NCBI GenBank assembly: GCA_943357895.1
Contig: CALRGO010000004.1
Coordinates: 1-44,190 of the forward strand
Length of the DNA stretch: 44,190 nucleotides
Source of the DNA: Parcubacteria group bacterium
Lineage (GTDB): Bacteria; Patescibacteriota; Minisyncoccia; UBA6257; UBA11618
Direction: 5' to 3'
The notes under the pieces: model-generated
What the model was told of the DNA's origin: nothing
Seen by the model: only the letters and a program-made list of their open reading frames with translations
The model's database searches: none
Translations under genes and position numbers: made by a program
In this document: positions 1 to 44,190 of the stretch, piece by piece
Layout of the letters: each line of letters opens with the position of its first letter
How positions within the stretch are numbered: the first letter of the stretch is position 1

Positions 1-180
1 AGCGAAACGGGCGCCTACGGGTATGCGGAGCTCGTGCCGACGCTCATGAAGCGGAAGATTACGATAAGTAATTCAACGGATGGTGAAAAGATATCCGTCG
101 GGTCGCGCGTTAATTGGATAACCCGCGGCGGGGGAAAATTCGACATTAATTTAGAAAGTCATGTATTCCACTGGAGATAA
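1..180 (+). CDS. 3' end of an ORF that starts upstream of the window; product unknown, lies directly upstream of a pilin-like gene
   Basis: Frame 1 is open from base 1 to TAA at 178-180 (...SRVNWITRGGGKFDINLESHVFHWR*). No recognisable motif. Confidence 0.3.
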   Translation, partial: SETGAYGYAELVPTLMKRKITISNSTDGEKISVGSRVNWITRGGGKFDINLESHVFHWR

Positions 181-181
181 T

Positions 182-655
182 ATGAAAAGTCAGCAAGGAT
201 TTACAATCATAGAATTGATGGTGGCGATGAGCTTATTCGTCATTGTGGTGGGCATTACTTCCGGCACGTTTGTACGGTCGCTCCGCACCCAGCGGCAATT
301 GGTCGCCCTAATGGCCGCGAACGACAATGCGAGTCAGACGTTAGAGCAGATGACGCGCGAAATCCGCACGGGTATGGCCTTTGCGGTAAGCGGCAGCAGG
401 CTGTCGTTTACGAACGCCACGGACGAGCGCGTGGTGTACGATCTTACGGGTAACCGTATTGAGCGCAACGGCAAGGCCCTTACGGCGTCGAACGTATTTG
501 TTAAATACCTTCGGTTTTCCGTGCGCGGGGCGGAGGTGGGGGACGGCATATCCACCCGCGTAACGGTCTTTTTGGGTGTAAGTGCGAAAGGGAAAATGGA
601 GTCGTTCGTCACGCGTCTGCAGACGACGGTCGCTTCGCGCGTACTTGATGGCTGA
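182..655 (+). CDS. Type IV pilin-like / pseudopilin protein with prepilin N-terminal cleavage-methylation motif
   Basis: MKSQQGFTIIELMVAMSLFVIVVG shows the G|FT.IE motif followed by a hydrophobic helix. GGAGA lies 4 nt upstream of ATG 182, so the ORF-track start at 161 is less likely. This is the only CDS in the window ending in TGA (653-655). Confidence 0.8.
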   Translation: MKSQQGFTIIELMVAMSLFVIVVGITSGTFVRSLRTQRQLVALMAANDNASQTLEQMTREIRTGMAFAVSGSRLSFTNATDERVVYDLTGNRIERNGKALTASNVFVKYLRFSVRGAEVGDGISTRVTVFLGVSAKGKMESFVTRLQTTVASRVLDG

Positions 656-687
656 CGGTTTTCCGTGCCATACTAGCGCTACTGATT

Positions 688-1149
688 ATGAAAGAACAAT
701 ACTACCTGACAGCGGAGCGTTTCGAGGAATTAAAGACGGAGCTTGTTAATTTAAAGACGGTCCGCCGTTTGGAAGTAGCAGACCGCTTAAAGCGTGCTAA
801 AGAGCTGGGCGACTTGTCTGAAAACGCGGAATACTCCGAAGCCCGTGAAGAGCAGGCCGTTGTTGAGTCCCGCATCTTCGAGGTAGAGGATATGATCAAG
901 AACGCCGTCATTATCAAGACTGGCACGGATTCTAAGCTTGTTGAGATTGGCTCCTCGGTAGTTGTAAGCAAGGGTGGTAAGGAGATGACATACCACATCG
1001 TAGGGTCTAACGAGACGAAGCCGGAAGATGGTTACATCTCTAACGAATCGCCGCTTGGTAAGGCATTTTTGGGAAAGAAGCCGGGGGAGGAAGTTACAGT
1101 AACAACGCCGAAGGGCGATGTGAAATACAGCATCGTAAAAATAGGATAA
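688..1149 (+). CDS. greA: Transcription elongation factor GreA
   Basis: 153 aa. It has an N-terminal coiled coil (LTAERFEELKTEL..., GDLSENAEYSEAREEQ) and a C-terminal GreA/B domain (ISNESPLGKAFLGKKPGEEV). Confidence 0.9.
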   Translation: MKEQYYLTAERFEELKTELVNLKTVRRLEVADRLKRAKELGDLSENAEYSEAREEQAVVESRIFEVEDMIKNAVIIKTGTDSKLVEIGSSVVVSKGGKEMTYHIVGSNETKPEDGYISNESPLGKAFLGKKPGEEVTVTTPKGDVKYSIVKIG

Positions 1150-1182
1150 GAACTCTTTCGTGCTAAACTTTTAGCAGAATCG

Positions 1183-2613
1183 ATGGCAGAACAGGACTTA
1201 ATTAACGAGCGCTTAAAAAAGCTCGAAGCGTTTCGTAAGGCGGGTGAAGAGCCCTATCCTTCGTCTTCGCACCGCTCGGTAAAAGCCGCGGATGCCACGG
1301 TAGGCGAAGCGTTCGTTACCGTTGCCGGCCGCATACGCGGAAAGCGCGGGCAAGGTGGCGTGATTTTTTTAGATATATGGGACGAGAGCGGTAAGATACA
1401 GTCCGTGGCGCGCGAGGACGGTTGCGCTGACTACGTTTTATTCCGCGATAATTTGGATTTAGGGGATTTCGTAGAAGTATCCGGTAAAGTATTTACGACC
1501 GATCGTGGCGAGAAGAGCGTCGAAACGAAATCTATTCGTTTACTTGCAAAAGGATTGCGTCCGTTGCCAGACCAGTGGTCCGGCTTAGAAGACGTTGAGA
1601 TCCGCTTGCGCAAGCGGTACTTAGACACGCTTGCAAACCCCGAAGTGCGCGAAATTTTTATAAAGAAAGCCGCGTTTTGGGACGCACTGCGTGGCACGCT
1701 CAAAAAAGCCGGTTTTTTGGAGGTTGATATGCCGGCCTTAGAAACCGTCGCGGGTGGGGCGGATGCGGAGCCGTTTGTAACGCACCACAACGCCTTGGAT
1801 ACCGATTTTAATTTGCGCATATCGCTTGAGCTGCCTTTAAAGAAGATGCTCGTGGGCGGCTTTGAGCGCGTGTTCGAAATAGGCCGCGTGTTTAGGAACG
1901 AGGGGATAGACCGCGAACACTTGCAGGACTACATTCAGTGCGAATTTTACGCTGCCTATTGGGATTATAAGGATTTAATGAAGTTCGTCGAAAAGGCGTA
2001 CAAAGCGATTATCAAAAAGACCACGGGCGGTATGACGACCGTGTGGCAGGGGAATACGATTGAATGGGGTGGTAAATGGCCGAAGGTTGATTACGCGAAA
2101 ATCTTTAAAGAAAAGACGGGTCTTGATGTGCTCGAGGCGCCAATACATGAATTATTGGAGGCCGGCAAAAAGTTCGGCGCTAAAGTATGGCCGGAGATGG
2201 GCCGTGGGCGCATGATAGACGCGGTGTATAAAAAAGCCGTGCGCCCTAGCTTAATCCAGCCATGCTTCCTTATTAACCACCCGCTCGAGTTATCGCCCTT
2301 AGCAAAGCGCAGTGCAAAGAATGGGCGTATGGTGGAACGCATGCAGGTGGTTGCGTGTGCCTCAGAAATTGGTAACGGCTTTTCGGAGCTTAATGACCCC
2401 GTAGATCAGCGTGGTAGGTTTGAAGAGCAAATGCGCCTGCGTGCCGCGGGGGACGCGGAGGCACAGCCTATGGACGAAGAATTCGTTGAGGCTCTTGAAT
2501 ACGGCATGCCGCCCGCGGCAGGCTTTGGCCTTTCGGAGCGCATGTTTTCAATCCTTATGGATAAGTCAGTGCGCGAGACGGTCGTCTTTCCTTTGATGAA
2601 GCCGCGGAAATAA
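1183..2613 (+). CDS. lysS: Lysyl-tRNA synthetase, class II
   Basis: 476 aa. It has an OB-fold N-domain, class II motifs (FRNEGID.EH, EFYAAY, GFGLSERM) and typical LysRS architecture. Confidence 0.93.
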   Translation: MAEQDLINERLKKLEAFRKAGEEPYPSSSHRSVKAADATVGEAFVTVAGRIRGKRGQGGVIFLDIWDESGKIQSVAREDGCADYVLFRDNLDLGDFVEVSGKVFTTDRGEKSVETKSIRLLAKGLRPLPDQWSGLEDVEIRLRKRYLDTLANPEVREIFIKKAAFWDALRGTLKKAGFLEVDMPALETVAGGADAEPFVTHHNALDTDFNLRISLELPLKKMLVGGFERVFEIGRVFRNEGIDREHLQDYIQCEFYAAYWDYKDLMKFVEKAYKAIIKKTTGGMTTVWQGNTIEWGGKWPKVDYAKIFKEKTGLDVLEAPIHELLEAGKKFGAKVWPEMGRGRMIDAVYKKAVRPSLIQPCFLINHPLELSPLAKRSAKNGRMVERMQVVACASEIGNGFSELNDPVDQRGRFEEQMRLRAAGDAEAQPMDEEFVEALEYGMPPAAGFGLSERMFSILMDKSVRETVVFPLMKPRK

Positions 2614-2617
2614 AACT

Positions 2618-3835
2618 ATGATAGACATAAAAATAATTAGGGATAATGCCGACACCGTCCGTAAGGGTTTACTAAAGCGCGGTAAGGATGAAAAGCTCGT
2701 TGATGAATTTTTAGCGCTCGATGTAAAGTGGCGTGCGGCTTCTACTGCGCTTGATGTAGAGCGCGCAGCACAAAACGAATTATCGAAGGCGCGCGATGTT
2801 GAGGGCGCAAAGGCGAAGAAGGCGGCGGTAAAAGAACTGGAGGTAGCACTAACGGCGCTCGAAGTAGAGCGTAATGCCTTACTCCAAAAGTTTCCCAATA
2901 CGCCGATGGATAGCGTGCCGGAAGGCCGTGACGATTCGGCAAACGTCGTAGTACGCGAAGTTGGCACGAAGCGGGAATTTAGTTTCCCTGTAAAAGATTA
3001 TTTGACGATTGCCGAGGGCTTGGGCGTGATAGATGTTAAAAAAGCTGCGGAAGTCTCCGGCAGCCGGTTCGGTTACTTAAAGGGTAAAGCGGCGCTTCTT
3101 GAATTCGCTTTAGTGCAGTTCGCTATGAAGAAATTAGCCGCGAAGGGCTTTACGCCCGTAGTGCCCCCCGTGATGATTCGCCCCGAAGTATTTATGGGCA
3201 TGGGTCGCTTAGCGGCAGATCAAAAAGACGAGCGGTATTATTTGCCGGCAGATGATTTGTACTTAGTAGGTAGTGCGGAACATACATTAGGGCCTATTCA
3301 TATGGACGAAGTTTTACGGGAGAAAGATTTGCCTAAGCGGTATGTCGCGTTCTCAACCTGCTTCAGGCGCGAGGCAGGTTCATACGGCAAGGACACAAAA
3401 GGGATTTTGCGCGTGCACCAGTTTGATAAGGTAGAAATGTTTTCGTTTGCATCGCCCGAAAAGTCCGCGGAGGAGCACCAGTTTTTACTTTCGTGCCAAG
3501 AAGAAATTTTAAGCGACTTGAAGTTGCCGTACCGTGTCGTAGAAATCTGCGGAGGCGACATGGGCTGGACGGACGCGAAGGCGTACGACTGCGAAACGTG
3601 GCTGCCGGCCCAAAACGCCGGCCTCGGCGAATACCGTGAAACGAACTCCTGCTCCAACACCACGGACTTCCAGGCCCGCGGCATTAACGTGAAAACTGAC
3701 AAGGGCGTGTACGCTCACATGTTAAACGCTACGGGCATCGCCATAGGCCGCATCATCATTGCAATTATCGAAAACTACCAAACGGCAGAAGGCGACTTCG
3801 AGATTCCCGAGGTGTTGAAGATATATATAGATTAA
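2618..3835 (+). CDS. serS: Seryl-tRNA synthetase
   Basis: 405 aa. It has an N-terminal coiled-coil arm, motifs FRREAGSYGKDTKGILRVHQF and TNSCSNTTDFQARG, and GRIIIAIIENYQ at the C-terminus. Confidence 0.93.
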   Translation: MIDIKIIRDNADTVRKGLLKRGKDEKLVDEFLALDVKWRAASTALDVERAAQNELSKARDVEGAKAKKAAVKELEVALTALEVERNALLQKFPNTPMDSVPEGRDDSANVVVREVGTKREFSFPVKDYLTIAEGLGVIDVKKAAEVSGSRFGYLKGKAALLEFALVQFAMKKLAAKGFTPVVPPVMIRPEVFMGMGRLAADQKDERYYLPADDLYLVGSAEHTLGPIHMDEVLREKDLPKRYVAFSTCFRREAGSYGKDTKGILRVHQFDKVEMFSFASPEKSAEEHQFLLSCQEEILSDLKLPYRVVEICGGDMGWTDAKAYDCETWLPAQNAGLGEYRETNSCSNTTDFQARGINVKTDKGVYAHMLNATGIAIGRIIIAIIENYQTAEGDFEIPEVLKIYID

Positions 3836-3842
3836 TTCTTTC

Positions 3843-4949
3843 ATGGAACACCGTTATAAGGTGTGGCTGGAAGTGAGTGAGGCCAGCGTGCGGAAGAATA
3901 TCCGTACGTTCCGCGGGCTTTTGGATACAAAGACGCAGTTGTACGCGGTGGTTAAGTCTAATGCATACGGCCATGGGCTTTTGCAGTTTTCGGAAATGGC
4001 GGACAGGGTTAGCGTGGACGGTTTTTGCGTGGACTCCGTCGTAGAGGGCGTAAAGCTTCGCACGCACGGTATTACGAAGCCGATTCTGGTATTGGGCTAC
4101 ACGTTGCCGGCGCTCTATGCTGTGGCGGCGAAGAATAGTATTACGGTTACTATTTCTAATAACGAAGCTCTTGTGGCATGGAGTAAGGCGAAAGCTAAGC
4201 CGCAGTTCCATATAAAGATCGATACCGGCATGCACCGACAGGGTTTTCAGTTAGAGGGCTTACCCGTGGTTATTAAAAAACTTACGAAGTCTGACGTTAA
4301 AAAATATTTCGTCGGCGTATATACCCACTTCGCGATGGCGAAGAATCGCGACGATAAAGCGTTTACGCAGAAGCAGCTCGGAGTATTTAAAGAAGTATGC
4401 CCGATTTTCGAGAAAGCTGGTTTTAATAATCTCGTCCGTCACGCATCGGCCACAGGCGGAACACTCCTTGGTAATGAATTCCATATGGACTTGGTGCGCG
4501 TGGGCATTGGCCTCTACGGCATATGGCCATCTGCAGAACTCGAAGGTCAGTTGAGTAAAAAAATAACCCTCGTGCCGGCACTTAGTTTGCATTCCGTCAT
4601 CAGCGAAATAAAAGAAATTAAAAATGGCGAGGGCGTGGGCTACGATATGACGGAGCGCGTAGCGCATGACACGAAGCTTGCGGTAATCCCCATAGGCTAT
4701 TGGCACGGCATGCCACGCACCGCTTCGTCTGTGGGTTGCGTATGGATCGGTAAAAATAAGGCGAAGATACTAGGTCGCGTTTCGATGGATATGATAGTGG
4801 TGGATATCACAGGCGTTCCGTGTAAAGTCGGTGCTGAAATAGTTATTTATCCGCTTGAACTAGCTGAGAGCATCAATGCCTCTCCCTACGAAGTAATAAC
4901 CCGCATCAACCCCTTAATTCATAAAAAAATTAAAGATTTAATAAAATAA
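3843..4949 (+). CDS. alr: Alanine racemase
   Basis: 368 aa. The PLP-lysine motif AVVKSNAYGHG is present, with a C-terminal GYWHG...ILGRVSMDM pattern. Confidence 0.9.
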   Translation: MEHRYKVWLEVSEASVRKNIRTFRGLLDTKTQLYAVVKSNAYGHGLLQFSEMADRVSVDGFCVDSVVEGVKLRTHGITKPILVLGYTLPALYAVAAKNSITVTISNNEALVAWSKAKAKPQFHIKIDTGMHRQGFQLEGLPVVIKKLTKSDVKKYFVGVYTHFAMAKNRDDKAFTQKQLGVFKEVCPIFEKAGFNNLVRHASATGGTLLGNEFHMDLVRVGIGLYGIWPSAELEGQLSKKITLVPALSLHSVISEIKEIKNGEGVGYDMTERVAHDTKLAVIPIGYWHGMPRTASSVGCVWIGKNKAKILGRVSMDMIVVDITGVPCKVGAEIVIYPLELAESINASPYEVITRINPLIHKKIKDLIK

Positions 4950-4953
4950 TCCT

Positions 4954-7647
4954 ATGGCAATAATGCAACAGATTGTATGGCATACAAAAACAGTCCCCGA
5001 TGTTCTTGATGTGCTTCATTCGCGGGAGCATGGTCTGACAAAAGAAGAAGCGACCGAGCGGTTTCAAAAATATGGACGAAATTATCTTCCCGAAGGGAAG
5101 GTTGATAGTGTATTCCTTATTTTCTTCCGGCAATTTCAAAGTCCGCTGATTTATATTCTCTTTGCCGCGGCAGGTATTGTTTTTATGATGGGGTCGGCAA
5201 TTGATGCCTTGATTATTTTTATAGTACTTCTTTTTAATGCGATTCTAGGAACATTTCAGGAGGGTAAAGCACAAAACACACTTCTTGCCTTAAAAAAGTT
5301 TACCGAAACTTCCGCTACTGTATTACGCGATGGTATGGAGATTGTAATCGCAGATACCGAGGTACTGCCCGGGGATATTATTGTATTGCAAGAAGGAGAA
5401 AAAGTGCCGGCTGATGCTCGAATTATTTTTGCCAATACTCTGAAAATTGATGAGGCAAGTCTTACGGGAGAATCAGAGCCCGTGACTAAAACCGAGGCAG
5501 TGGTATTAGCCGATAATCTATCGGTTGCAGATCAGAAAAATATGGTATTCAAGGGCACGCTCATTTTGAGTGGAAACGGCAGGGCGGTTGTTGTGGCGAC
5601 AGGATTCACAACAGAGATTGGGAAAATTGCGCAGAAAATATCATCGATTGATACCGAGATTCCCCTGAAAGCTAACATCCGTTATCTCTCTAGAATTATT
5701 GTCGTTACGGTGGCTCTTATCAGTGTCTCATTGATTATTCTCGGCGTGTTTTCCGGTAAATCTCTTAGAGAGATGTTTACCACCGCAGTGGCGCTTTCGG
5801 TCTCAATAATTCCGGAGGGTTTGCCAATTGTAATGACCTTGGTTTTGGCAACGGGCGTTTTTCGAATGTCGAAGCGTAACGTGCTAGTGAAACGACTACA
5901 AGCGGTGGAGGCATTAGGGCAGACAAAAGTTATTGCTGTGGATAAAACGGGGACGCTCACCAGAAACGAGATGGTTATTCAGCGAGTGTATGTGGATGAT
6001 GCAATTTTTAGTATCACCGGTAGTGGATACGAGCCAAAGGGCGAAGTAATTTTTGATGGCAAGGTTATTGACCCCTTACATCATCCCGAGCTGCTTTTTA
6101 GTGGAAGAATTGCGGCATTCTGTGCCAACGCACGACTATCATATTTCCAAGAAACCGGTCTTTGGAAGATTATAGGTGATCCAACCGAGGCGGCGATGGT
6201 GGTGCTTTCTGAAAAAATTGGATTTCGCCACGATACTCTAGAGCAGGAAACACCGAAAGTTTTTGAATTACCGTTTGACTATCAAAAAAAGTATCGCGCT
6301 ACCATTCGAGTAGTTGATGGTAAGAACTTTCTTACTGTCGTTGGCGCGCCAGAGTCAGTACTCTTACTTTGTAAAAATATCTGGCATAAAGATGGAGTCG
6401 AGACTCTAAGTGAAGAAAAGAAAAAAGAATTAGAATCAGTTTTTCATAATCTTGCGCAAAACGGTTTTAGGGTGGTGGCGTATGCCATACATCAAGACAC
6501 CGCCCGAAGCGTTGATGGAGATGCAATACCACCGCTTACTTTTGTCGGTTTTTTTGGTATGAGTGATGCGCTCCGCGGCGAAGTTAAAGAAGCAATGCAA
6601 AGAGTACGAGTGGCGGATATGCGCGTGGTGATGATTACGGGTGATCATCGTCTTACGGCGCAGGCAATTGCCAAAGAGGCAGATATTTGGCGCGAAGGCG
6701 ACAGTGTTCTTACGGGAGAAGAAATAGACAAGATGTCTGATGAGGAGTTGACAGAGAAGCTCGCTAGCACCACAGTCTTTGCGCGAGTCACACCAGATCA
6801 CAAGCTCCGCATCATTCAGGCCTACCGCAAGCGAGGGGAGGTTGTAGCTATGACCGGAGACGGCGTGAATGATGCGCCCTCACTTGTTGCCGCTGACATT
6901 GGTGTCGCCATGGGGAAAATTGGAACAGAGGTAGCAAAGGAAGCCTCAGACATTGTGCTTTTAGATGATAACTTCGCAAGTATAGTTTCAGCGGCTGAAG
7001 AAGGTAGAAGCATTTATAAAACAATTAAGAAAGTCCTTACCTTTCTCTTTTCTACGAGCACTGGCGAGGTAATTAATATCACGGGGGCGCTTATTCTAAA
7101 ATGGCCAATCCCACTCCTTCCGTCTCAGATTATTTGGCTTAATTTTGTTACTGATGGATTTCTGTCGGTAGCACTTGCCATGGAGCCAAAAGAAAAGGGA
7201 CTGATGCAGGGAAAATTTGAGCGACCAAAGAAATGGATTGTGGACGGTTTTATGGTTAAGAGAATGCTCTTGATGGCTCCCGTAATGGGGCTTGGAACAC
7301 TGTATCTTTTCAGTCAATATTTCGAAGTAGATCTTGCGAAGGGGTGGACTATTGCTCTTACCACCATGGCTGTCTTCCAATGGTTTAATGCTTGGAATTG
7401 CAGATCCGAAAGTAAATCTATTTTCCAAATGAATCCTTTTTCTAATATGTATTTAGTGGGTGCAACTGTAATGGTTATATGTTTGCAACTTACTGCAGTT
7501 TATACGCCGTTTTTACAGAAAGTCCTTCATACTGTACCGCTCTCTTTTAATGAGTGGCTCGTTCTTACGTCTGTCGCCACTTCCGTTGTTTTTGTTGAGG
7601 AGATACGTAAATTCTTTTACCGAAGAAAATTGGTAGCATACATATAA
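4954..7647 (+). CDS. P-type cation-transporting ATPase (P2/Ca2+-type-like, E1-E2 family)
   Basis: 897 aa. It carries TGES, the PEGLP transmembrane motif, the phosphorylation site DKTGTLT, and MTGDGVNDAPSL. It is AT-richer than its neighbours. Confidence 0.9.
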   Translation: MAIMQQIVWHTKTVPDVLDVLHSREHGLTKEEATERFQKYGRNYLPEGKVDSVFLIFFRQFQSPLIYILFAAAGIVFMMGSAIDALIIFIVLLFNAILGTFQEGKAQNTLLALKKFTETSATVLRDGMEIVIADTEVLPGDIIVLQEGEKVPADARIIFANTLKIDEASLTGESEPVTKTEAVVLADNLSVADQKNMVFKGTLILSGNGRAVVVATGFTTEIGKIAQKISSIDTEIPLKANIRYLSRIIVVTVALISVSLIILGVFSGKSLREMFTTAVALSVSIIPEGLPIVMTLVLATGVFRMSKRNVLVKRLQAVEALGQTKVIAVDKTGTLTRNEMVIQRVYVDDAIFSITGSGYEPKGEVIFDGKVIDPLHHPELLFSGRIAAFCANARLSYFQETGLWKIIGDPTEAAMVVLSEKIGFRHDTLEQETPKVFELPFDYQKKYRATIRVVDGKNFLTVVGAPESVLLLCKNIWHKDGVETLSEEKKKELESVFHNLAQNGFRVVAYAIHQDTARSVDGDAIPPLTFVGFFGMSDALRGEVKEAMQRVRVADMRVVMITGDHRLTAQAIAKEADIWREGDSVLTGEEIDKMSDEELTEKLASTTVFARVTPDHKLRIIQAYRKRGEVVAMTGDGVNDAPSLVAADIGVAMGKIGTEVAKEASDIVLLDDNFASIVSAAEEGRSIYKTIKKVLTFLFSTSTGEVINITGALILKWPIPLLPSQIIWLNFVTDGFLSVALAMEPKEKGLMQGKFERPKKWIVDGFMVKRMLLMAPVMGLGTLYLFSQYFEVDLAKGWTIALTTMAVFQWFNAWNCRSESKSIFQMNPFSNMYLVGATVMVICLQLTAVYTPFLQKVLHTVPLSFNEWLVLTSVATSVVFVEEIRKFFYRRKLVAYI

Positions 7648-7683
7648 AAGTATTAAAGTCGTAGTTGGGAGTATACTGTACGT

Positions 7684-8286
7684 ATGCTTCGCCCGCAGAA
7701 AAAGAAAAATTGGCTGCGTTGTATTATATCCTTTGCTTTTCTTGGGCTCTTTATTTTTATCGGCGTGCGTTTTTATGTGCAGATTGCGCGGTATGCGGCA
7801 AACGTGTGGCTTGTAGTTAGAAAGCCCGAAATAGCTTCTGTATTACATGCGCTTCGGCGCGAAGACTTCGGGATGTTGTGCGTAAAAGATTTATCTGGCG
7901 CGGATAGTTGTTATGTTTTCGATAAGGAGGGTTTGATATTCGAAGCCGCAAACGTTGTGGTAGGGGACGTAATCGCGCGCGTGGACGACGCTTCGGACTT
8001 CAAGCCCGCTTTGGGTGCGATGTTTACGGATCCGGACGTATGGGGGAATATGGTGCCGCTTGTCGCGTACGTTAAAGACGGCTTACCGCGGGGGCGTATG
8101 GAGTTTACCCGTGCTGGGAGGGAGCTTGTAATCACGCTTACGGACAGCGGTACGAAACTCTACTTCAGCCTCGGGTTCGACCCGAGTGAGCATATCCGTG
8201 CTTTGAAAGAGCTCTCGAAGACCCTCCCGCTCGAAACGCTCCAGTACGCCGACTTGCGCGTGAAGGGGCGGGTGTTCTATAAATAA
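7684..8286 (+). CDS. Membrane-anchored hypothetical protein, possibly FtsQ/DivIB-like
   Basis: 200 aa with a basic N-terminus and one TM helix. The C-terminal YADLRVKGRVFYK resembles the conserved end of FtsQ-type proteins, but similarity is weak. TATACT (7672-7677) lies 6 nt upstream of the ATG. Confidence 0.35.
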   Translation: MLRPQKKKNWLRCIISFAFLGLFIFIGVRFYVQIARYAANVWLVVRKPEIASVLHALRREDFGMLCVKDLSGADSCYVFDKEGLIFEAANVVVGDVIARVDDASDFKPALGAMFTDPDVWGNMVPLVAYVKDGLPRGRMEFTRAGRELVITLTDSGTKLYFSLGFDPSEHIRALKELSKTLPLETLQYADLRVKGRVFYK

Positions 8287-8297
8287 GTCTCCTTATT

Positions 8298-9308
8298 ATG
8301 AAAAAACTATCCATCGGTATCGTGGGGCTGCCTAACGTCGGTAAGTCGACGCTTTTTAAGCTACTTACGAAGCAGGATGTGAACATCGCTAACTATCCAT
8401 TTTGCACTATCGACCCGAATATTGGCATCGTTTCCGTTCCGGATAGCCGACTTACTGATCTCGCGGAGCTTTCGGAATCTAAAAAAATAGTCCCTGCTAT
8501 TGTTGAATTTTATGATATTGCGGGGCTCGTTAAGGGGGCGGCAAGCGGCGAAGGGCTCGGTAACCAGTTCCTTTCGCATATACGCGAAACGAACGCCGTT
8601 GTTATGGTGCTTCGCTGTTTTGGCGGCACGGAGATTACCCACGTAGAAAATTCCGTGGACCCCTTGCGCGATATGGGTATTATCAACGCCGAGCTCGCGC
8701 TGAAGGATTTGGAGACGGTCGAGAGGCGCATAGTTTCTCTCGGCGCCGAAGCGCGCGGCGGCAAAAAAGAAGCCGTAGTCGCGTTGCCGATAATGGAAAA
8801 GATAAAAACCGCCCTTATGGAGGGCGGATCGATTTATGAATATGCGGACGAGCCCGAAGTACGTTCGTTGCAGCTCCTAACCATGAAGCGGCAAATATGC
8901 CTATTAAATGGCACCACAGACGATGTGCCGGAAGATTTAAAAGCTGAGTTAGCTCAAAAAGGAATCGCTTATGTGGTGGCAAATGTTAGTGATGAGGCGG
9001 GCGCGAAAGATGCCTTAGCTTCGATGATACGCGAAGCCTACACAACGCTTAATTTAATAAGCTTCTTTACGACAGGGGAGGAAGAAACACGTGCATGGAC
9101 TATTCGCCGCGGGGCGAAGGCGCCGGAGGCTGCCGGAACGATCCATGGCGACTTTGAAAACAAGTTTATCCGTGCCGAAACAGTTTCTACGGAAGCCTTA
9201 CTCGAAGCGGGGAGTTGGTCGCAAGCAAAAGCGAAGGGTAAAATGCGATTAGAGGGGAAGGAGTATGTAGTCGCAGACGGCGACGTGATGGTTATACGGC
9301 ACGGCTAG
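8298..9308 (+). CDS. ychF: Ribosome-binding ATPase YchF (Obg-family GTPase/ATPase)
   Basis: It has the P-loop GIVGLPNVGKSTLF, NYPFCTIDPN, and a C-terminal TGS-like FFTTGEEETRAWTIRRGAKAPEAAGTIHGDFE. Confidence 0.9.
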   Translation: MKKLSIGIVGLPNVGKSTLFKLLTKQDVNIANYPFCTIDPNIGIVSVPDSRLTDLAELSESKKIVPAIVEFYDIAGLVKGAASGEGLGNQFLSHIRETNAVVMVLRCFGGTEITHVENSVDPLRDMGIINAELALKDLETVERRIVSLGAEARGGKKEAVVALPIMEKIKTALMEGGSIYEYADEPEVRSLQLLTMKRQICLLNGTTDDVPEDLKAELAQKGIAYVVANVSDEAGAKDALASMIREAYTTLNLISFFTTGEEETRAWTIRRGAKAPEAAGTIHGDFENKFIRAETVSTEALLEAGSWSQAKAKGKMRLEGKEYVVADGDVMVIRHG

Positions 9309-11113
9309 TTAGCACAAAGGTCGTCATCATTACGGCATGCCTCGAATGCGTCGATCATTCTTTTTATTTTTAAGCCGTTTTGTAGCTCTTTTTCTATATC
9401 GCGGGTTACCGTTGTGCGGACAATGCCCGTTTCAATGCCTTGCTCGCGAATCCCTTTTAATTTATTAACAATTTTTGTGAGTAGTGTGGCGACGCGCTGA
9501 GATAAGTAGGTGGCTTCCGGCTCTACGGCTTTTACTGCGAGTATCTCTACAGGATCCACTTTTTCTTCTATTATTTTTGGCTCCGGTTCGGTTTCTAGGG
9601 TGAAATTATTTACCCATAATGCGTCGCCTGATATACGAGCCTCATCTATTTTTCCATTAAAGAAGGCGTCTCCTCCTCCGAGCTTTTCAGCTCCACTGAT
9701 ACTCACAGAAGCATTTTTATTAGCAATGCCTTTTGTGTATGCTTTTTTCCCTACTATAATGCCATTTTGAAATACGTACATGGAGGATCCATCATAAACT
9801 CCTGCTACGTGCACCCACGTATTAGATGGTATTGCTGTATCTCCGATTATACTCGTTTCTATTTGTGCGGCATCAGATAGATGTAATGTGAGATGGTTTG
9901 CTTCGTTGATAGTAAGAGCATATGAGCGATTATCTCCCGCCTCGTTCCATTTAGTTATAATTCCTTCTTGTGCAGTTGTGGGTGCTGTGCGATATATCCA
10001 TGCGTCTATAGTGAGAGGCCCAGTAATTCCTAAATTAATTTGTTCGTTGTCGTTAATAAAACGCTTACTATTTCCATTAAATTGAAGAGCTGTATTAAAT
10101 TTACCAGTTACGCTATAAACCGGCGTACCTTTTACTTGTGTTAAGTGGTTACGATTTTCTGATGAATCGATACTAGTGCCCATTGATTCATCGAGATGCC
10201 ACACCCCTCGTAATTTTTCTTTAGGAAGTAAGTCAAAGAGTTTTTCTTCAAGGCTTACGATTTTCGTGCCGTGTTGCGGGTTCCATTTTGCGGCGGCATC
10301 TATGGTCGTCCATGGCATAGGTTCGGCAAGCCACGAGGGGCTTGCTTTTTGGTCTGTCGTAAGGTCGTTGTAGGCAGCCATGATATCCATAATGTCTTTC
10401 AGGCGCTTTGCCGCACCGTCTTTCAGGGGGTTTAAGTAGTCCTCAAGCGACTGCTCTTTGCTTTGGGCGGGTACGTCTTCGAGCGCTTGGTAGAGCATGC
10501 CGATATCTTCTTGCCGTACCGCAGTATCGTTTGTAATGAGGTTGGCAATAAGAGATAGGTCGTTATTACTGCTGTATTTGCCGTTCGTCGCTAAGTACGC
10601 GTAGGTGCAGGCGTTATTGGCATATATACGGATGTTATTATACCAGCCGTATTTTCTGACCGTTTCCCCGTAGCCGGATTTTTCTACGTGCGCGAGGCAT
10701 TGGGATTCGATACGCTGTGCTAATTGCTCGTTCGCGCTTACGCCTCCTATGGCGGCTACGCCACCGGATGATCCGCTACCGGAAGATGGAATAATGCATG
10801 ATGTCCCGTTCCATCCGTATCCCATCTGCGCACACGTTTCTGCGGTGCATGATCCGTTTGGGCAGGTAGTGGACAGTGGCGTGCATGATTGAGTGGTGCT
10901 ATTCCATGTACCACCTTGAGAATTACAAAGCATGGCTTGATATTCGTCACAGGTCATATTGCCCATCATGCACGCTTGAGCAAGATTCGGGTTCGTTCCT
11001 TGCATCATCCTTTGCTTTTGCATTAAGGTATTGCGCGGTTGGATGACGACGACGAGTAAAACAGCAACGGTTGCCGCGAGTAATAACAAATATGAAATGG
11101 CGCGTTCGGTCAT
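9305..11113 (-). CDS. Membrane-anchored surface protein with a Cys-rich N-region and a LamG-like (concanavalin A-like lectin) jelly-roll domain
   Basis: 602 aa with an N-terminal TM helix and a Cys-rich stretch (CMMGNMTCDEY...CPNGSCTAETC). The LamG pattern reads LTIDAWIY...YALTINEANHLTLHLSD...NTWVHVAGVYDGSSMYVFQNG...FFNGKIDEARISGDAL. TAGAAT lies 6 nt upstream of the ATG. Confidence 0.7.
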   Translation of the reverse strand: MTERAISYLLLLAATVAVLLVVVIQPRNTLMQKQRMMQGTNPNLAQACMMGNMTCDEYQAMLCNSQGGTWNSTTQSCTPLSTTCPNGSCTAETCAQMGYGWNGTSCIIPSSGSGSSGGVAAIGGVSANEQLAQRIESQCLAHVEKSGYGETVRKYGWYNNIRIYANNACTYAYLATNGKYSSNNDLSLIANLITNDTAVRQEDIGMLYQALEDVPAQSKEQSLEDYLNPLKDGAAKRLKDIMDIMAAYNDLTTDQKASPSWLAEPMPWTTIDAAAKWNPQHGTKIVSLEEKLFDLLPKEKLRGVWHLDESMGTSIDSSENRNHLTQVKGTPVYSVTGKFNTALQFNGNSKRFINDNEQINLGITGPLTIDAWIYRTAPTTAQEGIITKWNEAGDNRSYALTINEANHLTLHLSDAAQIETSIIGDTAIPSNTWVHVAGVYDGSSMYVFQNGIIVGKKAYTKGIANKNASVSISGAEKLGGGDAFFNGKIDEARISGDALWVNNFTLETEPEPKIIEEKVDPVEILAVKAVEPEATYLSQRVATLLTKIVNKLKGIREQGIETGIVRTTVTRDIEKELQNGLKIKRMIDAFEACRNDDDLCAN

Positions 11114-11150
11114 AGGGTTATTCTACTATGGATGACACCGTGCGCGGAAG

Positions 11151-11912
11151 TTAATAACTTATCTTCCTGAGCCAGTAATCGTTTTCCCATTCCCATAATT
11201 TCTTCGCGCCCAAAAAAGCGGCGAAATCGTCTTTCCAATACGGGAATTCTTTAAGTTCTACGTGGCCGGTTACGGGGCCGAAGTCATGGGTACCTTCTTT
11301 GCACCTCTGATAGCCCATGGGCCGAGGGTAGGGGTCGCGGATTTTATCGCGGCCGCCCTTGCCGCGCAAGGTTGAGCCGCATTTCGTGCACGTTGCGCTT
11401 TGGTCTATGCGCATGATCCAGCGCGTCTGTAAGTTTTGCGCGCGGAGCGTATCCATATAAGCGGCGGTTTGCAGGTTGTAGTCGCGGTAGATGGAAAGCG
11501 ATGTTTTAATGTCCAAGATGCCGAACTTGCCGCCGATTAAGGCGAGGGTATCGATAGTGCCCGCATAGCGGTGCTCGTAATTAACCACGCGCCGTTCTAC
11601 AAAGGCGGGGTCAACGTAAATTTTATTCGTTTTGATAAATTCTACGGCCGCGTTTATGGCGGGAGCGATAGATGCGTCTATGGGGGGATTTTGTCCTATG
11701 AGTATTGCCTCGAACGCTTCGTGTATGAGCGTGCCCTCGCTTGCGGACTTGGCTTTTATTTCTTCGCCTTCTTCAAAGCCGACTTCAGCGTAGAACTTGT
11801 AGAGTTGAGGCTTTGCCTTTATCTCCATGATTTTCGTCACACGCGGATACCACGTGCCGTCTATCATGTAGCCACAATCCTCTTTAAATTTTTCCACATT
11901 TTCGTAGCGCAT
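11151..11912 (-). CDS. PD-(D/E)XK (RecB/Cas4-like fold) nuclease family protein with a Zn-ribbon-like insert
   Basis: Motifs seen are GTLIHEAFE, YAGTIDTLA...GILDIKTS (D..D-x-K) and LQTAAY (QxxxY). An inserted CTKCGS...CKEGTH segment is present. Confidence 0.6.
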   Translation of the reverse strand: MRYENVEKFKEDCGYMIDGTWYPRVTKIMEIKAKPQLYKFYAEVGFEEGEEIKAKSASEGTLIHEAFEAILIGQNPPIDASIAPAINAAVEFIKTNKIYVDPAFVERRVVNYEHRYAGTIDTLALIGGKFGILDIKTSLSIYRDYNLQTAAYMDTLRAQNLQTRWIMRIDQSATCTKCGSTLRGKGGRDKIRDPYPRPMGYQRCKEGTHDFGPVTGHVELKEFPYWKDDFAAFLGAKKLWEWENDYWLRKISY

Positions 11913-11989
11913 ATATGTATACAGCCTATCATTATCGTGCAGGGGAGGGGAGTATTGCTATTTTATCTTTTTTAAAGCATATTCACGGT

Positions 11990-13102
11990 ATGAAAAAACA
12001 CTCTTACGTAACGGATATTGCTCTTGTGGTAGGGCTTTTAGTTTTTATCGCGGCGCCGAGTTTCGCCGTAACTATGCCGAATATAGGCGCGGCGGCGGGA
12101 TACGCGATCCTCGACAGCGCAACGGCTAACACGCAGGCGAAGGCAGACGCGCAAAACGCCTATAACCAGATTTTGGCTATGGCATGCACGAAAGACATGA
12201 CCGACGTCAATCTTAATAACCAAATTCTTACCGCTGGTGTTTATTGCTTCGGTACGCCGACGTTCTTGCAGGGTCAAGTGCTTTTCGACGCGAAGGGCGA
12301 TACGAACGCCGTATTCGTGATGAAGATGGCGAGCCGCTTCGACGCATGGCCGGATTCCACTGTTGTGCTTTTAAACGGTGCGCAACCCCAAAATATTTTT
12401 TGGCTCGCGGGTGGTGCGGCAACGCTTGGCACGTCGGTTAATTTTGCGGGTACGGTAATCACCATGGCGCCGATTGCGTTCGGTCGCGGGGGAGACGCGC
12501 CAGTATTCGATGAGCACGGCATGGTAAACGGCCGGTTGTGGTCGGTGGGGAATACGGTAACAGTACCGAGTCGCGTAACAGTCGGCTTTATGGCTCCGGT
12601 CGGTAATGCGTATGTTGTTCCGCAGGCGACTCAGCCGCAGTATATAGCACCACAGCAACCGACAGGCGCCTTACTTTCGGTGATAGTCAACGAGCCCGGC
12701 GTCATTCCGTTTGTAAACGGAACGCGTGTCGTAAGCGGCATGAAGACGCCGTTTGCCGCAGGTACGTACACGGTAAGCGAAATCAACACTTCGGGGACGG
12801 ATTACGGCACACCAACGTTCTCGGGTAGCTGTACGCAAAACGGCCTTACGGGTACTATCACTCTCAACGCAGGGGATGATAAGGTGTGCGTTATAAACAA
12901 TACGCCGGTTGCGGTGTGGTCAGCGCCTGCTATTGCTGCTGCATGTAAGGGGAGTGCCTGCAGGCCTACAATGCCTAATACGGGCCGCAGTGCCGGTACG
13001 GCCTTCGGTGATCTCTATATACCGACACTTAATATGATCGGGCTTATACTCGTCCTCGGATTCGTATGGAACGAAGCTTCGTCCGGAAGGCGCTCCTCGT
13101 AA
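11990..13102 (+). CDS. Cell-surface ice-binding-like (DUF3494) protein with a C-terminal sortase sorting signal (MPNTG + TM + basic tail)
   Basis: The signal peptide MKKHSYVTDIALVVGLLVFIAAPSFA starts at ATG 11990. The DUF3494-like core reads LTAGVYCFGTP...LFDAKGDTNAVFVMKM...NGAQPQNIFWLAGGAATLGTSVNFAGTVI. The C-terminus reads PTMPNTGRSAG...LILVLGFVWNEASSGRRSS. Confidence 0.7.
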   Translation: MKKHSYVTDIALVVGLLVFIAAPSFAVTMPNIGAAAGYAILDSATANTQAKADAQNAYNQILAMACTKDMTDVNLNNQILTAGVYCFGTPTFLQGQVLFDAKGDTNAVFVMKMASRFDAWPDSTVVLLNGAQPQNIFWLAGGAATLGTSVNFAGTVITMAPIAFGRGGDAPVFDEHGMVNGRLWSVGNTVTVPSRVTVGFMAPVGNAYVVPQATQPQYIAPQQPTGALLSVIVNEPGVIPFVNGTRVVSGMKTPFAAGTYTVSEINTSGTDYGTPTFSGSCTQNGLTGTITLNAGDDKVCVINNTPVAVWSAPAIAAACKGSACRPTMPNTGRSAGTAFGDLYIPTLNMIGLILVLGFVWNEASSGRRSS

Positions 13103-13641
13103 GCGCGGTAGGATATATTGCAATTGCTGCTTTCGTTTTTTGGAACGAGGGGGGGTTAACCGCTTCCTCCCCTGCCGTTTTTTTGAAAACCGAGCGAGGG
13201 GAGGGTGGGTGGCTTTTAATACCTAAGATTGGTGTGGATGCGAAAATACAGACGGTCGGTACGACGCCATCCGGATCCATCGGTATACCGTCGAACGCTA
13301 AGGACGTTGCGTGGTTCGCCGGGTCTTCGCCTATAGCCACGGCCGGTACGGCCGTCGTGGTGGGGCATGTGGATACCCGCGTATTCGGTGCCGGCGTATT
13401 TCGGGGTCTAAAGGGGTTAGCTAAGGGGGATGTTATATATACGTCCATAGATGGTCGTATAAGCCGTTTTACGGTGACGGGGTATGCGGTGTATCCAGAG
13501 GGCACAGACCGCATGGACGAGGTTATAGGCACGCGAACAGGGAGTGCACGGCTTGTGCTTATTACCTGCGACGGTAGGTGGGATCAGTCTGTTAAGAGAT
13601 ACACCGACCGCTTAGTGGTATTTGCCGATAGAGAAGCTTAG
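13066..13641 (+). CDS. Sortase (class E/F-like transpeptidase)
   Basis: It has an N-terminal TM helix, LLIPKIGVDA, a catalytic His (VVVGHVD), a catalytic Cys in LVLITCDG, and Arg in YTDRLVVFA. It overlaps the 3' end of its putative substrate gene by 37 nt. Confidence 0.8.
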   Translation: MERSFVRKALLVSAVGYIAIAAFVFWNEGGLTASSPAVFLKTERGEGGWLLIPKIGVDAKIQTVGTTPSGSIGIPSNAKDVAWFAGSSPIATAGTAVVVGHVDTRVFGAGVFRGLKGLAKGDVIYTSIDGRISRFTVTGYAVYPEGTDRMDEVIGTRTGSARLVLITCDGRWDQSVKRYTDRLVVFADREA

Positions 13642-13693
13642 GATATTATCTGTCGTATAATATATCTTTTACGACACTATGGCGCAAAGCTTC

Positions 13694-13730
13694 CTTTTAC
13701 GACGAGTAAATCATCGTAAAAGTTTTCTTC
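13694..13730 (+). terminator. Rho-independent terminator downstream of the sortase gene
   Basis: A 9-bp stem pairs CTTTTACGA (13694-13702) with TCGTAAAAG (13714-13722), followed by TTTTCTTCTC. Confidence 0.5.
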
Positions 13731-13752
13731 TCTCTGAACATAATTTTATCTT

Positions 13753-14994
13753 TTAAAGATACGGCTGCGGGTCCATGTCACCACCTGATGGCATCGGGCC
13801 GCAGGTGCGGCTACCGCGCATAGAAAACGTCGTGCCGTCGTATACGGTAAAGTGTAGGTGCGTACCGGACGAATAGCCGGTGTTTCCCATATAGCCAATA
13901 ATTTCGCCCCGCATCACGCGTTGACCTGTTGTCACGTTCAATTTAGACATATGGGCGTAGAGCGTCACGAGGTTGTTAGGGTGCTTAATTACCACAAACT
14001 TGCCGTACGCGCCGCGCCTGCAGTATAAGTCTTGGTTGCCCGCCGCAAGCACCGTCCCCTCCTCTGCTGCGGTTATCACCGATCCGGTAGCGCCGCCGAT
14101 GTCTATCCCGTTGTGCCACTTCCCCCTATAACCACCGCTTAAGGCAAACGAAGTGCCGCCGTAGCCTTGGGTCATGCGTGCGCTCTCAGGTGCGGGCCAG
14201 TTAAGTACGCCCTTACGCTTCGTCGGCACGGCGTTAGGGTCGATCTTTAAGCGTAGGGCCGCATCCATAGCTTCTATTTCGAATGCAATTTCGGCTTGGC
14301 GTTTTGCAAGCTCCGCCGCGAGCTCTTGGTATGTTTTTTCCTTATTCTTTGTTACGGCAAGAATTTCTTGCTGTTCTTTTTTCTTGTCTTCCACTACAGA
14401 TTTGCGGGCAGTGAGTGTGGTGTATTCGCCCTCCACAGCAGTCTTTTTAACAGCGGTGGCTTTTAGCTTGCCTTGCCGTTCGTCATTTAAATCTTTAAGT
14501 TCGGTTGTTGCTTGCGTGAGATCTTCGTTTATTTCGGTGAGGCGTGATTGCTCATCTACCGCCTTGCTGAGGGTTGGATTTTTTAAAAAAACGAGAAGCG
14601 GGTCGGTGTCATCCAATAACTGGACTTCTTTCAGTATATTTTCCGTTGCTGTGGTTTTGACGCTTATTTGCCGGTCAGTCTCTTTAATCGCTTGCGCGAG
14701 GCTGGTAATCTCTAGGTTAAGCTTGCTGATTTTTACGGTGTTCGACTTCATGCCGAGGTCGAGCTGTTTAATGCTTTTTTGGATTTGTGTGAGTTCGCTC
14801 GTGAGCGTTCGCTTTTCTTCTTGCGTTTCGCTTAAGTTTTTTTGCGTTTCTTCGAGCTTGCGCTGAATTTCTAAAAGCTCCTTTGATTTTTCTTGTATTG
14901 CCGCGCTTATTTGCTCGGGCGGTAATTCGCCCTGCGCAAAAAACGGCAGGATTAAAAACGGTAGGATGGCGAGCGTGTATAGGCTATTACGCAT
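13753..14994 (-). CDS. M23 family metallopeptidase with long N-terminal coiled coil (EnvC-like murein hydrolase)
   Basis: 413 aa with a signal peptide and an extended coiled coil. The C-terminal LytM motifs are HNGIDIGG and YAHMS...GNTGYSSGTHLHF. Confidence 0.85.
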   Translation of the reverse strand: MRNSLYTLAILPFLILPFFAQGELPPEQISAAIQEKSKELLEIQRKLEETQKNLSETQEEKRTLTSELTQIQKSIKQLDLGMKSNTVKISKLNLEITSLAQAIKETDRQISVKTTATENILKEVQLLDDTDPLLVFLKNPTLSKAVDEQSRLTEINEDLTQATTELKDLNDERQGKLKATAVKKTAVEGEYTTLTARKSVVEDKKKEQQEILAVTKNKEKTYQELAAELAKRQAEIAFEIEAMDAALRLKIDPNAVPTKRKGVLNWPAPESARMTQGYGGTSFALSGGYRGKWHNGIDIGGATGSVITAAEEGTVLAAGNQDLYCRRGAYGKFVVIKHPNNLVTLYAHMSKLNVTTGQRVMRGEIIGYMGNTGYSSGTHLHFTVYDGTTFSMRGSRTCGPMPSGGDMDPQPYL

Positions 14995-16336
14995 ACGAAG
15001 CGAGTTTTCCGAGCGCGTGTTCTATGCGCTTAAGCGATTCCTCCTTACCTAAGACGTGTAATAGCTCTATGGGGCTCGGCGATTCTTTTTGTCCGGAGAG
15101 CGCTACGCGGAGCGGCCAGTACGTTTCACCTTTACCGTATTTTTCCCCAAGTGCGGGGATATCGGCGCTGTGGCCTACGCCGATAGCGTCTGCGCATCGC
15201 CTAAGCGAGGCGCTTATTTCTTCCGTTGCCATTTCTTTCCACGCAAGGAGCGCTGTATTGTATTCCGGTAGATGAAAGAAAATAGCCCCCTGCGTTTCAA
15301 AATCTTTTAATGTTTGTGTACGGCTCTTTACGAGTGCGATTATCCGTACGTTCATATCGTTTGGCTCCCAACCGATCTTTATGGCAATTTCTTCGTCCGT
15401 CATCTTCTTTATATAGTGCGCGTTCATCCAGTTGAGCTTGTCGAGCGAGAATACCGCGCCAGCTTTTTGTACGCGCTCTAAGCTAAACGCTTCTGCGAGT
15501 TCTATGGGTGTAAACATTTCGCGGTCGTCTACGGGGTGCCAGCCTAAGAGGGCAAGAAAATTAACCATAGCCTCCGGCAGGTAGCCCGCGTCCGCATACT
15601 CCTTAAGCGCGGTTGCGGAATTACGCTTAGACATTTTTGTGCGGTCCGCGTCGAGGATGAGCGGGATATGGCCATAGTGCGGGTGTTTAAAACCGAGCGC
15701 TTCTTGGATCGCCAGTTGCTTGGGGGTGTTTGGAATGCCGTCCTCGCCGCGGATTACGTGCGTTATCGCCATCTCGTGGTCGTCCACGACGACGGCAAAG
15801 TTATATAAGGGGCTCTTGATGCTTTTGGCGATTACAATATCGCCTGCGAGCGCCATATTGAATTCGATTTTACCGCGCACGAGGTCGGTAAACGAAAACA
15901 CGCGCTCCGGCATTACGAAACGGATTACAGCATTTGTACCTTCTGCAACTTTTTTGTCGCGGCAATGCCCGTCGTATTTAGGGGCGATACCCGCCTCCAT
16001 CATGTTCTTACGTTTCGCTTCTAAGTCTTCTTTCGTGCAGTTACACCAATAGGCATTTCCATTAGCGAGTAATTGCCGCAAATAGCCTTCATATATATGC
16101 AGGCGTTCGCTTTGGCGCACCGGCCCTTCGTCCCATGTAAGGCCGAGCCATTTCAGCTGGTCAATAATGTCTTTTTCAAATTCCGGCTTGGACCGTTCCG
16201 TGTCCGTGTCCTCGATGCGCAATACAAGCGTGCCGCCGTACTTTTTAGCGTAGAGCCAGTTAAAAAGAGCCGTCCGAGCGGTGCCGATATGCAGATTCCC
16301 CGTTGGTGATGGCGCCATGCGTACGCGTACGTTCAT
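14987..16336 (-). CDS. gltX: Glutamyl-tRNA synthetase
   Basis: It carries the class I HIGH-type motif (RMAPSPTGNLHIGTARTALFN) and KMSKR. Confidence 0.93.
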   Translation of the reverse strand: MNVRVRMAPSPTGNLHIGTARTALFNWLYAKKYGGTLVLRIEDTDTERSKPEFEKDIIDQLKWLGLTWDEGPVRQSERLHIYEGYLRQLLANGNAYWCNCTKEDLEAKRKNMMEAGIAPKYDGHCRDKKVAEGTNAVIRFVMPERVFSFTDLVRGKIEFNMALAGDIVIAKSIKSPLYNFAVVVDDHEMAITHVIRGEDGIPNTPKQLAIQEALGFKHPHYGHIPLILDADRTKMSKRNSATALKEYADAGYLPEAMVNFLALLGWHPVDDREMFTPIELAEAFSLERVQKAGAVFSLDKLNWMNAHYIKKMTDEEIAIKIGWEPNDMNVRIIALVKSRTQTLKDFETQGAIFFHLPEYNTALLAWKEMATEEISASLRRCADAIGVGHSADIPALGEKYGKGETYWPLRVALSGQKESPSPIELLHVLGKEESLKRIEHALGKLASYA

Positions 16337-16367
16337 GAGATATAGCCTAGCACCGATACAACCTCTT

Positions 16368-17462
16368 TTAAAGGCTTAGAATATCTTTTGTTATGCGTTC
16401 CGTAGCGTCAGTCGGGGCGAAGGCGCGGGCGGCGGCAGACATTGCCGTATGAGCTTCTTTTTGAGTTATTTTTTTAAGTTCTGTGATGACGATAGTTCCC
16501 AAGAGATTCGCTTCTTCTACGACAATTGCCGCGCCAGTTTTGGCGTAGGCATAGGCATTTACCCGTTGGTGGTCGTGTGCAGCTTCGGGTAGTGGTATAA
16601 GGACGGCAGGGATACCAAACGCCGCGAGTTCGAATAATGCCGAGCCGCTACGAGAAAGCGCGCAGTCCGCGGCGCGGTACGCCGTACCCATTTTGTTTTC
16701 GAGGTAGGCGTAGGGGTGGTAGCGGTTACGCAGTTCCATAGTGAGGGCTGATTTTGCCGTCTCGTAGAGCCGCATATGGCTTTCGTAATTAACGGACCCC
16801 GTTTGGTGGATTATTTGGAACTTCGTGAGAAGCGCTACGAGGTTTTCCAAAATAAAGTTATTAATACGTTCCGATCCCTGCGAGCCGCCTATTATGAGCA
16901 GTACGGGCAGGCCGTCTGGCTCGCACGCCATAGTAATTTTTGCGTCGTGCATACTCTCTTTACTATCCCTAAGCGCGCTGCGCAATGGGATGCCGACGCG
17001 ATGCACTTCTTTATTGGGGAAAAATACTCGCGCTTCGTCCCATGCCACCTCGACTATCTTCGCCCACTTCCCTGTTACGCGGCTTGTGAGCCCTGCTACG
17101 CTGTCGGATTCGTGGATAATAATCGGTACGCCATACACACGGCAGGCAAAAAGTACGGGTAGTGCCCCTGGCCCGCCTTTAGAAAACGCCGCGTGCGGCC
17201 AAAAAAAACCCACTTTAATAAGCGCCTGTAATATGCTGTATATAAACTTTATGCCATCAACGGCGTTTAATAACGAAAAATAGCGGCGCATCTTAGCCTT
17301 CGCAATACCAGATATGGGAATACCCGCATTCAGCATATACGTACTCCATGCGTCTTTGGGGCCGAAATAGCGCAGGTTGTTCCCCTGTAGTTTTTCGGCA
17401 ACGGCTAATAAGGGGTAGATATGCCCGCCGGAGCCTCCGCCGGTAAGTAATATGCGTTTCAT
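16368..17462 (-). CDS. murG: UDP-GlcNAc--lipid I N-acetylglucosaminyltransferase MurG
   Basis: It has GGGSGGHIYPLLAVA, GGSQGS, and sits next to ftsW in dcw context. Confidence 0.9.
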   Translation of the reverse strand: MKRILLTGGGSGGHIYPLLAVAEKLQGNNLRYFGPKDAWSTYMLNAGIPISGIAKAKMRRYFSLLNAVDGIKFIYSILQALIKVGFFWPHAAFSKGGPGALPVLFACRVYGVPIIIHESDSVAGLTSRVTGKWAKIVEVAWDEARVFFPNKEVHRVGIPLRSALRDSKESMHDAKITMACEPDGLPVLLIIGGSQGSERINNFILENLVALLTKFQIIHQTGSVNYESHMRLYETAKSALTMELRNRYHPYAYLENKMGTAYRAADCALSRSGSALFELAAFGIPAVLIPLPEAAHDHQRVNAYAYAKTGAAIVVEEANLLGTIVITELKKITQKEAHTAMSAAARAFAPTDATERITKDILSL

Positions 17463-17469
17463 AGCCTAA

Positions 17470-18576
17470 TTAATCGTTGTGTTTTGAAATGTTGTTAATT
17501 ATGCCTAATATCCCCATAAAAACAACGAGGGCGGAGGAGCCGTAGCTTATGAAGGGTAGGGCAATGCCCGTGGAGGGTATAAGGCCGGAAATAGCGCCGA
17601 TATTTACAAACGACTGCACGGCGATAAGCGAACCAAACCCTATAAGTAAAAGGTGGCCGAATCGGTCGCGCGTTTCGTGCGCCACAATGAATATGCGTAC
17701 GACGAGCGCAAGAATAAGCCCCAAGAGCGCCACTGATCCCACAAAGCCCGTCTCCTCCCCCACTACCGCGAATATCGAGTCACCTAAGGGTTCGGGTAAC
17801 GAATTTATTTTAGTCGTTGATTCACCGTAGCCCACGCCCCATATGCCGCCCGCCCCAATTGCCATCTTAGCTTGGCTTACTTGATAGCCACTTCCTTGCG
17901 CGGTGCGTTCGGGGTGCATAAATGCTTCGATGCGCGCCATGCGGTACGGCGCCATCCATATTGCTATAGCAAGTCCTGTGGCGACTATTGCGCCGGTTAG
18001 TATCAGGTGCATCATGCGAGCGCCGCTTACGATATACATTAAGGTTGCAACTACACCAATTAAGAGTGCGGTCGAAGTAGCGGGTTGTTTTAAAAGAAGT
18101 CCCATTGCAATGCCGAGTATTACGAGAAATGCTACAAAGCCTTTATTGGAATGCCGGTCGCGCGCCTTGGGCGAGGTAAGCCATGCGGCAAGATAGAGTA
18201 TAAAAAAAAGTTTAAGAGGTTCGGAAGGTTGGAATGTTAGGGGGCCAATTTGCACCCAGCGTGCAGCACCTTTTGCCGTGAATGCTAAGGGCGTAAGCGT
18301 AAGCCCTAAGAGGAGGATACCAAAAAGCATGCCAATTACGGCTAACTTTTCATACCGCTTATAGTAGATTCCCGAAAGGATAAGAAAAAGGACGGTGCCG
18401 GGGAGCACGCCGTAGAGAAGTTGGTGTGTGACGTAATAAAGCGTGGTGCCGGTTTGCATTTGGCTTAGGTTCGACGAGGCGGATGAAAGCATTGCCATGC
18501 CGAACGTGATAAGTAACACACCAAGCACTATGATGACGTAATCGCTGCCGCGGGATTTAATTATAGATTGGCGCAT
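17470..18576 (-). CDS. ftsW: SEDS-family peptidoglycan polymerase FtsW (RodA also possible)
   Basis: 368 aa polytopic membrane protein with SEDS motifs (PSEPLKLFFILYLA, TDSIFAVVGEETGF, SYGSSALV). Placement beside murG favours FtsW. Confidence 0.85.
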   Translation of the reverse strand: MRQSIIKSRGSDYVIIVLGVLLITFGMAMLSSASSNLSQMQTGTTLYYVTHQLLYGVLPGTVLFLILSGIYYKRYEKLAVIGMLFGILLLGLTLTPLAFTAKGAARWVQIGPLTFQPSEPLKLFFILYLAAWLTSPKARDRHSNKGFVAFLVILGIAMGLLLKQPATSTALLIGVVATLMYIVSGARMMHLILTGAIVATGLAIAIWMAPYRMARIEAFMHPERTAQGSGYQVSQAKMAIGAGGIWGVGYGESTTKINSLPEPLGDSIFAVVGEETGFVGSVALLGLILALVVRIFIVAHETRDRFGHLLLIGFGSLIAVQSFVNIGAISGLIPSTGIALPFISYGSSALVVFMGILGIINNISKHND

Positions 18577-19970
18577 AGTCCTCCGTTGCTAGTAAGGTTA
18601 CCGTTTACGATGATTTTCGTCACTTCGTTTTTATCGTTCATAAGCGCGAGGTCGGCCGCGTAATTTTCGAGGATCATGCCCCTCTTTGCAAGGCCGAGTG
18701 CGGCTGCGGGGAGTCCGGTGAGTTTCATGATTGCCGTTTCAAGCGGTAGGCGCGCATCGTCTGCTATTTTCCAAACTGATTGTGGTTCGCCCGAGACGAG
18801 TACACGGTCGTTTTTTATGAGCTCTGCGTGGAGTGGCGATGGATTACTTGGAATACATATTGTGGCGCGGAGTTTTGTGAGGTGCATGAGTTCTAAGATG
18901 GCCTCCTTTCCGTTTAATTCGCGGTTATGCGCAAACGTTTCGAGCGTGGTACCAATGAGCGCATGGTGTTCACGTGGCGCGTGCGTTATGTGCGCCCCTT
19001 CGAGGCGGGGTATGCCGGCAATTAGTTTTTTACGCATACTTTTATCGCGTATAAGGGCATTCATCGTTTCAAGTGATCCAACTTGAGCGAAGCGTGGAAG
19101 TAGTTCATACAGCGGTACAAGGCGTTCTGCGCCGCAGCGCAGTTCCATATATAAGCCGTCCCCCGCACTTGCAAGCGTTTCGTACGCAAGATGAAAATCT
19201 TTTTCTTCCGCCTTATTCATTATGCGTGGCACGAAGTCGGCAATAATCATACGCGCGCCAGTTGTGCGGTACAGTGCAAGTGCTTCGCTTGCTGCTTCCA
19301 TAAAATGATCTGTCTGTGCGCGCAGGCGAAGTGCAAGGGGTTTCTTTGCTTCTGCGCACGCCCGTGCTGCGCGGCGGGCCTCTTCGTGGGATATACGCCT
19401 GCCGTGCGCGGTGTCGAGGTTGAGCGCAATGCCTATAGCGCCTTCGCGCAGCGCAGTTTCGGCTATGTGTATGATGGCGTTGAGTTCTTTGTTGGTGGGG
19501 TCACCATCATCTTCGTGGACTACTGCGCGGCGTATACCGTTGTAGCCGACGAATGTTCCAAAGTTTACGCCAAGCGGTAATGTGCTAAGGGATTTTTGGA
19601 ATTCTTTTGTCGTGTGCCAATCGATATTTATGGCGTGCGGAATTGCCCATTTTCTCATGTGTTCAAGCGAGCCACCTATGAGTGGCGCAAGCGACGTGCC
19701 ATCTGTGCCGGCTATAAGTGTTGTAAAGCCTTCTTTTCGTGCGTCTGTTTGCCGTGGATTAGTGATAATACTTGTTGCTACGGCGGCTTCCATATGTATG
19801 TTCACAAAGCCGGGTGCAAGGCGCATGCCGAGCGCTTCGATTACGGTTTCTGTTTTCTTATGCGGAAAGTTACCAATAGCGGAAATGGATTTTCCCGAAA
19901 TAAGAACGTCGCCGTGCCGCTCCGGCGCGCCCGTCCCATCAATAATCTTCGCGTTCCTGATAAGAATCAT
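18561..19970 (-). CDS. Amidohydrolase-superfamily protein (D-aminoacylase-like) with a degenerate metal-binding motif
   Basis: The N-terminus MILIRNAKIIDGTGAP...DVLISGKSISAIG and the C-terminal ADLALM pattern are typical of the family. The usual GF.D.HSH motif reads GFVNIHME here. Confidence 0.7.
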   Translation of the reverse strand: MILIRNAKIIDGTGAPERHGDVLISGKSISAIGNFPHKKTETVIEALGMRLAPGFVNIHMEAAVATSIITNPRQTDARKEGFTTLIAGTDGTSLAPLIGGSLEHMRKWAIPHAINIDWHTTKEFQKSLSTLPLGVNFGTFVGYNGIRRAVVHEDDGDPTNKELNAIIHIAETALREGAIGIALNLDTAHGRRISHEEARRAARACAEAKKPLALRLRAQTDHFMEAASEALALYRTTGARMIIADFVPRIMNKAEEKDFHLAYETLASAGDGLYMELRCGAERLVPLYELLPRFAQVGSLETMNALIRDKSMRKKLIAGIPRLEGAHITHAPREHHALIGTTLETFAHNRELNGKEAILELMHLTKLRATICIPSNPSPLHAELIKNDRVLVSGEPQSVWKIADDARLPLETAIMKLTGLPAAALGLAKRGMILENYAADLALMNDKNEVTKIIVNGNLTSNGGLCANL

Positions 19971-20111
19971 CGTTCCTATAGTATCGCATGAAAAATATTC
20001 GCGCGCATTCGCGAAAAATACTTATCCACATCTTGACGCTTGACGCACACGTGCGAGAATAAATCTATATCAAGGTCGTACGTTGAGCCGAGAATTATAA
20101 GAAATAAAAAT

Positions 20112-20180
20112 ATGGCAGCAAAAAAGAAGGCAGCAAAGAAAACAACTGCAAAGAAGAAGACCGCAAAGAAGCGCAAATAA
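20112..20180 (+). CDS. Possible 22-aa Lys/Ala-rich basic peptide (MAAKKKAAKKTTAKKKTAKKRK)
   Basis: ATG 20112 to TAA 20178-20180, followed 16 nt later by a clean hairpin with a T-run. TTGACG repeats lie upstream at 20033-20045. No homology evidence. Confidence 0.35.
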   Translation: MAAKKKAAKKTTAKKKTAKKRK

Positions 20181-20196
20181 GCTTTGCAAAGAAAAA

Positions 20197-20222
20197 CTGC
20201 GGATAACCTCCGCAGTTTTTTT
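20197..20222 (+). terminator. Rho-independent terminator after the small basic ORF
   Basis: CTGCGGA (20197-20203), loop TAACC, then TCCGCAG (20209-20215), followed by TTTTTTT. Confidence 0.6.
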
Positions 20223-20251
20223 GTGCCCTGTGAAAATATTTTAACGTGCAA

Positions 20252-20282
20252 TAAAAAACCGCGGCGTACGCCGCGGTTTTTT
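20252..20282. terminator. Bidirectional terminator hairpin
   Basis: The perfect palindrome CCGCGGCGTACGCCGCGG (20259-20276) is flanked by an A-run on the left and a T-run on the right. It abuts the stop of the minus-strand ORF at 20285. Confidence 0.6.
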
Positions 20283-20284
20283 AG

Positions 20285-20491
20285 CTATATCGCATCGTAT
20301 ATACTTCGTCTTGGTCGTAATGTGTCACGCTCCGCCCTTAATCTTTCAACTTCATCTGCTAATACTTTAATTTGCGCATCGTAATCATTTTCCACATCTT
20401 CCCTTGTTTTTCCATTTATATCTTGAGTAATAATTCCATTAGGAGCTTGCCCTTGAAGTAGTTTTCTATGATTAGCCTCTCTATACCCCAT
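20285..20491 (-). CDS. Hypothetical protein (coiled-coil C-terminus), AT-rich; 5' boundary uncertain
   Basis: 68-aa ORF from the track. The frame stays open a further 51 codons upstream (to 20644) with no ATG/GTG/TTG start, so it may be truncated. Confidence 0.35.
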   Translation of the reverse strand: MGYREANHRKLLQGQAPNGIITQDINGKTREDVENDYDAQIKVLADEVERLRAERDTLRPRRSIYDAI

Positions 20492-20664
20492 AATAAGTCT
20501 TAATTCCCCTTCTTTTTCTGCAAGGGTTGGTAGTACGTATCCCTCCCCATATGCTTCTATGCCTTTATCAAAAAGTTCTGTGCCAATCGAAACTGCTTTT
20601 ATTGTTTTTCCTAATCGAAATAAATTTTTTATTAGTGAATAACTTATGCCTTATATATTCGTCG

Positions 20665-21690
20665 TTATAAGAACCGATTCAAAAAGAATATAACGAGGCC
20701 GCCGATAGATGCGACTGCCGAAATAATCCAGAAGCGCATGGTGATTTGAGATTCCGGCCAGCCTAATGCTTCGAAGTGGTGGTGAATGGGCGTAGAGTGG
20801 AATATTTTTTTGCCACGAAGCTTTTTACTGGTGAGTTGAACGATGACGGAAAGTGATTCGACGACGGGAATAATGGCTAGAAAGGGCAAAAGCAAGGCGG
20901 TGTTTGTAAGCATGGCGGTGACGCCGAGCGTGATGCCGAGTGCCATACTGCCCGTATCCCCCATGAAGAATCGCGCGGGAAAGATATTAAACCACAGGAA
21001 AGCGAGCAGTGCGCCGACGACGACCGCATTAAACGCCGCCAAGTGGTAACGGCCGAGCGTAAAGGCGATGACGGTTAAAGCCGCAAAAGCGAAGAGCATC
21101 ACGCCGCCTGCCAAGCCGTCGAGTCCATCTGTTTCGTTAACCGAAAAAGCAGAGGCGACAATAATAAACATAAAAAATGGCACGTACCAAAAACCCATAT
21201 GTATATTGTCTGAAAACGGCACGGCAAGCACGTCCCAGCCAAGGCGGTAGTAAAACCATAAGGCGCCGATTAAAGAGATTGTGCAGTAGACGAGCAACTT
21301 TTGGCTCATGGCTATGCCGCCACCCTTGGGGCCGCGCCGCAAGATGCCGAGGACGTCGTCTATAAGGCCCACGAGCGCTGCGACAAAAAAGCCCGCGAGC
21401 GGCAAATACGTTTGCGCACGGTCTATGAAGTTAAAAAACGGTAGGAAATAAAAAACGATGGCGAGGATGAGCGCCGTCCCCCAGATGATGATGCCGCCGC
21501 CAGTTGGCGTCCCCTCCTTTTTTTTATGGAGCTTGGCGAATACGGGCGCGTGTTCCGCCGAGCGGATCTGCTTTTTAAATTCGAGCCGCGTAATAAACGC
21601 GGTGACTAAGGGCGTAATGCCGAGCGCCACAATAAAGCCGATGACGGCGCTTATGAGTATCCTTATAGCTTGAAATGCTGCGTAGCCCAT
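20665..21690 (-). CDS. mraY: Phospho-N-acetylmuramoyl-pentapeptide transferase MraY
   Basis: 341 aa polytopic protein with motifs GLIDD, NETDGLDGLA, FMGDTGSMALG and HHHFE. Confidence 0.93.
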   Translation of the reverse strand: MGYAAFQAIRILISAVIGFIVALGITPLVTAFITRLEFKKQIRSAEHAPVFAKLHKKKEGTPTGGGIIIWGTALILAIVFYFLPFFNFIDRAQTYLPLAGFFVAALVGLIDDVLGILRRGPKGGGIAMSQKLLVYCTISLIGALWFYYRLGWDVLAVPFSDNIHMGFWYVPFFMFIIVASAFSVNETDGLDGLAGGVMLFAFAALTVIAFTLGRYHLAAFNAVVVGALLAFLWFNIFPARFFMGDTGSMALGITLGVTAMLTNTALLLPFLAIIPVVESLSVIVQLTSKKLRGKKIFHSTPIHHHFEALGWPESQITMRFWIISAVASIGGLVIFFLNRFL

Positions 21691-22493
21691 TTAAATAGGA
21701 TGTTCGTTTCTATGAATCGATCTTCGCGCGCCCGCGACCCAAGGGTAATTATTGTTATTAGGCCCGACGCGGTGGAAAATACCGTTACGAGGTTGCCATT
21801 TGCTTCGTCCGTAAACCCTGTCTTCCCTCCCACAAAATCCGGCCGACCGGCGAATTCATTGATGTTTATGCGCTCCATAGTCCCTATGCGGACTCGTGGG
21901 ATGCGGCTCCATGCAAATATTTCGGGGTGACGTATCAGTATATAGGTAACGAGCTTGTCGATATCGCGGACTGTCGATTGGTTAAGATAGGATAGCCCGC
22001 TTGGGTCGGAAAATCCAGTTTGGCGCATATTGAGCGTTTGCGCTTTTGCGTTCATAAGGCCGATATATTGCTCGGTACCAAGCGTTTCTGCTAAGGCATC
22101 CGCCGCGGAATTGTCCGATATTACCATCATATGCTGCAGTAAATTATCGCGCGTTTCACTTTGCGAGATGTTTTCAAGCGCTACTACCGCATTCATGAGT
22201 TTTGTAAGGCTCGCGAGTGGCCAGTGTTGACCGGCATTCAGTTCGTAAAAAATCCTATTGTCGAGAGATGTTTTAACGAGGGCGGAGTTTACGGTAAGTC
22301 CTTGCGGCGCCCCATCGTCCGCTTCTGCCGCATCCTGCGCGTCGTACGGCATGCCGGCTTTGAGCACCGCACCCATGCCGCCCGTTTTCGCCGAATCTCT
22401 AGTGCGCATAATCGGTGTATCCGGTTGCCGTATAAAATACGACCCTAAGGCGAAGAAAAATACGATAGTTCCCGCTTGCAGGTATCGTTTCAT
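21663..22493 (-). CDS. D-alanyl-D-alanine carboxypeptidase (S11, PBP5-like)
   Basis: It carries SxxK (ASLTK), SxN (SDNSAA) and KTG (GGKTGFT) motifs, plus an N-terminal signal/anchor. Confidence 0.85.
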   Translation of the reverse strand: MKRYLQAGTIVFFFALGSYFIRQPDTPIMRTRDSAKTGGMGAVLKAGMPYDAQDAAEADDGAPQGLTVNSALVKTSLDNRIFYELNAGQHWPLASLTKLMNAVVALENISQSETRDNLLQHMMVISDNSAADALAETLGTEQYIGLMNAKAQTLNMRQTGFSDPSGLSYLNQSTVRDIDKLVTYILIRHPEIFAWSRIPRVRIGTMERININEFAGRPDFVGGKTGFTDEANGNLVTVFSTASGLITIITLGSRAREDRFIETNILFKWATQHFKL

Positions 22494-22515
22494 GAATGAT
22501 AGGTTGATTGTATCT

Positions 22516-23616
22516 ATGGCCGCGCTTTACCGCAAATACCGTCCGCGCGCGTTTCGCGATCTCGTTGGCCAGTCCCAGATTGTTGAGATTTTCCGTAACG
22601 CGGGCCGGCAAGACAAGCTGGCTCACGCATACGTTTTTTACGGTTCGCGTGGTACGGGTAAAACTACCGTTGCCCGCTTAGTGGCAAAGCTCGCTAATTG
22701 TACGGCGCGCGATTTTGTCCACAGGGAAGGTGAGCCATGCAATGCGTGCGCGGCGTGCGCGGCAATCGATGAAGGTCGCGCGATGGATGTTATCGAAATC
22801 GATGCAGCGTCTAACCGCGGTATCGACGAAATCCGCGACTTGCGCGAATCTATTCGCGTCGCTCCGTCTTCTTTCATATATAAGGTGTTTATAATTGACG
22901 AGGCGCACATGTTAACTGGCCCTGCGTGGAACGCCCTTTTAAAGACGCTCGAGGAGCCGCCGCCGCGCACGATTATTATTTTAGCTACGACTGAATACGA
23001 AAAGATTCCGGCGACAATCGCTTCGCGTGCCCAACGTTTTCATTTCCGTAAAATCCCGATGCGTGAGCTCGTGACGAAGCTGAACGATATCGTCGCTCTT
23101 GAGAAATTTACAATAACGCCCGAGGCGGTGGAGCTGATAGCCGCCGCATCCGAAGGCGGCATGCGCGATGCACAGTCCCTACTTGATCAAGCGGCGTCGA
23201 CGGGCGCGTCGGTGGACTTAGCCGTGGTAGAGTCCTTAGTCGGCAAAGTCGGCTTTCGCCGTATCGCGCAGTTTGCGGATGCGGTCGCAAAGGGCGATGC
23301 CTCGGAAGCCCTGCGGGCGTTGCACGAAGTGCGTTCGGTGGGCGGCAACGTGCTCGACGTATGTAAGGAGCTTATCGCCTACCTGCGCCGCGTACTCGCG
23401 CTTCGTACGGACCCGAAGCTCGAAGAGCTTTTTAAAGACGAATTAACAAAAGAAGAATTAGCGGCAACCATAGCCCATAGCAAATCAATCGACCCGTTAC
23501 GCGCTATAGCGCTCCTTAAGGCCCTTATCTCGGGCTACGGCGAAATGCGCTACTCCCCATTCCCCCACATCCCCCTCGAAGTGGCTTTCATTGAGCATTT
23601 GGGCAAATCAAGATAA
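22516..23616 (+). CDS. dnaX: DNA polymerase III subunit gamma/tau (short form)
   Basis: The canonical N-terminus MAALYRKYRPRAFRDLVGQ starts at ATG 22516. It also has GSRGTGKTT, the Zn module C..C..C, and the DEAH-like IIDEAHML. The track start at 22258 runs antisense through the dac gene and is rejected. Confidence 0.9.
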   Translation: MAALYRKYRPRAFRDLVGQSQIVEIFRNAGRQDKLAHAYVFYGSRGTGKTTVARLVAKLANCTARDFVHREGEPCNACAACAAIDEGRAMDVIEIDAASNRGIDEIRDLRESIRVAPSSFIYKVFIIDEAHMLTGPAWNALLKTLEEPPPRTIIILATTEYEKIPATIASRAQRFHFRKIPMRELVTKLNDIVALEKFTITPEAVELIAAASEGGMRDAQSLLDQAASTGASVDLAVVESLVGKVGFRRIAQFADAVAKGDASEALRALHEVRSVGGNVLDVCKELIAYLRRVLALRTDPKLEELFKDELTKEELAATIAHSKSIDPLRAIALLKALISGYGEMRYSPFPHIPLEVAFIEHLGKSR

Positions 23617-23637
23617 GTCAGAAAATTAATAATAAGG

Positions 23638-23685
23638 AATATTCTGTACTTATAACAGCTATAGCTGTTATAAGTACAGAATATT
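23638..23685. repeat. Palindrome copy 1 (48-bp perfect palindrome containing the shared 34-bp core at 23645-23678)
   Basis: AATATTCTGTACTTATAACAGCTA|TAGCTGTTATAAGTACAGAATATT. It lies between convergent dnaX and the PaaX-like gene and overlaps the latter's stop codon. Confidence 0.95.
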
Positions 23686-24235
23686 ACAACCCAAACTTCG
23701 TTTTTAAATCAGATGCGTTATCAATATCCCTCGCGATGATCATGCGCACATACGGACGTATCTGGAAAAGATCGGCTATTAAATTAATCTCATCGGCACA
23801 TTCATAGGGATGTACGAACACGCTTTTTTGAAGCGTGCGTAGTCCGAGGATTTTGAGGCGTGCGGCAAGGGCATCTCTCCCCTTCTTTTTGTGTTCCGGT
23901 ATATCGAACATAACGATATGCCATAATCCATCCCATTTTTTTGGTATTTTGATTTTGATCGCGTCGAGGTTGTAAATTAGCGCCTTTATTTTACCCGATT
24001 TACTAAGTGTTATCGCAATCGTTCCGTCGGCATTATTTATACTACGTATATCTTTGGAGGTACGGAGTCGTTGAACGGCGCGCTCTAGGCTACGTTCGTT
24101 TATGTCTTTCCATTCTTCGATAGCAGCTTTGATTAATTTCCATGAATGCTTCGATTGCGGGTTAAATAATAATATCCCGCCCGTAACGAGTGTTAGTAAT
24201 ATCTTCTGTTCTATAGCGCCATATTTTTCTCTCAT
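23684..24235 (-). CDS. PaaX-family-like transcriptional regulator (wHTH N-domain plus Cas2-like core)
   Basis: Start taken at MREKYGAIEQKILL (ATG 24235); the ORF-track extension merely translates the palindrome. The segment WDGLWHIVMFDIPEHKKKGRDALAARLKILGLRTLQKSVFVHP matches the Cas2-like central domain pattern of PaaX-type repressors, from memory. Confidence 0.55.
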   Translation of the reverse strand: MREKYGAIEQKILLTLVTGGILLFNPQSKHSWKLIKAAIEEWKDINERSLERAVQRLRTSKDIRSINNADGTIAITLSKSGKIKALIYNLDAIKIKIPKKWDGLWHIVMFDIPEHKKKGRDALAARLKILGLRTLQKSVFVHPYECADEINLIADLFQIRPYVRMIIARDIDNASDLKTKFGL

Positions 24236-24243
24236 ATTTCTAT

Positions 24244-24285
24244 TATTTGTACTTATAACAGCTATAGCTGTTATAAGTACAAATA
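24244..24285. repeat. Palindrome copy 2 (42-bp perfect palindrome; 34-bp core at 24248-24281)
   Basis: The core is identical to copy 1. It lies between the divergent PaaX-like gene and tRNA-Gln(UUG), and overlaps the AATAAT hexamer (24242-24247, minus) that sits 6 nt upstream of the regulator ATG. Confidence 0.95.
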
Positions 24286-24333
24286 TAGCACGGTGGTAAA
24301 ATGGGTGAAAATATGGCAGGATAATCACGATAT

Positions 24334-24404
24334 TGCCGGGTCGTCTAATGGTCGGACAGCGGACTTTGAATCCGTCAATCTAGGTTCGATTCCTAGCCTG
24401 GCAA
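24334..24404 (+). tRNA. tRNA-Gln (anticodon UUG)
   Basis: Hand-folded cloverleaf: acceptor TGCCGGG/CCTGGCA, anticodon stem GCGGA/TCCGT with loop CTTTGAA, T-arm CTAGG-TTCGATT-CCTAG. 71 nt, no encoded CCA. Confidence 0.9.
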
Positions 24405-24415
24405 CAAATATAAAT

Positions 24416-24841
24416 ATGGAAAAAATAGCGCGGATCGGTATTGGGGTTTTTGTATTCAGAGACGGGAAATTTTTAATGGGCAAACGGATGGGGTCTCATG
24501 GTGAGGGTAGTTGGTCTGTGCCGGGTGGTCATTTGGAATTTGGCGAATCGTTTGCGGAAACTGCTCGTCGAGAGGTTTTAGAAGAAACCGGAATTACAAT
24601 AAAGAATATTAAATTCGGTGCGGTTACTAACGATTATTTTGAAAAAGAAGGTAGGCATTACGTAACTGTTTGGATGGTTACGGAGCACGATGAGGGCGAA
24701 GCGAAAATAATGGAGCCTGATAAGTTTATCGAGCAGGGCTGGTTTGATTTTACTACTCTACCATCGCCGTTATTTTTGCCATGGACGCAGTTATTACAGT
24801 CTGAATTCATAGAAAATATTAAAAGTTTTTCAAAAAAATAA
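24416..24841 (+). CDS. NUDIX hydrolase
   Basis: The Nudix box GGHLEFGESFAETARREVLEETGI is present. Start taken at ATG 24416, because the track ORF start at 24293 reads through the tRNA. Confidence 0.85.
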   Translation: MEKIARIGIGVFVFRDGKFLMGKRMGSHGEGSWSVPGGHLEFGESFAETARREVLEETGITIKNIKFGAVTNDYFEKEGRHYVTVWMVTEHDEGEAKIMEPDKFIEQGWFDFTTLPSPLFLPWTQLLQSEFIENIKSFSKK

Positions 24842-24845
24842 TAGG

Positions 24846-26699
24846 ATGACCGAAAAAAATTTGAAGACGGAGGGTGTTGATTGGGATCTCACGTGCATGT
24901 ATGCGGGGTTAGAGGATCCGCAGATAGATGTGGATGTGGCGGAGCTCGTGCGAATGGCGGAGAAGTTTAATGGGGCGTATAAGGGAAAGCTGGCTGAGAC
25001 GCTAGGAAAAGCGATTACGGATTACGCCGCGATAAGCATGCTTTCGAATAAGGTGATGGTGTATTTGTATCTTTCGCAGAGCAAGGACACAACGGACGGA
25101 AAGATTAAGGCAAAGATCGCCGACATTGAGCGAATTTTAAACCAGTCGAGTGCTGACCATATGACGTTTTTTACGATCGAGCTTGTCGCCTTGGACGATG
25201 CTGTTTTAGAAAAGTTGTATGTGGTGGACATGGTAGTCGCTACGCACCGGCCGTATATCGAACACACGCGCGTATTCAAGCCTCATTTACTTACGGAGCA
25301 AGTCGAAGCCGCACTTACGCGCCGCGCGTCGTTCGGTGAAGGGGCGTGGAGCGAATTATTCGATGAATTCGAAAGTGATCTACGATTTACGTATAAGGAA
25401 GAAGAAAAAACGCTTACGGAGCTTTTGCATATGATGAGCGACTTGCAGAGTGCCGACGACCGCGCGGAAATCATGCGGGTCATAAACGGCGGACTCGCTG
25501 GATTTTTTGCCAAATATGCCGCGCAGACTTTATATATGAAGGCGGGCGCCCATGCGGTTGAGGTAAAAGACCGTAAGTATATAAACCCGATGGATGGTAT
25601 GAATAAGTCGAACCGCGTTTCGAGCGCAATTGTGGATGCATTGCACGACGCCGTGCGTACGGTCGGGGGTCCCCTTGCTCGCCGATATTACAAGTTAAAG
25701 GCGGCACATTTGGGGATAAAAACGCTCAAGTGGAGCGACCGCAATGCGCCCTTGCCGTTTACGGATACGGCTGTAATCCCCTTCGACGAGGCGTGGGATA
25801 CGGTGCTGGCAGCTTACGAAAGTTTTAGTCCGAAGCTTGCGCAGATTATTCGTGATATGTTGGCGCAGGGCTGTATCGACGCGCACGTGACGCGCGGCAG
25901 GCGGGGCGGCGCTTTTAATTATTCGATAGTGTTGCCGCAGAATATCCCCGCATCGTTTACCTTCCTTAATTATTTAGGGTCGAATCGCGATGTAATGACG
26001 TTGGCCCATGAGCTGGGGCACGGCGTACACGGTATTTTAGGGGGCGAGGCGCAGGGTGCGTTGATGTTCCATGCACCTATCGCTTATTGCGAAACGGCGT
26101 CGGTCTTCGGCGAGATGACTACCTTTAATTTTTTAAAAAGCCGTTTGGAAAAGGAGGGTGACACTAAGCGTGCGGTGGCGCTTATTATGGGGAAGATCGA
26201 CGATGTCTTGAATACCGTCGTGCGGCAAATCAGTTTTTCTAACTTCGAGCGCCGGTTCCACGGCATGGATGCGCAGTATAAAGCATGGGGCGAGCCGAAG
26301 AAACTTTCGGTGGATGAATTAGACGCGCTGTGGACTACAACCACGAAAGAATTATATGGCGAAGAGGGTGATACCTTTACGTACGAGAATATGGAGCACT
26401 TATGGTCGTATATTCCTCACTTCCATTCGTATAGTCCGTTTTATGTATATGGGTATGCGTTTGGCGAATTACTTACGCATAGCTTGTATGCGCAGAAGGA
26501 GCGTTTGGGTGAAAAGTTCGAACCGCTCTATCTCGATATGCTCCGTGCGGGCGGCACGAAGAATGTCACTGAGCTCCTCGCGCCTTTCGGGCTTGATCCC
26601 GCAAACCTGCAGTTCTGGGCGGACGGCATACGGATAAGTATGGGTACAATGATAGACGAAGCGGAAAAGCTTTCGCGGGAGATGGGTGTGCTAGTGTAA
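24846..26699 (+). CDS. pepF: M3 family oligoendopeptidase F
   Basis: 617 aa with zinc motif HELGHGVH and overall M3B layout. Confidence 0.88.
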   Translation: MTEKNLKTEGVDWDLTCMYAGLEDPQIDVDVAELVRMAEKFNGAYKGKLAETLGKAITDYAAISMLSNKVMVYLYLSQSKDTTDGKIKAKIADIERILNQSSADHMTFFTIELVALDDAVLEKLYVVDMVVATHRPYIEHTRVFKPHLLTEQVEAALTRRASFGEGAWSELFDEFESDLRFTYKEEEKTLTELLHMMSDLQSADDRAEIMRVINGGLAGFFAKYAAQTLYMKAGAHAVEVKDRKYINPMDGMNKSNRVSSAIVDALHDAVRTVGGPLARRYYKLKAAHLGIKTLKWSDRNAPLPFTDTAVIPFDEAWDTVLAAYESFSPKLAQIIRDMLAQGCIDAHVTRGRRGGAFNYSIVLPQNIPASFTFLNYLGSNRDVMTLAHELGHGVHGILGGEAQGALMFHAPIAYCETASVFGEMTTFNFLKSRLEKEGDTKRAVALIMGKIDDVLNTVVRQISFSNFERRFHGMDAQYKAWGEPKKLSVDELDALWTTTTKELYGEEGDTFTYENMEHLWSYIPHFHSYSPFYVYGYAFGELLTHSLYAQKERLGEKFEPLYLDMLRAGGTKNVTELLAPFGLDPANLQFWADGIRISMGTMIDEAEKLSREMGVLV

Positions 26700-26705
26700 T
26701 ATAAT

Positions 26706-26744
26706 AAAAAATCCCCTAGGGCGTGCGCCTTAGGGGATTTTTTA
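26706..26744. terminator. Bidirectional terminator hairpin (pepF on + and rnpB on -)
   Basis: AAAAATCCCCTAGGGC...GCCTTAGGGGATTTTT forms a long stem flanked by A- and T-runs. Confidence 0.7.
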
Positions 26745-26749
26745 TGTGG

Positions 26750-27075
26750 CACGAAGGTATGCGATAAGCCGAATTCTGTTACGTCTTGCGACGCATAACG
26801 ACCATTTGTCTAAGCGGCACTCCGTATGCTTGCGCATACGGCACGGCCTTGCACCCGAGTAAGGATTTAGCCGTTTCATCTTAGCCTTCAACTGCTAAGC
26901 ACATCCGCATTGCTGCGGATGCCGCAGCTCTTTCGGGCTGTGGCGTTTCTGTTCGCACCTCTCCGTTACCGGTGACGGCTTTTCAACCGCTACTTGTTTA
27001 TACGTGCCTTACGGCGCATATGAGTGTCCGGACTTTCCTCCCCTTACGGAGCGGTCGTCTGGCATACCTCCGTAC
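26750..27075 (-). ncRNA. rnpB: RNase P RNA (bacterial type A-like)
   Basis: The minus strand contains GGAGGAAAGUCCGGAC (P4 5' strand/CR-I) and ACAGAAUUCGGCUUAUC (P4 3' strand/CR-V). A P1 helix pairs CGGAGGUAUGC (27072-27062) with GCAUACCUUCG (26762-26752). GUGCGAACAGAAACGCC and CUUAGACAAAUGGUCG are also present. There is no credible ORF, and ends are approximate. Confidence 0.9.
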
Positions 27076-27082
27076 CGAATCT

Positions 27083-27111
27083 ATAATGACACTAAATTTA
27101 GCGATTGTCGA
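27083..27111 (-). promoter_or_regulatory. Putative promoter of rnpB (TCGACA-N17-CATTAT)
   Basis: On the minus strand, -35 is TCGACA (27111-27106) and -10 is CATTAT (27088-27083). The predicted start near 27076 matches the beginning of the P1 helix. It lies inside the 3' end of rnhA. Confidence 0.4.
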
Positions 27112-27499
27112 GCGTACTGTTTACCAATGCGTCGGCGGCGCTATTTTCTTCGCGTGGGATTTCGATAAAGCGCACGTCTTTGAATTTTTCTATTAGCGCT
27201 TGAGCCTCGTCGCACAGTACTTTAAGGTGCGGTAGCTTAACTTTATATTTACCGGTAATTTGGCGGGCTATCAGTTGGCTGTCGATATGGATATCCAGTT
27301 CCGCTTTTTGTGCTGCTGCGCCGAGGCTTTTCGCGCAGGTTTTGAGTGCTGAAATAACTGCCTTATATTCGGCGACGTTATTCGTCGTCTCGCCAATGTA
27401 TTCGCCGTAGCCTGCGCCGTTAATCACCACGCCTATTGCCGCATGGCCGGGGTTCCCCCGTGCGCCGCCGTCTGTGTAAATTGAAATAATGTCCGTCAT
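27098..27499 (-). CDS. rnhA: Ribonuclease HI-type protein
   Basis: Motifs seen are IYTDGGARGNPG, NNVAEYKAVISAL, DSQLIARQ and EENSAADALVN. Start chosen at ATG 27499 (AAGG upstream, 5 nt after the DHH stop); ATG 27523 is the alternative. Confidence 0.8.
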   Translation of the reverse strand: MTDIISIYTDGGARGNPGHAAIGVVINGAGYGEYIGETTNNVAEYKAVISALKTCAKSLGAAAQKAELDIHIDSQLIARQITGKYKVKLPHLKVLCDEAQALIEKFKDVRFIEIPREENSAADALVNSTLDNR

Positions 27500-27504
27500 G
27501 AGCC

Positions 27505-28338
27505 TTAGGATAACACCTTCCACGGCACCGGCGTGCCGTGCGGGATACTAAACCCCGCAGCTGACTTATGCCCCCCGCCGCCATAGTGCATAGCGAGCGC
27601 CGCTACGTCGAAGTGGCCGTTAGATCGAAGTGAAACGACCGTCTTGCCCTTACGTTCGTCCCAGATGATGCCAAAGGGCGGAAAGGCGGTACACAGCGCA
27701 TGGCCGATGTTATCGCGGAAGAACGGTGAGTTTACTGCAAGCGCCTTATGGCCGCGTAGTTCTACAAACTCCGCGTTTTCGCGTACGAGTCGGTCTACTA
27801 ACTTCATTTCTTGATCAAGAAGTAAGTTTCCTTTTTCAAAACATTTTTTTCTGCCTGCGGCAGTCGCGATTTCTTTTTCAAGTTTATTCCATGTTTTAAA
27901 ATCGAACGGCACGGTGCGCAGGTATGCCGTCATAGCCTTCGATTGCGGGAGCTTGTGGCGCCATAAGTCATTATCTTCAACGTATTTAAGGAATAACGGT
28001 ACTTTCTTTTTGGGGTGGAAATACTGCCATGCGATTACTGATCCCGAACGGTTATTATCAAAAACGCCGCCCTCTGTGCGCAGTACGTCTGCTTCGCACA
28101 TAGCGTGGTGGTCGAGCGCTGTTACGCGCTTCGCCCGTTTTAAAAGTTCATCCATCGTGTCTACTCGGTAGCAAAAATCAACGAGATACACCTCCTTACC
28201 CTCTAATCCTTCCGGCAATGCCTCTTGGTGCATGACGGGGATATAGTCGGCTTTTTTGCCGAACGTGAGCCATGTCGCCCATGCGGCGCTAAAGCCATCC
28301 GTGCAGTTCTTGTGGTATAAAACGACGGTATTTTTCAT
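27505..28338 (-). CDS. DHH/DHHA1 family phosphoesterase (stand-alone, NrnA/Pde2-like class)
   Basis: Motifs seen are HKNCTDG (motif I), LVDF (motif II), LDHH (motif III) and GGGGHKSAAGF (DHHA1). Confidence 0.8.
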   Translation of the reverse strand: MKNTVVLYHKNCTDGFSAAWATWLTFGKKADYIPVMHQEALPEGLEGKEVYLVDFCYRVDTMDELLKRAKRVTALDHHAMCEADVLRTEGGVFDNNRSGSVIAWQYFHPKKKVPLFLKYVEDNDLWRHKLPQSKAMTAYLRTVPFDFKTWNKLEKEIATAAGRKKCFEKGNLLLDQEMKLVDRLVRENAEFVELRGHKALAVNSPFFRDNIGHALCTAFPPFGIIWDERKGKTVVSLRSNGHFDVAALAMHYGGGGHKSAAGFSIPHGTPVPWKVLS

Positions 28339-28375
28339 TGGTCTTATAATGCCCTATTCAGGGCGATATTCAAAG

Positions 28376-28409
28376 TGTACTTATAACAGCTATAGCTGTT
28401 ATAAGTACA
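28376..28409. repeat. Palindrome copy 3 (34-bp core only)
   Basis: Identical to the cores at 23645 and 24248. It starts 1 nt after the pgk stop codon and ends 2 nt upstream of a TTGAAT -35-like hexamer for the DHH gene. Confidence 0.95.
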
Positions 28410-28410
28410 G

Positions 28411-29373
28411 TTATTTTTCGAGGGCTGAGATACCGGGGAGTTTTTCGCCGCTTAAAAAAGCGAGCATGGCGCCGCCGCCGGTTGAAACCCAGTCGAATTT
28501 TTTTATCAGGCCCTCCTTCTGCAAGAAGTCGGCAGTGTCTCCCCCGCCCGCTACGGAGAAGGCTTTGCTTTTTATAATCGCGGCCGCGAGTGCCTGCGAG
28601 CCTTTGGCGTATTTCGCGTTTTCCGCTTTGCCTACCGGCCCGCTCCAGACTACCGTCTTTGCCTTGGCGATTACTTTTTCGTATTCCTCCGTCGTTTTTA
28701 CGCCAATATCTTGCCACGCGTTGCCGCCTATGCCGTCTTTCGCAAATACAATATCTGCATGGCGAGGCAGGGCTTCGGGCGACATGCGGTATGCGCTGCC
28801 TAAGAGGAACTTCGTGCCGGCGTTTTCGAACTTTTGGATGACGCCGATTTTATCTTCTATCTTTATACCGCCTAAAATCACGACGCGCGGGTAGTCGGGG
28901 TTGTCGCGTACGTGTGAAAGGTTCTTAATTTCTTCTTCCAAATGCAGGCCGGCGTACGAGGGCAGGAATTCCGTGATGGCGACCATAGAGGCGGCTTTGC
29001 GGTGGCTTGTCGCGAAGTCATCGTTAATATAGATATCTGCGCCTTGCGCGAGCTCTTTGGCGAACGCGACGTTGTTTGCCTCCTCGCGCGGGTCGAAACG
29101 CAGGTTTTCGCGCCACTCGACGGCTTGTCCCAGTTCTTTTTCTATCAGGCTCACGGCGCGCTTAAGAGAAAGCGCCGCATCTTCCCCCTTCGGCCGGCCG
29201 CGATGGCTTATGATGACGGGTTTCGCGCCATACTTGAATAAGAAGCGGAGTGTGGGGAGCGTTGCTTGTAAGCGCAAAGAATCCCGCGAGGGATCCTTTA
29301 TGTCGAGGTTTACGCGCACGAGGCACGTCTTTCCCCGCAACTTCGGTTCAGTTAGCGTGCGGAGCAGGCGCAC
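28411..29373 (-). CDS. pgk: Phosphoglycerate kinase (short form, 320 aa)
   Basis: Motifs seen are GKTCLVRVNLD, ISHRGRPKG, AGGGDTADF and the C-terminal STGGGAMLAFLSGEKLPG. Confidence 0.85.
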   Translation of the reverse strand: MRLLRTLTEPKLRGKTCLVRVNLDIKDPSRDSLRLQATLPTLRFLFKYGAKPVIISHRGRPKGEDAALSLKRAVSLIEKELGQAVEWRENLRFDPREEANNVAFAKELAQGADIYINDDFATSHRKAASMVAITEFLPSYAGLHLEEEIKNLSHVRDNPDYPRVVILGGIKIEDKIGVIQKFENAGTKFLLGSAYRMSPEALPRHADIVFAKDGIGGNAWQDIGVKTTEEYEKVIAKAKTVVWSGPVGKAENAKYAKGSQALAAAIIKSKAFSVAGGGDTADFLQKEGLIKKFDWVSTGGGAMLAFLSGEKLPGISALEK

Positions 29374-29376
29374 GGG

Positions 29377-29904
29377 TTATCTCGTCCGCTTATGCGTAAT
29401 GAAATTCCAGAGGGCTTCGAAGACGTTGGCTTGGGTATTAGGCGCACATGTTGTGAGGCTCGTATTATGCCAACCATTAAGGCAAGTAATTGGAGTAGTT
29501 GGTCTTAAGTAACCCGGTTGAGCTATAGGGTTGGTATGAGGAATTACTGGGGCTTGCGTTGTCGTGCATGCACCACAGGTGCAGGTGGTGACGGTTCCGT
29601 TCGGATTAATTCTTGTCGTTTGCCCTCCTGCTGTGGTCGACGGGGTTGGATGAGGTAGAGTTGCGGGATTTACTGAGGGTGTTCTAAGGGTGTAATTAGG
29701 TCGCACACTTGCGCAATTACCGCTTCCTATTGGCCAATAACCAGTATTTGTTGGATACGCACAAATCTCGTTACCTGGGCATGTTACTACTACTGGGTTA
29801 CTGCCTCCTGTACTACAGCGTTCACCTGCGTAAGCTAGGTTAATTCCTAAAAGAAAAAATCCTGCAATCGTGACATTTATAATAAGTATCTGATTTATTT
29901 TCAT
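29377..29904 (-). CDS. Secreted cysteine-rich protein P1 (no recognisable domain)
   Basis: It has the signal peptide MKINQILIINVTIAGFFLLGINLAYA, 9 Cys in the mature part, and a Pro/Thr-rich core. The C-terminus ANVFEALWNFITHKRTR is shared with P2. Confidence 0.6.
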   Translation of the reverse strand: MKINQILIINVTIAGFFLLGINLAYAGERCSTGGSNPVVVTCPGNEICAYPTNTGYWPIGSGNCASVRPNYTLRTPSVNPATLPHPTPSTTAGGQTTRINPNGTVTTCTCGACTTTQAPVIPHTNPIAQPGYLRPTTPITCLNGWHNTSLTTCAPNTQANVFEALWNFITHKRTR

Positions 29905-29913
29905 ACTTTTATT

Positions 29914-30648
29914 TTAATACGGTTTGCGGTGCGTTAGGAATCCCCAGAGTGCGTCGAAAACGTTGGCTGTTCCGCAAACCCTTTTTCCTGCCTTAGGATA
30001 GACCACGACTCCATTGATTATTTTTCGTTCGCATTTTTCATAAATTTGATTCCAATAATTTTCTTCTAGGCGGGCGCCGATGCGGCGGCTTCTTATTGCA
30101 TCTTCACCTGCAACGCAAGTATTGAATTTTACCTCTTCAGGACTTTCTTGATATTTGCACGTAATTCTCGTTCCGGCGCTGAAGTTAGTAGTCGGCCCTG
30201 CGGGCAATGGATATGCTCTTTGGGGTTGTGCTGTCGGCTGGTTGACATGCCCGTCTATGGGAGCTCTCCAGCTTGCCATAAGATCACGTATCGTCATCGT
30301 GTTTGGCGGAAGGGTTCCGCCGCAGGGGTCGGTAATACAAGCCGTCTTCTCTTTGTTAAGGATTTTTCCTGCGGAGCATGTCGGAGCAGTAATGTCCTTT
30401 TCTTTGGTATTTTTTTTGTTTCCATTATTAAAACTTGGCGGGGGGGATTCTCCGTCAACAAAGCATAAAAGTCCATATGATGCAGGCGGTTCTCCTTCAT
30501 ATGGGGCGGTGCCTCGCATTCTTGTGCATATTCCTTGACTGCCGTCGCTGCAGGTGCGACTTTGACCGGCACAGTCATTTTGCTGTTGCGCTTCTGCAAA
30601 GCCAATCCCTCCAACAATAAAAGTGATTATAAGTAAGATTTTCTTCAT
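29914..30648 (-). CDS. Secreted cysteine-rich protein P2 (paralog-like to P1 at the C-terminus)
   Basis: It has the signal peptide MKKILLIITFIVGGIGFAEA, 11 Cys, and the C-terminus ANVFDALWGFLTHRKPY. Confidence 0.6.
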   Translation of the reverse strand: MKKILLIITFIVGGIGFAEAQQQNDCAGQSRTCSDGSQGICTRMRGTAPYEGEPPASYGLLCFVDGESPPPSFNNGNKKNTKEKDITAPTCSAGKILNKEKTACITDPCGGTLPPNTMTIRDLMASWRAPIDGHVNQPTAQPQRAYPLPAGPTTNFSAGTRITCKYQESPEEVKFNTCVAGEDAIRSRRIGARLEENYWNQIYEKCERKIINGVVVYPKAGKRVCGTANVFDALWGFLTHRKPY

Positions 30649-30712
30649 ATATTCACTGTAGCATAAGGGCTTGAAAAAAAGCTGTGGATAAGGTAGTATA
30701 TAAGCAACTCAG

Positions 30713-30991
30713 ATGGCACATACAAAATCCTTAGGTTCAACTAAATTAGGCCGTGATTCAGCCGCGCAGCGGCTGGGCGTCAAGAAAAACCACAACGAGC
30801 CTATCGGCGCGGGTGAAATTATCATCCGCCAGCGGGGCAGTAAGTACTTGGCGGGCGTAAACGTCCGTGTGGGCAGCGACGACACGCTTTACGCCGCAAC
30901 TGCCGGCATCGTGCAGTACAAGACGAAGCATAAGACTTGCTTTGATGGATCGCGCCGTAGCGCGAAGATGGTGAGCGTAGTAGTTAAATAA
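30713..30991 (+). CDS. rpmA: 50S ribosomal protein L27
   Basis: MAHTKSLGSTKLGRDSAAQRLGVKK...IIIRQRGSKY..G.NV..G.DDTLYA is the canonical L27 pattern. Confidence 0.95.
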   Translation: MAHTKSLGSTKLGRDSAAQRLGVKKNHNEPIGAGEIIIRQRGSKYLAGVNVRVGSDDTLYAATAGIVQYKTKHKTCFDGSRRSAKMVSVVVK

Positions 30992-30997
30992 TGCAAT

Positions 30998-31029
30998 AAC
31001 AAAAACCGCCCGTACGGGCGGTTTTTGTT
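30998..31029. terminator. Bidirectional terminator between rpmA and P3
   Basis: AACAAAAACCGCCCGTACGGGCGGTTTTTGTT is a perfect GC-rich palindrome (31006-31021) flanked by A- and T-runs. Confidence 0.75.
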
Positions 31030-31031
31030 AT

Positions 31032-31871
31032 TTAGCACTTACTCAAATCCATTAACTTTAGAGCATCTTTACAAGCTTGCGAATTAATACTTGCTCCATA
31101 TCCATTGATATTGCATGCATCAGGGAGGGCGCAAATATTATTTCCTCCTGTTGTGGGGCCGCTGCTACCGGGGCGGCAGGGAGGGATTCCGGTAGTAGGA
31201 GTGGTGTATGCGGGTACCGGTACGTACTGGGGGGCCGAAACGGTGGCGGCAGGTGTTGTCGCTGGCGGGTTGAAATAATTCGCTACCGTATTTACAAAAA
31301 CGGCTGCCCAAGAAGTCTGTTGGTTGTCGGTTGCCGCCGCTCCACGCGATGATTGGCTGTCTTGCGTCCAATTCCTATTAAAGCATCCTGCGGCGCTCTG
31401 GTCAGCTATATCTTCAGTATATTGGGCGGTGGTGCAGCTTTTTGTGTATTCTTCTATTTTATCGGTAATCTTTTTCTCTAAATCTCTGTACTCTTGTGCG
31501 AGAGCTATGAGTTTTTTTACTATGGGTGGAATATTTTCACATCCCTTTACGTTACGAACAGCAATGGTCGAGGGCGCACAGTACGATGCAGCATTAACCA
31601 AGTCGTATGACCATGTGCGTCCGTCCACAGTAAGATTGACGCGCTGCTTTGATCTTCGTGCAATCTCCTCAAGTTGTTCGAGCTCTTCCCTTTTTGCATT
31701 CCGTTGCCGAATAAGGGCTTTATATTCCGCAGATTCTATTTTTTCTTGAAAACAGGCGGCGTAGGCTTTTTGGGCAGGTGTCGTAGCGCACCTATTTTGC
31801 GGGTCCACTTGCCCGTATGCTAAAGGCGCAATGCATGAGAATAAAGTTATTGCTATGATTAATTGTTTCAT
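31032..31871 (-). CDS. Secreted cysteine-rich protein P3 (coiled-coil N-part, PT-linker, Cys-rich C-part)
   Basis: Start taken at MKQLIIAITLFSCIAPLAYG (ATG 31871), which removes the overlap with P4. The mature part has 11 Cys, and no known domain is recognised. Confidence 0.6.
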   Translation of the reverse strand: MKQLIIAITLFSCIAPLAYGQVDPQNRCATTPAQKAYAACFQEKIESAEYKALIRQRNAKREELEQLEEIARRSKQRVNLTVDGRTWSYDLVNAASYCAPSTIAVRNVKGCENIPPIVKKLIALAQEYRDLEKKITDKIEEYTKSCTTAQYTEDIADQSAAGCFNRNWTQDSQSSRGAAATDNQQTSWAAVFVNTVANYFNPPATTPAATVSAPQYVPVPAYTTPTTGIPPCRPGSSGPTTGGNNICALPDACNINGYGASINSQACKDALKLMDLSKC

Positions 31872-31897
31872 ATATTTAATACTACCATAGTAAGTTT

Positions 31898-32785
31898 TTA
31901 CGGGCCGACGCAGGACTGCCTTGTAATGCATTCATTCGGATTTTCGTAGAGATCATCCGGCTTACTGTCTTCGCAGTCAGCTAGATCTTTTTTAAGAATT
32001 CTATCCGCCTTTTGTTTTGCGTCGGCCTCTTTCTGCATCACATCATTAAATTGCTGTATTTGCCTATTTTGACAAGTCGGGCTTGTGTATTTATAGCTAT
32101 CGTAACTGCATAGCCGCACTACTTCCTCAAAAGAATACGTTACTGTGCCAAAATCTCCATGTGATGCAAGTAATCTCATGGCTATTTGCTGGGTAGGATC
32201 AATTCCCGCATTACTGATAGCGTCTTTTGTTGCCTGTACGCTGTCATCCCACGCCTTTTTATATTTTTGGTTGGCATTGGGGCCACATGCAAGATATTTT
32301 CCTGTCGGGGAATTAGGATCCCATTCGTCGCAGCCTCCCGGCTTATAGGCGCATGCAGCCCCATTTCCTAAATTATTTGAATCGGTGTTTGTGCTCCCCC
32401 TTCCGCATGGCCGAGTTTGTTGCGAAGGTGTCGCAAAGGTTAACGCTATAGGCGCTGTGGCAGGGCGGGTGGTGGGTGGCGTTACAGGTGGAGTTATAGC
32501 TGGCGCTTGCGGCGGTGAGAACCATGACGTGAGCCATTGATACCATACGGGTAGTTCCGGCACGGCGGGTGGTGGCGGCGGATTGTTGTTGCCGCCGTTC
32601 GTGGTGCCTGCGGAGACGCAGGTGCCTGCATCACCTCCTACGGAAAATAATTGGCAGGTGAGACCGACCCCACACAGAACAGGATTAAAACCTCCACAAT
32701 AATCGCCTTCATTTTGGGCAAAAGAAATAAAAGGGCTTAATCCAAAGATGGCGGACAGTCCTATAATCGCAAGGAATTTTTTCAT
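31898..32785 (-). CDS. Secreted cysteine-rich protein P4
   Basis: It has the signal peptide MKKFLAIIGLSAIFGLSPFISFA, 13 Cys, a poly-Pro/PT linker and a helical C-part. TATTAT lies 7 nt upstream of the ATG. Confidence 0.6.
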   Translation of the reverse strand: MKKFLAIIGLSAIFGLSPFISFAQNEGDYCGGFNPVLCGVGLTCQLFSVGGDAGTCVSAGTTNGGNNNPPPPPAVPELPVWYQWLTSWFSPPQAPAITPPVTPPTTRPATAPIALTFATPSQQTRPCGRGSTNTDSNNLGNGAACAYKPGGCDEWDPNSPTGKYLACGPNANQKYKKAWDDSVQATKDAISNAGIDPTQQIAMRLLASHGDFGTVTYSFEEVVRLCSYDSYKYTSPTCQNRQIQQFNDVMQKEADAKQKADRILKKDLADCEDSKPDDLYENPNECITRQSCVGP

Positions 32786-32821
32786 TGCATTAATAATACC
32801 ATACGGCTTTTATGGAAATAA

Positions 32822-33250
32822 TTACTTATCCCCAGCTGTCTCTATCGTGATTTTCCCTTCGATTCCCTTGCCGAGGTGGATTACGGCGTGGTGTGTGCCG
32901 AGTGTGCGTAGCGGTTTATCAAGATCTATTTTTGCCGTTTCATAACCCAGCTTCTTTAGCGCGGCAGTAATATCTTCTTTGGTAATCGAATTAAATACTT
33001 CGCCGTGGGGGCCGGTTTTGAGCGTAAAACGCATCGGCTCTATCGTGAGTTTTTTTGCGAGCGCCTTCAAATCCTCCGTTTCCTTATTTCCCTTTTTCAC
33101 CTGTGTCTCGTATTTGGCGAGCTCCGCAGGCGTTGCCTGCACGGCGAGCTTTTTAGGCAATAAAAGATTCATGGCGTGGCCGTCGGACGTGGTGATTAGC
33201 TCGCCCGCCCTGCCGACCCCCTTAACATCCTTAAGGAGTATTACTTTCAT
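32822..33250 (-). CDS. rplI: 50S ribosomal protein L9
   Basis: The N-domain MKVILLKDVKGVGRAGELITTSDGHAMNLLLPKKLA is typical of L9, followed by a helical linker. Confidence 0.9.
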   Translation of the reverse strand: MKVILLKDVKGVGRAGELITTSDGHAMNLLLPKKLAVQATPAELAKYETQVKKGNKETEDLKALAKKLTIEPMRFTLKTGPHGEVFNSITKEDITAALKKLGYETAKIDLDKPLRTLGTHHAVIHLGKGIEGKITIETAGDK

Positions 33251-33254
33251 ACGT

Positions 33255-34490
33255 TTATTTTATTTTTGCCTTTACTAATTCTAATGCCTTATCGAGTTGC
33301 GGGTCGCGCTTTTTTTCGCGGTCCACATCCGTAATCTTTACGACGATATCCGGCACGATGCCGTTTTTGTCTATCTGCGCCCCCTTCGGCAATATCCAGT
33401 GCGCTATCGTAAGCTTTATTTCCGCCCCGCCGCGCAACTTTGTAAGCTCCTGCACTGTCCCCTTACCGAAGCTCTTTTCGCCCACAATCGGCGTACCGAG
33501 ATTGTCTTTTAACGCGCCCGCTAAAATTTCGCTCGCGGATGCCGAGCCGCCGTTCAAAAGAATCGCCATCGGTACGTCCTTAGCTATCGGCGTGCCGCGT
33601 GAGAGGAATGTGTCGCGCTTGCCGTTACGGAATTCTTCAAACACGACGGTTTTGCCTGCGTCCATAAAGTAGCCGGCAATAGTAACCGCGGCGTCTAAGT
33701 AGCCTCCGGGGTTGTTGCGCATATCGAGCACTATGCCCTTCGCGCCTGCTGCTTTTGCCTCCGTTACCGCCGTGCGCACCAAATCTGCCGAATTTTCACT
33801 GAAGGTATAAAACTGAATATGGGCAATCGAATGGTCTTTCATCTTCCATTCGACGACAGGGATTTTAATAGTATCGCGCACGACTTTTATCGTGAGTGGC
33901 TTTTCGTGCCCCGTGCGGCCGATAAGAAAAGTGACAGTAGTCCCCTTCGGGCCACGGATTTTCTTTACTGCGTCGCTTATTGTCATGCTTACCGTTGAGC
34001 TTGCGTTGATTTCGTAGAGTTTATCCCCACTCATTAAGCCGCTCTTTTCTGCAGGCGAATTTTTAAGGGGGGCGATAACTACTATCTGCTCGTTCTTTAT
34101 GCCGATCTCCGCGCCGATGCCGCCGAAGTTGCCGTTAATATCCTCCCCGAAGCGCTTAGCTTCTTCGGGGTTCATGAATACGGAATACGGGTCTTTGAGC
34201 GAAGCGACGAGCCCCTCTGCCGCGCCGTATATCATGTCGCCGCTTTTAACCTCGCCCGCGCGCAAGTATGAGCCCTGTATCATGCGCCACGCGTCCCAGA
34301 ATATGGCGAAATCTTCCTTGGATGTGATGCCCGTTTCGGCGTTTTCAAGCCCTTTTATTTCGAACGTTTGGGGGCGGCGGGTGCCGAGTTCGTAGCCCGT
34401 GCCGCCTGCAATTAAGGCGCAGAGCACGATTATTGCGATGCGCGTAACGTACGCCAGCTTCCGAGGGCTTTGTTCCATTCGCTTCATCAT
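33255..34490 (-). CDS. ctpA: Carboxy-terminal processing protease (S41, PDZ-containing)
   Basis: It has GGIGAEIG, PDZ motifs (PAEKSGLMSGDKL), the catalytic region LLNGGSASASEILAGALKD and FGKGTVQ. Start is uncertain among ATG 34490, 34487 and 34478. The track start at 34577 is rejected because it lies upstream of the TM anchor. Confidence 0.85.
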   Translation of the reverse strand: MMKRMEQSPRKLAYVTRIAIIVLCALIAGGTGYELGTRRPQTFEIKGLENAETGITSKEDFAIFWDAWRMIQGSYLRAGEVKSGDMIYGAAEGLVASLKDPYSVFMNPEEAKRFGEDINGNFGGIGAEIGIKNEQIVVIAPLKNSPAEKSGLMSGDKLYEINASSTVSMTISDAVKKIRGPKGTTVTFLIGRTGHEKPLTIKVVRDTIKIPVVEWKMKDHSIAHIQFYTFSENSADLVRTAVTEAKAAGAKGIVLDMRNNPGGYLDAAVTIAGYFMDAGKTVVFEEFRNGKRDTFLSRGTPIAKDVPMAILLNGGSASASEILAGALKDNLGTPIVGEKSFGKGTVQELTKLRGGAEIKLTIAHWILPKGAQIDKNGIVPDIVVKITDVDREKKRDPQLDKALELVKAKIK

Positions 34491-34543
34491 AGCCGTGGAT
34501 ATCCGCCTATGCAATACGGAGCCTTTTAAAACAGGGCTTTTCG

Positions 34544-34552
34544 TGGTATAAT
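34544..34552 (+). promoter_or_regulatory. Extended -10 promoter element TGgTATAAT
   Basis: TG at 34544-34545 and TATAAT at 34547-34552, with only 5 nt to ATG 34558. The transcript would be leaderless. Confidence 0.5.
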
Positions 34553-34557
34553 GCCAA

Positions 34558-34878
34558 ATGCATATGGAGGCGTTCAAAAACGTGAGCGGTGACTATTTAA
34601 AGGGATTGCTTGGCCGGCGCGAAATTTCGAAAGTGTATAGTGCGCACCAAGAGATAGGCTTGCAACTCGCCGCCATTCTTCACGACCGGTTCAACAAGGC
34701 GCTCTATATCAAGCTTGCAAAGACGCACACGGACCATCAGCGCCTGTTAATGCTTGCGAAAGATATTGCAGGTAGGCAGGGGGTGGTAAATCGCGGGGCA
34801 TATTTTATGCGATTATTATTCGATGGCGAACATTACGACGGATACAATGGAAAAAAGAATACTCTCGATCGAAAATAA
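34558..34878 (+). CDS. Hypothetical 106-aa protein upstream of def-fmt
   Basis: The ORF has a strong promoter directly upstream and overlaps def by 56 nt. No motif recognised. Confidence 0.45.
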   Translation: MHMEAFKNVSGDYLKGLLGRREISKVYSAHQEIGLQLAAILHDRFNKALYIKLAKTHTDHQRLLMLAKDIAGRQGVVNRGAYFMRLLFDGEHYDGYNGKKNTLDRK

Positions 34879-35344
34879 AGAAGACGCAATAGTATTGCGG
34901 CAAAAAACGGCACCGTTCGATTTTTCGCGCTTCACTAAAAAAGAAATTACGGAATTAGTGCGTGCTATGCGGGTGACAATGAAGGCCGCAAGCGGTATCG
35001 GCCTCGCTGCCAACCAGATTGGGCTTAACTTATCTTTATTTGTGGCAAAGATCGACCGCAAGCTACACGCGGTGTTTAACCCGAAGATTACGCGCTTTAG
35101 CCCAGACGAAGACGAGATGGAAGAGGGGTGCCTTTCGATACCTAAAAAATATGGCATCGTGCGTAGGTCAACCGTTATATGGCTCACGGGGCAAAACGCG
35201 CAGGGGCAAAAAATTAAGGTAAAGCACTTCGGGCTTTTGGCGCGCGTCTTTCAGCACGAGATAGACCACTTGAACGGCATTTTGTTTATCGACAAGGCGA
35301 AGGAGGTTTACGAAGGGAAACGCGAAAATGGCAATGCAGAATAA
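34823..35344 (+). CDS. def: Peptide deformylase
   Basis: It carries GIGLAANQIG, EGCLSIP and QHEIDHLNG. ATG 34847 is an alternative start. Confidence 0.9.
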   Translation: MANITTDTMEKRILSIENKEDAIVLRQKTAPFDFSRFTKKEITELVRAMRVTMKAASGIGLAANQIGLNLSLFVAKIDRKLHAVFNPKITRFSPDEDEMEEGCLSIPKKYGIVRRSTVIWLTGQNAQGQKIKVKHFGLLARVFQHEIDHLNGILFIDKAKEVYEGKRENGNAE

Positions 35345-36170
35345 GCTTCGCTATGTATTTTTCGGCACGCCGGAATTTGCGGCGGTAGTTTTAGAAGGAT
35401 TGTGCGCGGCAGGTATGCCGCCGGTTGCGGTGGTGACGAATCCCGACCGACCGCAGGGACGGAAGAAAGTTGTTACGGCTCCGGCCGTCAAGCTATCCAC
35501 TATCCACTACTCACTATCCACTCCGGTATTACAGCCGGAAAAATTGGATGAGGCTTTTATTAATGAATTACGCGCATTGAATGCCGAAGTCGGCGTGTTA
35601 GCCGCGTACGGGAAGATCGTCCCCCGTGCGGTGTTTAACATATTCCCGAAAGGCATCGTCGTGGTGCATCCCTCGCTTTTGCCTAAGTACCGCGGGGCGA
35701 CCCCGATACAGTCGGCGATCCTCGGGGGTGAAGACCTGACAGGCACGACGTTATTCGTAATGGACGAAAAAGTAGACCATGGGCCGGTGCTCGGCTCGGC
35801 ACAGATTCCGTTACTCGATATGGATACGTATTCTACGTTAGCCGACAAGCTCGCCGAGGCGAGCGCAGTATTGCTTGTAGAAACTTTACCGAAGTATGTA
35901 GTAGGCGAAATTACGCCCGTGCCGCAAAGCGAGGTGGGCGCCACCTATACGAAGAAGTTTACAAGCGAAGACGGGCGCGTTGATTTGGAAGAAGATGATG
36001 CGGTTGCCATATGGCGCAAGGTACGCGCATTAAACCCCGAGCCAGGCGTATGGACTATGAAGGACGGTAGGCGTATGAAAATTCTTGCGGCCGATTTAGT
36101 TGATGGAAGACTATCGCTCACGAAAACGCAGTTCGACGGCGAATTACCTAAAGACATGCCGTTCGCTTAA
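35328..36170 (+). CDS. fmt: Methionyl-tRNA formyltransferase
   Basis: Motifs seen are VFFGTPEFA, PDRPQGRKK and HPSLLPKYRGATPIQSAIL. It overlaps the def stop, as in a def-fmt operon. Confidence 0.9.
   Translation: MAMQNKLRYVFFGTPEFAAVVLEGLCAAGMPPVAVVTNPDRPQGRKKVVTAPAVKLSTIHYSLSTPVLQPEKLDEAFINELRALNAEVGVLAAYGKIVPRAVFNIFPKGIVVVHPSLLPKYRGATPIQSAILGGEDLTGTTLFVMDEKVDHGPVLGSAQIPLLDMDTYSTLADKLAEASAVLLVETLPKYVVGEITPVPQSEVGATYTKKFTSEDGRVDLEEDDAVAIWRKVRALNPEPGVWTMKDGRRMKILAADLVDGRLSLTKTQFDGELPKDMPFA
35494..35528 (+). repeat. Tandem heptamers TATCCAC TATCCAC TACTCAC TATCCAC followed by TCCGGTA, inside fmt
   Basis: Read directly from the sequence. It encodes ...STIHYSLST... within Fmt. Confidence 0.85.
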
Positions 36171-36247
36171 ATGCGTTCGGCGACGAAGTCCCAGTTTACC
36201 ACACTCCACCCCTCCTTCGCTAAAGCTACGGGAGGGCAGGTACGCTT

Positions 36248-36853
36248 TTACGCTTTAATTCTTCGCTCTACTTCATCCCAGTTCACGATATTCCAAAAAG
36301 CAGTGACATAATCCGCGCGGCGGTTTTGGTAGTTTAAGTAATAGGCATGCTCCCATACGTCGATGCCGAGCACGGGCGTCAATTTTTGCATGAGGGGGCT
36401 GTCTTGGTTTGCGTTCATGATAATCTTTAACCCTTCGACTTCGCTCAGGGCTAGCCATACCCAGCCGCTGCCGAAAATGCCGAGGGCGTTTTTCGTAAAT
36501 TCTTCTTTAAAAGCGTCGAAGCTACCGAAGGTTTTAGTAATGGCTTCGGCAAGTGTGCCCTTGGGTGCGTTGTTCTCGCGCACAGGGCGAAGCATGGTCC
36601 AAAAAAGCGAGTGGTTGTGGTGCCCCCCGCCGTGGTTGCGCACCGTCATGCGGATACTGGGCGGAAGCGTTTCGAGATTTAATAATAATTCCTCAATCGG
36701 CTTCCCCTGCCATGCAGGTTCTTTCATAAGTGCTTCGTTTAATTTTGCGACGTATGTCGCATGGTGCTTACCATGGTGCAGTTCCATAGTGCGCGCGTCG
36801 ATTACCGGTTCGAGCGCGTCGTATGCGTAGGGTAGCTTAGGGAGTTCGTACAT
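36248..36853 (-). CDS. sodA: Fe/Mn superoxide dismutase
   Basis: Motifs seen are [33 protein letters not shown] and FWNIVNW. Confidence 0.93.
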
Positions 36854-36881
36854 ATACGGAGTGGGTAGTGAATAGTGGGTA
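36854..36881 (-). repeat. Tandem heptamers TACCCAC TATTCAC TACCCAC followed by TCCGTAT immediately upstream of the sodA ATG
   Basis: The minus-strand reading of 36881-36854 is 23/27 identical to the fmt repeat block. It fills the space between the putative -10 and the start codon. Confidence 0.85.
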
Positions 36882-36888
36882 GAGCGAC

Positions 36889-36894
36889 ATTATA
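36889..36894 (-). promoter_or_regulatory. Putative sodA -10 box (TATAAT)
   Basis: A perfect TATAAT sits on the minus strand 35 nt upstream of the sodA ATG. The -35 (TATGCA) is weak. Confidence 0.4.
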
Positions 36895-36911
36895 ACGATA
36901 CCGTATTTATA

Positions 36912-36944
36912 TGCATAAAACAAAACGCCCCCTCACAGGGCGTT
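36912..36944 (-). terminator. Rho-independent terminator for the 147-aa gene
   Basis: The stem pairs AACGCCC (36924-36930) with GGGCGTT (36938-36944). On the minus strand it is followed by TTTTGTTTT. Confidence 0.6.
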
Positions 36945-36973
36945 CTTGCTATCAAGTATAGCATAAAGAGTTT

Positions 36974-37417
36974 TTATATATGCAAGTACGAGAATATTAT
37001 TTGTTGTTTATCTTTGAATATAATTTCCGCCGGTGCTTTTCTATATTGAACGGCATCCACGAATACGGTGAGCGTATAGTCGCTCCGTTCTATAGGCTTA
37101 CCCCAAACGCGGAAGAAGTCGCCTAAGGAATACGGATATACGTCCTGTGCCTCGACGTGGAGTGTACCGCTTCCGTCATGTGTATGGAGCGCGCTTTGGC
37201 AGGCTGCCGTAACGCCGATATCTGTTGGTATGGCTTCCAGTACGCCGTCTACTACAATTTGCAACGTCGCGTGTTGGTGCTGTTCCAAAAATACTTCGGG
37301 GTCGAGGCATGGCACGGGCCGAACGGCTGTTTGCTTTTGGTACGCGCCGTACATATTAAAACCAAGAAGGACGACGGCGAGTAGTAAGAGCGGTGTAATC
37401 CAATTACGAGTTTTCAT
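36974..37417 (-). CDS. Membrane-anchored hypothetical protein with HTHDGSG motif (possible metal-binding)
   Basis: 147 aa with an N-terminal TM helix. Conserved-looking segments are HQHATLQIVVDG...IPTDIG...C..ALHTHDGSGTLHVE...LGDFFRVWG. Family not identified. Confidence 0.5.
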   Translation of the reverse strand: MKTRNWITPLLLLAVVLLGFNMYGAYQKQTAVRPVPCLDPEVFLEQHQHATLQIVVDGVLEAIPTDIGVTAACQSALHTHDGSGTLHVEAQDVYPYSLGDFFRVWGKPIERSDYTLTVFVDAVQYRKAPAEIIFKDKQQIIFSYLHI

Positions 37418-37565
37418 TTACCATGATTAAAGCTGAAGGAGGTTAGGTGTGGCAAGGGCTGTGGAGAACTTGCTATGCGCTTATAAGCTATTTTTGGTAT
37501 GCTATAAATGCATTGGTATAAATTAACAAAGGTCGCGATGCGTGAATAATCAGTATTGTAAATAT

Positions 37566-37886
37566 ATGAATTCTAAGCAAATAGGTCATTGGGTATTTTC
37601 CCTCGGCCTCGTGCTCGCGGTTGTCAGTCCTTTTGTCTTTATTCCTTATACCGGAATAATTTTATTTATTCTCGGTATTATTATCGGATACGTTAATATC
37701 AAGGGAAATGAAGGTCATTCATTTTTACTCGCGGTGATTGCGCTCGTCGTTATTGGGGTTGGTAGTATCCAGCTATTGGCGTTAACTTCGCCGGTTGTGG
37801 CGATACTCACGAATATTATCGCTTTAGCATCCCCTGCGGCGTTAGTAGTTGCGGTTAAGCAAATACTCACCACTAGTAAGGCGTAA
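37566..37886 (+). CDS. Small integral membrane protein (3-4 TM), hypothetical
   Basis: Hydrophobic throughout. ATG 37566 is preferred over the GTG at 37542 used by the ORF track. Confidence 0.5.
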   Translation: MNSKQIGHWVFSLGLVLAVVSPFVFIPYTGIILFILGIIIGYVNIKGNEGHSFLLAVIALVVIGVGSIQLLALTSPVVAILTNIIALASPAALVVAVKQILTTSKA

Positions 37887-37911
37887 GTACGGATACGAAG
37901 CGTAGTAAATG

Positions 37912-37959
37912 AAAAGAGTTCTCCGGAGGTATATCCTCAACGAGAACTCTTTTCTTTTC
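37912..37959 (+). terminator. Rho-independent terminator
   Basis: A 12-bp stem pairs AAAAGAGTTCTC with GAGAACTCTTTT, with an inner stem, followed by TCTTTTC. Confidence 0.7.
37945..37959 (+). repeat. 15-nt direct repeat AACTCTTTTCTTTTC, left copy
   Basis: Identical 15-mer at 38255-38269. The two copies bracket the tRNA-Gln(CUG) unit. Confidence 0.9.
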
Positions 37960-37967
37960 CGCATATA

Positions 37968-37996
37968 TTGATTAAAAGGCGTATTTATTGCATTAT
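37968..37996 (+). promoter_or_regulatory. Putative promoter of tRNA-Gln(CUG): TTGATT-N17-CATTAT
   Basis: Hexamers lie at 37968-37973 and 37991-37996, 15 nt upstream of the tRNA 5' end. Confidence 0.4.
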
Positions 37997-38011
37997 TATG
38001 AGCGTAATTAC

Positions 38012-38082
38012 TGCCGGATCATCTAGTGGTAGGATAGCGGACTCTGAATCCGTTCACCTTGGTTCGAATCCAAGTCCGGCAA
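38012..38082 (+). tRNA. tRNA-Gln (anticodon CUG)
   Basis: Acceptor TGCCGGA/TCCGGCA, anticodon stem GCGGA/TCCGT with loop CTCTGAA, T-arm CTTGG-TTCGAAT-CCAAG. 71 nt. Confidence 0.9.
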
Positions 38083-38100
38083 CTAAGTTTTTCATTATAA

Positions 38101-38253
38101 TGCCGGACTTGGATTCGAACCGAAAAGGGGGTCGGGGAAAAAGTTTAAGGTTTTCCCCGTGTAGGAAATTAGGCCTTTTTAGGCCGTGAGAAACCGAGGG
38201 TTTCTCAGGAGGAGGTTATTAAACCGACGACGTTCGGCTGCCAGTCCGGCAAC
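38101..38253. other. Structured element built from tRNA-Gln end sequences (candidate ncRNA or insertion scar)
   Basis: 38101-38121 is the exact reverse complement of tRNA positions 38061-38081. AGTCCGGCAAC at 38243-38253 repeats 38073-38083. A 9-bp closing stem pairs 38101-38109 with 38243-38251. Internal hairpins lie at 38133-38159, 38172-38185 and 38187-38207, followed by AGGAGGAGG at 38207-38215. Confidence 0.5.
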
Positions 38254-38254
38254 A

Positions 38255-38269
38255 AACTCTTTTCTTTTC
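38255..38269 (+). repeat. 15-nt direct repeat AACTCTTTTCTTTTC, right copy
   Basis: Identical to 37945-37959. Confidence 0.9.
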
Positions 38270-38482
38270 TTAAATACTCGTTAAATAAAGCCACTCCACT
38301 TTCTCCCGTGCCCATGGGGTTTTGCGCAAAAAGACGAGGCTGGACTGTATGCTCGGATCTTTTGTAAAACAGTTGATTGTGATGCGGCGACCGAGCTCCT
38401 CCCAGCCGTAGCGTTCTACTAAAAATTCCAATATCGCTTTAAGCGTTTTTCCGTGGAGCGGGTTATTAGGATGCTCGTTCAA
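38270..38482 (-). CDS. DUF2132 (VF530-like) small protein
   Basis: [56 protein letters not shown] matches my memory of the DUF2132 consensus. Confidence 0.6.
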
Positions 38483-38495
38483 TTGTATGCTGTTA

Positions 38496-38858
38496 CTATG
38501 CGAGTGTAATCACTAACGCCATTACGTAAAGCGATACGAAGCTTTCCGCGGCGTTGAAGGCGAATAATTTGAAGGACTTGCCTTCCCAGAGCCAGCTGCC
38601 GGCTTGGATTGGCATTACAAAGCCAAGCCATGGCCAGAACGCGAGCGTGAGTGCGAGCGTCCCCTGCGGCGCGATTTGCGATAAAACGAATGTCATTGCT
38701 TGTCATGGGGTAAGAGGTATGCTTCTCATATCTTTATCGGTAAATTTCATCATTCTGCGTCACGCTTTGCCGAATACCGGCCCGTACCATAACGCCCCCA
38801 CGGCTACGTTTGCGACTGCCGCCCCGATAACCGCCCAGTAATTTATTGTTATTTGCAT
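38496..38858 (-). pseudogene. DUF1761-like membrane protein interrupted by two in-frame TGA codons (pseudogene or TGA read as sense)
   Basis: A single frame reads MQITINYWAVIGAAVANVAVGALWYGPVFGKA-TGA-RRMMKFTDKDMRSIPLTP-TGA-QAMTFVLSQ...VITLA-TAG. The TGAs lie at 38762-38760 and 38705-38703, and there is no frameshift. Confidence 0.5.
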
Positions 38859-38872
38859 GAGGTAGGTATAGC

Positions 38873-39646
38873 TTATTTTTTATTTTCTTCCGGTTTTTTC
38901 GTAGGGAATTCTATGAGGATGGGGCTTTTCCATTTTGAATCTAAGTCGAACGGCGGCGCCGTAGTCCGTTCGAAATTTCCTGCAAAATCTCCGGGGAAAA
39001 TGCCGTCGGGATATATGTAAAAAGTGGATGGCTTGCTTTGGAGTGGCGGTATGAAGGGCACTCTTTTGCCTCGCGCATCAGTGGTTATTTGATATACAGG
39101 TCCTACGATATCGGCTATGGCGCAAGCAACTAATTTGGAACAAAAATATGCTTGGTCTGGTGTGGGCGGCACGGGACTTATTTTTGGTGTATCGGCTGCG
39201 AGGAGGAGAGTATTTTTTTCGTCATATGGCTTCCCTACTTGTCCTTCAAGAAATGCGGTAAGGGTGGCACTTTGTTTGATATTAAGTGGTGGCCATTTTT
39301 GGCGTATGAGTATAGTATCCGGATCGGTTTCGAGGTACGAAGGGTTTTCTGCAAGAACGCCTTTTTTAGCAACGGTGGGGCTGCCACTACGTGTGCTGTT
39401 ACCTTTGTCGCCAATCGCATGATACATTTTTAATACGCCCTTTTTATTGTATGCAAATATGCCTACATGGGTGATCGGGCTGCCGGTCATTTGTTTATAA
39501 AATTTTTGACGATCCGTGTCGTCAGCTTTAAAAAATACCAAGTCTCCCGGTTGGGGGGTGTATAGTTTTGGCAGAAGTTGAGCATACGTTGGCGCATATA
39601 CGCATAATGCGCTAATCATGAGTGCGATGAATAAGAACTTCTTCAC
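38873..39646 (-). CDS. Secreted YiiX/YaeF-like permuted papain-fold amidase (peptidase C92-like)
   Basis: It has a signal peptide, PGDLVFF, ITHVGIF, GKPYD and AYFCSKLVACA, with His before Cys as in the permuted arrangement. The start codon is GTG. Confidence 0.6.
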   Translation of the reverse strand: MKKFLFIALMISALCVYAPTYAQLLPKLYTPQPGDLVFFKADDTDRQKFYKQMTGSPITHVGIFAYNKKGVLKMYHAIGDKGNSTRSGSPTVAKKGVLAENPSYLETDPDTILIRQKWPPLNIKQSATLTAFLEGQVGKPYDEKNTLLLAADTPKISPVPPTPDQAYFCSKLVACAIADIVGPVYQITTDARGKRVPFIPPLQSKPSTFYIYPDGIFPGDFAGNFERTTAPPFDLDSKWKSPILIEFPTKKPEENKK

Positions 39647-39653
39647 GCTTATA

Positions 39654-39684
39654 AGTATACCACCGATATTTTTCGTGGTATACT
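39654..39684. promoter_or_regulatory. 10-bp inverted repeat carrying two back-to-back extended -10 elements (TGgTATACT on each strand)
   Basis: AGTATACCAC (39654-39663) pairs with GTGGTATACT (39675-39684). The minus-strand copy lies 7 nt upstream of GTG 39646, and the plus-strand copy lies 6 nt upstream of ATG 39691. Confidence 0.5.
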
Positions 39685-39690
39685 AAGCCG

Positions 39691-39801
39691 ATGGAAAAGC
39701 GGCGGTCGTTCATATTGCAATATGTCCAACCCGGTTTATTGGGGTTGATGGGGTATACGCCAAATGGTATTCGTCGCGTTGGCCCCGAGCCGCATAATTA
39801 G
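39691..39801 (+). CDS. Possible 36-aa ORF (MEKRRSFILQYVQPGLLGLMGYTPNGIRRVGPEPHN), perhaps a gene remnant
   Basis: Only the promoter geometry supports it. It is not in the ORF track because it is too short. Confidence 0.2.
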   Translation: MEKRRSFILQYVQPGLLGLMGYTPNGIRRVGPEPHN

Positions 39802-39924
39802 GGTGTAATGGCATGGGTATTTTACTGTCTATTTTTGGCGGAGACCGTATTGCAAAAATTGTGAGCGGCGAGGTGGTACCGCCATCGATATTCGACGTTC
39901 CCGCGGCGCATTAAAAATTTCAGC

Positions 39925-40476
39925 ATGGATTTTTTTAAGGATATTAAAACAGTTGCGACTATTGCGCATGTCTTCTCTGCCGTATGCGCCATGGGCGCGG
40001 CGCTTGCGTCCGACGTACTGTTTAATTTTTACCGGACAGATAAGAAATTGTCGTACATGGAGCTGCGGACGCTCGCGACCCTTTCTCGCTTCGTGTGGTA
40101 TGGGCTTATTGCCATTATTATCTCCGGCGTTGCTATTTTTCTTTCCGATCCTGCGTACTATCTCGCTTCGTCTAAATTTCTCGCGAAGATGACTATTGTG
40201 GGTATTCTTATTGTTAATGGATTCATTATTGATCGGTTTATATGGCATCATCTTTCGCATACGGAATTTTTAGTGTCGAAAAAGGAAAAAACGGTGCGCA
40301 GGGCAGCCTTTATATGCGGAACTATTTCCGTTATTTCGTGGACATCTGTTCTCTCTTTGGGTGTTTTAGATAGTGTGCGGTTTTCATACGGAGCTATTAT
40401 AGGGGTATACGGAAGCACTATATTTATAGGCGCGCTCGCCGCGCTTATAATCGAATGGCACGCGTTTAAAACGTAA
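39925..40476 (+). CDS. Integral membrane protein (about 5 TM), hypothetical
   Basis: 183 aa with alternating hydrophobic helices. The antisense ORF 39829-40260 is rejected. Confidence 0.55.
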   Translation: MDFFKDIKTVATIAHVFSAVCAMGAALASDVLFNFYRTDKKLSYMELRTLATLSRFVWYGLIAIIISGVAIFLSDPAYYLASSKFLAKMTIVGILIVNGFIIDRFIWHHLSHTEFLVSKKEKTVRRAAFICGTISVISWTSVLSLGVLDSVRFSYGAIIGVYGSTIFIGALAALIIEWHAFKT

Positions 40477-40528
40477 GCACAAGCGCCATGGCAAAAGCGA
40501 ATTATAGCCATCGGACTTATAATAAGTG

Positions 40529-40768
40529 ATGTTTTACTTTACCTATATCCTCGAATGCGCGGACGGGACGCTGTACTGCGGTTCGACGAATGATGTGGCG
40601 CGCCGACTCACGGCGCATAACGGCTTAAAGAGCGGGGCAAAGTATACGCGGGCACGCCGTCCTGTCATATTAAAATATACGGAGAAGTTTAAAACGGCGA
40701 CTGAGGCAAAGAAGCGTGAGGCCGAGATAAAAAGCTGGACACGTGAAGAAAAATTAGCCCTATTTTAG
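40529..40768 (+). CDS. GIY-YIG nuclease superfamily protein (UPF0213/YhbQ-like)
   Basis: It carries YFTYILECADGTLYCGSTNDVARRLTAHN and KKREAEIKSWTREEK. TATAAT (40518-40523) lies 5 nt upstream of ATG 40529. Confidence 0.85.
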   Translation: MFYFTYILECADGTLYCGSTNDVARRLTAHNGLKSGAKYTRARRPVILKYTEKFKTATEAKKREAEIKSWTREEKLALF

Positions 40769-40773
40769 GGGCT

Positions 40774-40802
40774 ATTGCCAGAATACGGCAGATACGCTAT
40801 AA
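40774..40802 (+). promoter_or_regulatory. Sigma-70-type promoter of the cold-shock gene: TTGCCA-N17-TATAAT
   Basis: Hexamers lie at 40774-40779 and 40797-40802. The predicted leader of about 60 nt is as expected for csp genes. Confidence 0.6.
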
Positions 40803-40867
40803 TGGGGGTACTGTATTTGTAATAGGATGCGGGCAAAAGTCGAAGTACAATCAACTAGAAAACTAGA

Positions 40868-41065
40868 ATGACAGGAACAATCAAGACTCTGTTGGACAAG
40901 GGATTCGGTTTTATCTCTCGCGAAGGCGAGGCAAAGGACCTTTTCTTTCACTCCAACGAATTGAAGGGTGTTATGTTCGACGACCTCAAGGTCGGCGACC
41001 AGGTATCCTTCGAGATCGTTGACGGCCAAAAGGGCCCGGCAGCGACAAACGTCTCGCGCGTCTAA
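40868..41065 (+). CDS. cspA: Cold-shock protein (CspA family)
   Basis: It carries GTIKTLLDKGFGFISREG (RNP1), DLFFHSNEL (RNP2) and a 65-aa OB fold. Confidence 0.95.
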   Translation: MTGTIKTLLDKGFGFISREGEAKDLFFHSNELKGVMFDDLKVGDQVSFEIVDGQKGPAATNVSRV

Positions 41066-41076
41066 CGCGTTAGGTG

Positions 41077-41106
41077 CAAAAAACTCCCCGTACGGGGAGT
41101 TTTTTG
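41077..41106. terminator. Bidirectional terminator
   Basis: AAAAAACTCCCCGTACGGGGAGTTTTTT contains a perfect palindrome at 41084-41099. Confidence 0.75.
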
Positions 41107-41114
41107 TTGCGCAT

Positions 41115-41957
41115 TTATTCGTGGCCGCCTTTACCGTGGCCGCCTGCCACGCCTTGGATTGCTGGTACGACGAAGTCGAACGTACGCACTATTCCCTTTT
41201 GATTAATTTCTAAAAATATTTTGTAGTCACCGCCAAACGGGAAGGTTGTTCCAAGTGTTATGGTTCCCGTTTGGTGTGACCCGATGCCGTGGGTATGGAC
41301 GTATTCTAACGTGCCGTTACGGATAATTACCGCATGCGCCATGGCGCCTAAGTAGGGCTCGAGGTCTGTAATAAGGCGCCCGCCCTGTTTCACTTCAAAC
41401 GAGAGTGTTGTCATTTCGCCAGACCGGACTTCTGTTGGGTTGGTAGTGAGCGTAACCGTATATCCTTCGGCCTCATACTTCGCCTTAGGCATAAGGCGCT
41501 CCATTGCCGGATATGCCAATTCGTCCCCCACGGGCATGTCTTCGTGTATAACGGTATTCCCCTCGCCTTCGGGCGTAAAGTCGGCGAATATGCGGTATTC
41601 CCCATCACTTTTAAACGTTGCGTCCGCACGGGTAAACTCCCCTGTTTGTTTATTAAACGTGGGGTGTAGGTGTTGGAACAACCCTAAGTCTTTGCGGACG
41701 ACGATAAGGTGTAAGAGTTTTTCATGGGCGGTTATGAAATTCGTAACAACCTTTCCTTTTGTATTAAATATGGTGAAGGTGTATGCATCAGCCTTATTTG
41801 GCTCGCGCTCGATCATATTCTTATTTGAAGAGATGCAATATTTCGCGCCGTTTTGCGGCACGCAGGTAGGTACATCTTTCCCTTTTTTAATTATCGCGGC
41901 CGCTCCCCAGCCGATAACGGCGACGAGCACTACTATGCCGATATATTTCATTTTCAT
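41115..41957 (-). CDS. Membrane-anchored secreted protein with His-rich C-terminal tail (putative metal-binding), family unknown
   Basis: 280 aa with an N-terminal TM helix. It shows HEKLLHLIVVRKDLGLFQHLHP...GEYRIFADFTP and ends GGHGKGGHE. Confidence 0.45.
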   Translation of the reverse strand: MKMKYIGIVVLVAVIGWGAAAIIKKGKDVPTCVPQNGAKYCISSNKNMIEREPNKADAYTFTIFNTKGKVVTNFITAHEKLLHLIVVRKDLGLFQHLHPTFNKQTGEFTRADATFKSDGEYRIFADFTPEGEGNTVIHEDMPVGDELAYPAMERLMPKAKYEAEGYTVTLTTNPTEVRSGEMTTLSFEVKQGGRLITDLEPYLGAMAHAVIIRNGTLEYVHTHGIGSHQTGTITLGTTFPFGGDYKIFLEINQKGIVRTFDFVVPAIQGVAGGHGKGGHE

Positions 41958-42020
41958 GGAGCGAGCATATCATGTTCTATGCAATTGGAAAATATGCTGT
42001 AATCGGCGTATACTTGATAT

Positions 42021-42518
42021 ATGGCAGTCGTTGTTTTTCCTTTGCGGTTGCGGCATATATTTTCTTTCGCGCGCCTAAAGCGCCAAATCGAATCGTCCGC
42101 GTCGCATCTTGTGGTTTCGGGTGGTGAGCGGCGCGAAAGTGGCTTGCATATCTTGGCGCGTATGGTGATAAGCAGGCGTAAATTACATACGCTTATTGCG
42201 GCAGACGAATCAGGTTTTTTAGGCTACGTCTCGCTCGTATTTCCCCGCTTCCGCAAGCTGCAGGGTAATGCGTATTTAACCGTTTCCGTTAAAGATTCAT
42301 TTCGCGGCAGGGGTATTGGCACGCTTTTAATGAAATCGGCGGAAGATTTCGCTCGTGCTCATAACGCGCGCCGCATCGAGCTCGACGTGCTTTCTAAAAA
42401 CGAGGGCGCCGTCCATTTGTACGAGCGACTTGGTTACGTTATGGAGGGGCGGCGATTGCAGGCGGTGCAGGCCGCGGACGGGTTTGACGACGTTGTTATG
42501 ATGGCTAAGTTCATATAA
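42021..42518 (+). CDS. GNAT family N-acetyltransferase
   Basis: The acetyl-CoA motif RGRGIGTLLM...A is present, with LYERLGYVMEG. TATACT (42009-42014) lies 6 nt upstream of the ATG. Confidence 0.75.
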   Translation: MAVVVFPLRLRHIFSFARLKRQIESSASHLVVSGGERRESGLHILARMVISRRKLHTLIAADESGFLGYVSLVFPRFRKLQGNAYLTVSVKDSFRGRGIGTLLMKSAEDFARAHNARRIELDVLSKNEGAVHLYERLGYVMEGRRLQAVQAADGFDDVVMMAKFI

Positions 42519-42529
42519 CCTTCACTTTT

Positions 42530-43273
42530 ATGAATGTCCGTATCGTAGTGCTCGCTGCCGGCAAGGGAAAGCGTATGGGTATAGAGATCCCCAAGGTGCT
42601 CGTGCCGCTTAAGGGCGAGCCCGTTTTGTATCACATACTGCGTTCGGTGCGAGCTGCGAATATTGATCCCAAGCCTATCGTCGTCGTGGGTGAAAATAAG
42701 CCTCTTATAGAGGCGGCTTTAACTGAGGGTGGATTTACGGCCGAGTATGCCGTGCAAGAGGGGCAGTTGGGAACGGGGCATGCCGTGCGTGCGGCGGAGG
42801 CTGCTGCCGGTAGTGCGGAATCTGTATTAGTGCTCTATGGCGACCATCCATTCGTCTCCCCTACGACTATTAAAAAAATAATCAGCCTGCATGAAGCTGA
42901 GCGGGCGACGCTTACGCTCGCTACGCTCGTTGTCCCTGACTTTGAGGGGTGGCGCGTTTCGTTTGCGGACTTCGGCCGTATTATAAGGAGTGCTGACGGC
43001 GCTATCGAGCGCATTGTGGAGAAGAAAGACGGCACGCCGGAAGAGCTTGCCGTGCGTGAGCTGAACCCTGCATTTTTTTGTTTTAACGGGCTGTGGTTAT
43101 GGCAAAGTTTAGCAAAACTTAAGAATATGAACGCGCAGGGGGAATATTATCTTACGGACCTCGTAAAAATGGCGATGGAGGGGGGTGTAAAAATCAACTC
43201 GCTTTTAATCGACGCGAAAGAAGGTGCGGGTATCAATACGCAGGTGCACTTGGCCGCGGCTGAGGGATTGTAG
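42530..43273 (+). CDS. Sugar-1-phosphate nucleotidyltransferase, GlmU N-terminal (uridyltransferase) domain only
   Basis: It carries VVLAAGKGKRMG..IPKVL.PL.G.P and QLGTGHAV. At 247 aa it ends before any left-handed beta-helix acetyltransferase domain. Confidence 0.75.
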   Translation: MNVRIVVLAAGKGKRMGIEIPKVLVPLKGEPVLYHILRSVRAANIDPKPIVVVGENKPLIEAALTEGGFTAEYAVQEGQLGTGHAVRAAEAAAGSAESVLVLYGDHPFVSPTTIKKIISLHEAERATLTLATLVVPDFEGWRVSFADFGRIIRSADGAIERIVEKKDGTPEELAVRELNPAFFCFNGLWLWQSLAKLKNMNAQGEYYLTDLVKMAMEGGVKINSLLIDAKEGAGINTQVHLAAAEGL

Positions 43274-43279
43274 TGCCTT

Positions 43280-44190
43280 TTATTTTTTGCAGGTCGTATT
43301 CGGCGCAATACGGCACGATAGGTTTCTTGCCATGGCATGGATCAAATCCATAAAGGAGTTATAGACGGAGCCGCCTGTTGGGGTGTAATAGACGGTCATG
43401 CGTATATAATCGATATACGCTTGTGTGGGCACGCTTATAATTGTTGAAATACGCACGCCGAACGTCGTTGCTGTTACAGCAGCGGTACTTGCCGCTGCAC
43501 TACCCCAGAAGCTAGTCGCGTTCGTTGCGAAGCCGTAGGTGGCGACGCCGCCCGCTGAAGACCATACTGCCGCCGATGGATTATTGTTGCCGACAGTTGA
43601 CCCGCCGCTTAGGAGATAAAGAGTTGTATCTTGCGCTGATGCCCCTGGTAAAACACCGCGGTCGATTTCAACGACTATGCCGTTTATCGTTGCCGTTTGC
43701 GGTATTGAGGCGAAGCCGAATCCCGTAACATCTAAATTTGCGGTTTGCCCTGCTCCTCCCGTGGTGGCTATTGCGTTTGCGCTGTCATCGGCATATACGT
43801 TTTCAGGACTCGACCACATGATGGCACCACCGCCGTTATTAGCAGCACTGGTTCCGTAATAGGGCCCCATAGACGTCCCCGACCCGCCACCCGAAGACTC
43901 TGAATCCCCCGTACCATGCGTCCCCGGCTGCACCAAAGGACGCGCCCTCTGTATGGAAAGGATAGTCGGCGGTGGCGGCGGAGGAACGACCATAATAATA
44001 GGGTCCTCTAGTATACATGCATCACCCCTGTTCCTTGTTATAGATATAGCGACGCTCTGTACGGTAACCTTTCCCGTTGAGTTTTCGCCACCGAGGTCCA
44101 TAAACTTGATTTCAATACCGGCGACATTGAGAAGCTCTGCCGGAGTAACTCCAAAGTTTTGGAAGACGAAACCGTACGGCGTGGCGGTTA
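43280..44190 (-). CDS. C-terminal part of a surface/secreted protein (poly-Pro linker plus Gly/Ala/Thr-rich beta-domain); 5' end lies beyond the window
   Basis: The frame stays open upstream of the track ATG (44101) to the window edge (...TATPYGFVFQNFGVTPAELLNVAGIEIKF-MDLGG...). No known domain recognised. Confidence 0.5.
   Translation of the reverse strand, partial: TATPYGFVFQNFGVTPAELLNVAGIEIKFMDLGGENSTGKVTVQSVAISITRNRGDACILEDPIIMVVPPPPPPTILSIQRARPLVQPGTHGTGDSESSGGGSGTSMGPYYGTSAANNGGGAIMWSSPENVYADDSANAIATTGGAGQTANLDVTGFGFASIPQTATINGIVVEIDRGVLPGASAQDTTLYLLSGGSTVGNNNPSAAVWSSAGGVATYGFATNATSFWGSAAASTAAVTATTFGVRISTIISVPTQAYIDYIRMTVYYTPTGGSVYNSFMDLIHAMARNLSCRIAPNTTCKK

Follow-up and report, generated by a model that had tools for sequence, protein, structure and literature searches.

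Palindromes that bracket the gene for a short PaaX-like protein with a Cas2-like domain in a Parcubacteria group bacterium: a candidate operator pair

We analyzed a 44,190-nucleotide stretch of the genome of a Parcubacteria group bacterium, an ultra-small member of the CPR/Patescibacteria (assembly GCA_943357895.1, contig CALRGO010000004.1; hereafter the window), in which an earlier sequence-only reading had noticed three exact copies of a 34-bp palindrome, TGTACTTATAACAGCTATAGCTGTTATAAGTACA. All three were recovered at 23645-23678, 24248-24281 and 28376-28409 with 0 mismatches; the chance expectation is 0, and 100 dinucleotide-preserving shuffles yielded 0 matches. No degenerate copies were found in the 44 kb, as no window site matched the 24-nt core of the palindrome with 1-7 mismatches. 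Two of the copies bracket the gene for a 183-aa putative regulator, here called mini-PaaX; we refer to the copy past its stop codon as copy D and to the copy before its start codon as copy U. The features of the locus are:

22516..23616, plus strand: dnaX, 366 aa from the ATG at 22516, convergent to the regulator gene, with its 3' end facing copy D
23638-23685, unstranded: downstream copy D, a 48-bp perfect palindrome with the 34-mer at 23645-23678 (sequence, palindrome search)
23684..24235, minus strand: mini-PaaX gene, 183 aa (ORF, Pfam, AlphaFold2, Foldseek)
24242..24247, minus strand: AATAAT, a -10-like hexamer 6 nt from the ATG (leaderless-type spacing) that abuts the 34-mer
24244-24285, unstranded: upstream copy U, a 42-bp perfect palindrome with the 34-mer at 24248-24281 (sequence, palindrome search)
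24282..24290, minus strand: TGcTATATT, an alternative extended -10 element (promoter scan) that abuts the distal edge of copy U and points at the regulator
24334..24405, plus strand: tRNA-Gln(UUG), divergent from the regulator (ARAGORN)
26749-27071, minus strand: RNase P RNA (Rfam match), after the RNase H gene on the same strand
27098-27523, minus strand: RNase H gene, after the DHH/DHHA1 gene on the same strand
27505..28338, minus strand: DHH/DHHA1 phosphoesterase gene, the first gene downstream of the third copy (ORF, Pfam of the identical contig L002)
28376-28409, unstranded: third copy, 1 nt past the pgk stop codon and 37 nt before the DHH/DHHA1 ATG

Copy D overlaps 2 nt of the regulator stop codon (23684-23686) and lies between the regulator and dnaX, whose end is at 23616, and copy U sits in the intergenic region shared by the regulator and tRNA-Gln. 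NUDIX, pepF, pgk and mraY complete the set of neighbors. The GC content at 23600-24900 is 0.39-0.43, compared with 0.50-0.60 in dnaX and 0.47-0.54 in pepF. The sequence-only reading had described this same arrangement (a 48-bp palindrome over the regulator stop beside convergent dnaX, a 42-bp palindrome with AATAAT 6 nt before the ATG at 24235 and tRNA-Gln(UUG) beyond it, and an islet of high AT content), and each element was reproduced.

The bracketed protein is of PaaX type, with a winged-helix domain and a Cas2-like domain, as had been proposed in part from a motif of the Cas2-like core, WHIVMFDIPEHKKKGRDALAARLKILGLRTLQKSVF, that is present in it. The winged helix occupies approximately residues 1-92 and is followed by a Cas2-like PaaX_M domain at residues 99-173 (Pfam PF20803, E 4.7e-21, 75.1 bits against a cutoff of 24); the position of the start codon is consistent with that in orthologues. 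An AlphaFold2 model (pLDDT 79.8) gave the N-terminal domain a helix-helix-helix-wing fold. The top Foldseek matches were PaaX (8a39) and Rv0674 (3kfw), followed by wHTH regulators and several structures of Cas2; the whole chain aligned to 8a39, the best structural match in the PDB (E 3.4e-5), and the N-terminal part to RosR, PadR and YodB. Sequence searches of the PDB returned weak Cas2 and MarR/SlyA matches and nothing else. The earlier reading had suggested comparing the protein with both the central and the N-terminal PaaX models, and only the former matched; the model of the N-terminal PaaX winged helix, PF07848, gave no match at E <= 1.

Mini-PaaX is not a true PaaX, as it lacks PaaX_C, scores far below the cutoff of TIGR02277 (23.3 versus 264.55 bits) and has kept Cas2 motifs. 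PaaX of Escherichia coli and Pseudomonas (PF07848, PF20803 and PF08223; responsive to phenylacetyl-CoA) shares with it a wHTH followed by a Cas2-like central domain. However, mini-PaaX is ~120 residues shorter than PaaX (the 8a39 chain has 305 aa): no match to PF08223, the C-terminal effector domain, was found in it, and the chain stops just past the Cas2-like domain. There are no paa genes among the neighbors. The Cas2 model of Pfam matched the protein weakly, TIGR01573 (cas2, NCBIfam) above its cutoff (27.8 versus 24.5 bits) and the Cas2 models of PADLOC with E values down to 5.8e-7. The FDIP and QKSVF segments of mini-PaaX align with YDV and QRSAF of Cas2, catalytic Asp included: D111, which aligns with the catalytic Asp of SSO8090, is invariant in 45 sequences, and Q136, K137, S138 and V139, which also align with Cas2 motifs, are likewise invariant. 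The one full-length PaaX-family protein that we compared has VTVP and ATGLY in place of the two motifs. The Cas2-like domain is the best-conserved part of the protein and keeps both the catalytic Asp and QKSVF; therefore, mini-PaaX may do more than bind DNA. VapD-type ferredoxin-fold nucleases belong with Cas2 among the near systems. Unlike Cas2, mini-PaaX has a fused wHTH and stands apart from CRISPR loci: neither cas1 nor other cas genes were present among the Pfam-labeled genes within ~10 kb on each side, a repeat search of the 44-kb window found no CRISPR array, and the repeats, in contrast to those of an array, are perfect palindromes ~600 bp apart around a gene.

Mini-PaaX belongs to a family of 1,419 clusters (50% identity, E <= 1e-10). 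The homologues retrieved with a word index have lengths of 172-204 aa, and all 91 carry PF20803 save two truncated or unrelated entries. Of 84 homologous loci, 72 (57 by strict criteria) have a palindrome both upstream of the gene and just past its stop codon, compared with 0 of 155 other genes in the same loci, which supports the conclusion that the palindrome is tied to the regulator gene family and not to gene ends generally. These palindromes are ~40 bp long, and their centers lie at a median of 47 nt before the ATG (U) and 37 nt after the stop (D). The downstream neighbor is convergent in 27 loci and co-directional in 26, and copy D is located just past the stop regardless. The distance between U and D ranges from 603 to 821 bp without a 10-11 bp periodicity (helical phasing), so looping is neither supported nor ruled out. 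One locus, L085, has tandem upstream copies, as is common for operators. Because the same layout of palindrome, gene and palindrome recurs across the family, the palindrome is most likely the binding site of the encoded protein itself. An own palindrome at the promoter and again past the stop, usually with a leaderless-type promoter, is the general rule of the family; a search of the full-text literature found nothing on short PaaX-like proteins or flanking palindromes in CPR.

Family-wide, the palindromes share the center R-C-K-A|T-M-G-Y and have lineage-specific arms. The half-site logo shows a C at -3 (100% conserved), an A at -1 (89%) and no constraint from -5 to -7. Patches of A/T at -8 to -12 and -17 to -21 are ~10 bp apart, a spacing that fits a DNA face bound by protein, and the total span is ~42 bp. 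Centers that are not palindromic (GATA, GACC, TGGA) are tolerated, and both relative orientations occur. The exact 34-mer of the window brackets the orthologues with 83% and 79% identity and precedes one with 73% identity. The window and the related contig L099, where the regulator protein is 79% and the pgk-DHH DNA 80.6% identical, agree in all 68 palindrome bases; by this comparison, the palindrome bases are apparently under purifying selection. At 76% and 70% regulator identity the inner bases have changed from AACA to TCCC in all four half-sites, and at 48% the arms are wholly different. Individual copies also carry palindromic extensions of their own, to 48, 42 and up to 60 bp. The perfect symmetry over 34-48 bp, the identity of the four half-sites and the joint switch from AACA to TCCC exceed the usual drift of operators and hint at a copying or hairpin-based process. 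We rejected copy-specific compensatory evolution as a general rule and retain striking single cases only (L041, L061, L052, L101).

On the minus strand, the order at the upstream copy is palindrome, AATAAT, AGAAAT, ATG (the last at 24235). The overlap of copy U with a promoter, claimed by the sequence-only reading from this one hexamer, holds as a trend across the family: at +10 to +45 from the palindrome center, counted on the sense side, a -10-like hexamer is present in 51 of 69 loci at U and in 26 of 69 at D (p 3e-5). At U it falls between the palindrome and the ATG, with a gap to the ATG that peaks at 6-8 nt (24 of the 51 loci). A hexamer that ends 6-8 nt before the ATG places the U palindrome upstream of the start in most loci, where it must act as DNA. 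Together, these results support an overlap of the upstream copy with the core promoter. The alternative element TGcTATATT is found in the same place in L007, L100 and L101.

The best explanation, and in our judgment a probable one, is that the palindromes are the cognate operator pair of an autorepressing mini-PaaX, with the 3' copy serving additionally as a terminator or roadblock. This proposal builds on sequence conservation, the family-wide co-occurrence and co-variation of gene and palindrome, the promoter overlap and the protein fold; binding of the palindromes by the protein, repression and the role of the downstream copy are what we infer from them. A dimer of mini-PaaX, with its winged helix and Cas2-like dimerization domain and without the effector-binding C-terminal domain of PaaX, would bind the ~40-bp site. 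Conserved parts of the protein would read the invariant center R-C-K-A|T-M-G-Y, the A/T patches ~10 and 20 bp from the dyad would face the protein, and the arms would provide lineage-specific specificity. Copy U would span -13 to -46 under the AATAAT promoter, or the transcription start under TGcTATATT, and the protein bound there would shut off its own transcription whichever promoter is used. Copy D would be a second site for the same protein, from which it could block incoming convergent transcription or loop to copy U, and its RNA hairpin may end or stabilize the transcript. PaaX represses its own promoter, and its operator, TGATTC-N27-GAATCA, covers 39 bp (PMC9493321), similar to the ~42 bp of the family palindrome. 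The mini-PaaX site differs from this operator in that it is a continuous perfect palindrome with a conserved center and has a second copy past the stop codon. It weighs against an operator pair that the strong sites flank only the gene itself, with no obvious pay-off and no regulon found, and that copy D has no promoter to act on in half of the loci, those with a convergent neighbor.

Promoter-operator logic does not account for the downstream copy. As RNA, copy D forms a hairpin (-31 to -32 kcal/mol), and its T-rich tail is on the regulator strand. On the sense strand, D copies show an excess of G:T over A:C mismatches (84 versus 46, p 0.001) that is absent from U copies (60 versus 56), and compared with U copies they have more T after the palindrome (p 0.005) and more A before it (p 0.012). 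L101 carries a mirror-image double substitution in copy D alone. Its double change and the G:T excess in D copies point to selection on an RNA hairpin and not on protein contacts. The palindromes could therefore be structural RNA hairpins only, that is, insulating terminators or stabilizers of mRNA ends that no protein binds and that are alike by duplication and gene conversion. The hairpins are long and stable (-27 to -32 kcal/mol), copy 1 (D) has its T-rich tail between convergent genes, and some relatives have terminator-like palindromes, such as that of L077, TCAAAAAATCCCGCGATCGCGGGATTTTTTGA, which resembles a textbook bidirectional terminator. By terminator criteria, copy 1 is a loose fit on the regulator strand, copy 2 (U) is at the 5' end of the gene, the T run of copy 3 is on the non-coding strand, and the stems are AT-rich. 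However, the ordinary terminators in the window (30990-31026 and 41079-41115) combine a short, GC-rich stem with A5/T5 tracts, whereas the 34-mer is AT-rich and on most sides has no T tract. A generic terminator would have no reason to keep its center invariant across 1,419 clusters, and the 0 of 155 control genes make the trait specific to the family. In most loci U precedes the -10 box and is therefore outside the mRNA, and U copies lack a G:T bias. Rfam searches with the hairpins gave spurious matches resembling miRNA precursors and no real RNA family. We consider hairpins without a bound protein, akin to the structural or terminator alternative raised by the sequence-only reading, unlikely.

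It is also conceivable, albeit quite unlikely, that gene and palindromes form a selfish or nuclease cassette similar to REPtrons, in which the wHTH would guide the Cas2-like domain, its Asp intact, to hairpin or cruciform forms of the palindromes, which it would nick or process, keep symmetric and identical, and sometimes copy. Like REPtrons, mini-PaaX loci have a single-copy gene between co-varying palindromes and occasional extra copies elsewhere. The modules are self-contained and occur in unrelated genomic contexts with random orientation of the neighbors; the regulator gene has a higher AT content than its flanks in 35 of 35 loci, and it evolves faster than most neighbors. The joint switch of all four half-sites, the copy-specific extensions, the gain of a perfect third copy in the window lineage after its split from L099 and the invariant D111, Q136, K137, S138 and V139, which match Cas2 motifs absent from the true PaaX-family protein, would also fit such a cassette. 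On the other hand, the locus is stable in the close clade: all lineages with sufficient flanking sequence, down to 66% identity, retain the order dnaX, regulator gene, tRNA-Gln, and tRNA-Gln flanks copy U in every lineage scanned for tRNAs. The copy number is minimal (2-3 copies, compared with the tens to hundreds of REPtrons), and extra palindrome copies were found in 2 of 29 long loci covering 345 kb. Self-pairing of each copy barely exceeds the cross-pairing of U-left with D-right. No PF01797, HUH/Y1 or other transposase motif was found in mini-PaaX with Pfam, in contrast to the Y1/HUH transposase domain of REPtrons. Collections of phages, plasmids and viruses contain almost no members of the family: the protein is absent from phage records, two IMG/VR contigs carry relatives, and a single distant true PaaX was found on an Arthrobacter plasmid. 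IMG/VR has no match to the 24-nt core. If such a cassette were nevertheless real, it would represent a new kind of genetic element that maintains itself, a counterpart of RAYT/REP systems built on Cas2, or else the missing intermediate that connects Cas2 nucleases with PaaX repressors. A genuine RAYT-like example, in L016, looks different, with many short TATGGAGGTTSAACCTCCATA copies around a PF01797 gene. The locus does not fit an insertion sequence or MITE: no target-site duplication is visible around the third copy, and the gene position is fixed across the close clade.

Post-transcriptional autoregulation, in which the protein would bind hairpins in the 5' leader and at the 3' end of its own mRNA via an RRM-like Cas2 domain, appears very unlikely. 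The TGcTATATT element abuts the distal edge of U in the window clade, which could place the greater part of the palindrome in a 5' leader; the GATA, GACC and TGGA centers would be accommodated as 4-nt loops that the invariant C-G pair closes; and Cas2 relatives include RNases, such as PDB 3exc by its title. In most loci, however, the best -10 element is downstream of U with leaderless spacing, so U would not be transcribed with the gene. U copies show no wobble bias, the 10-bp A/T periodicity fits a DNA duplex, and the PaaX precedent is DNA binding (PMC9493321).

A plain REP-like dispersed repeat that lies near the regulator by chance, which the sequence-only reading had entertained and for which three identical intergenic copies, two of them next to gene 3' ends, could speak, is scarcely credible and is excluded by the rarity of extra copies: the 34-mer is present in 1 of ~185,000 GTDB species representatives, with two copies that both bracket the orthologue, the window has no degenerate copies, and the bracket recurs with other sequences across the family. 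Neither a replication origin nor Dam methylation provided an alternative, as the DnaA box has no match in the arms and the CTATAG centers are without GATC.

Under the operator reading, the third copy would be a recent lineage-specific duplicate that could couple the DHH, RNase H and RNase P RNA genes to the regulator. The DHH/DHHA1 gene is a possible remote target. The third copy is present in a MAG contig of the same species (L002) and absent from L099, where 21 nt separate the pgk stop from the DHH ATG and dnaX is 94% identical to that of the window; we judged its absence on L099, a gap-free ENA contig, as the NCBI MAG L001 has a 100-N scaffold gap there. Comparison with L099 revealed no visible target-site duplication around the copy. 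The T run is on the wrong strand for pgk, and the copy is placed upstream of the DHH promoter and not over it. The remote target put forward by the sequence-only reading needs qualifying on account of the lineage-specific gain and of this position relative to the promoter.

The repressors GalR, LacI and DeoR use paired operators to loop DNA. Mini-PaaX resembles them in having two identical candidate operators a few hundred bp apart, one at the promoter, and differs in that the second site is always past the stop and that helical phasing is absent. Lrp/AsnC proteins combine an N-terminal (w)HTH with a C-terminal beta-alpha-beta-beta-alpha-beta domain of ~80 residues and are commonly autoregulated. 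Their overall plan is like that of mini-PaaX; however, there is no sequence or profile match, and the C-terminal domain of mini-PaaX is of the Cas2/PaaX_M type.

To our knowledge, the control of transcription in CPR/Patescibacteria is almost unexplored, and mini-PaaX with its palindrome is a concrete candidate protein-site pair from this group that is open to expression and testing. The family is large and unstudied and lies between Cas2 and PaaX, with PaaX architecture and the catalytic motifs of Cas2. Hence, it could illustrate how the fold of a nuclease came to serve as the dimerization core in a repressor, or bring to light a DNA-guided enzyme similar to Cas2. The co-varying proteins and palindromes form a natural series that offers material for studying the evolution of DNA-recognition specificity. 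When columns of the protein alignment were compared with half-site positions by mutual information across 72 loci, fast-evolving residues and phylogeny dominated the signal; the recognition helix did not stand out, and the comparison was uninformative. By eye, only residue 49, where helix 3 begins, follows the AACA and TCCC types, as S49 versus G49 (n = 3 types).

The 34-mer TGTACTTATAACAGCTATAGCTGTTATAAGTACA occurs at three sites in the window (23645-23678, 24248-24281 and 28376-28409), each with 0 mismatches, and was matched 0 times in 100 dinucleotide-preserving shuffles. No sites with 1-7 mismatches to its 24-nt core were found in the 44-kb window, so the copies are all-or-none. The first two bracket the gene of a short winged-helix, Cas2-like regulator (mini-PaaX) and extend into longer palindromes:

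23638-23685: copy 1, the downstream (D) copy, a perfect palindrome of 48 bp
24244-24285: copy 2, the upstream (U) copy, a perfect palindrome of 42 bp
23684-24235, minus strand: regulator ORF, 183 aa, between copies 1 and 2

The D copy overlaps the regulator stop codon and has the 3' end of the convergent dnaX opposite it, and the U copy lies between the regulator ORF and a divergent tRNA-Gln(UUG) at 24334-24405. The third copy is found 1 nt past the pgk stop codon and 37 nt ahead of the ATG of a DHH/DHHA1 gene. The GC content is 39-43% at 23600-24900 compared with 50-60% in dnaX. The sequence-only reading had reported the three copies, the two palindrome lengths, their positions relative to the stop codon, dnaX and the tRNA, the AT-richer islet and an AATAAT hexamer 6 nt from the regulator ATG. 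All of its factual statements were correct, and the bracketed-palindrome finding is real.

The bracketed protein had also been described as PaaX-type and Cas2-like, and a profile search agreed, matching residues 99-173 to Pfam PaaX_M ('PaaX central Cas2-like domain') with an E value of 4.7e-21. Pfam Cas2 matched weakly, and the NCBIfam cas2 model TIGR01573 scored slightly over its cutoff. An AlphaFold2 model (pLDDT 79.8) has an N-domain of three helices plus a wing, then a linker helix and a beta-alpha-beta-beta-alpha-beta C-domain; Foldseek against the PDB ranked E. coli PaaX (8a39, E 3.4e-5) and Rv0674 (3kfw) at the top, followed by winged-helix regulators on the N-part and Cas2 proteins on the C-part. 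The residues invariant in the family are concentrated in the Cas2-like domain (W101, D102, F110, D111, P113, R120, Q136-V139 and P143). Aligned to a Sulfolobus Cas2, the FDIP and QKSVF motifs fall on its YDV and QRSAF, catalytic Asp included, and the one annotated full-length PaaX-family protein compared has VTVP and ATGLY at these positions. The regulator is not a PaaX, because it lacks the PaaX C-terminal effector domain, falls far under the cutoff of the PaaX equivalog TIGR02277 (23 bits against 264), is unlinked to paa genes and retains the Cas2 catalytic motifs.

Homologues of the regulator form 2,885 clusters at 50% identity (E <= 1e-3; 1,419 at E <= 1e-10), nearly all of a uniform 170-210 aa, and the named members come from Patescibacteria/CPR MAGs. 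Full-text literature searches yielded no description of this short PaaX-like CPR family or of its bracketing palindromes. The exact 34-mer flanks both sides of 83%- and 79%-identical orthologues in an unchanged dnaX-gene-tRNA-Gln setting, and at 73% identity the orthologue has it on the upstream side and a variant on the downstream side. At 76% and 70% identity the bracketing palindrome is a variant whose inner AACA/TGTT has become TCCC/GGGA in 4/4 half-sites; the 66% orthologue has an imperfect version, and a homologue of 48% identity, carried by a contig of 695 kb, lies between copies of another palindrome, of 42-44 bp.

To survey the family, a further 80 loci at 40-53% identity were fetched, and 84 loci were scored by the best self-complementary 24-mer pair common to the upstream and downstream flanks. 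Strict criteria were passed by 57/84 loci and by none of 155 control genes within the same loci; 65 of the 84 outscored the best control, and 72 (68 distinct) had a recognisable centre on both flanks. The upstream centre lies a median 47 nt from the ATG (IQR 30-55) and the downstream centre 37 nt from the stop codon (IQR 25-54). Downstream neighbours are convergent in 27 loci and co-directional in 26, and upstream neighbours are co-directional in 35 and divergent in 15. The clean controls and the mixed neighbour orientation therefore assign the palindrome pair to the regulator gene rather than to its neighbours. The palindrome-gene-palindrome layout thus generalises as a rule across a large family of uncharacterised CPR proteins.

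A logo pooled from 272 half-sites has an invariant C at -3, A at -1 in 89%, G/T at -2 and G/A at -4, giving the centre consensus R-C-K-A-T-M-G-Y with the axis between A and T (for example GCTATAGC, GCGATCGC, GCGATAGC and GCGACCGC). Positions -5 to -7 are unconstrained, A/T patches occupy -8 to -12 and -17 to -21, and the bases at -13 to -16 differ by lineage. Symmetry decays past about position 21, and the site is therefore about 42 bp, a span like that of the E. coli PaaX operator TGATTC-N27-GAATCA (39 bp); PaaX, too, represses its own promoter (PMC9493321). The roughly 10-bp period of the A/T patches looks like the protein-bound face of duplex DNA. Between the window and L099, a gap-free ENA contig of a relative, the two bracketing palindromes are the same at 68/68 bases, which reflects strong purifying selection, or homogenisation. 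Over the same comparison the pgk-DHH DNA is 80.6% identical, and amino-acid identity is 94% for DnaX, 93% for MraY and RNase H, 90% for DHH, 87% for PepF and 79% for the regulator, which evolves faster than most of its neighbours.

In 51/69 loci the sense strand carries a -10-like hexamer 10-45 nt past the U centre, compared with 26/69 for the D copy (Fisher p 3e-5), so in most members the U palindrome covers the -35 region and spacer, is not co-transcribed with the gene and must therefore act as DNA. Distances from the end of the hexamer to the ATG show a sharp peak at 6-8 nt (24/51 loci), a leaderless-mRNA spacing, and transcription of these CPR genes probably yields leaderless mRNAs. The window's AATAAT (24242-24247, minus strand) ends exactly 6 nt before the ATG, and with this promoter the 34-mer spans -13 to -46. 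An extended -10, TGcTATATT (24282-24290), abuts the opposite edge of the U palindrome and is retained in the relatives L007, L100 and L101, some of which lack the proximal -10; if used, it would start transcription inside the palindrome. Either arrangement would place the palindrome at a repressive position.

We favour, with moderate confidence, a mechanism in which mini-PaaX would repress its own transcription, in the manner of PaaX, through the 42-bp U palindrome as operator over a leaderless-type promoter, and the D copy, at the 3' end of the gene, would act as both a protein site and an RNA hairpin. The data could also accommodate active maintenance or copying of the palindromes, in which the protein would be a nuclease or part of a selfish cassette. 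Such a process would fit the 34-48 bp of perfect symmetry, the four identical half-sites switched in concert between close lineages, the absence of weaker sites, the intact Cas2 motifs and a gene AT-richer than its surroundings in 35/35 family loci of at least 6 kb (e.g. L031, L036 and L063; mean difference 7.5% GC). However, the regulator's position is stable in the close clade, copy number is minimal, the family is nearly absent from phage, plasmid and viral collections, and the protein has no transposase-like motif.

Under autorepression, promoter logic leaves the D copy unexplained, and three signs point to an added role at the RNA level. Non-Watson-Crick positions in D copies are sense-strand G:T in 84 cases and A:C in 46 (binomial p 0.001), compared with 60 and 56 in U copies; in the relative L101 a mirror-image double change, T>C / A>G, is confined to the D copy and preserves pairing; and D copies are slightly richer than U copies in T on the side after them (p 0.005) and in A on the side before (p 0.012). 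The window D copy would fold into a hairpin of about -32 kcal/mol, and the sequence after it on the regulator's strand is T-rich. This hairpin does not look like an ordinary terminator, since the genome's own bidirectional terminators have short GC-rich stems with A5/T5 tracts, such as AAAAACCGCCCGTACGGGCGGTTTTT at 30990-31026 between the convergent rpmA and a 299-aa gene. A related palindrome with A/T tracts, AAAAACTCCCCGTACGGGGAGTTTTTT (41079-41115, at a gene 3' end), shares the centre CCGTACGG with it, and both are ordinary bidirectional terminators of this genome. From the RNA signs and this dissimilarity, the D copy is therefore predicted to be bound by the protein as a second site and, once transcribed, to fold as RNA. 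It might terminate transcription, protect the 3' end, act as a roadblock to convergent transcription or take part in looping; U-D centres are 603-821 bp apart with no helical phasing, leaving looping without positive support.

A REP-like repeat, also raised by the sequence-only reading, is excluded, since the exact 34-mer occurs in one contig among GTDB species representatives, as the bracketing pair only, and across 29 long loci, with 345 kb of flanking DNA, only the window and L079 had an extra copy. In L079 the third cognate copy (5632-5655) lies where the preceding gene ends, about 250 bp ahead of the U copy; locus L085 has two tandem upstream copies at about 2051 and about 2105. L099 lacks the pgk-DHH copy, with 21 nt between its pgk stop and DHH ATG, so this perfect copy was gained recently. 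This gain implies some copy-and-paste event, and no target-site duplication is visible. In the NCBI MAG contig of the same population as L099 (CAYTBX010000007.1), a 100-N scaffold gap exactly at this junction (L001 1148-1247 / L098 5701-5800) creates a false pgk-DHH overlap, which the gap-free L099 resolves. The third copy has its centre about 54 nt ahead of the DHH ATG, a short way before a TATAAG hexamer 6 nt from that ATG, and so lies beside the DHH promoter, not over it. The DHH, RNase H and RNase P RNA genes could be considered candidate targets of this copy. The last, on the same strand immediately downstream of the other two, is an end-to-end match to RF00010 (26749-27071, minus strand; E 5e-17, 60.4 bits against a 100-bit gathering score) and probably a reduced CPR-type RNase P RNA.

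In close relatives dnaX, the regulator and the tRNA are fixed, and the gene beyond tRNA-Gln varies: a NUDIX hydrolase in the window (24416-24841), a YecM-like protein in L098/L099 (L099 3705-4208), PNPOx in L100 (481-915) and unknown small genes in L009-L011 (L009 377-1175). This slot looks like a tRNA-adjacent variable spot. Elsewhere in the window, beyond tRNA-Gln(CUG) (38012-38083), the last 21 nt of the tRNA recur as a perfect inverted copy at 38101-38121, with a partial direct copy at 38232-38262, which could be a remnant of integration or recombination at the tRNA 3' end.

L014 has a second, unrelated and near-perfect 42-bp palindrome, ATGTCCTCAATTTACCCACATATGTGGTTAAATTGAGGACAT, 3 kb from the regulator (13698-13739; L015 13696-13737), with the outer TCAATTT alone in common with the regulator's palindrome. 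In L016, a Y1_Tnp (PF01797, RAYT-like) gene at 5315-6034 lies amid many copies of the palindrome TATGGAGGTTSAACCTCCATA (regions 5135-6774, 10892-10912 and 18277-18307) and adjoins diversity-generating-retroelement-like Avd and Laminin_G genes; it is a genuine REPtron-like system on a CPR contig.

Follow-up and report, generated by a model that had tools for sequence, protein, structure and literature searches.

Exported proteins with odd cysteine numbers in a variable gene cluster between pgk and rplI of a Parcubacteria group bacterium

The window, that is, the whole 44,190-nt stretch of DNA analysed here (contig CALRGO010000004.1 of Parcubacteria group bacterium, assembly GCA_943357895.1), contains four minus-strand open reading frames, P1 to P4, between pgk and rplI and around rpmA (Table 1). 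Their products carry export signals and many cysteines, and the number of mature cysteines is odd. We put the chances at about even that P1-P4 are Sec-exported, disulfide-folded, lineage-specific proteins of the envelope or cell surface that evolve under diversifying pressure. To our knowledge, little is understood about how ultra-small CPR/Patescibacteria recognise and hold a partner cell beyond the use of type IV pili. A compact locus that keeps its place and encodes exported, hypervariable, odd-cysteine products provides concrete candidates for this partner-cell interface.

Table 1. Positions of genes, motifs and regulatory elements in the window
Feature	Coordinates	Strand	Remarks
palindromic hairpin	28376..28409	.	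just behind pgk; present in the window in three identical copies
pgk	28411..29373	-	320 aa, GTG start
P1	29377..29904	-	175 aa; family A (tail family); exported; 9 mature Cys
P1 C-terminal tail	29377..29430	-	ANVFEALWNFITHKRTR + stop codon; most conserved part of family A
P1 motif CTTTQAP	29548..29568	-	C-x-x-T-x-x-P; Cys113 = candidate unpaired Cys
P1 -10-like hexamer TAAAAT	29911..29916	-	6 nt before P1 ATG; overlaps P2 stop codon
P2	29914..30648	-	244 aa; family A; exported; 11 mature Cys arranged 4 + 3 + 4
P2 C-terminal tail	29914..29967	-	ANVFDALWGFLTHRKPY + stop codon
P2 motif CGGTLPP	30304..30324	-	Cys109 = candidate unpaired Cys
P2 extended -10-like box	30655..30663	-	TGCTACAGT; 6 nt before P2 ATG
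rpmA	30713..30991	+	ribosomal protein L27; divergent from P2, convergent on P3
bidirectional terminator hairpin	30995..31032	.	17-bp stem, A and T runs at flanks; between rpmA and P3 ends
P3	31032..31871	-	279 aa from second ATG; family B; 11 mature Cys
P3 extended -10-like box	31879..31887	-	TGGTAGTAT; 7 nt before P3 ATG at 31871
P4	31898..32785	-	295 aa; family C; 13 mature Cys arranged 4 / 4 / 2 / 3
P4 extended -10-like box	32793..32801	-	TGGTATTAT; 7 nt before P4 ATG
rplI	32822..33250	-	upstream boundary of slot A

Export signals and absence of known domains

By inspection, each of the four proteins begins with a leader of the Sec/signal peptidase I type, consisting of MK or MKK, a hydrophobic core of 12-18 residues and small residues at positions -3 and -1, with cleavage sites AYA/G, AEA/Q, AYG/Q and SFA/Q for P1 to P4; the same pattern is kept in all relatives. 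The total cysteine numbers are 9, 11, 12 and 13, and one of those in P3 lies in the leader, which confirms the mature counts of 9, 11, 11 and 13 given in the earlier note. Cysteine makes up 4.3-5.1% of these proteins compared with about 0.9% of the other proteins of the window. The Pro/Thr/Gly-rich linkers described earlier correspond to stretches in which P, T, G, S, N and Q reach 0.6-0.75 per 20 aa. The genes were also correctly described as AT-richer than pgk, rplI and ctpA: this difference is located in third codon positions, where GC content (GC3) is 35-44% in P1-P4 and 53-65% in pgk, rpmA, rplI, ctpA and other housekeeping genes.

None of the four proteins contains a domain detectable in Pfam or NCBIfam (both at E up to 1), PHROGs or PADLOC, and sequence and profile searches of the PDB with the cluster proteins gave no match. 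A phage or defence-system origin was rejected after negative results for PHROGs matches, PADLOC matches and presence on viral contigs. An IGFBP-N, EGF-like or other small disulfide-rich domain, considered for the N-terminal CGG..C..G..C..G.C module, was likewise dismissed on empty Pfam (E up to 1) and PDB profile searches. AlphaFold2 models from shallow alignments reached a pLDDT of 35 (P4) and 43 (P2) and are not trustworthy; a Foldseek search with the low-confidence P2 model returned nothing with E below 1, the best matches being EGF-like light chains (E of at least 2, probability of at most 0.44). These results agree with the description of four co-oriented secreted cysteine-rich proteins in which no domain could be recognised. 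The helical modules proposed for P3 and P4 receive weak support, from a helical prediction at pLDDT 50 or less for P4 residues 169-272 and, for the N-terminal half of P3, from sequence inspection. In P3, this half is followed by a P/T-rich linker and a C-terminal five-cysteine module ending in Cys279.

The means of attachment was also considered. A lipobox ([LVI][ASTVI][GAS]C) is absent from the leaders of P1-P4, which are thus not bacterial lipoproteins; only P3 has a leader cysteine (LFSC), and this is not kept in its family B relatives. P1-P4 have no transmembrane segment, no LPXTG motif and no NCBIfam sorting-signal match, as would be expected of sortase substrates. A sortase gene is present elsewhere in the window. 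Known C-terminal sorting domains (PEP-CTERM, GlyGly-CTERM, MYXO-CTERM and others; NCBIfam, E up to 1) matched neither P1 nor P2, and the conserved tail of these two proteins is too short for a membrane span.

Three families and an odd-cysteine rule

The earlier note treated the four genes as one family. BLASTP and hhalign instead divide them into family A (P1 and P2), family B (P3) and family C (P4), and a single paralogous family was rejected because pairwise or profile similarity was detected between P1 and P2 only. These two are linked by their tail and by the bridging homologue P0010 (E 1.8e-11), and hhalign of the N-terminal cysteine modules against each other gives a probability below 1%. 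P1 and P2 have in common the C-terminal tail ANVF[ED]ALWxF[IL]TH[KR] and a C-x-x-T-L-x-P motif; when P2-type proteins are aligned, its Cys109, T112, L113 and P115 do not vary.

Across the three families, all 28 distinct members have an odd number of mature cysteines (5, 7, 9, 11, 13, 15 or 17). These members stem from only about eight related genomes and are not independent samples; as cleavage sites were placed by eye, the counts that hinge on them are those involving C13 of P3, C14 of L022_151, C3 of P0010 and C22 of P0004. The other exported proteins of the window have even numbers (2, 2, 2, 2, 6 and 12), except for the sortase with its single cysteine, and even numbers are the norm for exported proteins of disulfide-forming bacteria (PMC7678975). 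Counts among the 28 members shift by twos. In P0003 (4+1), L022_253 (4+1+4) and L020_232 (4+1+4), a lone cysteine is set between even-numbered modules, and in the first two it sits in a C-x-x-T-[LY]-x-P motif. Judged from sequence, the rule suggests that disulfides form within each chain and that one conserved cysteine stays unpaired, and disulfide stabilisation is indirectly supported, since cysteines are gained and lost in pairs. An odd count is no proof of an intermolecular disulfide, because Grem1 and Grem2 have odd counts and form non-covalent dimers (PMC7473711). A DsbA/MdbA-like family and VKOR have been reported to be widespread in CPR bacteria (bioRxiv 10.1101/335083). The search for such a disulfide-forming system recommended by the earlier note, carried out within the window, found no disulfide oxidoreductase or VKOR gene. 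The odd-cysteine rule represents a simple, falsifiable biochemical prediction.

The family A tail

The tail comprises about 13 residues plus 2-4 basic residues, is carried by 14 of 15 family A members and does not occur elsewhere in the contigs examined. When lineages are compared, or P1 is compared with P2, its pN is 0.09-0.25 and its pS 0.5-1.0; a pN so far below pS indicates selection on the tail peptide itself. At the nucleotide level, the P1 tail of the window matches that of the related locus L001 completely (100% identity), and part of this DNA conservation may serve the transcription or translation of the next gene, because the tail always abuts the start of that gene. It could accordingly be proposed that tail and junctions are conserved mainly for downstream DNA or RNA functions (promoter, leaderless start, initiation of pgk), that the peptide has no role and that the proteins drift fast under weak constraint. 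The nucleotide identity of the P1 tail, despite a dS of 0.5-1.5 in neighbouring genes, would fit this proposal, as would the overlap of the P1 -10 box with the P2 stop codon, the distance of 3 nt from the P1 stop codon to the GTG start of pgk and the low GC3 expected under relaxed codon selection. We regard it as very improbable: in distant members and in the P1-P2 comparison, tail pS is near saturation while pN stays low, reading frames, leaders and cysteine parity are kept in all 28 members, and dN/dS is below 1.

Two roles of the tail were considered. Its hydrophobic moment is unremarkable (78th-93rd percentile of the 13-mers of the window), and an amphipathic anchor is therefore kept only as a weak hypothesis. 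A functional link to ctpA, in which the PDZ domain of the C-terminal protease would recognise the tail, was rejected because the tail ends in basic residues and because, in relatives further removed, ctpA-rplI occurs where the cluster is missing. Together with the C-x-x-T-L-x-P motif, the tail offers a handle to find, tag or mutate such proteins.

Promoters and transcription

Conserved extended -10 boxes 6-7 nt before each ATG imply leaderless mRNAs, as far as this can be predicted from sequence. For P3, a first ATG at 31931 would give 299 aa; the box 7 nt from the ATG at 31871 favours the 279-aa start. The gene-caller start of P3 (called at 299 aa) looks wrong, as does that of L024_272, which was called without a leader. 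The layout of conserved junctions and variable bodies, together with leaderless promoters, bears on the annotation of these genomes.

The strong terminator between rpmA and P3 ends the P4-P3 unit and parts it from P2-P1-pgk. No promoter box of its own precedes pgk, which is probably transcribed from the P1 and P2 promoters. The suggestion of constitutive co-transcription within translation and glycolysis operons was thus half right: each gene has its own box, one unit ends at the terminator, and the dependence seems to run the opposite way, with pgk riding on P1/P2 transcription.

These observations bear on a further possibility, namely that P1-P4 are released as soluble effectors, toxins or inhibitors against host or competitors (e.g. 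protease inhibitors or bacteriocin-like proteins) and are not cell-bound. Sec leaders combined with the lack of a transmembrane segment, lipobox and LPXTG motif would suit released proteins; small, rapidly evolving disulfide-rich modules are a common trait of secreted effectors and inhibitors, a tail is lacking in families B and C, and the non-significant EGF-like Foldseek matches point faintly in the same direction. Against this, sharing a promoter with pgk, an essential gene, speaks for expression that is steady and not conditional. The family A tail and the single spare cysteine suggest that the proteins are tethered and not freely released, neither an immunity gene nor a transporter gene adjoins the cluster, and Pfam, NCBIfam, PADLOC and PDB contain no toxin, inhibitor or bacteriocin match. 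Free release appears rather unlikely to us.

Relatives, divergence and mosaicism

Homologues are confined to a narrow clade and always occupy the same rplI…rpmA…pgk slots. Word-indexed homology searches gave 3, 2 and 0 relatives, exhaustive phmmer with P1 gave 4 representatives among 1.84 billion, and a family A pattern scan of GTDB representative genomes and JGI metagenomes added nothing new; further members came to light only when the search was extended outwards from the 90% cluster of pgk. The nearest MAG was labelled Ca. Saccharibacteria by its submitters and one relative was recovered from a 0.1 um groundwater fraction, from which we tentatively infer host interaction and an episymbiotic lifestyle.

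Compared with this MAG, the flanking genes show 76-96% identity (dN/dS 0.04-0.14), P2 58% (dN/dS 0.39), P1 42% (dN/dS 0.34) and the occupants of the P3 and P4 slots about 30%. The gene bodies of the cluster are unalignable and dS is saturated; even among genomes within one 90% cluster of the pgk product, only the junctions are conserved as DNA. Close relatives differ in the number (2 to 4) and type of genes, and several of these are mosaics. P0007 combines the N-terminal half of P4 with a different C-terminal half and P0006 shows the reverse, P0003 joins a P2 N-module to a P1-like tail, and the P2-type gene of L013 is 94.5% identical in nucleotides over 202 nt and then unrelated up to the tail. 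In L001, L018 and L019, the first slot-A gene is followed by a duplicate, about 70 nt long, of the rplI 3' end and promoter; this tandem-duplication scar hints at a common ancestry of slot-A genes, a hint that is not sequence evidence. Diversity-generating retroelement (DGR) targets and invertible elements were rejected, as positions 27000-35000 contain no long repeats save the 39-nt tail repeat. A Pfam scan of 44 ORFs of the window revealed no reverse transcriptase domain, and PF13456 matches in relatives belong to RNase H.

The conservation of frames, leaders, cysteine parity and tail, with dN/dS of 0.34-0.39 where alignable, supports the coding nature of the genes that the earlier note left for checking, and their fast evolution relative to neighbours and their mosaicism fit its idea of surface or interaction proteins. 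A structural role in the envelope was also weighed, with S-layer- or wall-associated, disulfide cross-linked proteins whose variability results from phage or predator pressure and not from host recognition. Chlamydial cysteine-rich envelope proteins are a precedent. The slot beside core genes is kept in every relative examined, expression appears coupled to pgk, and cysteine parity suggests covalent coupling. One spare cysteine per chain, however, gives dimers and no lattice, a set of 2 to 4 genes of varying type in close relatives is unusual for an essential scaffold, and searches of Pfam and NCBIfam reveal no resemblance to known S-layer or Omc proteins. We see a structural scaffold as a minor possibility.

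Proposed mechanism

If P1-P4 are indeed diversifying envelope or surface proteins, the conserved layout suggests that each gene would have an extended -10 promoter to itself and yield a leaderless mRNA, with pgk expressed by readthrough from P2/P1. The leader would direct Sec export, followed by cleavage by signal peptidase I. Given the observed parity, the mature cysteines could pair into 2-8 intramolecular disulfides and leave exactly one per protein unpaired. In family A, this would be the cysteine of C-x-x-T-L-x-P; in families B and C, it would belong to the last cysteine module, at most about 11 residues from the C-terminus (P4 ends in C-V-G-P), and in P3 it would be the very last residue. 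The unpaired cysteine might form one intermolecular disulfide, most simply P1-P2 and P3-P4, or one with another envelope component. With its short, helix-like aromatic segment and the basic residues behind it, the tail might conceivably keep P1 and P2 on the surface of the membrane or wall, or dock them to a partner. The mosaic pattern suggests that mature bodies diversify via point change, tandem duplication and module exchange between strains, for which the conserved junctions (tail plus next leader, promoter boxes and rplI 3' end) could act as homology anchors. The selective agent is likely interaction with a host cell or phage.

A more specific and clearly unlikely proposal is a new system of disulfide-linked heterodimeric surface receptors, P1·P2 and P3·P4, that are joined via the spare cysteines, with one pair held by a new C-terminal tail signal and variable bodies swapped between strains at conserved junctions. 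If true, the cluster would represent a cassette-type locus at the interface with host or phage, particular to one ultra-small episymbiotic lineage.

Comparison with known systems

The MdbA/VKOR-dependent exported proteins of Actinobacteria and CPR resemble the cluster in combining a monoderm envelope with disulfide-reliant exported proteins, but that machinery was not found in this window and its known substrates, pilins, are unrelated to P1-P4 (bioRxiv 10.1101/335083). The Vsp/Vlp loci of mycoplasmas and the Vsp/Vlp-like loci of Borrelia are comparable in their conserved leaders and junctions, hypervariable mature regions, variable gene number and mosaic alleles; in the window, the cluster differs in having no lipobox, in-gene tandem repeats, invertible or silent-cassette elements or DGR-type repeat. 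The C-terminal amphipathic-helix anchors of E. coli PBP5 and PBP6 likewise belong to exported proteins without a transmembrane segment and consist of an aromatic/hydrophobic end followed by basic residues, whereas the cluster tail is on a shorter scale, has an ordinary hydrophobic moment and no homology to them, and its anchoring role is putative.

Cystine-knot dimers of the TGF-beta/PDGF type have an odd cysteine count and one inter-chain disulfide. As in the cluster, the odd count is conserved amid sequence divergence, suggesting that one cysteine serves a covalent partner; cysteine spacing differs and there is no sequence or structural match. Finally, as an analogy only, the small secreted cysteine-rich effectors of fungi and oomycetes have a signal peptide, high cysteine content and no recognisable domain, and are lineage-restricted, clustered, rapidly diversifying and low in GC3. 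They are eukaryotic, usually have even cysteine counts and are not related in sequence or fold to the cluster proteins, which are set apart by their conserved C-terminal tail and strict odd-cysteine rule.

Gene layout and composition of the cluster

The four minus-strand open reading frames P1-P4 lie exactly where the earlier note had placed them, and most of its description of their products was borne out. Inspection of the N-termini reveals a textbook Sec/SPase-I leader in all four, and the totals of 9, 11, 12 and 13 Cys become 9, 11, 11 and 13 after leader removal, which takes away one Cys of P3, as had been counted by hand. Cys accounts for 4.3-5.1% of residues in P1-P4 versus roughly 0.9% in the remaining window proteins, and the linkers described as P/T/G-rich correspond to real stretches rich in P/T/G/S/N/Q. 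The genes are also AT-richer than their neighbours, as claimed, with the difference located in third codon positions (GC3 of 35-44% versus 53-65%). The proteins had been said to carry no recognisable domain, and searches of Pfam, NCBIfam, PHROGs, PADLOC and, by sequence and profile, PDB returned nothing meaningful for P1-P4. The neighbouring pgk encodes only 320 aa (319-326 aa in relatives), and two tRNA-Gln genes are the sole RNA genes detected in the window.

Features of the window and of related contigs (positions refer to the window unless a contig is named)
Feature	Position	Strand	Size	-10-like box, 6-7 nt before ATG
P1	29377-29904	minus	175 aa	TAAAAT
P2	29914-30648	minus	244 aa	TGCTACAGT (extended)
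P3	31032-31871	minus	279 aa; 299 aa from ATG at 31931	TGGTAGTAT (extended)
P4	31898-32785	minus	295 aa	TGGTATTAT (extended)
rpmA	30713-30991	opposite to P1-P4		
pgk, downstream of cluster	28411-29373	minus	320 aa	
rplI, upstream of cluster	32822-33250			
Bidirectional terminator	30995-31032		17-bp stem	
Laminin_G_3/ConA-like protein	9305-11113	minus	602 aa	
Ice-binding-like protein (PF11999)	11915-13102	plus	395 aa	
Sortase	13066-13641	plus		
PaaX_M/Cas2-like ORF	23684-24328	minus	214 aa	
tRNA-Gln genes (anticodons TTG and CTG)	24334-24405; 38012-38083			
Palindrome copies	23646-23677; 24249-24280; 28377-28408		32 nt	
Junction sequence, P2-to-P1	29895-29916		22 nt	
Junction sequence, ctpA-to-rplI	33241-33262		22 nt	
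Copied rplI 3' end	L001 5705-5773; L018 982-1054; L019 1410-1439		about 70 nt	
Protein downstream of ctpA	L008 11830-12996; L009 6348-7457; L010 12693-13817		370-390 aa	

Elsewhere in the window, the 602-aa protein is another candidate surface protein, which combines an N-terminal membrane anchor with a Laminin_G_3/ConA-like domain and contains 12 Cys (an even number), 10 of them within about 120 aa; its GC3 of 43% is low, as in the cluster genes. In addition, the Ice-binding-like gene is followed by an overlapping sortase gene, and this probable sortase-substrate pair indicates a monoderm-type envelope.

Occurrence in relatives and protein families

Two slots, from rplI to rpmA (slot A) and from rpmA to pgk (slot B), are occupied in every fetched close relative (contigs L001, GCA_964436175.1; L012; L013; L014; L020, GCA_023244855.1; L022; L024). 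Since the same slots are filled and reading frames and leaders are kept, this comparison indicates that P1-P4 are real genes. The assumption that the four form one family did not hold: all-against-all BLASTP of 32 sequences splits them, and hhalign comparison of N-terminal 4-Cys modules of different types gave probabilities below 1%, which argues against a single sequence family. In the BLASTP grouping, family A unites P1-type and P2-type proteins (14 sequences), joined by a common C-terminal tail and by a bridging homologue, P0010 (E of 1.8e-11 against P2), family B contains the P3-type proteins (4 sequences) and family C the P4-type proteins (7 sequences, with the shorter 'R186' type counted in), leaving three singletons. 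These three protein families are undescribed and very rare. Among 5.8 billion proteins, word-indexed searches gave 3, 2 and 0 relatives, an exhaustive phmmer search with P1 against 1.84 billion representatives gave four matches, and no cluster proteins were found in the viral contigs searched. The nearest species representative carries the submitters' label 'uncultured Candidatus Saccharibacteria', and one relative was recovered from a 0.1 um groundwater fraction.

The occupants of the slots vary. L012 has a single gene in each slot, while slot A holds a P4-type and then a P3-type gene in the window and L020, a P3-type and then an R186-type gene in L022 and L024, and an R186-type gene and then a short singleton in L001. 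One cluster protein of L024 (L024_272) was called without its leader (L024 3871-3909); the true ATG lies 39 nt upstream, giving MKKILIFSMLFLPMLSNA. The more distant relatives L008, L009 and L010 (ctpA 41-46% identical) lack the cluster and encode, downstream of ctpA, an unrelated protein that contains 20-24 Cys, with a hydrophobic segment (…GMALIIVLTASF…) at the N-terminus and …IRC[IL]RR[YF] at the C-terminus.

Divergence, mosaic alleles and conserved junctions

Between the window and L001, the products of flanking genes are 76-96% identical with dN/dS of 0.04-0.14, versus 58% across the aligned part and 0.39 for P2 and 42% and 0.34 for P1, and the slot-A occupants, at about 30% identity, are effectively unalignable. 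Even genomes whose pgk products fall into one 90% cluster have quite different slot proteins. DNA can be aligned at the junctions only, namely rplI with the slot-A start and the last 15 nt of P4 with the P3 start on the slot A side, and rpmA with the P2 leader, the P2 tail with the P1 leader and the P1 tail with pgk on the slot B side; the tail/leader junction extends over 76-133 nt at 82-93%. Alignments further indicate that the cluster alleles are mosaic. The homologue P0007 has the N-terminal but not the C-terminal half of P4 in common, P0006 the C-terminal but not the N-terminal half, and in P0003 a P1-type tail follows a P2-type N-module. In L013, the P2-type gene shows 94.5% nucleotide identity over 202 nt and is then unrelated as far as the tail. 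In three related contigs, the 3' end of rplI, including stop codon and promoter box, has been copied downstream of the first slot-A Cys-rich gene. This is the scar expected of a tandem duplication taking in the rplI end; it is absent from the window, which has lost it. DGR-type repeats were not found.

The family A tail and the parity of cysteines

The tail follows the motif [AG]-[NS]-x-[FI]-[ED]-[AS]-[LF]-W-[NG]-F-[ILV]-T-H-[KR] plus 0-3 residues, forms the last element of 14 of the 15 family A members and occurs nowhere else in the fetched contigs; its amphipathicity is not strong. Across lineages, and between P1 and P2 within one genome, pS in the tail is 0.5-1.0 versus a pN of 0.09-0.25, and since residues are kept although synonymous sites are near saturation, selection acts on the peptide itself. 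Among the closest genomes the tail is identical in nucleotides, which fits a second role as junction, as the -10 box of P1 shares nucleotides with the stop codon of P2 and only 3 nt separate the P1 stop codon from the start of pgk. Of the 15 members, 12 also carry the motif C-x-x-T-[LIM]-x-P, and the alignment of P2-type proteins shows no variation at C109, T112, L113 and P115.

With leader cleavage sites set by eye, the mature Cys count is odd in all 28 distinct cluster proteins, which stem from about eight related genomes and thus do not amount to 28 independent trials. The counts are 5, 7, 9, 11, 13, 15 and 17 in family A, 11 and 15 in family B, 11 and 13 in family C and 7, 9 and 11 among singletons, so that at least ten distinct family-and-count states are all odd. 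Other exported window proteins contain even numbers (2, 2, 2, 2, 6 and 12) apart from the sortase with its single Cys, and even numbers are normally favoured among exported proteins of disulfide-forming bacteria (PMC7678975). Counts that change by twos and stay odd against this norm argue for Cys paired in disulfides, with one kept unpaired per protein. Three P2-type proteins follow a 4+1(+4) arrangement, in which a lone Cys stands between even-numbered modules; it is the Cys of the C-x-x-T motif in P0003 and L022_253 and lies within a degenerate PCGRLDTL in L020_232. Family B has 6 or 10 Cys in the N-terminal half and always 5 in the C-terminal module, with Cys as the very last residue in three of four members, whereas the odd set of the family C proteins P4, P0006 and L020_326 is a final 3-Cys module ending C-V-G-P. 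A view in which the junctions are important solely at the DNA level, with proteins that simply drift, is highly improbable, being contradicted by this parity rule, by the pS/pN pattern of the tail and by the maintenance of reading frames and leaders.

Promoters and probable transcription units

No Shine-Dalgarno sequence precedes P1-P4, and their -10-like boxes are conserved upstream of orthologues. Across the window, 12 of 35 genes have a TAnnnT hexamer that ends 6-7 nt upstream of the start codon (no other offset exceeds 3) and SD-like tetramers occur at 3 of 35 starts, making leaderless mRNAs from gene-proximal promoters likely; the genome as a whole seems to rely largely on such transcripts. 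The layout of the -10 box near the ATG supports the 279-aa start of P3 as well; the recorded 299-aa start (31872-31931) looks miscalled, the leader pointing the same way. A bidirectional terminator separates the convergent rpmA and P3, and transcription probably proceeds in two units, (rplI-)P4-P3 and P2-P1-pgk. The proposal of co-transcription with housekeeping operons stands in part: pgk, which starts with GTG and lacks its own box, appears dependent on P1/P2 transcription, but each cluster gene has its own -10 box and the terminator interrupts the array.

The P2-to-P1 and ctpA-to-rplI junctions have a near-identical sequence in common (TAAAATAAA[A/C]GTATGAAA…), which comprises stop codon, -10-like box and start codon. 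A perfect palindrome, GTACTTATAACAGCTATAGCTGTTATAAGTAC, occurs in three identical copies where none is expected by chance, and also in L001; its appearance suggests a REP-like or terminator element, and the third copy forms a hairpin after pgk. One copy lies just downstream of the 214-aa ORF, which has a PaaX_M/Cas2-like central domain, and another falls within the 5' end as annotated, which casts doubt on that start.

Proposed role and comparison with known systems

These observations would best be explained, with moderate confidence, if P1-P4 were envelope or surface proteins, exported through Sec and folded with disulfides, which a narrow lineage keeps under diversifying pressure, with host or phage interaction as the possible selective agent. 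Oxidative folding is plausible, since both VKOR and a DsbA/MdbA-like family reportedly occur widely in CPR (bioRxiv 10.1101/335083); neither gene lies within the window. One Cys per protein would be reserved for a covalent link and, in the most economical reading, adjacent products would pair, P1 with P2 and P3 with P4, as would both single-gene products in L012. All other Cys would pair within the chain, the predicted reserved residues being C113 in P1, C109 in P2, C279 in P3 and C292 or a neighbour in P4. Odd counts do not in themselves imply covalent dimers, as Grem1 and Grem2 illustrate (PMC7473711). The family A tail might hold the proteins at membrane or wall, or dock to a partner. That the proteins are instead structural, cross-linked components of the envelope is unlikely, and there is a similarly small chance that they are released as effectors or inhibitors. 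Predicted structures are poor (pLDDT 35 and 43), Foldseek gave no match with E below 1, and a non-exhaustive literature search yielded no match to the odd-Cys rule, the tail or the C-x-x-T-L-x-P motif. The cluster is a concrete candidate, amenable to testing, for the interface through which an uncultured, ultra-small bacterium contacts other cells, with a function that we infer and within a tiny clade. Although no test run placed it among hypervariable secreted or surface-protein loci, or among small secreted Cys-rich effectors, it behaves like both.

Follow-up and report, generated by a model that had tools for sequence, protein, structure and literature searches.

A candidate family of structured RNA elements directly downstream of tRNA-Gln in Patescibacteria

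In this study, we analysed a window of 44,190 nucleotides from a Parcubacteria group bacterium, the window being the whole stretch of DNA at its full length. Directly downstream of its tRNA-Gln(CUG) gene lies a structured element of 153 nt whose two ends copy the ends of the tRNA. We consider it on balance probable that this element belongs to an uncatalogued, conserved family of structured RNA elements of about 120-190 nt, which are located directly downstream of tRNA-Gln in several lineages of Patescibacteria (CPR), and that it is a co-transcribed RNA cut out by the tRNA-processing enzymes, analogous to the tRNA-linked repeats of E. coli. A sequence-only reading of the window had offered three candidate roles, namely the scar of a tRNA-targeting integrative element, a MITE-like element, and a tRNA-derived non-coding RNA with an acceptor-like closing stem. 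The last is favoured, as five copies were found beside tRNA-Gln and compensatory changes are seen on the tRNA strand, while the MITE has no multi-copy support in the window and the scar is contradicted by the state of the copies, as described below.

Organization of the locus

The features of the locus are collected in Table 1. The 114-aa protein encoded upstream had no Pfam match, but 13 homologues were found, mostly of 71-80% identity and on small groundwater and lake contigs, and its gene was covered by RNA contigs from three metatranscriptomes. The terminator-like hairpin that follows this gene is an inverted repeat (I2, 17 nt at 94%). It was not called by the consensus terminator scan; its stem is kept in the relatives L012 and L013, with a different loop. 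The promoter scan read the promoter-like site as TTAAAA-N16-TATTAT, and both relatives retain TTGATTAA and an AT-rich second box. The tRNA itself is canonical (RF00005, 60.9 bits vs a threshold of 29), with the acceptor stem UGCCGGA/UCCGGCA, the pair U1-A72 and no encoded CCA, and its sequence is identical in L012 and L013. No terminator was found by the scan in the spacer between the tRNA and the element. A broken DUF1761 gene is present in the downstream neighbourhood of the window.

This layout was spanned with 0-1 differences by Logan contigs of three independent runs from two studies (X1 and X4 of study P1, X5 of study P2), and it is therefore not an assembly artefact. The contigs L002 and L003 stop at the tRNA's 3' end; we considered this as a sign of polymorphism and set it aside, the breaks being technical. 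In the runs X2 and X3, both contigs meet end to end or overlap within the inverted repeat, and neither continues in another way.

Table 1. Features of the tRNA-Gln(CUG) locus and positions of the related element copies
Feature	Position	Strand	Remarks
Predicted membrane protein gene, 114 aa	37542..37886	+	upstream neighbour, from the ORF list
Terminator-like hairpin of the upstream gene	37907..37958		arms 37907-37923 and 37942-37958
15-mer AACTCTTTTCTTTTC, copy 1	37945..37959	+	exact match
Promoter-like site TTGATT-N17-CATTAT	37968..37999	+	upstream of the tRNA, read from sequence
tRNA-Gln(CUG) gene	38012..38083	+	ARAGORN tRNA-Gln(ctg); Rfam RF00005
tRNA-to-element spacer, 17 nt	38084..38100	+	most of the 19-nt loop 38082-38100
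Conserved structured element, 153 nt	38101..38253	+	member of the tRNA-Gln-linked family
Element 5' arm	38101..38121	+	UGCCGGA, then CUUGG, then AUUCGAACC; the 21-nt inverted repeat
Most conserved core, 40 nt	38127..38166	+	G-run GGGGGUC, hairpin H1, GUGNNGGA; from the alignment
Hairpin H1	38133-38141 / 38151-38159	+	compensatory pairs
Hairpin H2, GGCCU-UUUU-AGGCC	38172..38185	+	fold; variable position in the family
Hairpin H3, UGAGAAACC-GAG-GGUUUCUCA	38187..38207	+	I14; conserved
AGGAGGAGG run	38207..38215	+	variable 3' linker, from sequence
Element 3' arm	38232..38253	+	degenerate T-loop copy GUUCGGCU, CC-AGUCCGGCA, discriminator A, C
15-mer AACTCTTTTCTTTTC, copy 2	38255..38269	+	exact match
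VF530-family (PF09905) gene	38270..38482	-	convergent downstream neighbour, Pfam E 3e-33
Homologous element copies	L017 55-175; L021 1355-1543; L022 6771-6923; L023 4363-4512

Repeats around the tRNA 3' end

The four repeat and fold observations of the sequence-only reading are real and non-random. The last 21 nt of the tRNA (38061-38081) and the segment 38101-38121 are exact reverse complements (I1, 21/21 matches); the arms are separated by the 19-nt loop, and the complementarity stops exactly at tRNA position 72. This repeat is not an intrinsic terminator: there is no U-tract, the 3' arm is followed by GAAAAGGGGG, and none was called by the scan. The 11-mer AGTCCGGCAAC of the tRNA 3' end, said to recur, was found again at 38243-38253, and AGTCCGGCA occurs exactly only three times within the 44-kb window, each time at the tRNA-Gln locus. 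The direct repeat in fact reaches 31 nt at 77% (D1, 38062-92 vs 38232-62). Together with the 21-nt inverted repeat, it therefore gives the segment 38101-38251 imperfect terminal inverted repeats of 20 nt (I3, 80%), 9 nt of which are perfect at the tips. Folding of 38095-38270 reproduced the proposed closing stem and three hairpins (38133-59, 38172-85 and 38187-207), with -63.6 kcal/mol on the + strand and z = -2.8. Because the ends of the element copy the tRNA ends and pair with each other, the inverted repeat, the 11-mer direct repeat and the 9-bp stem are a single feature, the two ends of one element.

The 15-mer AACTCTTTTCTTTTC is separate from this feature. Both exact copies are present as described, and with up to two mismatches there are three sites in place of 0.09 expected, a number that 0 of 100 shuffles reached; the third is the palindromic partner inside the terminator stem. 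Copy 1 sits within the 3' arm and T-tail of the upstream terminator-like hairpin, and its first 13 nt are common to L013, where they form terminator stem and tail. Copy 2 begins 4 nt past the closing stem and abuts the stop codon of the VF530 gene. The leading proposal had been that the tRNA arrived with an inserted segment, of which the two copies would be the target duplication. We reject this reading, because L012 and L013 share the identical tRNA, its promoter and the upstream terminator junction, L012 having no element, and because none of the other four element loci has a bracketing repeat above chance level. Nor did we find a counterpart of the 15-mer 3' of the element in L017 or L021-L023. 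These relatives show that the tRNA and its upstream junction are ancestral. The 15-mer lies outside the element family and appears to be a separate, lineage-specific duplication of the T-tail of the upstream terminator.

Anatomy of the element

The 5' arm consists of the acceptor 5' strand (UGCCGGA), the complement of the 3' strand of the T-stem (CUUGG) and the complement of the T-loop. The last part tracks the adjacent tRNA: it is GGATTCGAAC in the window, where the tRNA has GTTCGAATCC, and GGAATCGAAC in L021-L023, where the tRNA has GTTCGATTCC. It is kept in 4/5 copies and lost in L017, in which the rest is retained. The 3' arm repeats the tRNA 3' end in direct orientation, comprising the T-stem 3' strand, the acceptor 3' strand, the discriminator and the next base, and it pairs with 38101-38120 (D1, I3). 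The copy of the tRNA 3' end spans 11 nt (exact) in the window, 15 nt (exact) in L023, 15 nt (14/15) in L022 and 10 nt in L017. The discriminator and the next base equal those of the adjacent tRNA (AAC/AAC in the window; AGC/AGC in L017, L022 and L023), and GCCA is encoded at the element 3' end in L017 and L023. The 5' leader of the element also resembles that of the tRNA, as AATAT|TGCCGGA is found twice in L023 (D4).

Taken together, these data show that the ends of the element pair as a continuous acceptor/T-stem minihelix of 9-12 bp, which closes a core of the invariant G-run, H1, the variable H2 and H3. The closing stem has defects in three of the five copies: the window copy has a bulge, L022 a C·C mismatch and L017 a 2x2 loop. 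Nothing but the acceptor strands and the T-stem/T-loop complement derives from the tRNA; the element is not a canonical tRNA, and neither ARAGORN nor Rfam calls anything at 38101-38253. There is no ORF inside the element. At the H2 position, the other members and the soil homologues hold different hairpins. Purine-rich GGAG-type motifs reappear in the 3' linker of other members, but no conserved ORF or start codon was found at this linker across the members.

Related copies and their distribution

A search with the pattern CCAAGTCCGGCA-N5-35-TGCCGGACTTGG brought up four further loci in which tRNA-Gln, spacer and element follow one another as in the window, always on the tRNA strand, and two of them are MAGs labelled Saccharibacteria and Taylorbacteria. 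The elements are homologous (nhmmer E 1e-21 to 1e-37; covariance model 99-154 bits). The spacers of the other loci measure 24-29 nt and are partly palindromic, extending the hairpin. The flanking genes (VF530, DUF2200, an HTH protein and a 101-aa protein without assignment) are unrelated across the loci, so tRNA-Gln is the only constant partner. The inverted-repeat pattern also brought up L015, L016 and L018-L020, which were rejected, being palindromes without a tRNA. In Rfam 15, only the tRNA passed when the whole window was scanned at the gathering threshold, and three focused E-value scans (E up to 10) gave only weak, spurious miRNA-hairpin matches to the palindrome.

Beyond these loci, an exact match to the L023 version of the 40-nt core was found in a soil assembly, and near-exact matches in assemblies from soil, groundwater and 'organism B'; other run types hold words matching the core. 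In the flanks of the recurring cores, the H2 hairpins and the 5' strands are different and there is an H3-like hairpin; of the candidate 5' strands, most appear to start with U.

The element is patchy. It is absent in L012 and L025-L033 despite the same tRNA or the same pyrG-tRNA-Gln synteny, and searching relatives by the flanking proteins gave tRNA-Gln loci without it. From this distribution among close relatives, the element is therefore either dispensable or mobile. L012 has a downstream flank unrelated to that of the window.

Mobility could mean that the element is a miniature, non-autonomous integrative DNA element in a tRNA-Gln attachment site, in which attL and attR correspond to the direct repeats of the tRNA 3' end, the conserved interior provides recombinase-binding or single-stranded hairpin sites, and a recombinase encoded elsewhere acts in trans. 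Besides the patchiness, this is consistent with the flanking of the unit in all loci by direct repeats from the tRNA 3' end, exact over 11-15 nt, and with the identity of the 40-nt core between a lake genome and a soil sample. L023 has a second, partial copy about 500 nt downstream, which resembles accretion at an att site. Moreover, the 3' end of tRNA-Gln is a recombination hot spot in related genomes: in related Parcubacteria, the gene of a large serine recombinase abuts it, and alternative continuations start exactly there. The att-site duplications of integrases with tRNA 3' ends as their target, and cis-mobilisable remnants (CIME-type elements), show the same direct repeat starting in the T-loop/T-stem region, the full tRNA being at one border and a partial copy at the opposite one.

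However, no integrase or recombinase gene lies beside any of the five copies, and the interval of about 170-215 bp would be very small for an excisable circle. Integration accounts for the direct repeat and not for the inverted copy of the tRNA end, and unlike att duplications the element has a conserved interior with compensatory changes that is not decaying. No empty-site or skipping joint was seen in eight DNA runs of the window population. Distant-mode BLAST of the window and L023 elements against phages and plasmids gave nothing, nor did five pattern scans of the IMG/VR viral contigs (the inverted repeat, the 5' arm with the G-run, two H3 versions and the H1 core). We therefore rate an integrative element as unlikely. 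A MITE would share the length of about 150 bp, the non-coding nature, the folded interior and terminal inverted repeats such as those described above (20 nt at 80%). The sequence searched for further copies, namely the 44-kb window and 8 kb of L023, has one copy and 1.5 copies, respectively. Unlike MITEs, the element always lies beside tRNA-Gln and has termini that are the host tRNA's own sequence. No target-site duplication flanks these termini; the 15-mers bracket the promoter, the tRNA and the element together, and no repeat of this kind occurs at the other loci. In L023, a 50-aa fragment lying between the two copies was reminiscent of the N-terminus of a REP-associated tyrosine transposase, a lead that was dropped as Pfam and NCBIfam gave no match.

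Evidence for an RNA fold

The alignment comprised only five full copies and one partial copy and was fitted to the proposed structure for the pair counts. On this model-fitted alignment, 93% of the cells were paired and nine pairs were changed on both sides, which 0 of 500 shuffles reached, whereas slid controls gave 31-59% paired cells and 0-3 double-changed pairs. Counting by hand placed compensatory pairs at positions 5 and 8 of H1 and at positions 2, 4 and 5 of H3. H3 was paired in 100% of the cells in six sequences, with three of its nine pairs changed on both sides. Its position 3 is a G·U pair in both L017 and L021, and its position 2 is a U·G in L023's partial copy; the wobble pairs are all G·U on the tRNA strand. 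This strand also folds far better than the other (-54.7 vs -35.6 kcal/mol in L017, -83.0 vs -61.1 kcal/mol in L021). The H1 loop in L022 and L023 is GGGA, which is of the GNRA type. The compensatory changes and the G·U pairs thus support an RNA that would fold on the tRNA strand. The same one-strand changes and the GNRA loops argue against the recombinase-site interpretation, as they point to RNA and not to duplex DNA sites.

These pairs also bear on the scar. The copies are not decaying, and their hairpins stay paired through double substitutions, which is contrary to the scar proposed from the sequence. It is very improbable that the element is a functionless relic, either a tRNA-Gln gene that was duplicated in part and rearranged, or the decaying scar of an excised element. 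The plainly tRNA-derived ends, the defects of the closing stem in 3/5 copies and the broken DUF1761 gene would fit a relic, as would the lack of expression evidence in RNA contigs in which tRNAs are nearly absent too. Nevertheless, the interior is recognisable in lineages as distant as Saccharibacteria and Taylorbacteria, the helices are maintained by double substitutions, the 40-nt core is invariant across environments, and independent scars would not have a common interior.

The suggestion that the inverted repeat can sequester the 3' half of the tRNA was borne out by folding. In all four loci that could be computed, the nested fold of the inverted repeat with the tRNA 3' half is the minimum free energy structure of the co-transcript, and in an unprocessed co-transcript the fold that unfolds the tRNA is preferred by 19-27 kcal/mol. 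This counts against the favoured reading, as unfolding of the tRNA is an odd cost for a mere passenger element. This pairing raises a further alternative, in which there is no free RNA and the element is a cis-acting folding switch of the tRNA-Gln transcript, gating its maturation, its decay (e.g., if RNase III cuts the 21-bp duplex) or read-through. With the tRNA 5' strand as a, the tRNA 3' half as b, and the 5' and 3' arms of the element as a' and b', the switch would alternate between a:b + a':b' and b:a' + a:b'. We give this idea little credence. The T-loop complement is kept and tracks the tRNA in 4/5 copies though the closing stem has no need of it, the partly palindromic spacers lengthen the hairpin, and a U-rich tail follows the closing stem in the window, all of which would suit a switch. 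On the other hand, L017 has no T-loop complement while the rest is kept, a switch would have no need of a conserved core of 100 nt with several hairpins and a 40-nt segment that is invariant, and close relatives use the identical tRNA without the element. There is also no U-tract after the inverted repeat and no terminator call, and the downstream genes differ and are often convergent, which leaves nothing obvious to regulate.

Comparison with known tRNA-linked and tRNA-like RNAs

The nearest analogues of the favoured tRNA-linked RNA are the tRNA-linked repeats (TLRs) of E. coli, such as the tyrT-locus repeat/rtT RNA and rrA/rrB/rrF, which form one transcription unit with a tRNA or rRNA gene and, like the element, lie directly downstream of it. 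It was reported that their 3' end shares 18-19 bp with the upstream tRNA or rRNA gene, and that some are transcribed and processed to small RNAs after read-through (PMC8144298). The principle of the shared 3' end is the same and the identity is shorter, with 11-15 nt exact here (10 nt in L017). There is no sequence or Rfam similarity between them (Rfam, E up to 10). Unlike TLRs, the element has a complementary 5' strand that gives it tRNA-minihelix ends, and its multi-hairpin core is conserved. It is tied to tRNA-Gln, is found in CPR bacteria, and is a single copy and not a tandem array, the partial extra copy in L023 being the exception.

Paired ends that imitate stacked acceptor and T stems around a non-tRNA body are likewise found in the tRNA-like domain of tmRNA, in the 4.5S RNA precursor and in the MALAT1 mascRNA. 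The motif GGAUUCGAAC of the 5' arm may resemble the GGAUUCGAC of tmRNA 5' regions. However, the element differs in that its 3' side has no T arm, the G3:U70 identity of alanine is absent and a tag reading frame is missing, its stem being that of the adjacent tRNA-Gln. A tmRNA identity was rejected, as neither ARAGORN nor Rfam gave a tmRNA match and the acceptor is of the Gln type (U1-A72). SRP, 6S, RNase P, T-box, riboswitch and ribozyme readings were also discarded, since no model matched and the anatomy does not fit.

Possible processing and significance

An acceptor/T minihelix is a minimal substrate of RNase P and of the CCA-adding enzyme. In the tRNA-linked RNA that we favour, the element would be transcribed together with tRNA-Gln from the tRNA promoter, and its minihelix may serve as a substrate for the tRNA maturation enzymes, with RNase P acting at the 5' end, and the enzymes that trim tRNA 3' ends and add CCA acting at the 3' end. 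Such processing would leave a stable non-coding RNA of about 150 nt with tRNA-Gln-like ends, in which the ultra-conserved G-run/H1 core is likely the functional, protein-binding part. The 5' arm could pair with its own 3' arm or with the 3' half of the tRNA, so that folding and processing of both RNAs are probably coupled. Element 31-mers were not detected in RNA runs and none of the Logan contigs of metatranscriptomes covered the element, but this is uninformative, as the tRNAs are nearly absent there too.

A more speculative view, to which we assign only a slim chance, is that the family acts in trans throughout the CPR as a mimic or partner of tRNA-Gln. After excision and CCA tailing, the U1-A72 minihelix might engage machinery specific to tRNA-Gln (the non-discriminating GluRS or the GatCAB amidotransferase); a free 5' arm might anneal to the 3' half of the tRNA, much as a primer-binding site does, and so titrate, mark or prime it; or the family might be a self-propagating RNA gene homing to tRNA-Gln genes. 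The primer-binding sites of retroviruses and LTR retrotransposons are similar in that about 20 nt show exact complementarity to one particular tRNA in its 3' part. Unlike them, the complementarity here ends at position 72 and leaves the discriminator and CCA uncovered, no reverse transcriptase gene is nearby, and the tRNA is in cis. If any of these readings were true, organisms of minimal genome would have a tRNA-directed RNA of a new kind.

The CPR, or Patescibacteria, make up a large share of bacterial diversity and have tiny genomes, and to our knowledge almost no non-coding RNAs of their own have been described. A structured RNA whose conservation reaches from Saccharibacteria to Parcubacteria would clearly be a candidate for such a lineage-specific RNA. 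It would also be a second, independent case of the poorly understood principle of tRNA-linked repeats, by which genes borrow the end of a tRNA for their processing, and one with a much clearer structural logic. For annotators, this locus suggests caution, since repeats of a tRNA end beside a tRNA gene are not always integration scars.

Results

The tRNA-Gln locus and its repeats

The sequence-only reading had described a tRNA-Gln(CUG) set among nested repeats, and these were all recovered. The 15-mer AACTCTTTTCTTTTC is exact at 37945-37959 and 38255-38269, the end of the tRNA body (38061-38081, stopping at acceptor position 72) is the perfect reverse complement of 38101-38121 (repeat I1), a second AGTCCGGCAAC lies at 38243-38253, and folding gave the closing stem and three hairpins. 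The full direct repeat is 31 nt at 77% (38062-38092 against 38232-38262; repeat D1), and therefore 38101-38251 is bounded by imperfect terminal inverted repeats of 20 nt (repeat I3). AGTCCGGCA occurs exactly three times in the 44-kb window, each time at this locus. Logan contigs from three runs of two studies cross the locus with no more than 0-1 differences, so the layout is no artefact of assembly.

In another assembly of this population (L001, ~2783, equivalent to window 38070) the T stem of the tRNA has A in place of C (CCAAG to ACAAG), which disrupts one pair and leaves 20/21 of the inverted repeat; the change could be genuine or an error of assembly. The Logan assemblies of sequencing runs X2 and X3 break within the 21-nt inverted repeat (38066-38084), where their contig ends abut or overlap and no alternative continuation was found. 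This break is technical and not a polymorphism, and the public contigs L002 and L003 end there because assemblies break inside the inverted repeat. No element lies beside the second tRNA-Gln (UUG) of the window, which is followed directly 3' by a protein-coding gene.

Features of the tRNA-Gln loci and of the element (window coordinates unless a contig is named)
Feature	Position	Strand	Remarks
114-aa membrane-protein gene	37542-37886	+	Upstream of tRNA-Gln; hairpin terminator behind gene
tRNA-Gln(CUG)	38012-38083	+	ARAGORN; Rfam tRNA 60.9 bits
Element	38101-38253	+	153 nt
Broken DUF1761 gene	38496-38860	-	Both halves match PF08570 (N-terminal E 2e-10, C-terminal 7e-9)
Second tRNA-Gln (UUG)	24334-24405	+	Acceptor stem differs: UGCCGGG/CCUGGCA
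Partial second copy	L023 3757-3877	-	H3 and 3' linker, no closing stem; 25.6 bits
Large serine recombinase gene	L026, L027, L029: 4989-6488	-	Resolvase + Recombinase + Zn_ribbon_recom; beside tRNA-Gln 4948-5021
tRNA-Gln of comparison loci	5' of element in L017, L021-L023		Anticodon CUG, but UUG in L021
Spacer	tRNA to element, L017, L021-L023		24-29 nt, partly palindromic
Element 5' arm			UGCCGGACUUGG, in most copies plus A(A/U)UCGAAC
G-run			GGGGGUC, then hairpin H1, then GUGNNGGA
Hairpin H2	Between GUGNNGGA and H3		Variable
Hairpin H3			UUAGAAACC-GNG-GGUUUCUAA
Element 3' end			Variable linker, then CCAAGUCCGGCA, discriminator, C

A family linked to tRNA-Gln

Metagenome and genome collections were scanned with the inverted-repeat pattern CCAAGTCCGGCA-N5-35-TGCCGGACTTGG, and an identical architecture was found in four loci, namely L017, L021 (a Saccharibacteria MAG), L022 (a Taylorbacteria MAG) and L023. 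Five further matches were unrelated palindromes without a tRNA. Read on the tRNA strand, each locus has the order tRNA-Gln, spacer, 5' arm, G-run, H1, H2, H3, linker and 3' arm. Searches of 143 kb with nhmmer and a covariance model recovered exactly five full copies and one partial L023 copy, and no others, including in the remainder of the window. The flanking genes vary by locus, with pyrG upstream in L022 and L023 and unrelated genes downstream, so that tRNA-Gln is the sole constant partner of the element. The partial L023 copy lies ~500 nt downstream of the full one, behind a 101-aa ORF and a 50-aa ORF fragment, for which no family match was found; an ORF ~1.1 kb past it has a weak HTH_38 domain match and nothing more.

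The 3' end of the element is a direct copy of the tRNA T-stem 3' strand, the acceptor 3' strand, the discriminator and the next base. Its 5' end consists of the acceptor 5' strand followed by the T-stem complement and usually the T-loop complement, and the two ends pair as a continuous 9-12-bp helix, equal to an acceptor stem stacked on a T stem. Any 5' strand able to pair with such a copied tRNA 3' end must itself be an inverted repeat of that end, and therefore the inverted repeat, the AGTCCGGCAAC direct repeat and the 9-bp stem, listed separately by the sequence-only reading, are a single feature. The element ends track the neighbouring tRNA: discriminator and next base read AAC/AAC (tRNA/element) in the window and AGC/AGC in L017, L022 and L023, and the T-loop complement is GGAUUCGAAC with tRNA GUUCGAAUCC and GGAAUCGAAC with tRNA GUUCGAUUCC. 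The 5' leader is also repeated in L022 and L023 (AATAT|TGCCGGA), and GCCA is encoded at the element 3' end in L017 and L023. In L017 (15-66) the palindrome extends across the trailer of the tRNA and the leader of the element (GCAAAATT ... AATTTTGC), and therefore forms a 20-nt inverted repeat including the discriminator, with the T-loop complement lost.

Fold and strand

H1 shows two-sided changes at positions 5 and 8 (G-C/A-U; A-U/C-G/G-C), and H3 has both sides changed at positions 2, 4 and 5. All wobble pairs are G·U on the tRNA strand, where the opposite strand would have A·C. In a model-fitted alignment of six sequences, a small sample that leans towards the proposed structure, 93% of cells were paired and nine pairs were changed on both sides; 0 of 500 shuffles matched these values, and with the partners slid by 1-3 columns 31-59% of cells were paired and 0-3 pairs doubly changed. 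The two most divergent copies fold far better on the tRNA strand than on its complement (L017, -54.7 vs -35.6 kcal/mol; L021, -83.0 vs -61.1 kcal/mol), and H1 of L022 and L023 carries a GGGA tetraloop. From this evidence we conclude that the tRNA strand is under selection for its fold as an RNA, or at least as a single strand.

Discussion

The window population, probably of a Patescibacteria/CPR bacterium, comes from lake water and its relatives from groundwater and lake assemblies, some of them from small-pore filter fractions. Two loci sharing the upstream synteny were reached through homologues of the 114-aa protein. In L012 the homologue is 73% identical, the terminator stem and the TTGATTAA promoter are as in the window, and the tRNA-Gln matches base for base; the element is absent, and what follows the tRNA is a 45-nt stretch containing a simple hairpin, with an unrelated gene next to it. 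L013 is arranged alike on the upstream side and stops at the tRNA. The tRNA-Gln and its upstream junction are therefore ancestral, and the element was gained or lost downstream of the tRNA. The 114-aa protein is lineage-specific, with 13 homologues only and no Pfam match; RNA contigs from three independent metatranscriptomes cover its gene at word depths of 9-57, and it therefore seems well expressed.

These loci contradict the proposal that an insert carried in the tRNA and left the 15-mer as its target duplication, since terminator junction, promoter and tRNA-Gln were already in place. At ≤2 mismatches AACTCTTTTCTTTTC has only its two copies and a palindromic partner in the terminator stem (expected 0.09), and the repeat is real and not due to chance, yet it lies outside the element family. 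Copy 1, the 3' arm and T-tail of the 114-aa gene's terminator, is a functional part of that terminator, and 13/15 nt are kept in L013. Copy 2 begins 4 nt past the closing stem, abutting the stop codon of a convergent VF530-family gene, and may serve as a U-rich tail. As the copies are 15/15 identical while copy 1 differs from L013, the duplication is younger than the L013 split. We tentatively consider, as a possible though doubtful origin, a local event by which the element came to lie next to its present downstream flank, for example template switching or recombination involving the T-rich tails of terminators. Beyond the VF530-family gene, a stop and a frame change part the two DUF1761 halves, which shows that decay is under way downstream of the element.

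Direct repeats of a tRNA 3' end are a classic integration signature, and their presence here raises the possibility of a small non-autonomous mobile element at the tRNA-Gln 3' end. The contigs of related Parcubacteria show this end to be a hot spot of integration: contigs break at it, the large serine recombinase gene adjoins it in L026, L027 and L029, and L031 has another continuation. The decayed L023 copy and the patchy presence of the element (L012 and the pyrG-tRNA-Gln loci L025-L033 have the tRNA without it) point the same way. However, none of the five copies adjoins a recombinase gene, integration does not account for the inverted copy of the tRNA end, the interior evolves as a structured RNA does, and eight DNA runs of the window population gave no empty-site joint. 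We regard this origin as unlikely; the two readings are compatible, as an RNA gene could also spread. The recombinase gene end falls within the 3' part of tRNA-Gln(CUG), and among the sister contigs L025 diverges there and L030 and L033 stop.

Between a fifth and a third of sampled L023-element 31-mers were present in soil, permafrost, marine sediment, freshwater and groundwater runs. Contigs were examined from eight of these runs. The element core was matched by contigs of two soil runs (X39, X40), one groundwater run (X50) and one "organism B" run (X48). No matching contig was obtained from the marine-sediment run, the freshwater run or one unlabelled metagenome run, and the permafrost run gave a contig over the tRNA only. 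The common part is a 40-nt core, GGGAAGGGGUCGGGAAACGGGAGUUUCCCGUGUCGGAAGU (G-run, H1, GUGUCGG), exact in one soil contig and with 2-5 differences in four distinct "organism B" contigs. It is followed by differing H2 hairpins and an H3-like ...UGAGAACCGAGG, and preceded by differing 5' strands, which appear mostly to start with U; one can be read as complementary to the 3' half of another tRNA (UGGGCGUGGGAAAUCGAAC). The family is thus broadly distributed, with a strongly conserved core. No similar sequence was found in Rfam 15, phage/plasmid records or IMG/VR contigs, and the family is apparently specific to uncultivated CPR bacteria.

No terminator was found between tRNA-Gln and the element, and the element would be transcribed together with the tRNA from the tRNA promoter. 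Going by the established biochemistry of tRNA minihelices, its acceptor/T minihelix would be the smallest substrate that RNase P and the CCA-adding enzyme accept. It may allow the tRNA maturation machinery to excise the element and finish its 3' end, giving a stable RNA of ~150 nt, whose function would likely reside in the invariant G-run/H1 core, probably as a protein-binding site. An alternative pairing is also kept, in which the 5' arm binds the tRNA 3' half (21 bp in the window) rather than the element 3' arm. At each of the four loci tested, this nested fold was the most stable one for the unprocessed transcript, by 19-27 kcal/mol, which makes it likely that maturation of tRNA and element is kinetically coupled. 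A regulatory switch of the tRNA-Gln transcript acting through the nested fold remains a rival to the processed RNA.

The interpretation offered by the sequence-only reading is supported in part: its tRNA-derived ncRNA option holds, and its target duplication falls away. Anatomy, tRNA-Gln linkage, strand and structural conservation were shown. The closest precedent is the tRNA-linked repeats of E. coli, which over 18-19 bp have the same 3' end as the tRNA or rRNA gene before them; some of these repeats are processed small RNAs with a function still unclear (PMC8144298). The principle is common to both and the sequence is not; the present family adds a complementary 5' strand and a conserved core. 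It appears to be a family of tRNA-linked RNAs that imitate tRNA ends, absent from Rfam.

Follow-up and report, generated by a model that had tools for sequence, protein, structure and literature searches.

Two in-frame TGA codons in a DUF1761 gene of a Parcubacteria genome: very probably a recent pseudogene under the standard code

Background

One described system with which the locus discussed here may be compared is family JAKLIH01 (order UBA6257, class Minisyncoccia), in which UGA is reassigned to Trp, with 0% UGA stops, 82-88% UAA stops and no RF2 (PMC13092985). Each JAKLIH01 genome carries 150-303 supporting Pfam columns, and standard-code relatives of the family have 3.9-27% UGA stops (PMC13092985, Suppl. 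Table 2); none of the assemblies used in the present analysis is in that table. The UGA to Gly code (code 25) of Gracilibacteria and Absconditabacteria likewise belongs to the Patescibacteria phylum and likewise gives genes with in-frame TGA. DUF1761 (PF08570) is a family of small four-helix membrane proteins of unknown function, for which a literature search gave nothing beyond incidental mentions in unrelated studies.

We discuss a DUF1761 frame in a stretch of 44,190 nucleotides (positions 1 to 44,190 of contig CALRGO010000004.1, assembly GCA_943357895.1), the whole of which we refer to as the window. The locus resembles JAKLIH01 (translation table 4) in belonging to the same class, in TAA-dominated stops with almost no TGA among them, and in having in-frame TGA facing Trp. 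However it differs in that the window has 162 other Trp codons free of TGA and one TGA stop at a conserved C-terminus, and in that relatives have RF2. In the case of code 25 the difference is that the TGA columns are Trp and not Gly, and that the window has no further in-frame TGA. The frame shares with the DUF1761 family a full-length profile match, the WYGPVFGK-W and LWEGK motifs and a genomic neighbourhood of the orthologue type, but unlike functional members it is broken twice and has half of helix 2 deleted, and is best seen as a remnant. It is most like an ordinary bacterial pseudogene of an accessory gene, with multiple independent disabling lesions that match the mutation bias of the lineage, orthologues that are intact in the same neighbourhood of relatives, and a further relative in which the gene is missing. 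It differs from the usual pseudogene in that every lesion keeps the frame, which gives it the misleading look of a recoded gene. We conclude that it is very probably a recently inactivated DUF1761 gene in a standard-code Patescibacteria genome (Paceibacteria/Minisyncoccia, 'Parcubacteria'), that is, an ordinary pseudogene.

The DUF1761 reading frame

38496..38858, minus strand: putative DUF1761 (PF08570) pseudogene, 120 codons including two TGA, then TAG

The frame runs from ATG at 38858 to TAG at 38498-38496, with TAA directly after the TAG, and translates as MQITINYWAVIGAAVANVAVGALWYGPVFGKA (TGA) RRMMKFTDKDMRSIPLTP (TGA) QAMTFVLSQ...VITLA (terminal stop). The coordinates, strand and description given in an earlier sequence-only reading (a reverse-strand translation of 120 sense-or-TGA codons with a TAG end) are correct, and its assignment to DUF1761 is borne out by an end-to-end match to the PF08570 profile. 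With W placed at both TGAs the match covers positions 1-123 of 123 at 68.4 bits (E 8.7e-19), the Pfam cut-off (gathering score) for this family being 31 bits, and it is far beyond chance. Gene callers split 38496..38858 into short ORFs, one of 32 aa and one of 66 aa.

In a database search the DUF1761 product had 113 homologues, the best of which have 70-79% identity (BLASTP) and a length of 128-131 aa; over aligned positions the window product has 76-85% identity to the top homologues. The product was aligned with 29 of these proteins to give a set of 30 sequences (alignment A1). The closest intact orthologue, used as reference, is in L013 (JGI 3300079876), which encodes protein P0001, and its DNA aligns with the window gene at 85% mean column identity. 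Intact orthologues have 126-131 aa, whereas the window gene has neither an uninterrupted frame in the range of about 126-145 aa nor the set of four hydrophobic segments.

The lesions and their ancestral states

38760..38762, minus strand: nonsense lesion 1, TGA as codon 33, after ...LWYGPVFGKA
38703..38705, minus strand: nonsense lesion 2, TGA as codon 52, after ...IPLTP
38688..38699, minus strand: junction of a net 30-nt in-frame deletion, after codon 54/55, exact breakpoints ambiguous
38718..38720, minus strand: codon 47, ATA (Ile), which is Met (ATG) in at least 90% of homologues

Of the 29 homologues at least 90% have Trp opposite codon 33 (...FGK-x-W-R/M...), and the codon is TGG in L013 and in three other relatives, L007, L005 and L004. 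The residue that the sequence-only reading had taken to be a conserved Trp is thus indeed near-invariant. Codon 52 is in a variable column, with Trp in the closest homologues (P0001, P0007, P0010, P0018 and P0038) and Ala, Gly, Met, Thr, Ile, Leu or Pro in the remainder; the codon is TGG in L013 and GCG (Ala) in L007, L005 and L004. The proposal to look at the residues opposite both TGAs gives Trp in nearly all of the family in the first case, and only among the closest relatives in the second. As L013 has TGG at both sites, both TGAs are third-position G>A transitions of Trp codons.

The sequence-only reading described the frame as interrupted only by TGA. Both TGAs stand, but the net 30-nt in-frame gap and the Ile at codon 47 had been missed; the further statement that there is no frameshift holds, all of the lesions being in frame. 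The gap removes 10 codons whose residues are present in 29/29 aligned homologues, and changes QAM-AGGVVTALV(T/M)-AFVLSQIA to QAMTFVLSQIA. About 10 residues are lost (AGGVVTALV and one more), among them a near-invariant Gly and Leu, and they form the N-terminal half of predicted transmembrane helix 2. In a Kyte-Doolittle scan of 17 residues P0001 has four hydrophobic segments, with a TM2 peak of 1.96, whereas the window product has three and reaches at most 1.2 in the TM2 region. Because of the deletion, a read-through product would be short of half a transmembrane helix even if complete. Starting from the L013 sequence, the gap could have arisen through a single event of 30 nt together with substitutions, or through two events of 15 nt each between GT(G/C)ACGGCG repeats. 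The change at codon 47 is a third G>A within 60 nt, and codons 33-53 of the window gene alone have four G>A changes.

Three independent assemblies (GCA_943354225.1, ERZ27280297 and ERZ27265269) have the identical allele. The corresponding sequences, L001 from GCA_943354225.1 (of one species with the window) and the ENA contigs L002 and L003 from other samples, all have both TGAs and the deletion, and L003 differs from the window gene by one synonymous SNP. L002 is a 701-nt contig in which the first 30 nt or so (L002:1-32) encode a different DUF1761 N-terminus (ITINYWKVI), with identity to the window thereafter; this suggests that the sample has a second variant, or that the end of the contig is chimeric.

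We regard as negligible the probability that the TGAs are sequencing or assembly errors, selenocysteine codons, or Gly codons under code 25; nothing apart from the in-frame TGAs speaks for any of these. Error is ruled out, as the allele recurs in three other assemblies from different samples. Selenocysteine is rejected since Trp, Ala and other residues, but not Cys, align with the TGAs, and there is no SECIS-like hairpin. Gly, which the sequence-only reading had offered as one option, fits neither TGA column, being present at codon 52 in 3/29 homologues and at codon 33 in none.

Use of TGA in the window

We used as gene set the 43 other non-overlapping ORFs of at least 100 aa in the window, which amount to 13,068 codons. 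They include 162 TGG codons and no in-frame TGA, in comparison with six TGG and two TGA in the DUF1761 frame. The difference in TGA at Trp codons (2/8 against 0/162) has a Fisher's exact p of 0.0019. Two Trp codons picked at random would land in any single gene with a probability of 0.03, and the upper 95% bound on the TGA share of Trp codons outside DUF1761 is 1.8%. When ORFs were re-called with TAA and TAG as sole stops, DUF1761 was the only genuine gene to be lengthened. Under the standard code 89% of the bases of the window are coding.

Among the same 43 genes TAA is the stop in 38 (88%), TAG in four and TGA in one, the 95% CI for the fraction ended by TGA being 0.06-12%. Such stop usage is extreme for a sequence of 49% GC, and is similar in the closest relatives, L006 and L007 (TGA 1/20). 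The remaining TGA-ending ORFs of the window overlap real genes or a tRNA, leaving one credible case.

161..655, plus strand: pilin-like gene with N-terminal methylation motif, the only credible TGA-terminated gene in the window

The TGA of this gene is at 653-655, where the product ends ...LQTTVASRVLDG, and this is the conserved C-terminus of the family: aligned ends of other members are ...LQTTVSARTLDS, ...SSRQLDT and ...SSRILEG, each followed by a stop. In an exhaustive search most of the 150 best homologues align up to query residues 160-164 (of 164), the alignment stopping within about 2 residues of the homologue C-terminus, and more than 100 homologues end where the TGA ends the window gene. 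Read-through would add seven residues before a TAG. As the gene ends at the conserved C-terminus of its family, TGA serves as a stop here, the conserved-end test being one on a single gene, 161..655.

These data bear on the possibility that the organism reads UGA as Trp, whether completely or in an early 'codon-capture' state reached after near-loss of TGA stops, with DUF1761 translated full length. Such a reading would account for both TGAs facing Trp or TGG in the nearest orthologue, for the lack of a rise in non-synonymous changes discussed below, and for a genome segment in which TAA ends 88% of genes and TGA ends 1/43, and there is the documented reassignment in family JAKLIH01 of the same class (PMC13092985). 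However no Trp codon in the 43 other genes is TGA, both TGAs cluster in a single gene that also bears a helix-destroying deletion, and the pilin-like gene has its TGA at the C-terminus of its family. The 95% CI of the TGA stop fraction overlaps the 3.9-10% of standard-code relatives, and each JAKLIH01 genome has 150-303 supporting Pfam columns. Family-level relatives, moreover, have RF2 and TGA stops. We therefore think reassignment very unlikely, and leave it a small residual probability, for an early or partial form, because the stop usage resembles that of JAKLIH01.

The proposed check for other genes with in-frame TGA thus found none at 162 Trp codons in the 43 other genes of the window, and the suggestion that UGA is decoded as Trp or is leaky finds no support in these Trp codons or in the TGA stop of 161..655. 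The only tRNAs in the window are tRNA-Gln(UUG) and tRNA-Gln(CUG).

Release factor 2 in relatives

In relatives TGA is the stop in from 1/14 to 5/22 of the sampled genes. Their release factor is of RF2 type, keeps the SPF and GGQ motifs and is encoded between tRNA-Thr(CGU) and ftsE-ftsX. This evidence on RF2 is drawn from relatives, prfB and tRNA-Trp of the organism itself being outside the window; by synteny with L005 its prfB should be about 2 kb past the right end of the window. The RF2 candidates P0252, P0140, P0144 and P0136 all belong to other organisms, in which the neighbouring genes differ. The partial protein at the right end of the window had no exact match on record; its best match by homology was of 77% identity, and a scan of JGI metagenomes with it gave no relatives.

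The RF2 of the clade is short, at only about 238-243 aa, in all five loci (L005:2301-3017, L011:2037-2756, L012:1724-2440, L014:10001-10720 and L015:10001-10732), and aligns to residues 122-361 of E. coli RF2 with SPF and GGQ kept. It is without domain 1, and hence without the usual +1 frameshift site. As tRNA-Thr(CGU) is immediately upstream in 5/5 loci there is no hidden N-terminal RF2 exon. Nearly all of the top 120 database matches for this RF2 are of the short form.

A short RF2 has to be considered in relation to a second possibility, namely that the code is standard but UGA is leaky enough to give a little full-length, partly functional protein, through near-cognate reading by tRNA-Trp(CCA) and perhaps with a contribution from the short RF2. 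UGA-C is the leakiest context in E. coli, and C follows TGA at both stops; the loss of domain 1 from RF2 of relatives and the presence of the allele in several samples also point in this direction. However the UGA-C context was inherited from ancestral W-R and W-Q codon pairs, two read-throughs in series would give a very small yield, and the product would have half of TM2 missing. Nor is there any stimulatory structure after either stop: the 66-nt stretch from each TGA has no folding advantage over shuffled sequence (z = -0.14 and +1.44). We regard functional leakiness as very unlikely.

Neighbourhood of the locus

38873..39646, minus strand: Peptidase_C92-like protein (weak match), the upstream neighbour and synteny anchor
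38012..38083, plus strand: tRNA-Gln(CUG), a neighbour of the DUF1761 locus that is conserved in relatives, not a UGA suppressor

Among named genomes the nearest are all Patescibacteria: 'Candidatus Harrisonbacteria' nzgw435, with 89% identity for the neighbouring nucleotidyltransferase, a Kaiserbacteria-like MAG, and other Paceibacteria. None of the relatives from a GTDB scan exceeded 89% identity. An intact DUF1761 gene is directly downstream of the C92-like gene in L007 and L005, and in L004 it is about 3.5 kb from that gene in the same broader neighbourhood. This broader neighbourhood includes tRNA-Gln(CUG) and the genes for a 147-aa protein, SodA, Fmt, Def, S41 protease and L9. Compared with intact orthologues in a shared neighbourhood the window gene thus has disabling lesions, as expected of a pseudogene.

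L015, a more distant syntenic relative, keeps the C92-like gene and the SodA-Fmt-Def block but has no DUF1761, and we take the gene to be dispensable in the group because L015 does without it. After the C92-like gene, where DUF1761 would be, L015 has an N6-adenine methyltransferase/Eco57I-like gene (L015:14390-16746), and the presence of a different gene there indicates that the locus is variable. In the window the segment between the 147-aa protein and DUF1761 (37542-38482) includes a 114-aa ORF without Pfam match and a gene for a VF530 (PF09905) DNA-binding protein (38270-38482, minus strand); L007 has neither at the matching site and retains only tRNA-Gln(CUG).

Age of the loss

Substitutions in the DUF1761 gene of the window and of L013 were polarised with L007, L005 and L004 as three outgroups. 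The window lineage has 27 changes, 16 synonymous and 11 non-synonymous, and the intact L013 lineage has 26, 16 synonymous and 10 non-synonymous. Non-synonymous changes are thus not in excess in the window lineage as compared to its intact sister (11 and 10), and give no evidence of relaxed selection. These counts would fit a very recent loss but are not diagnostic of it; taken alone they would also allow continued function. GC>AT changes account for 20 of the 27 in the window lineage, ten of them being G>A, and the window has a lower GC content of 49%. Given this bias, TGG>TGA is the expected kind of mutation.

Dead genes are usually deleted quickly in streamlined CPR genomes, and the pseudogene is therefore probably young. 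The proposal in the sequence-only reading of two TGG>TGA transitions in a very recent pseudogene is supported by the TGG codons in L013, by the near-invariant Trp at codon 33 and by substitution counts that give no sign of long decay.

Our interpretation is that third-position G>A changes turned Trp codons 33 and 52 (TGG) into TGA stops, and that a net 30-nt in-frame deletion took half of transmembrane helix 2. Translation would then end after 32 residues, if as we infer these TGAs are sites of termination in vivo, and a full read-through product would have three hydrophobic segments instead of four. The lesions are in line with the GC>AT bias of the lineage, in a gene that appears to be dispensable in the clade. 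The two TGG>TGA changes, the deletion and the TGG ancestry of both stops are observed, as are the presence of the allele in several assemblies, the absence of other in-frame TGA in the window and the one TGA stop at a conserved C-terminus; from these we infer that DUF1761 function has been lost.

Other genes of the window

The housekeeping genes of the window include those for a class II (Asp/Lys/Asn-type) aminoacyl-tRNA synthetase, seryl-tRNA synthetase and a class I Glu/Gln-type synthetase. There are also genes for alanine racemase, a P-type ATPase, YchF, MurG, FtsW, an MraY-like glycosyl transferase, a DnaX-like clamp-loader subunit (DNA polymerase III gamma/tau), phosphoglycerate kinase (PGK), ribosomal protein L9, S41 protease, Def, Fmt and SodA. 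The phosphoglycerate kinase (28411-29373) is only 320 aa long, and its match to the Pfam profile of 379 positions falls into three stretches; it may be a compact CPR version or have a mis-set start. For the NUDIX ORF (24293-24841) the mechanical GTG start overlaps tRNA-Gln(UUG) at 24334-24405, and the true start is therefore downstream of 24405. A likely surface-protein cluster is present at 9305-13641, with a 602-aa Laminin_G_3 protein, a 395-aa ice-binding-like protein and a sortase. Neither of two ORF-free segments, 26700-27097 (398 nt) and 39647-39924 (278 nt), has an Rfam match.

Implications and annotation

It is conceivable, with a chance that we put as low as that of reassignment itself, that the lineage is an intermediate in UGA codon capture, in which TGA stops have been almost purged, UGA is partly Trp, and drift from TGG to TGA is tolerated in a dispensable gene. 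If that were true, UGA to Trp would have arisen a second time in Patescibacteriota, separately from JAKLIH01, or the lineage would show the transitional state itself.

An ordinary recent pseudogene is by far the more probable reading, and the value of this case is mainly as a caution that in-frame TGA at Trp positions of a TAA-rich CPR genome mimics recoding. We suggest that in annotation 38496..38858 be treated as one pseudogene under translation table 11, and not as two short ORFs.
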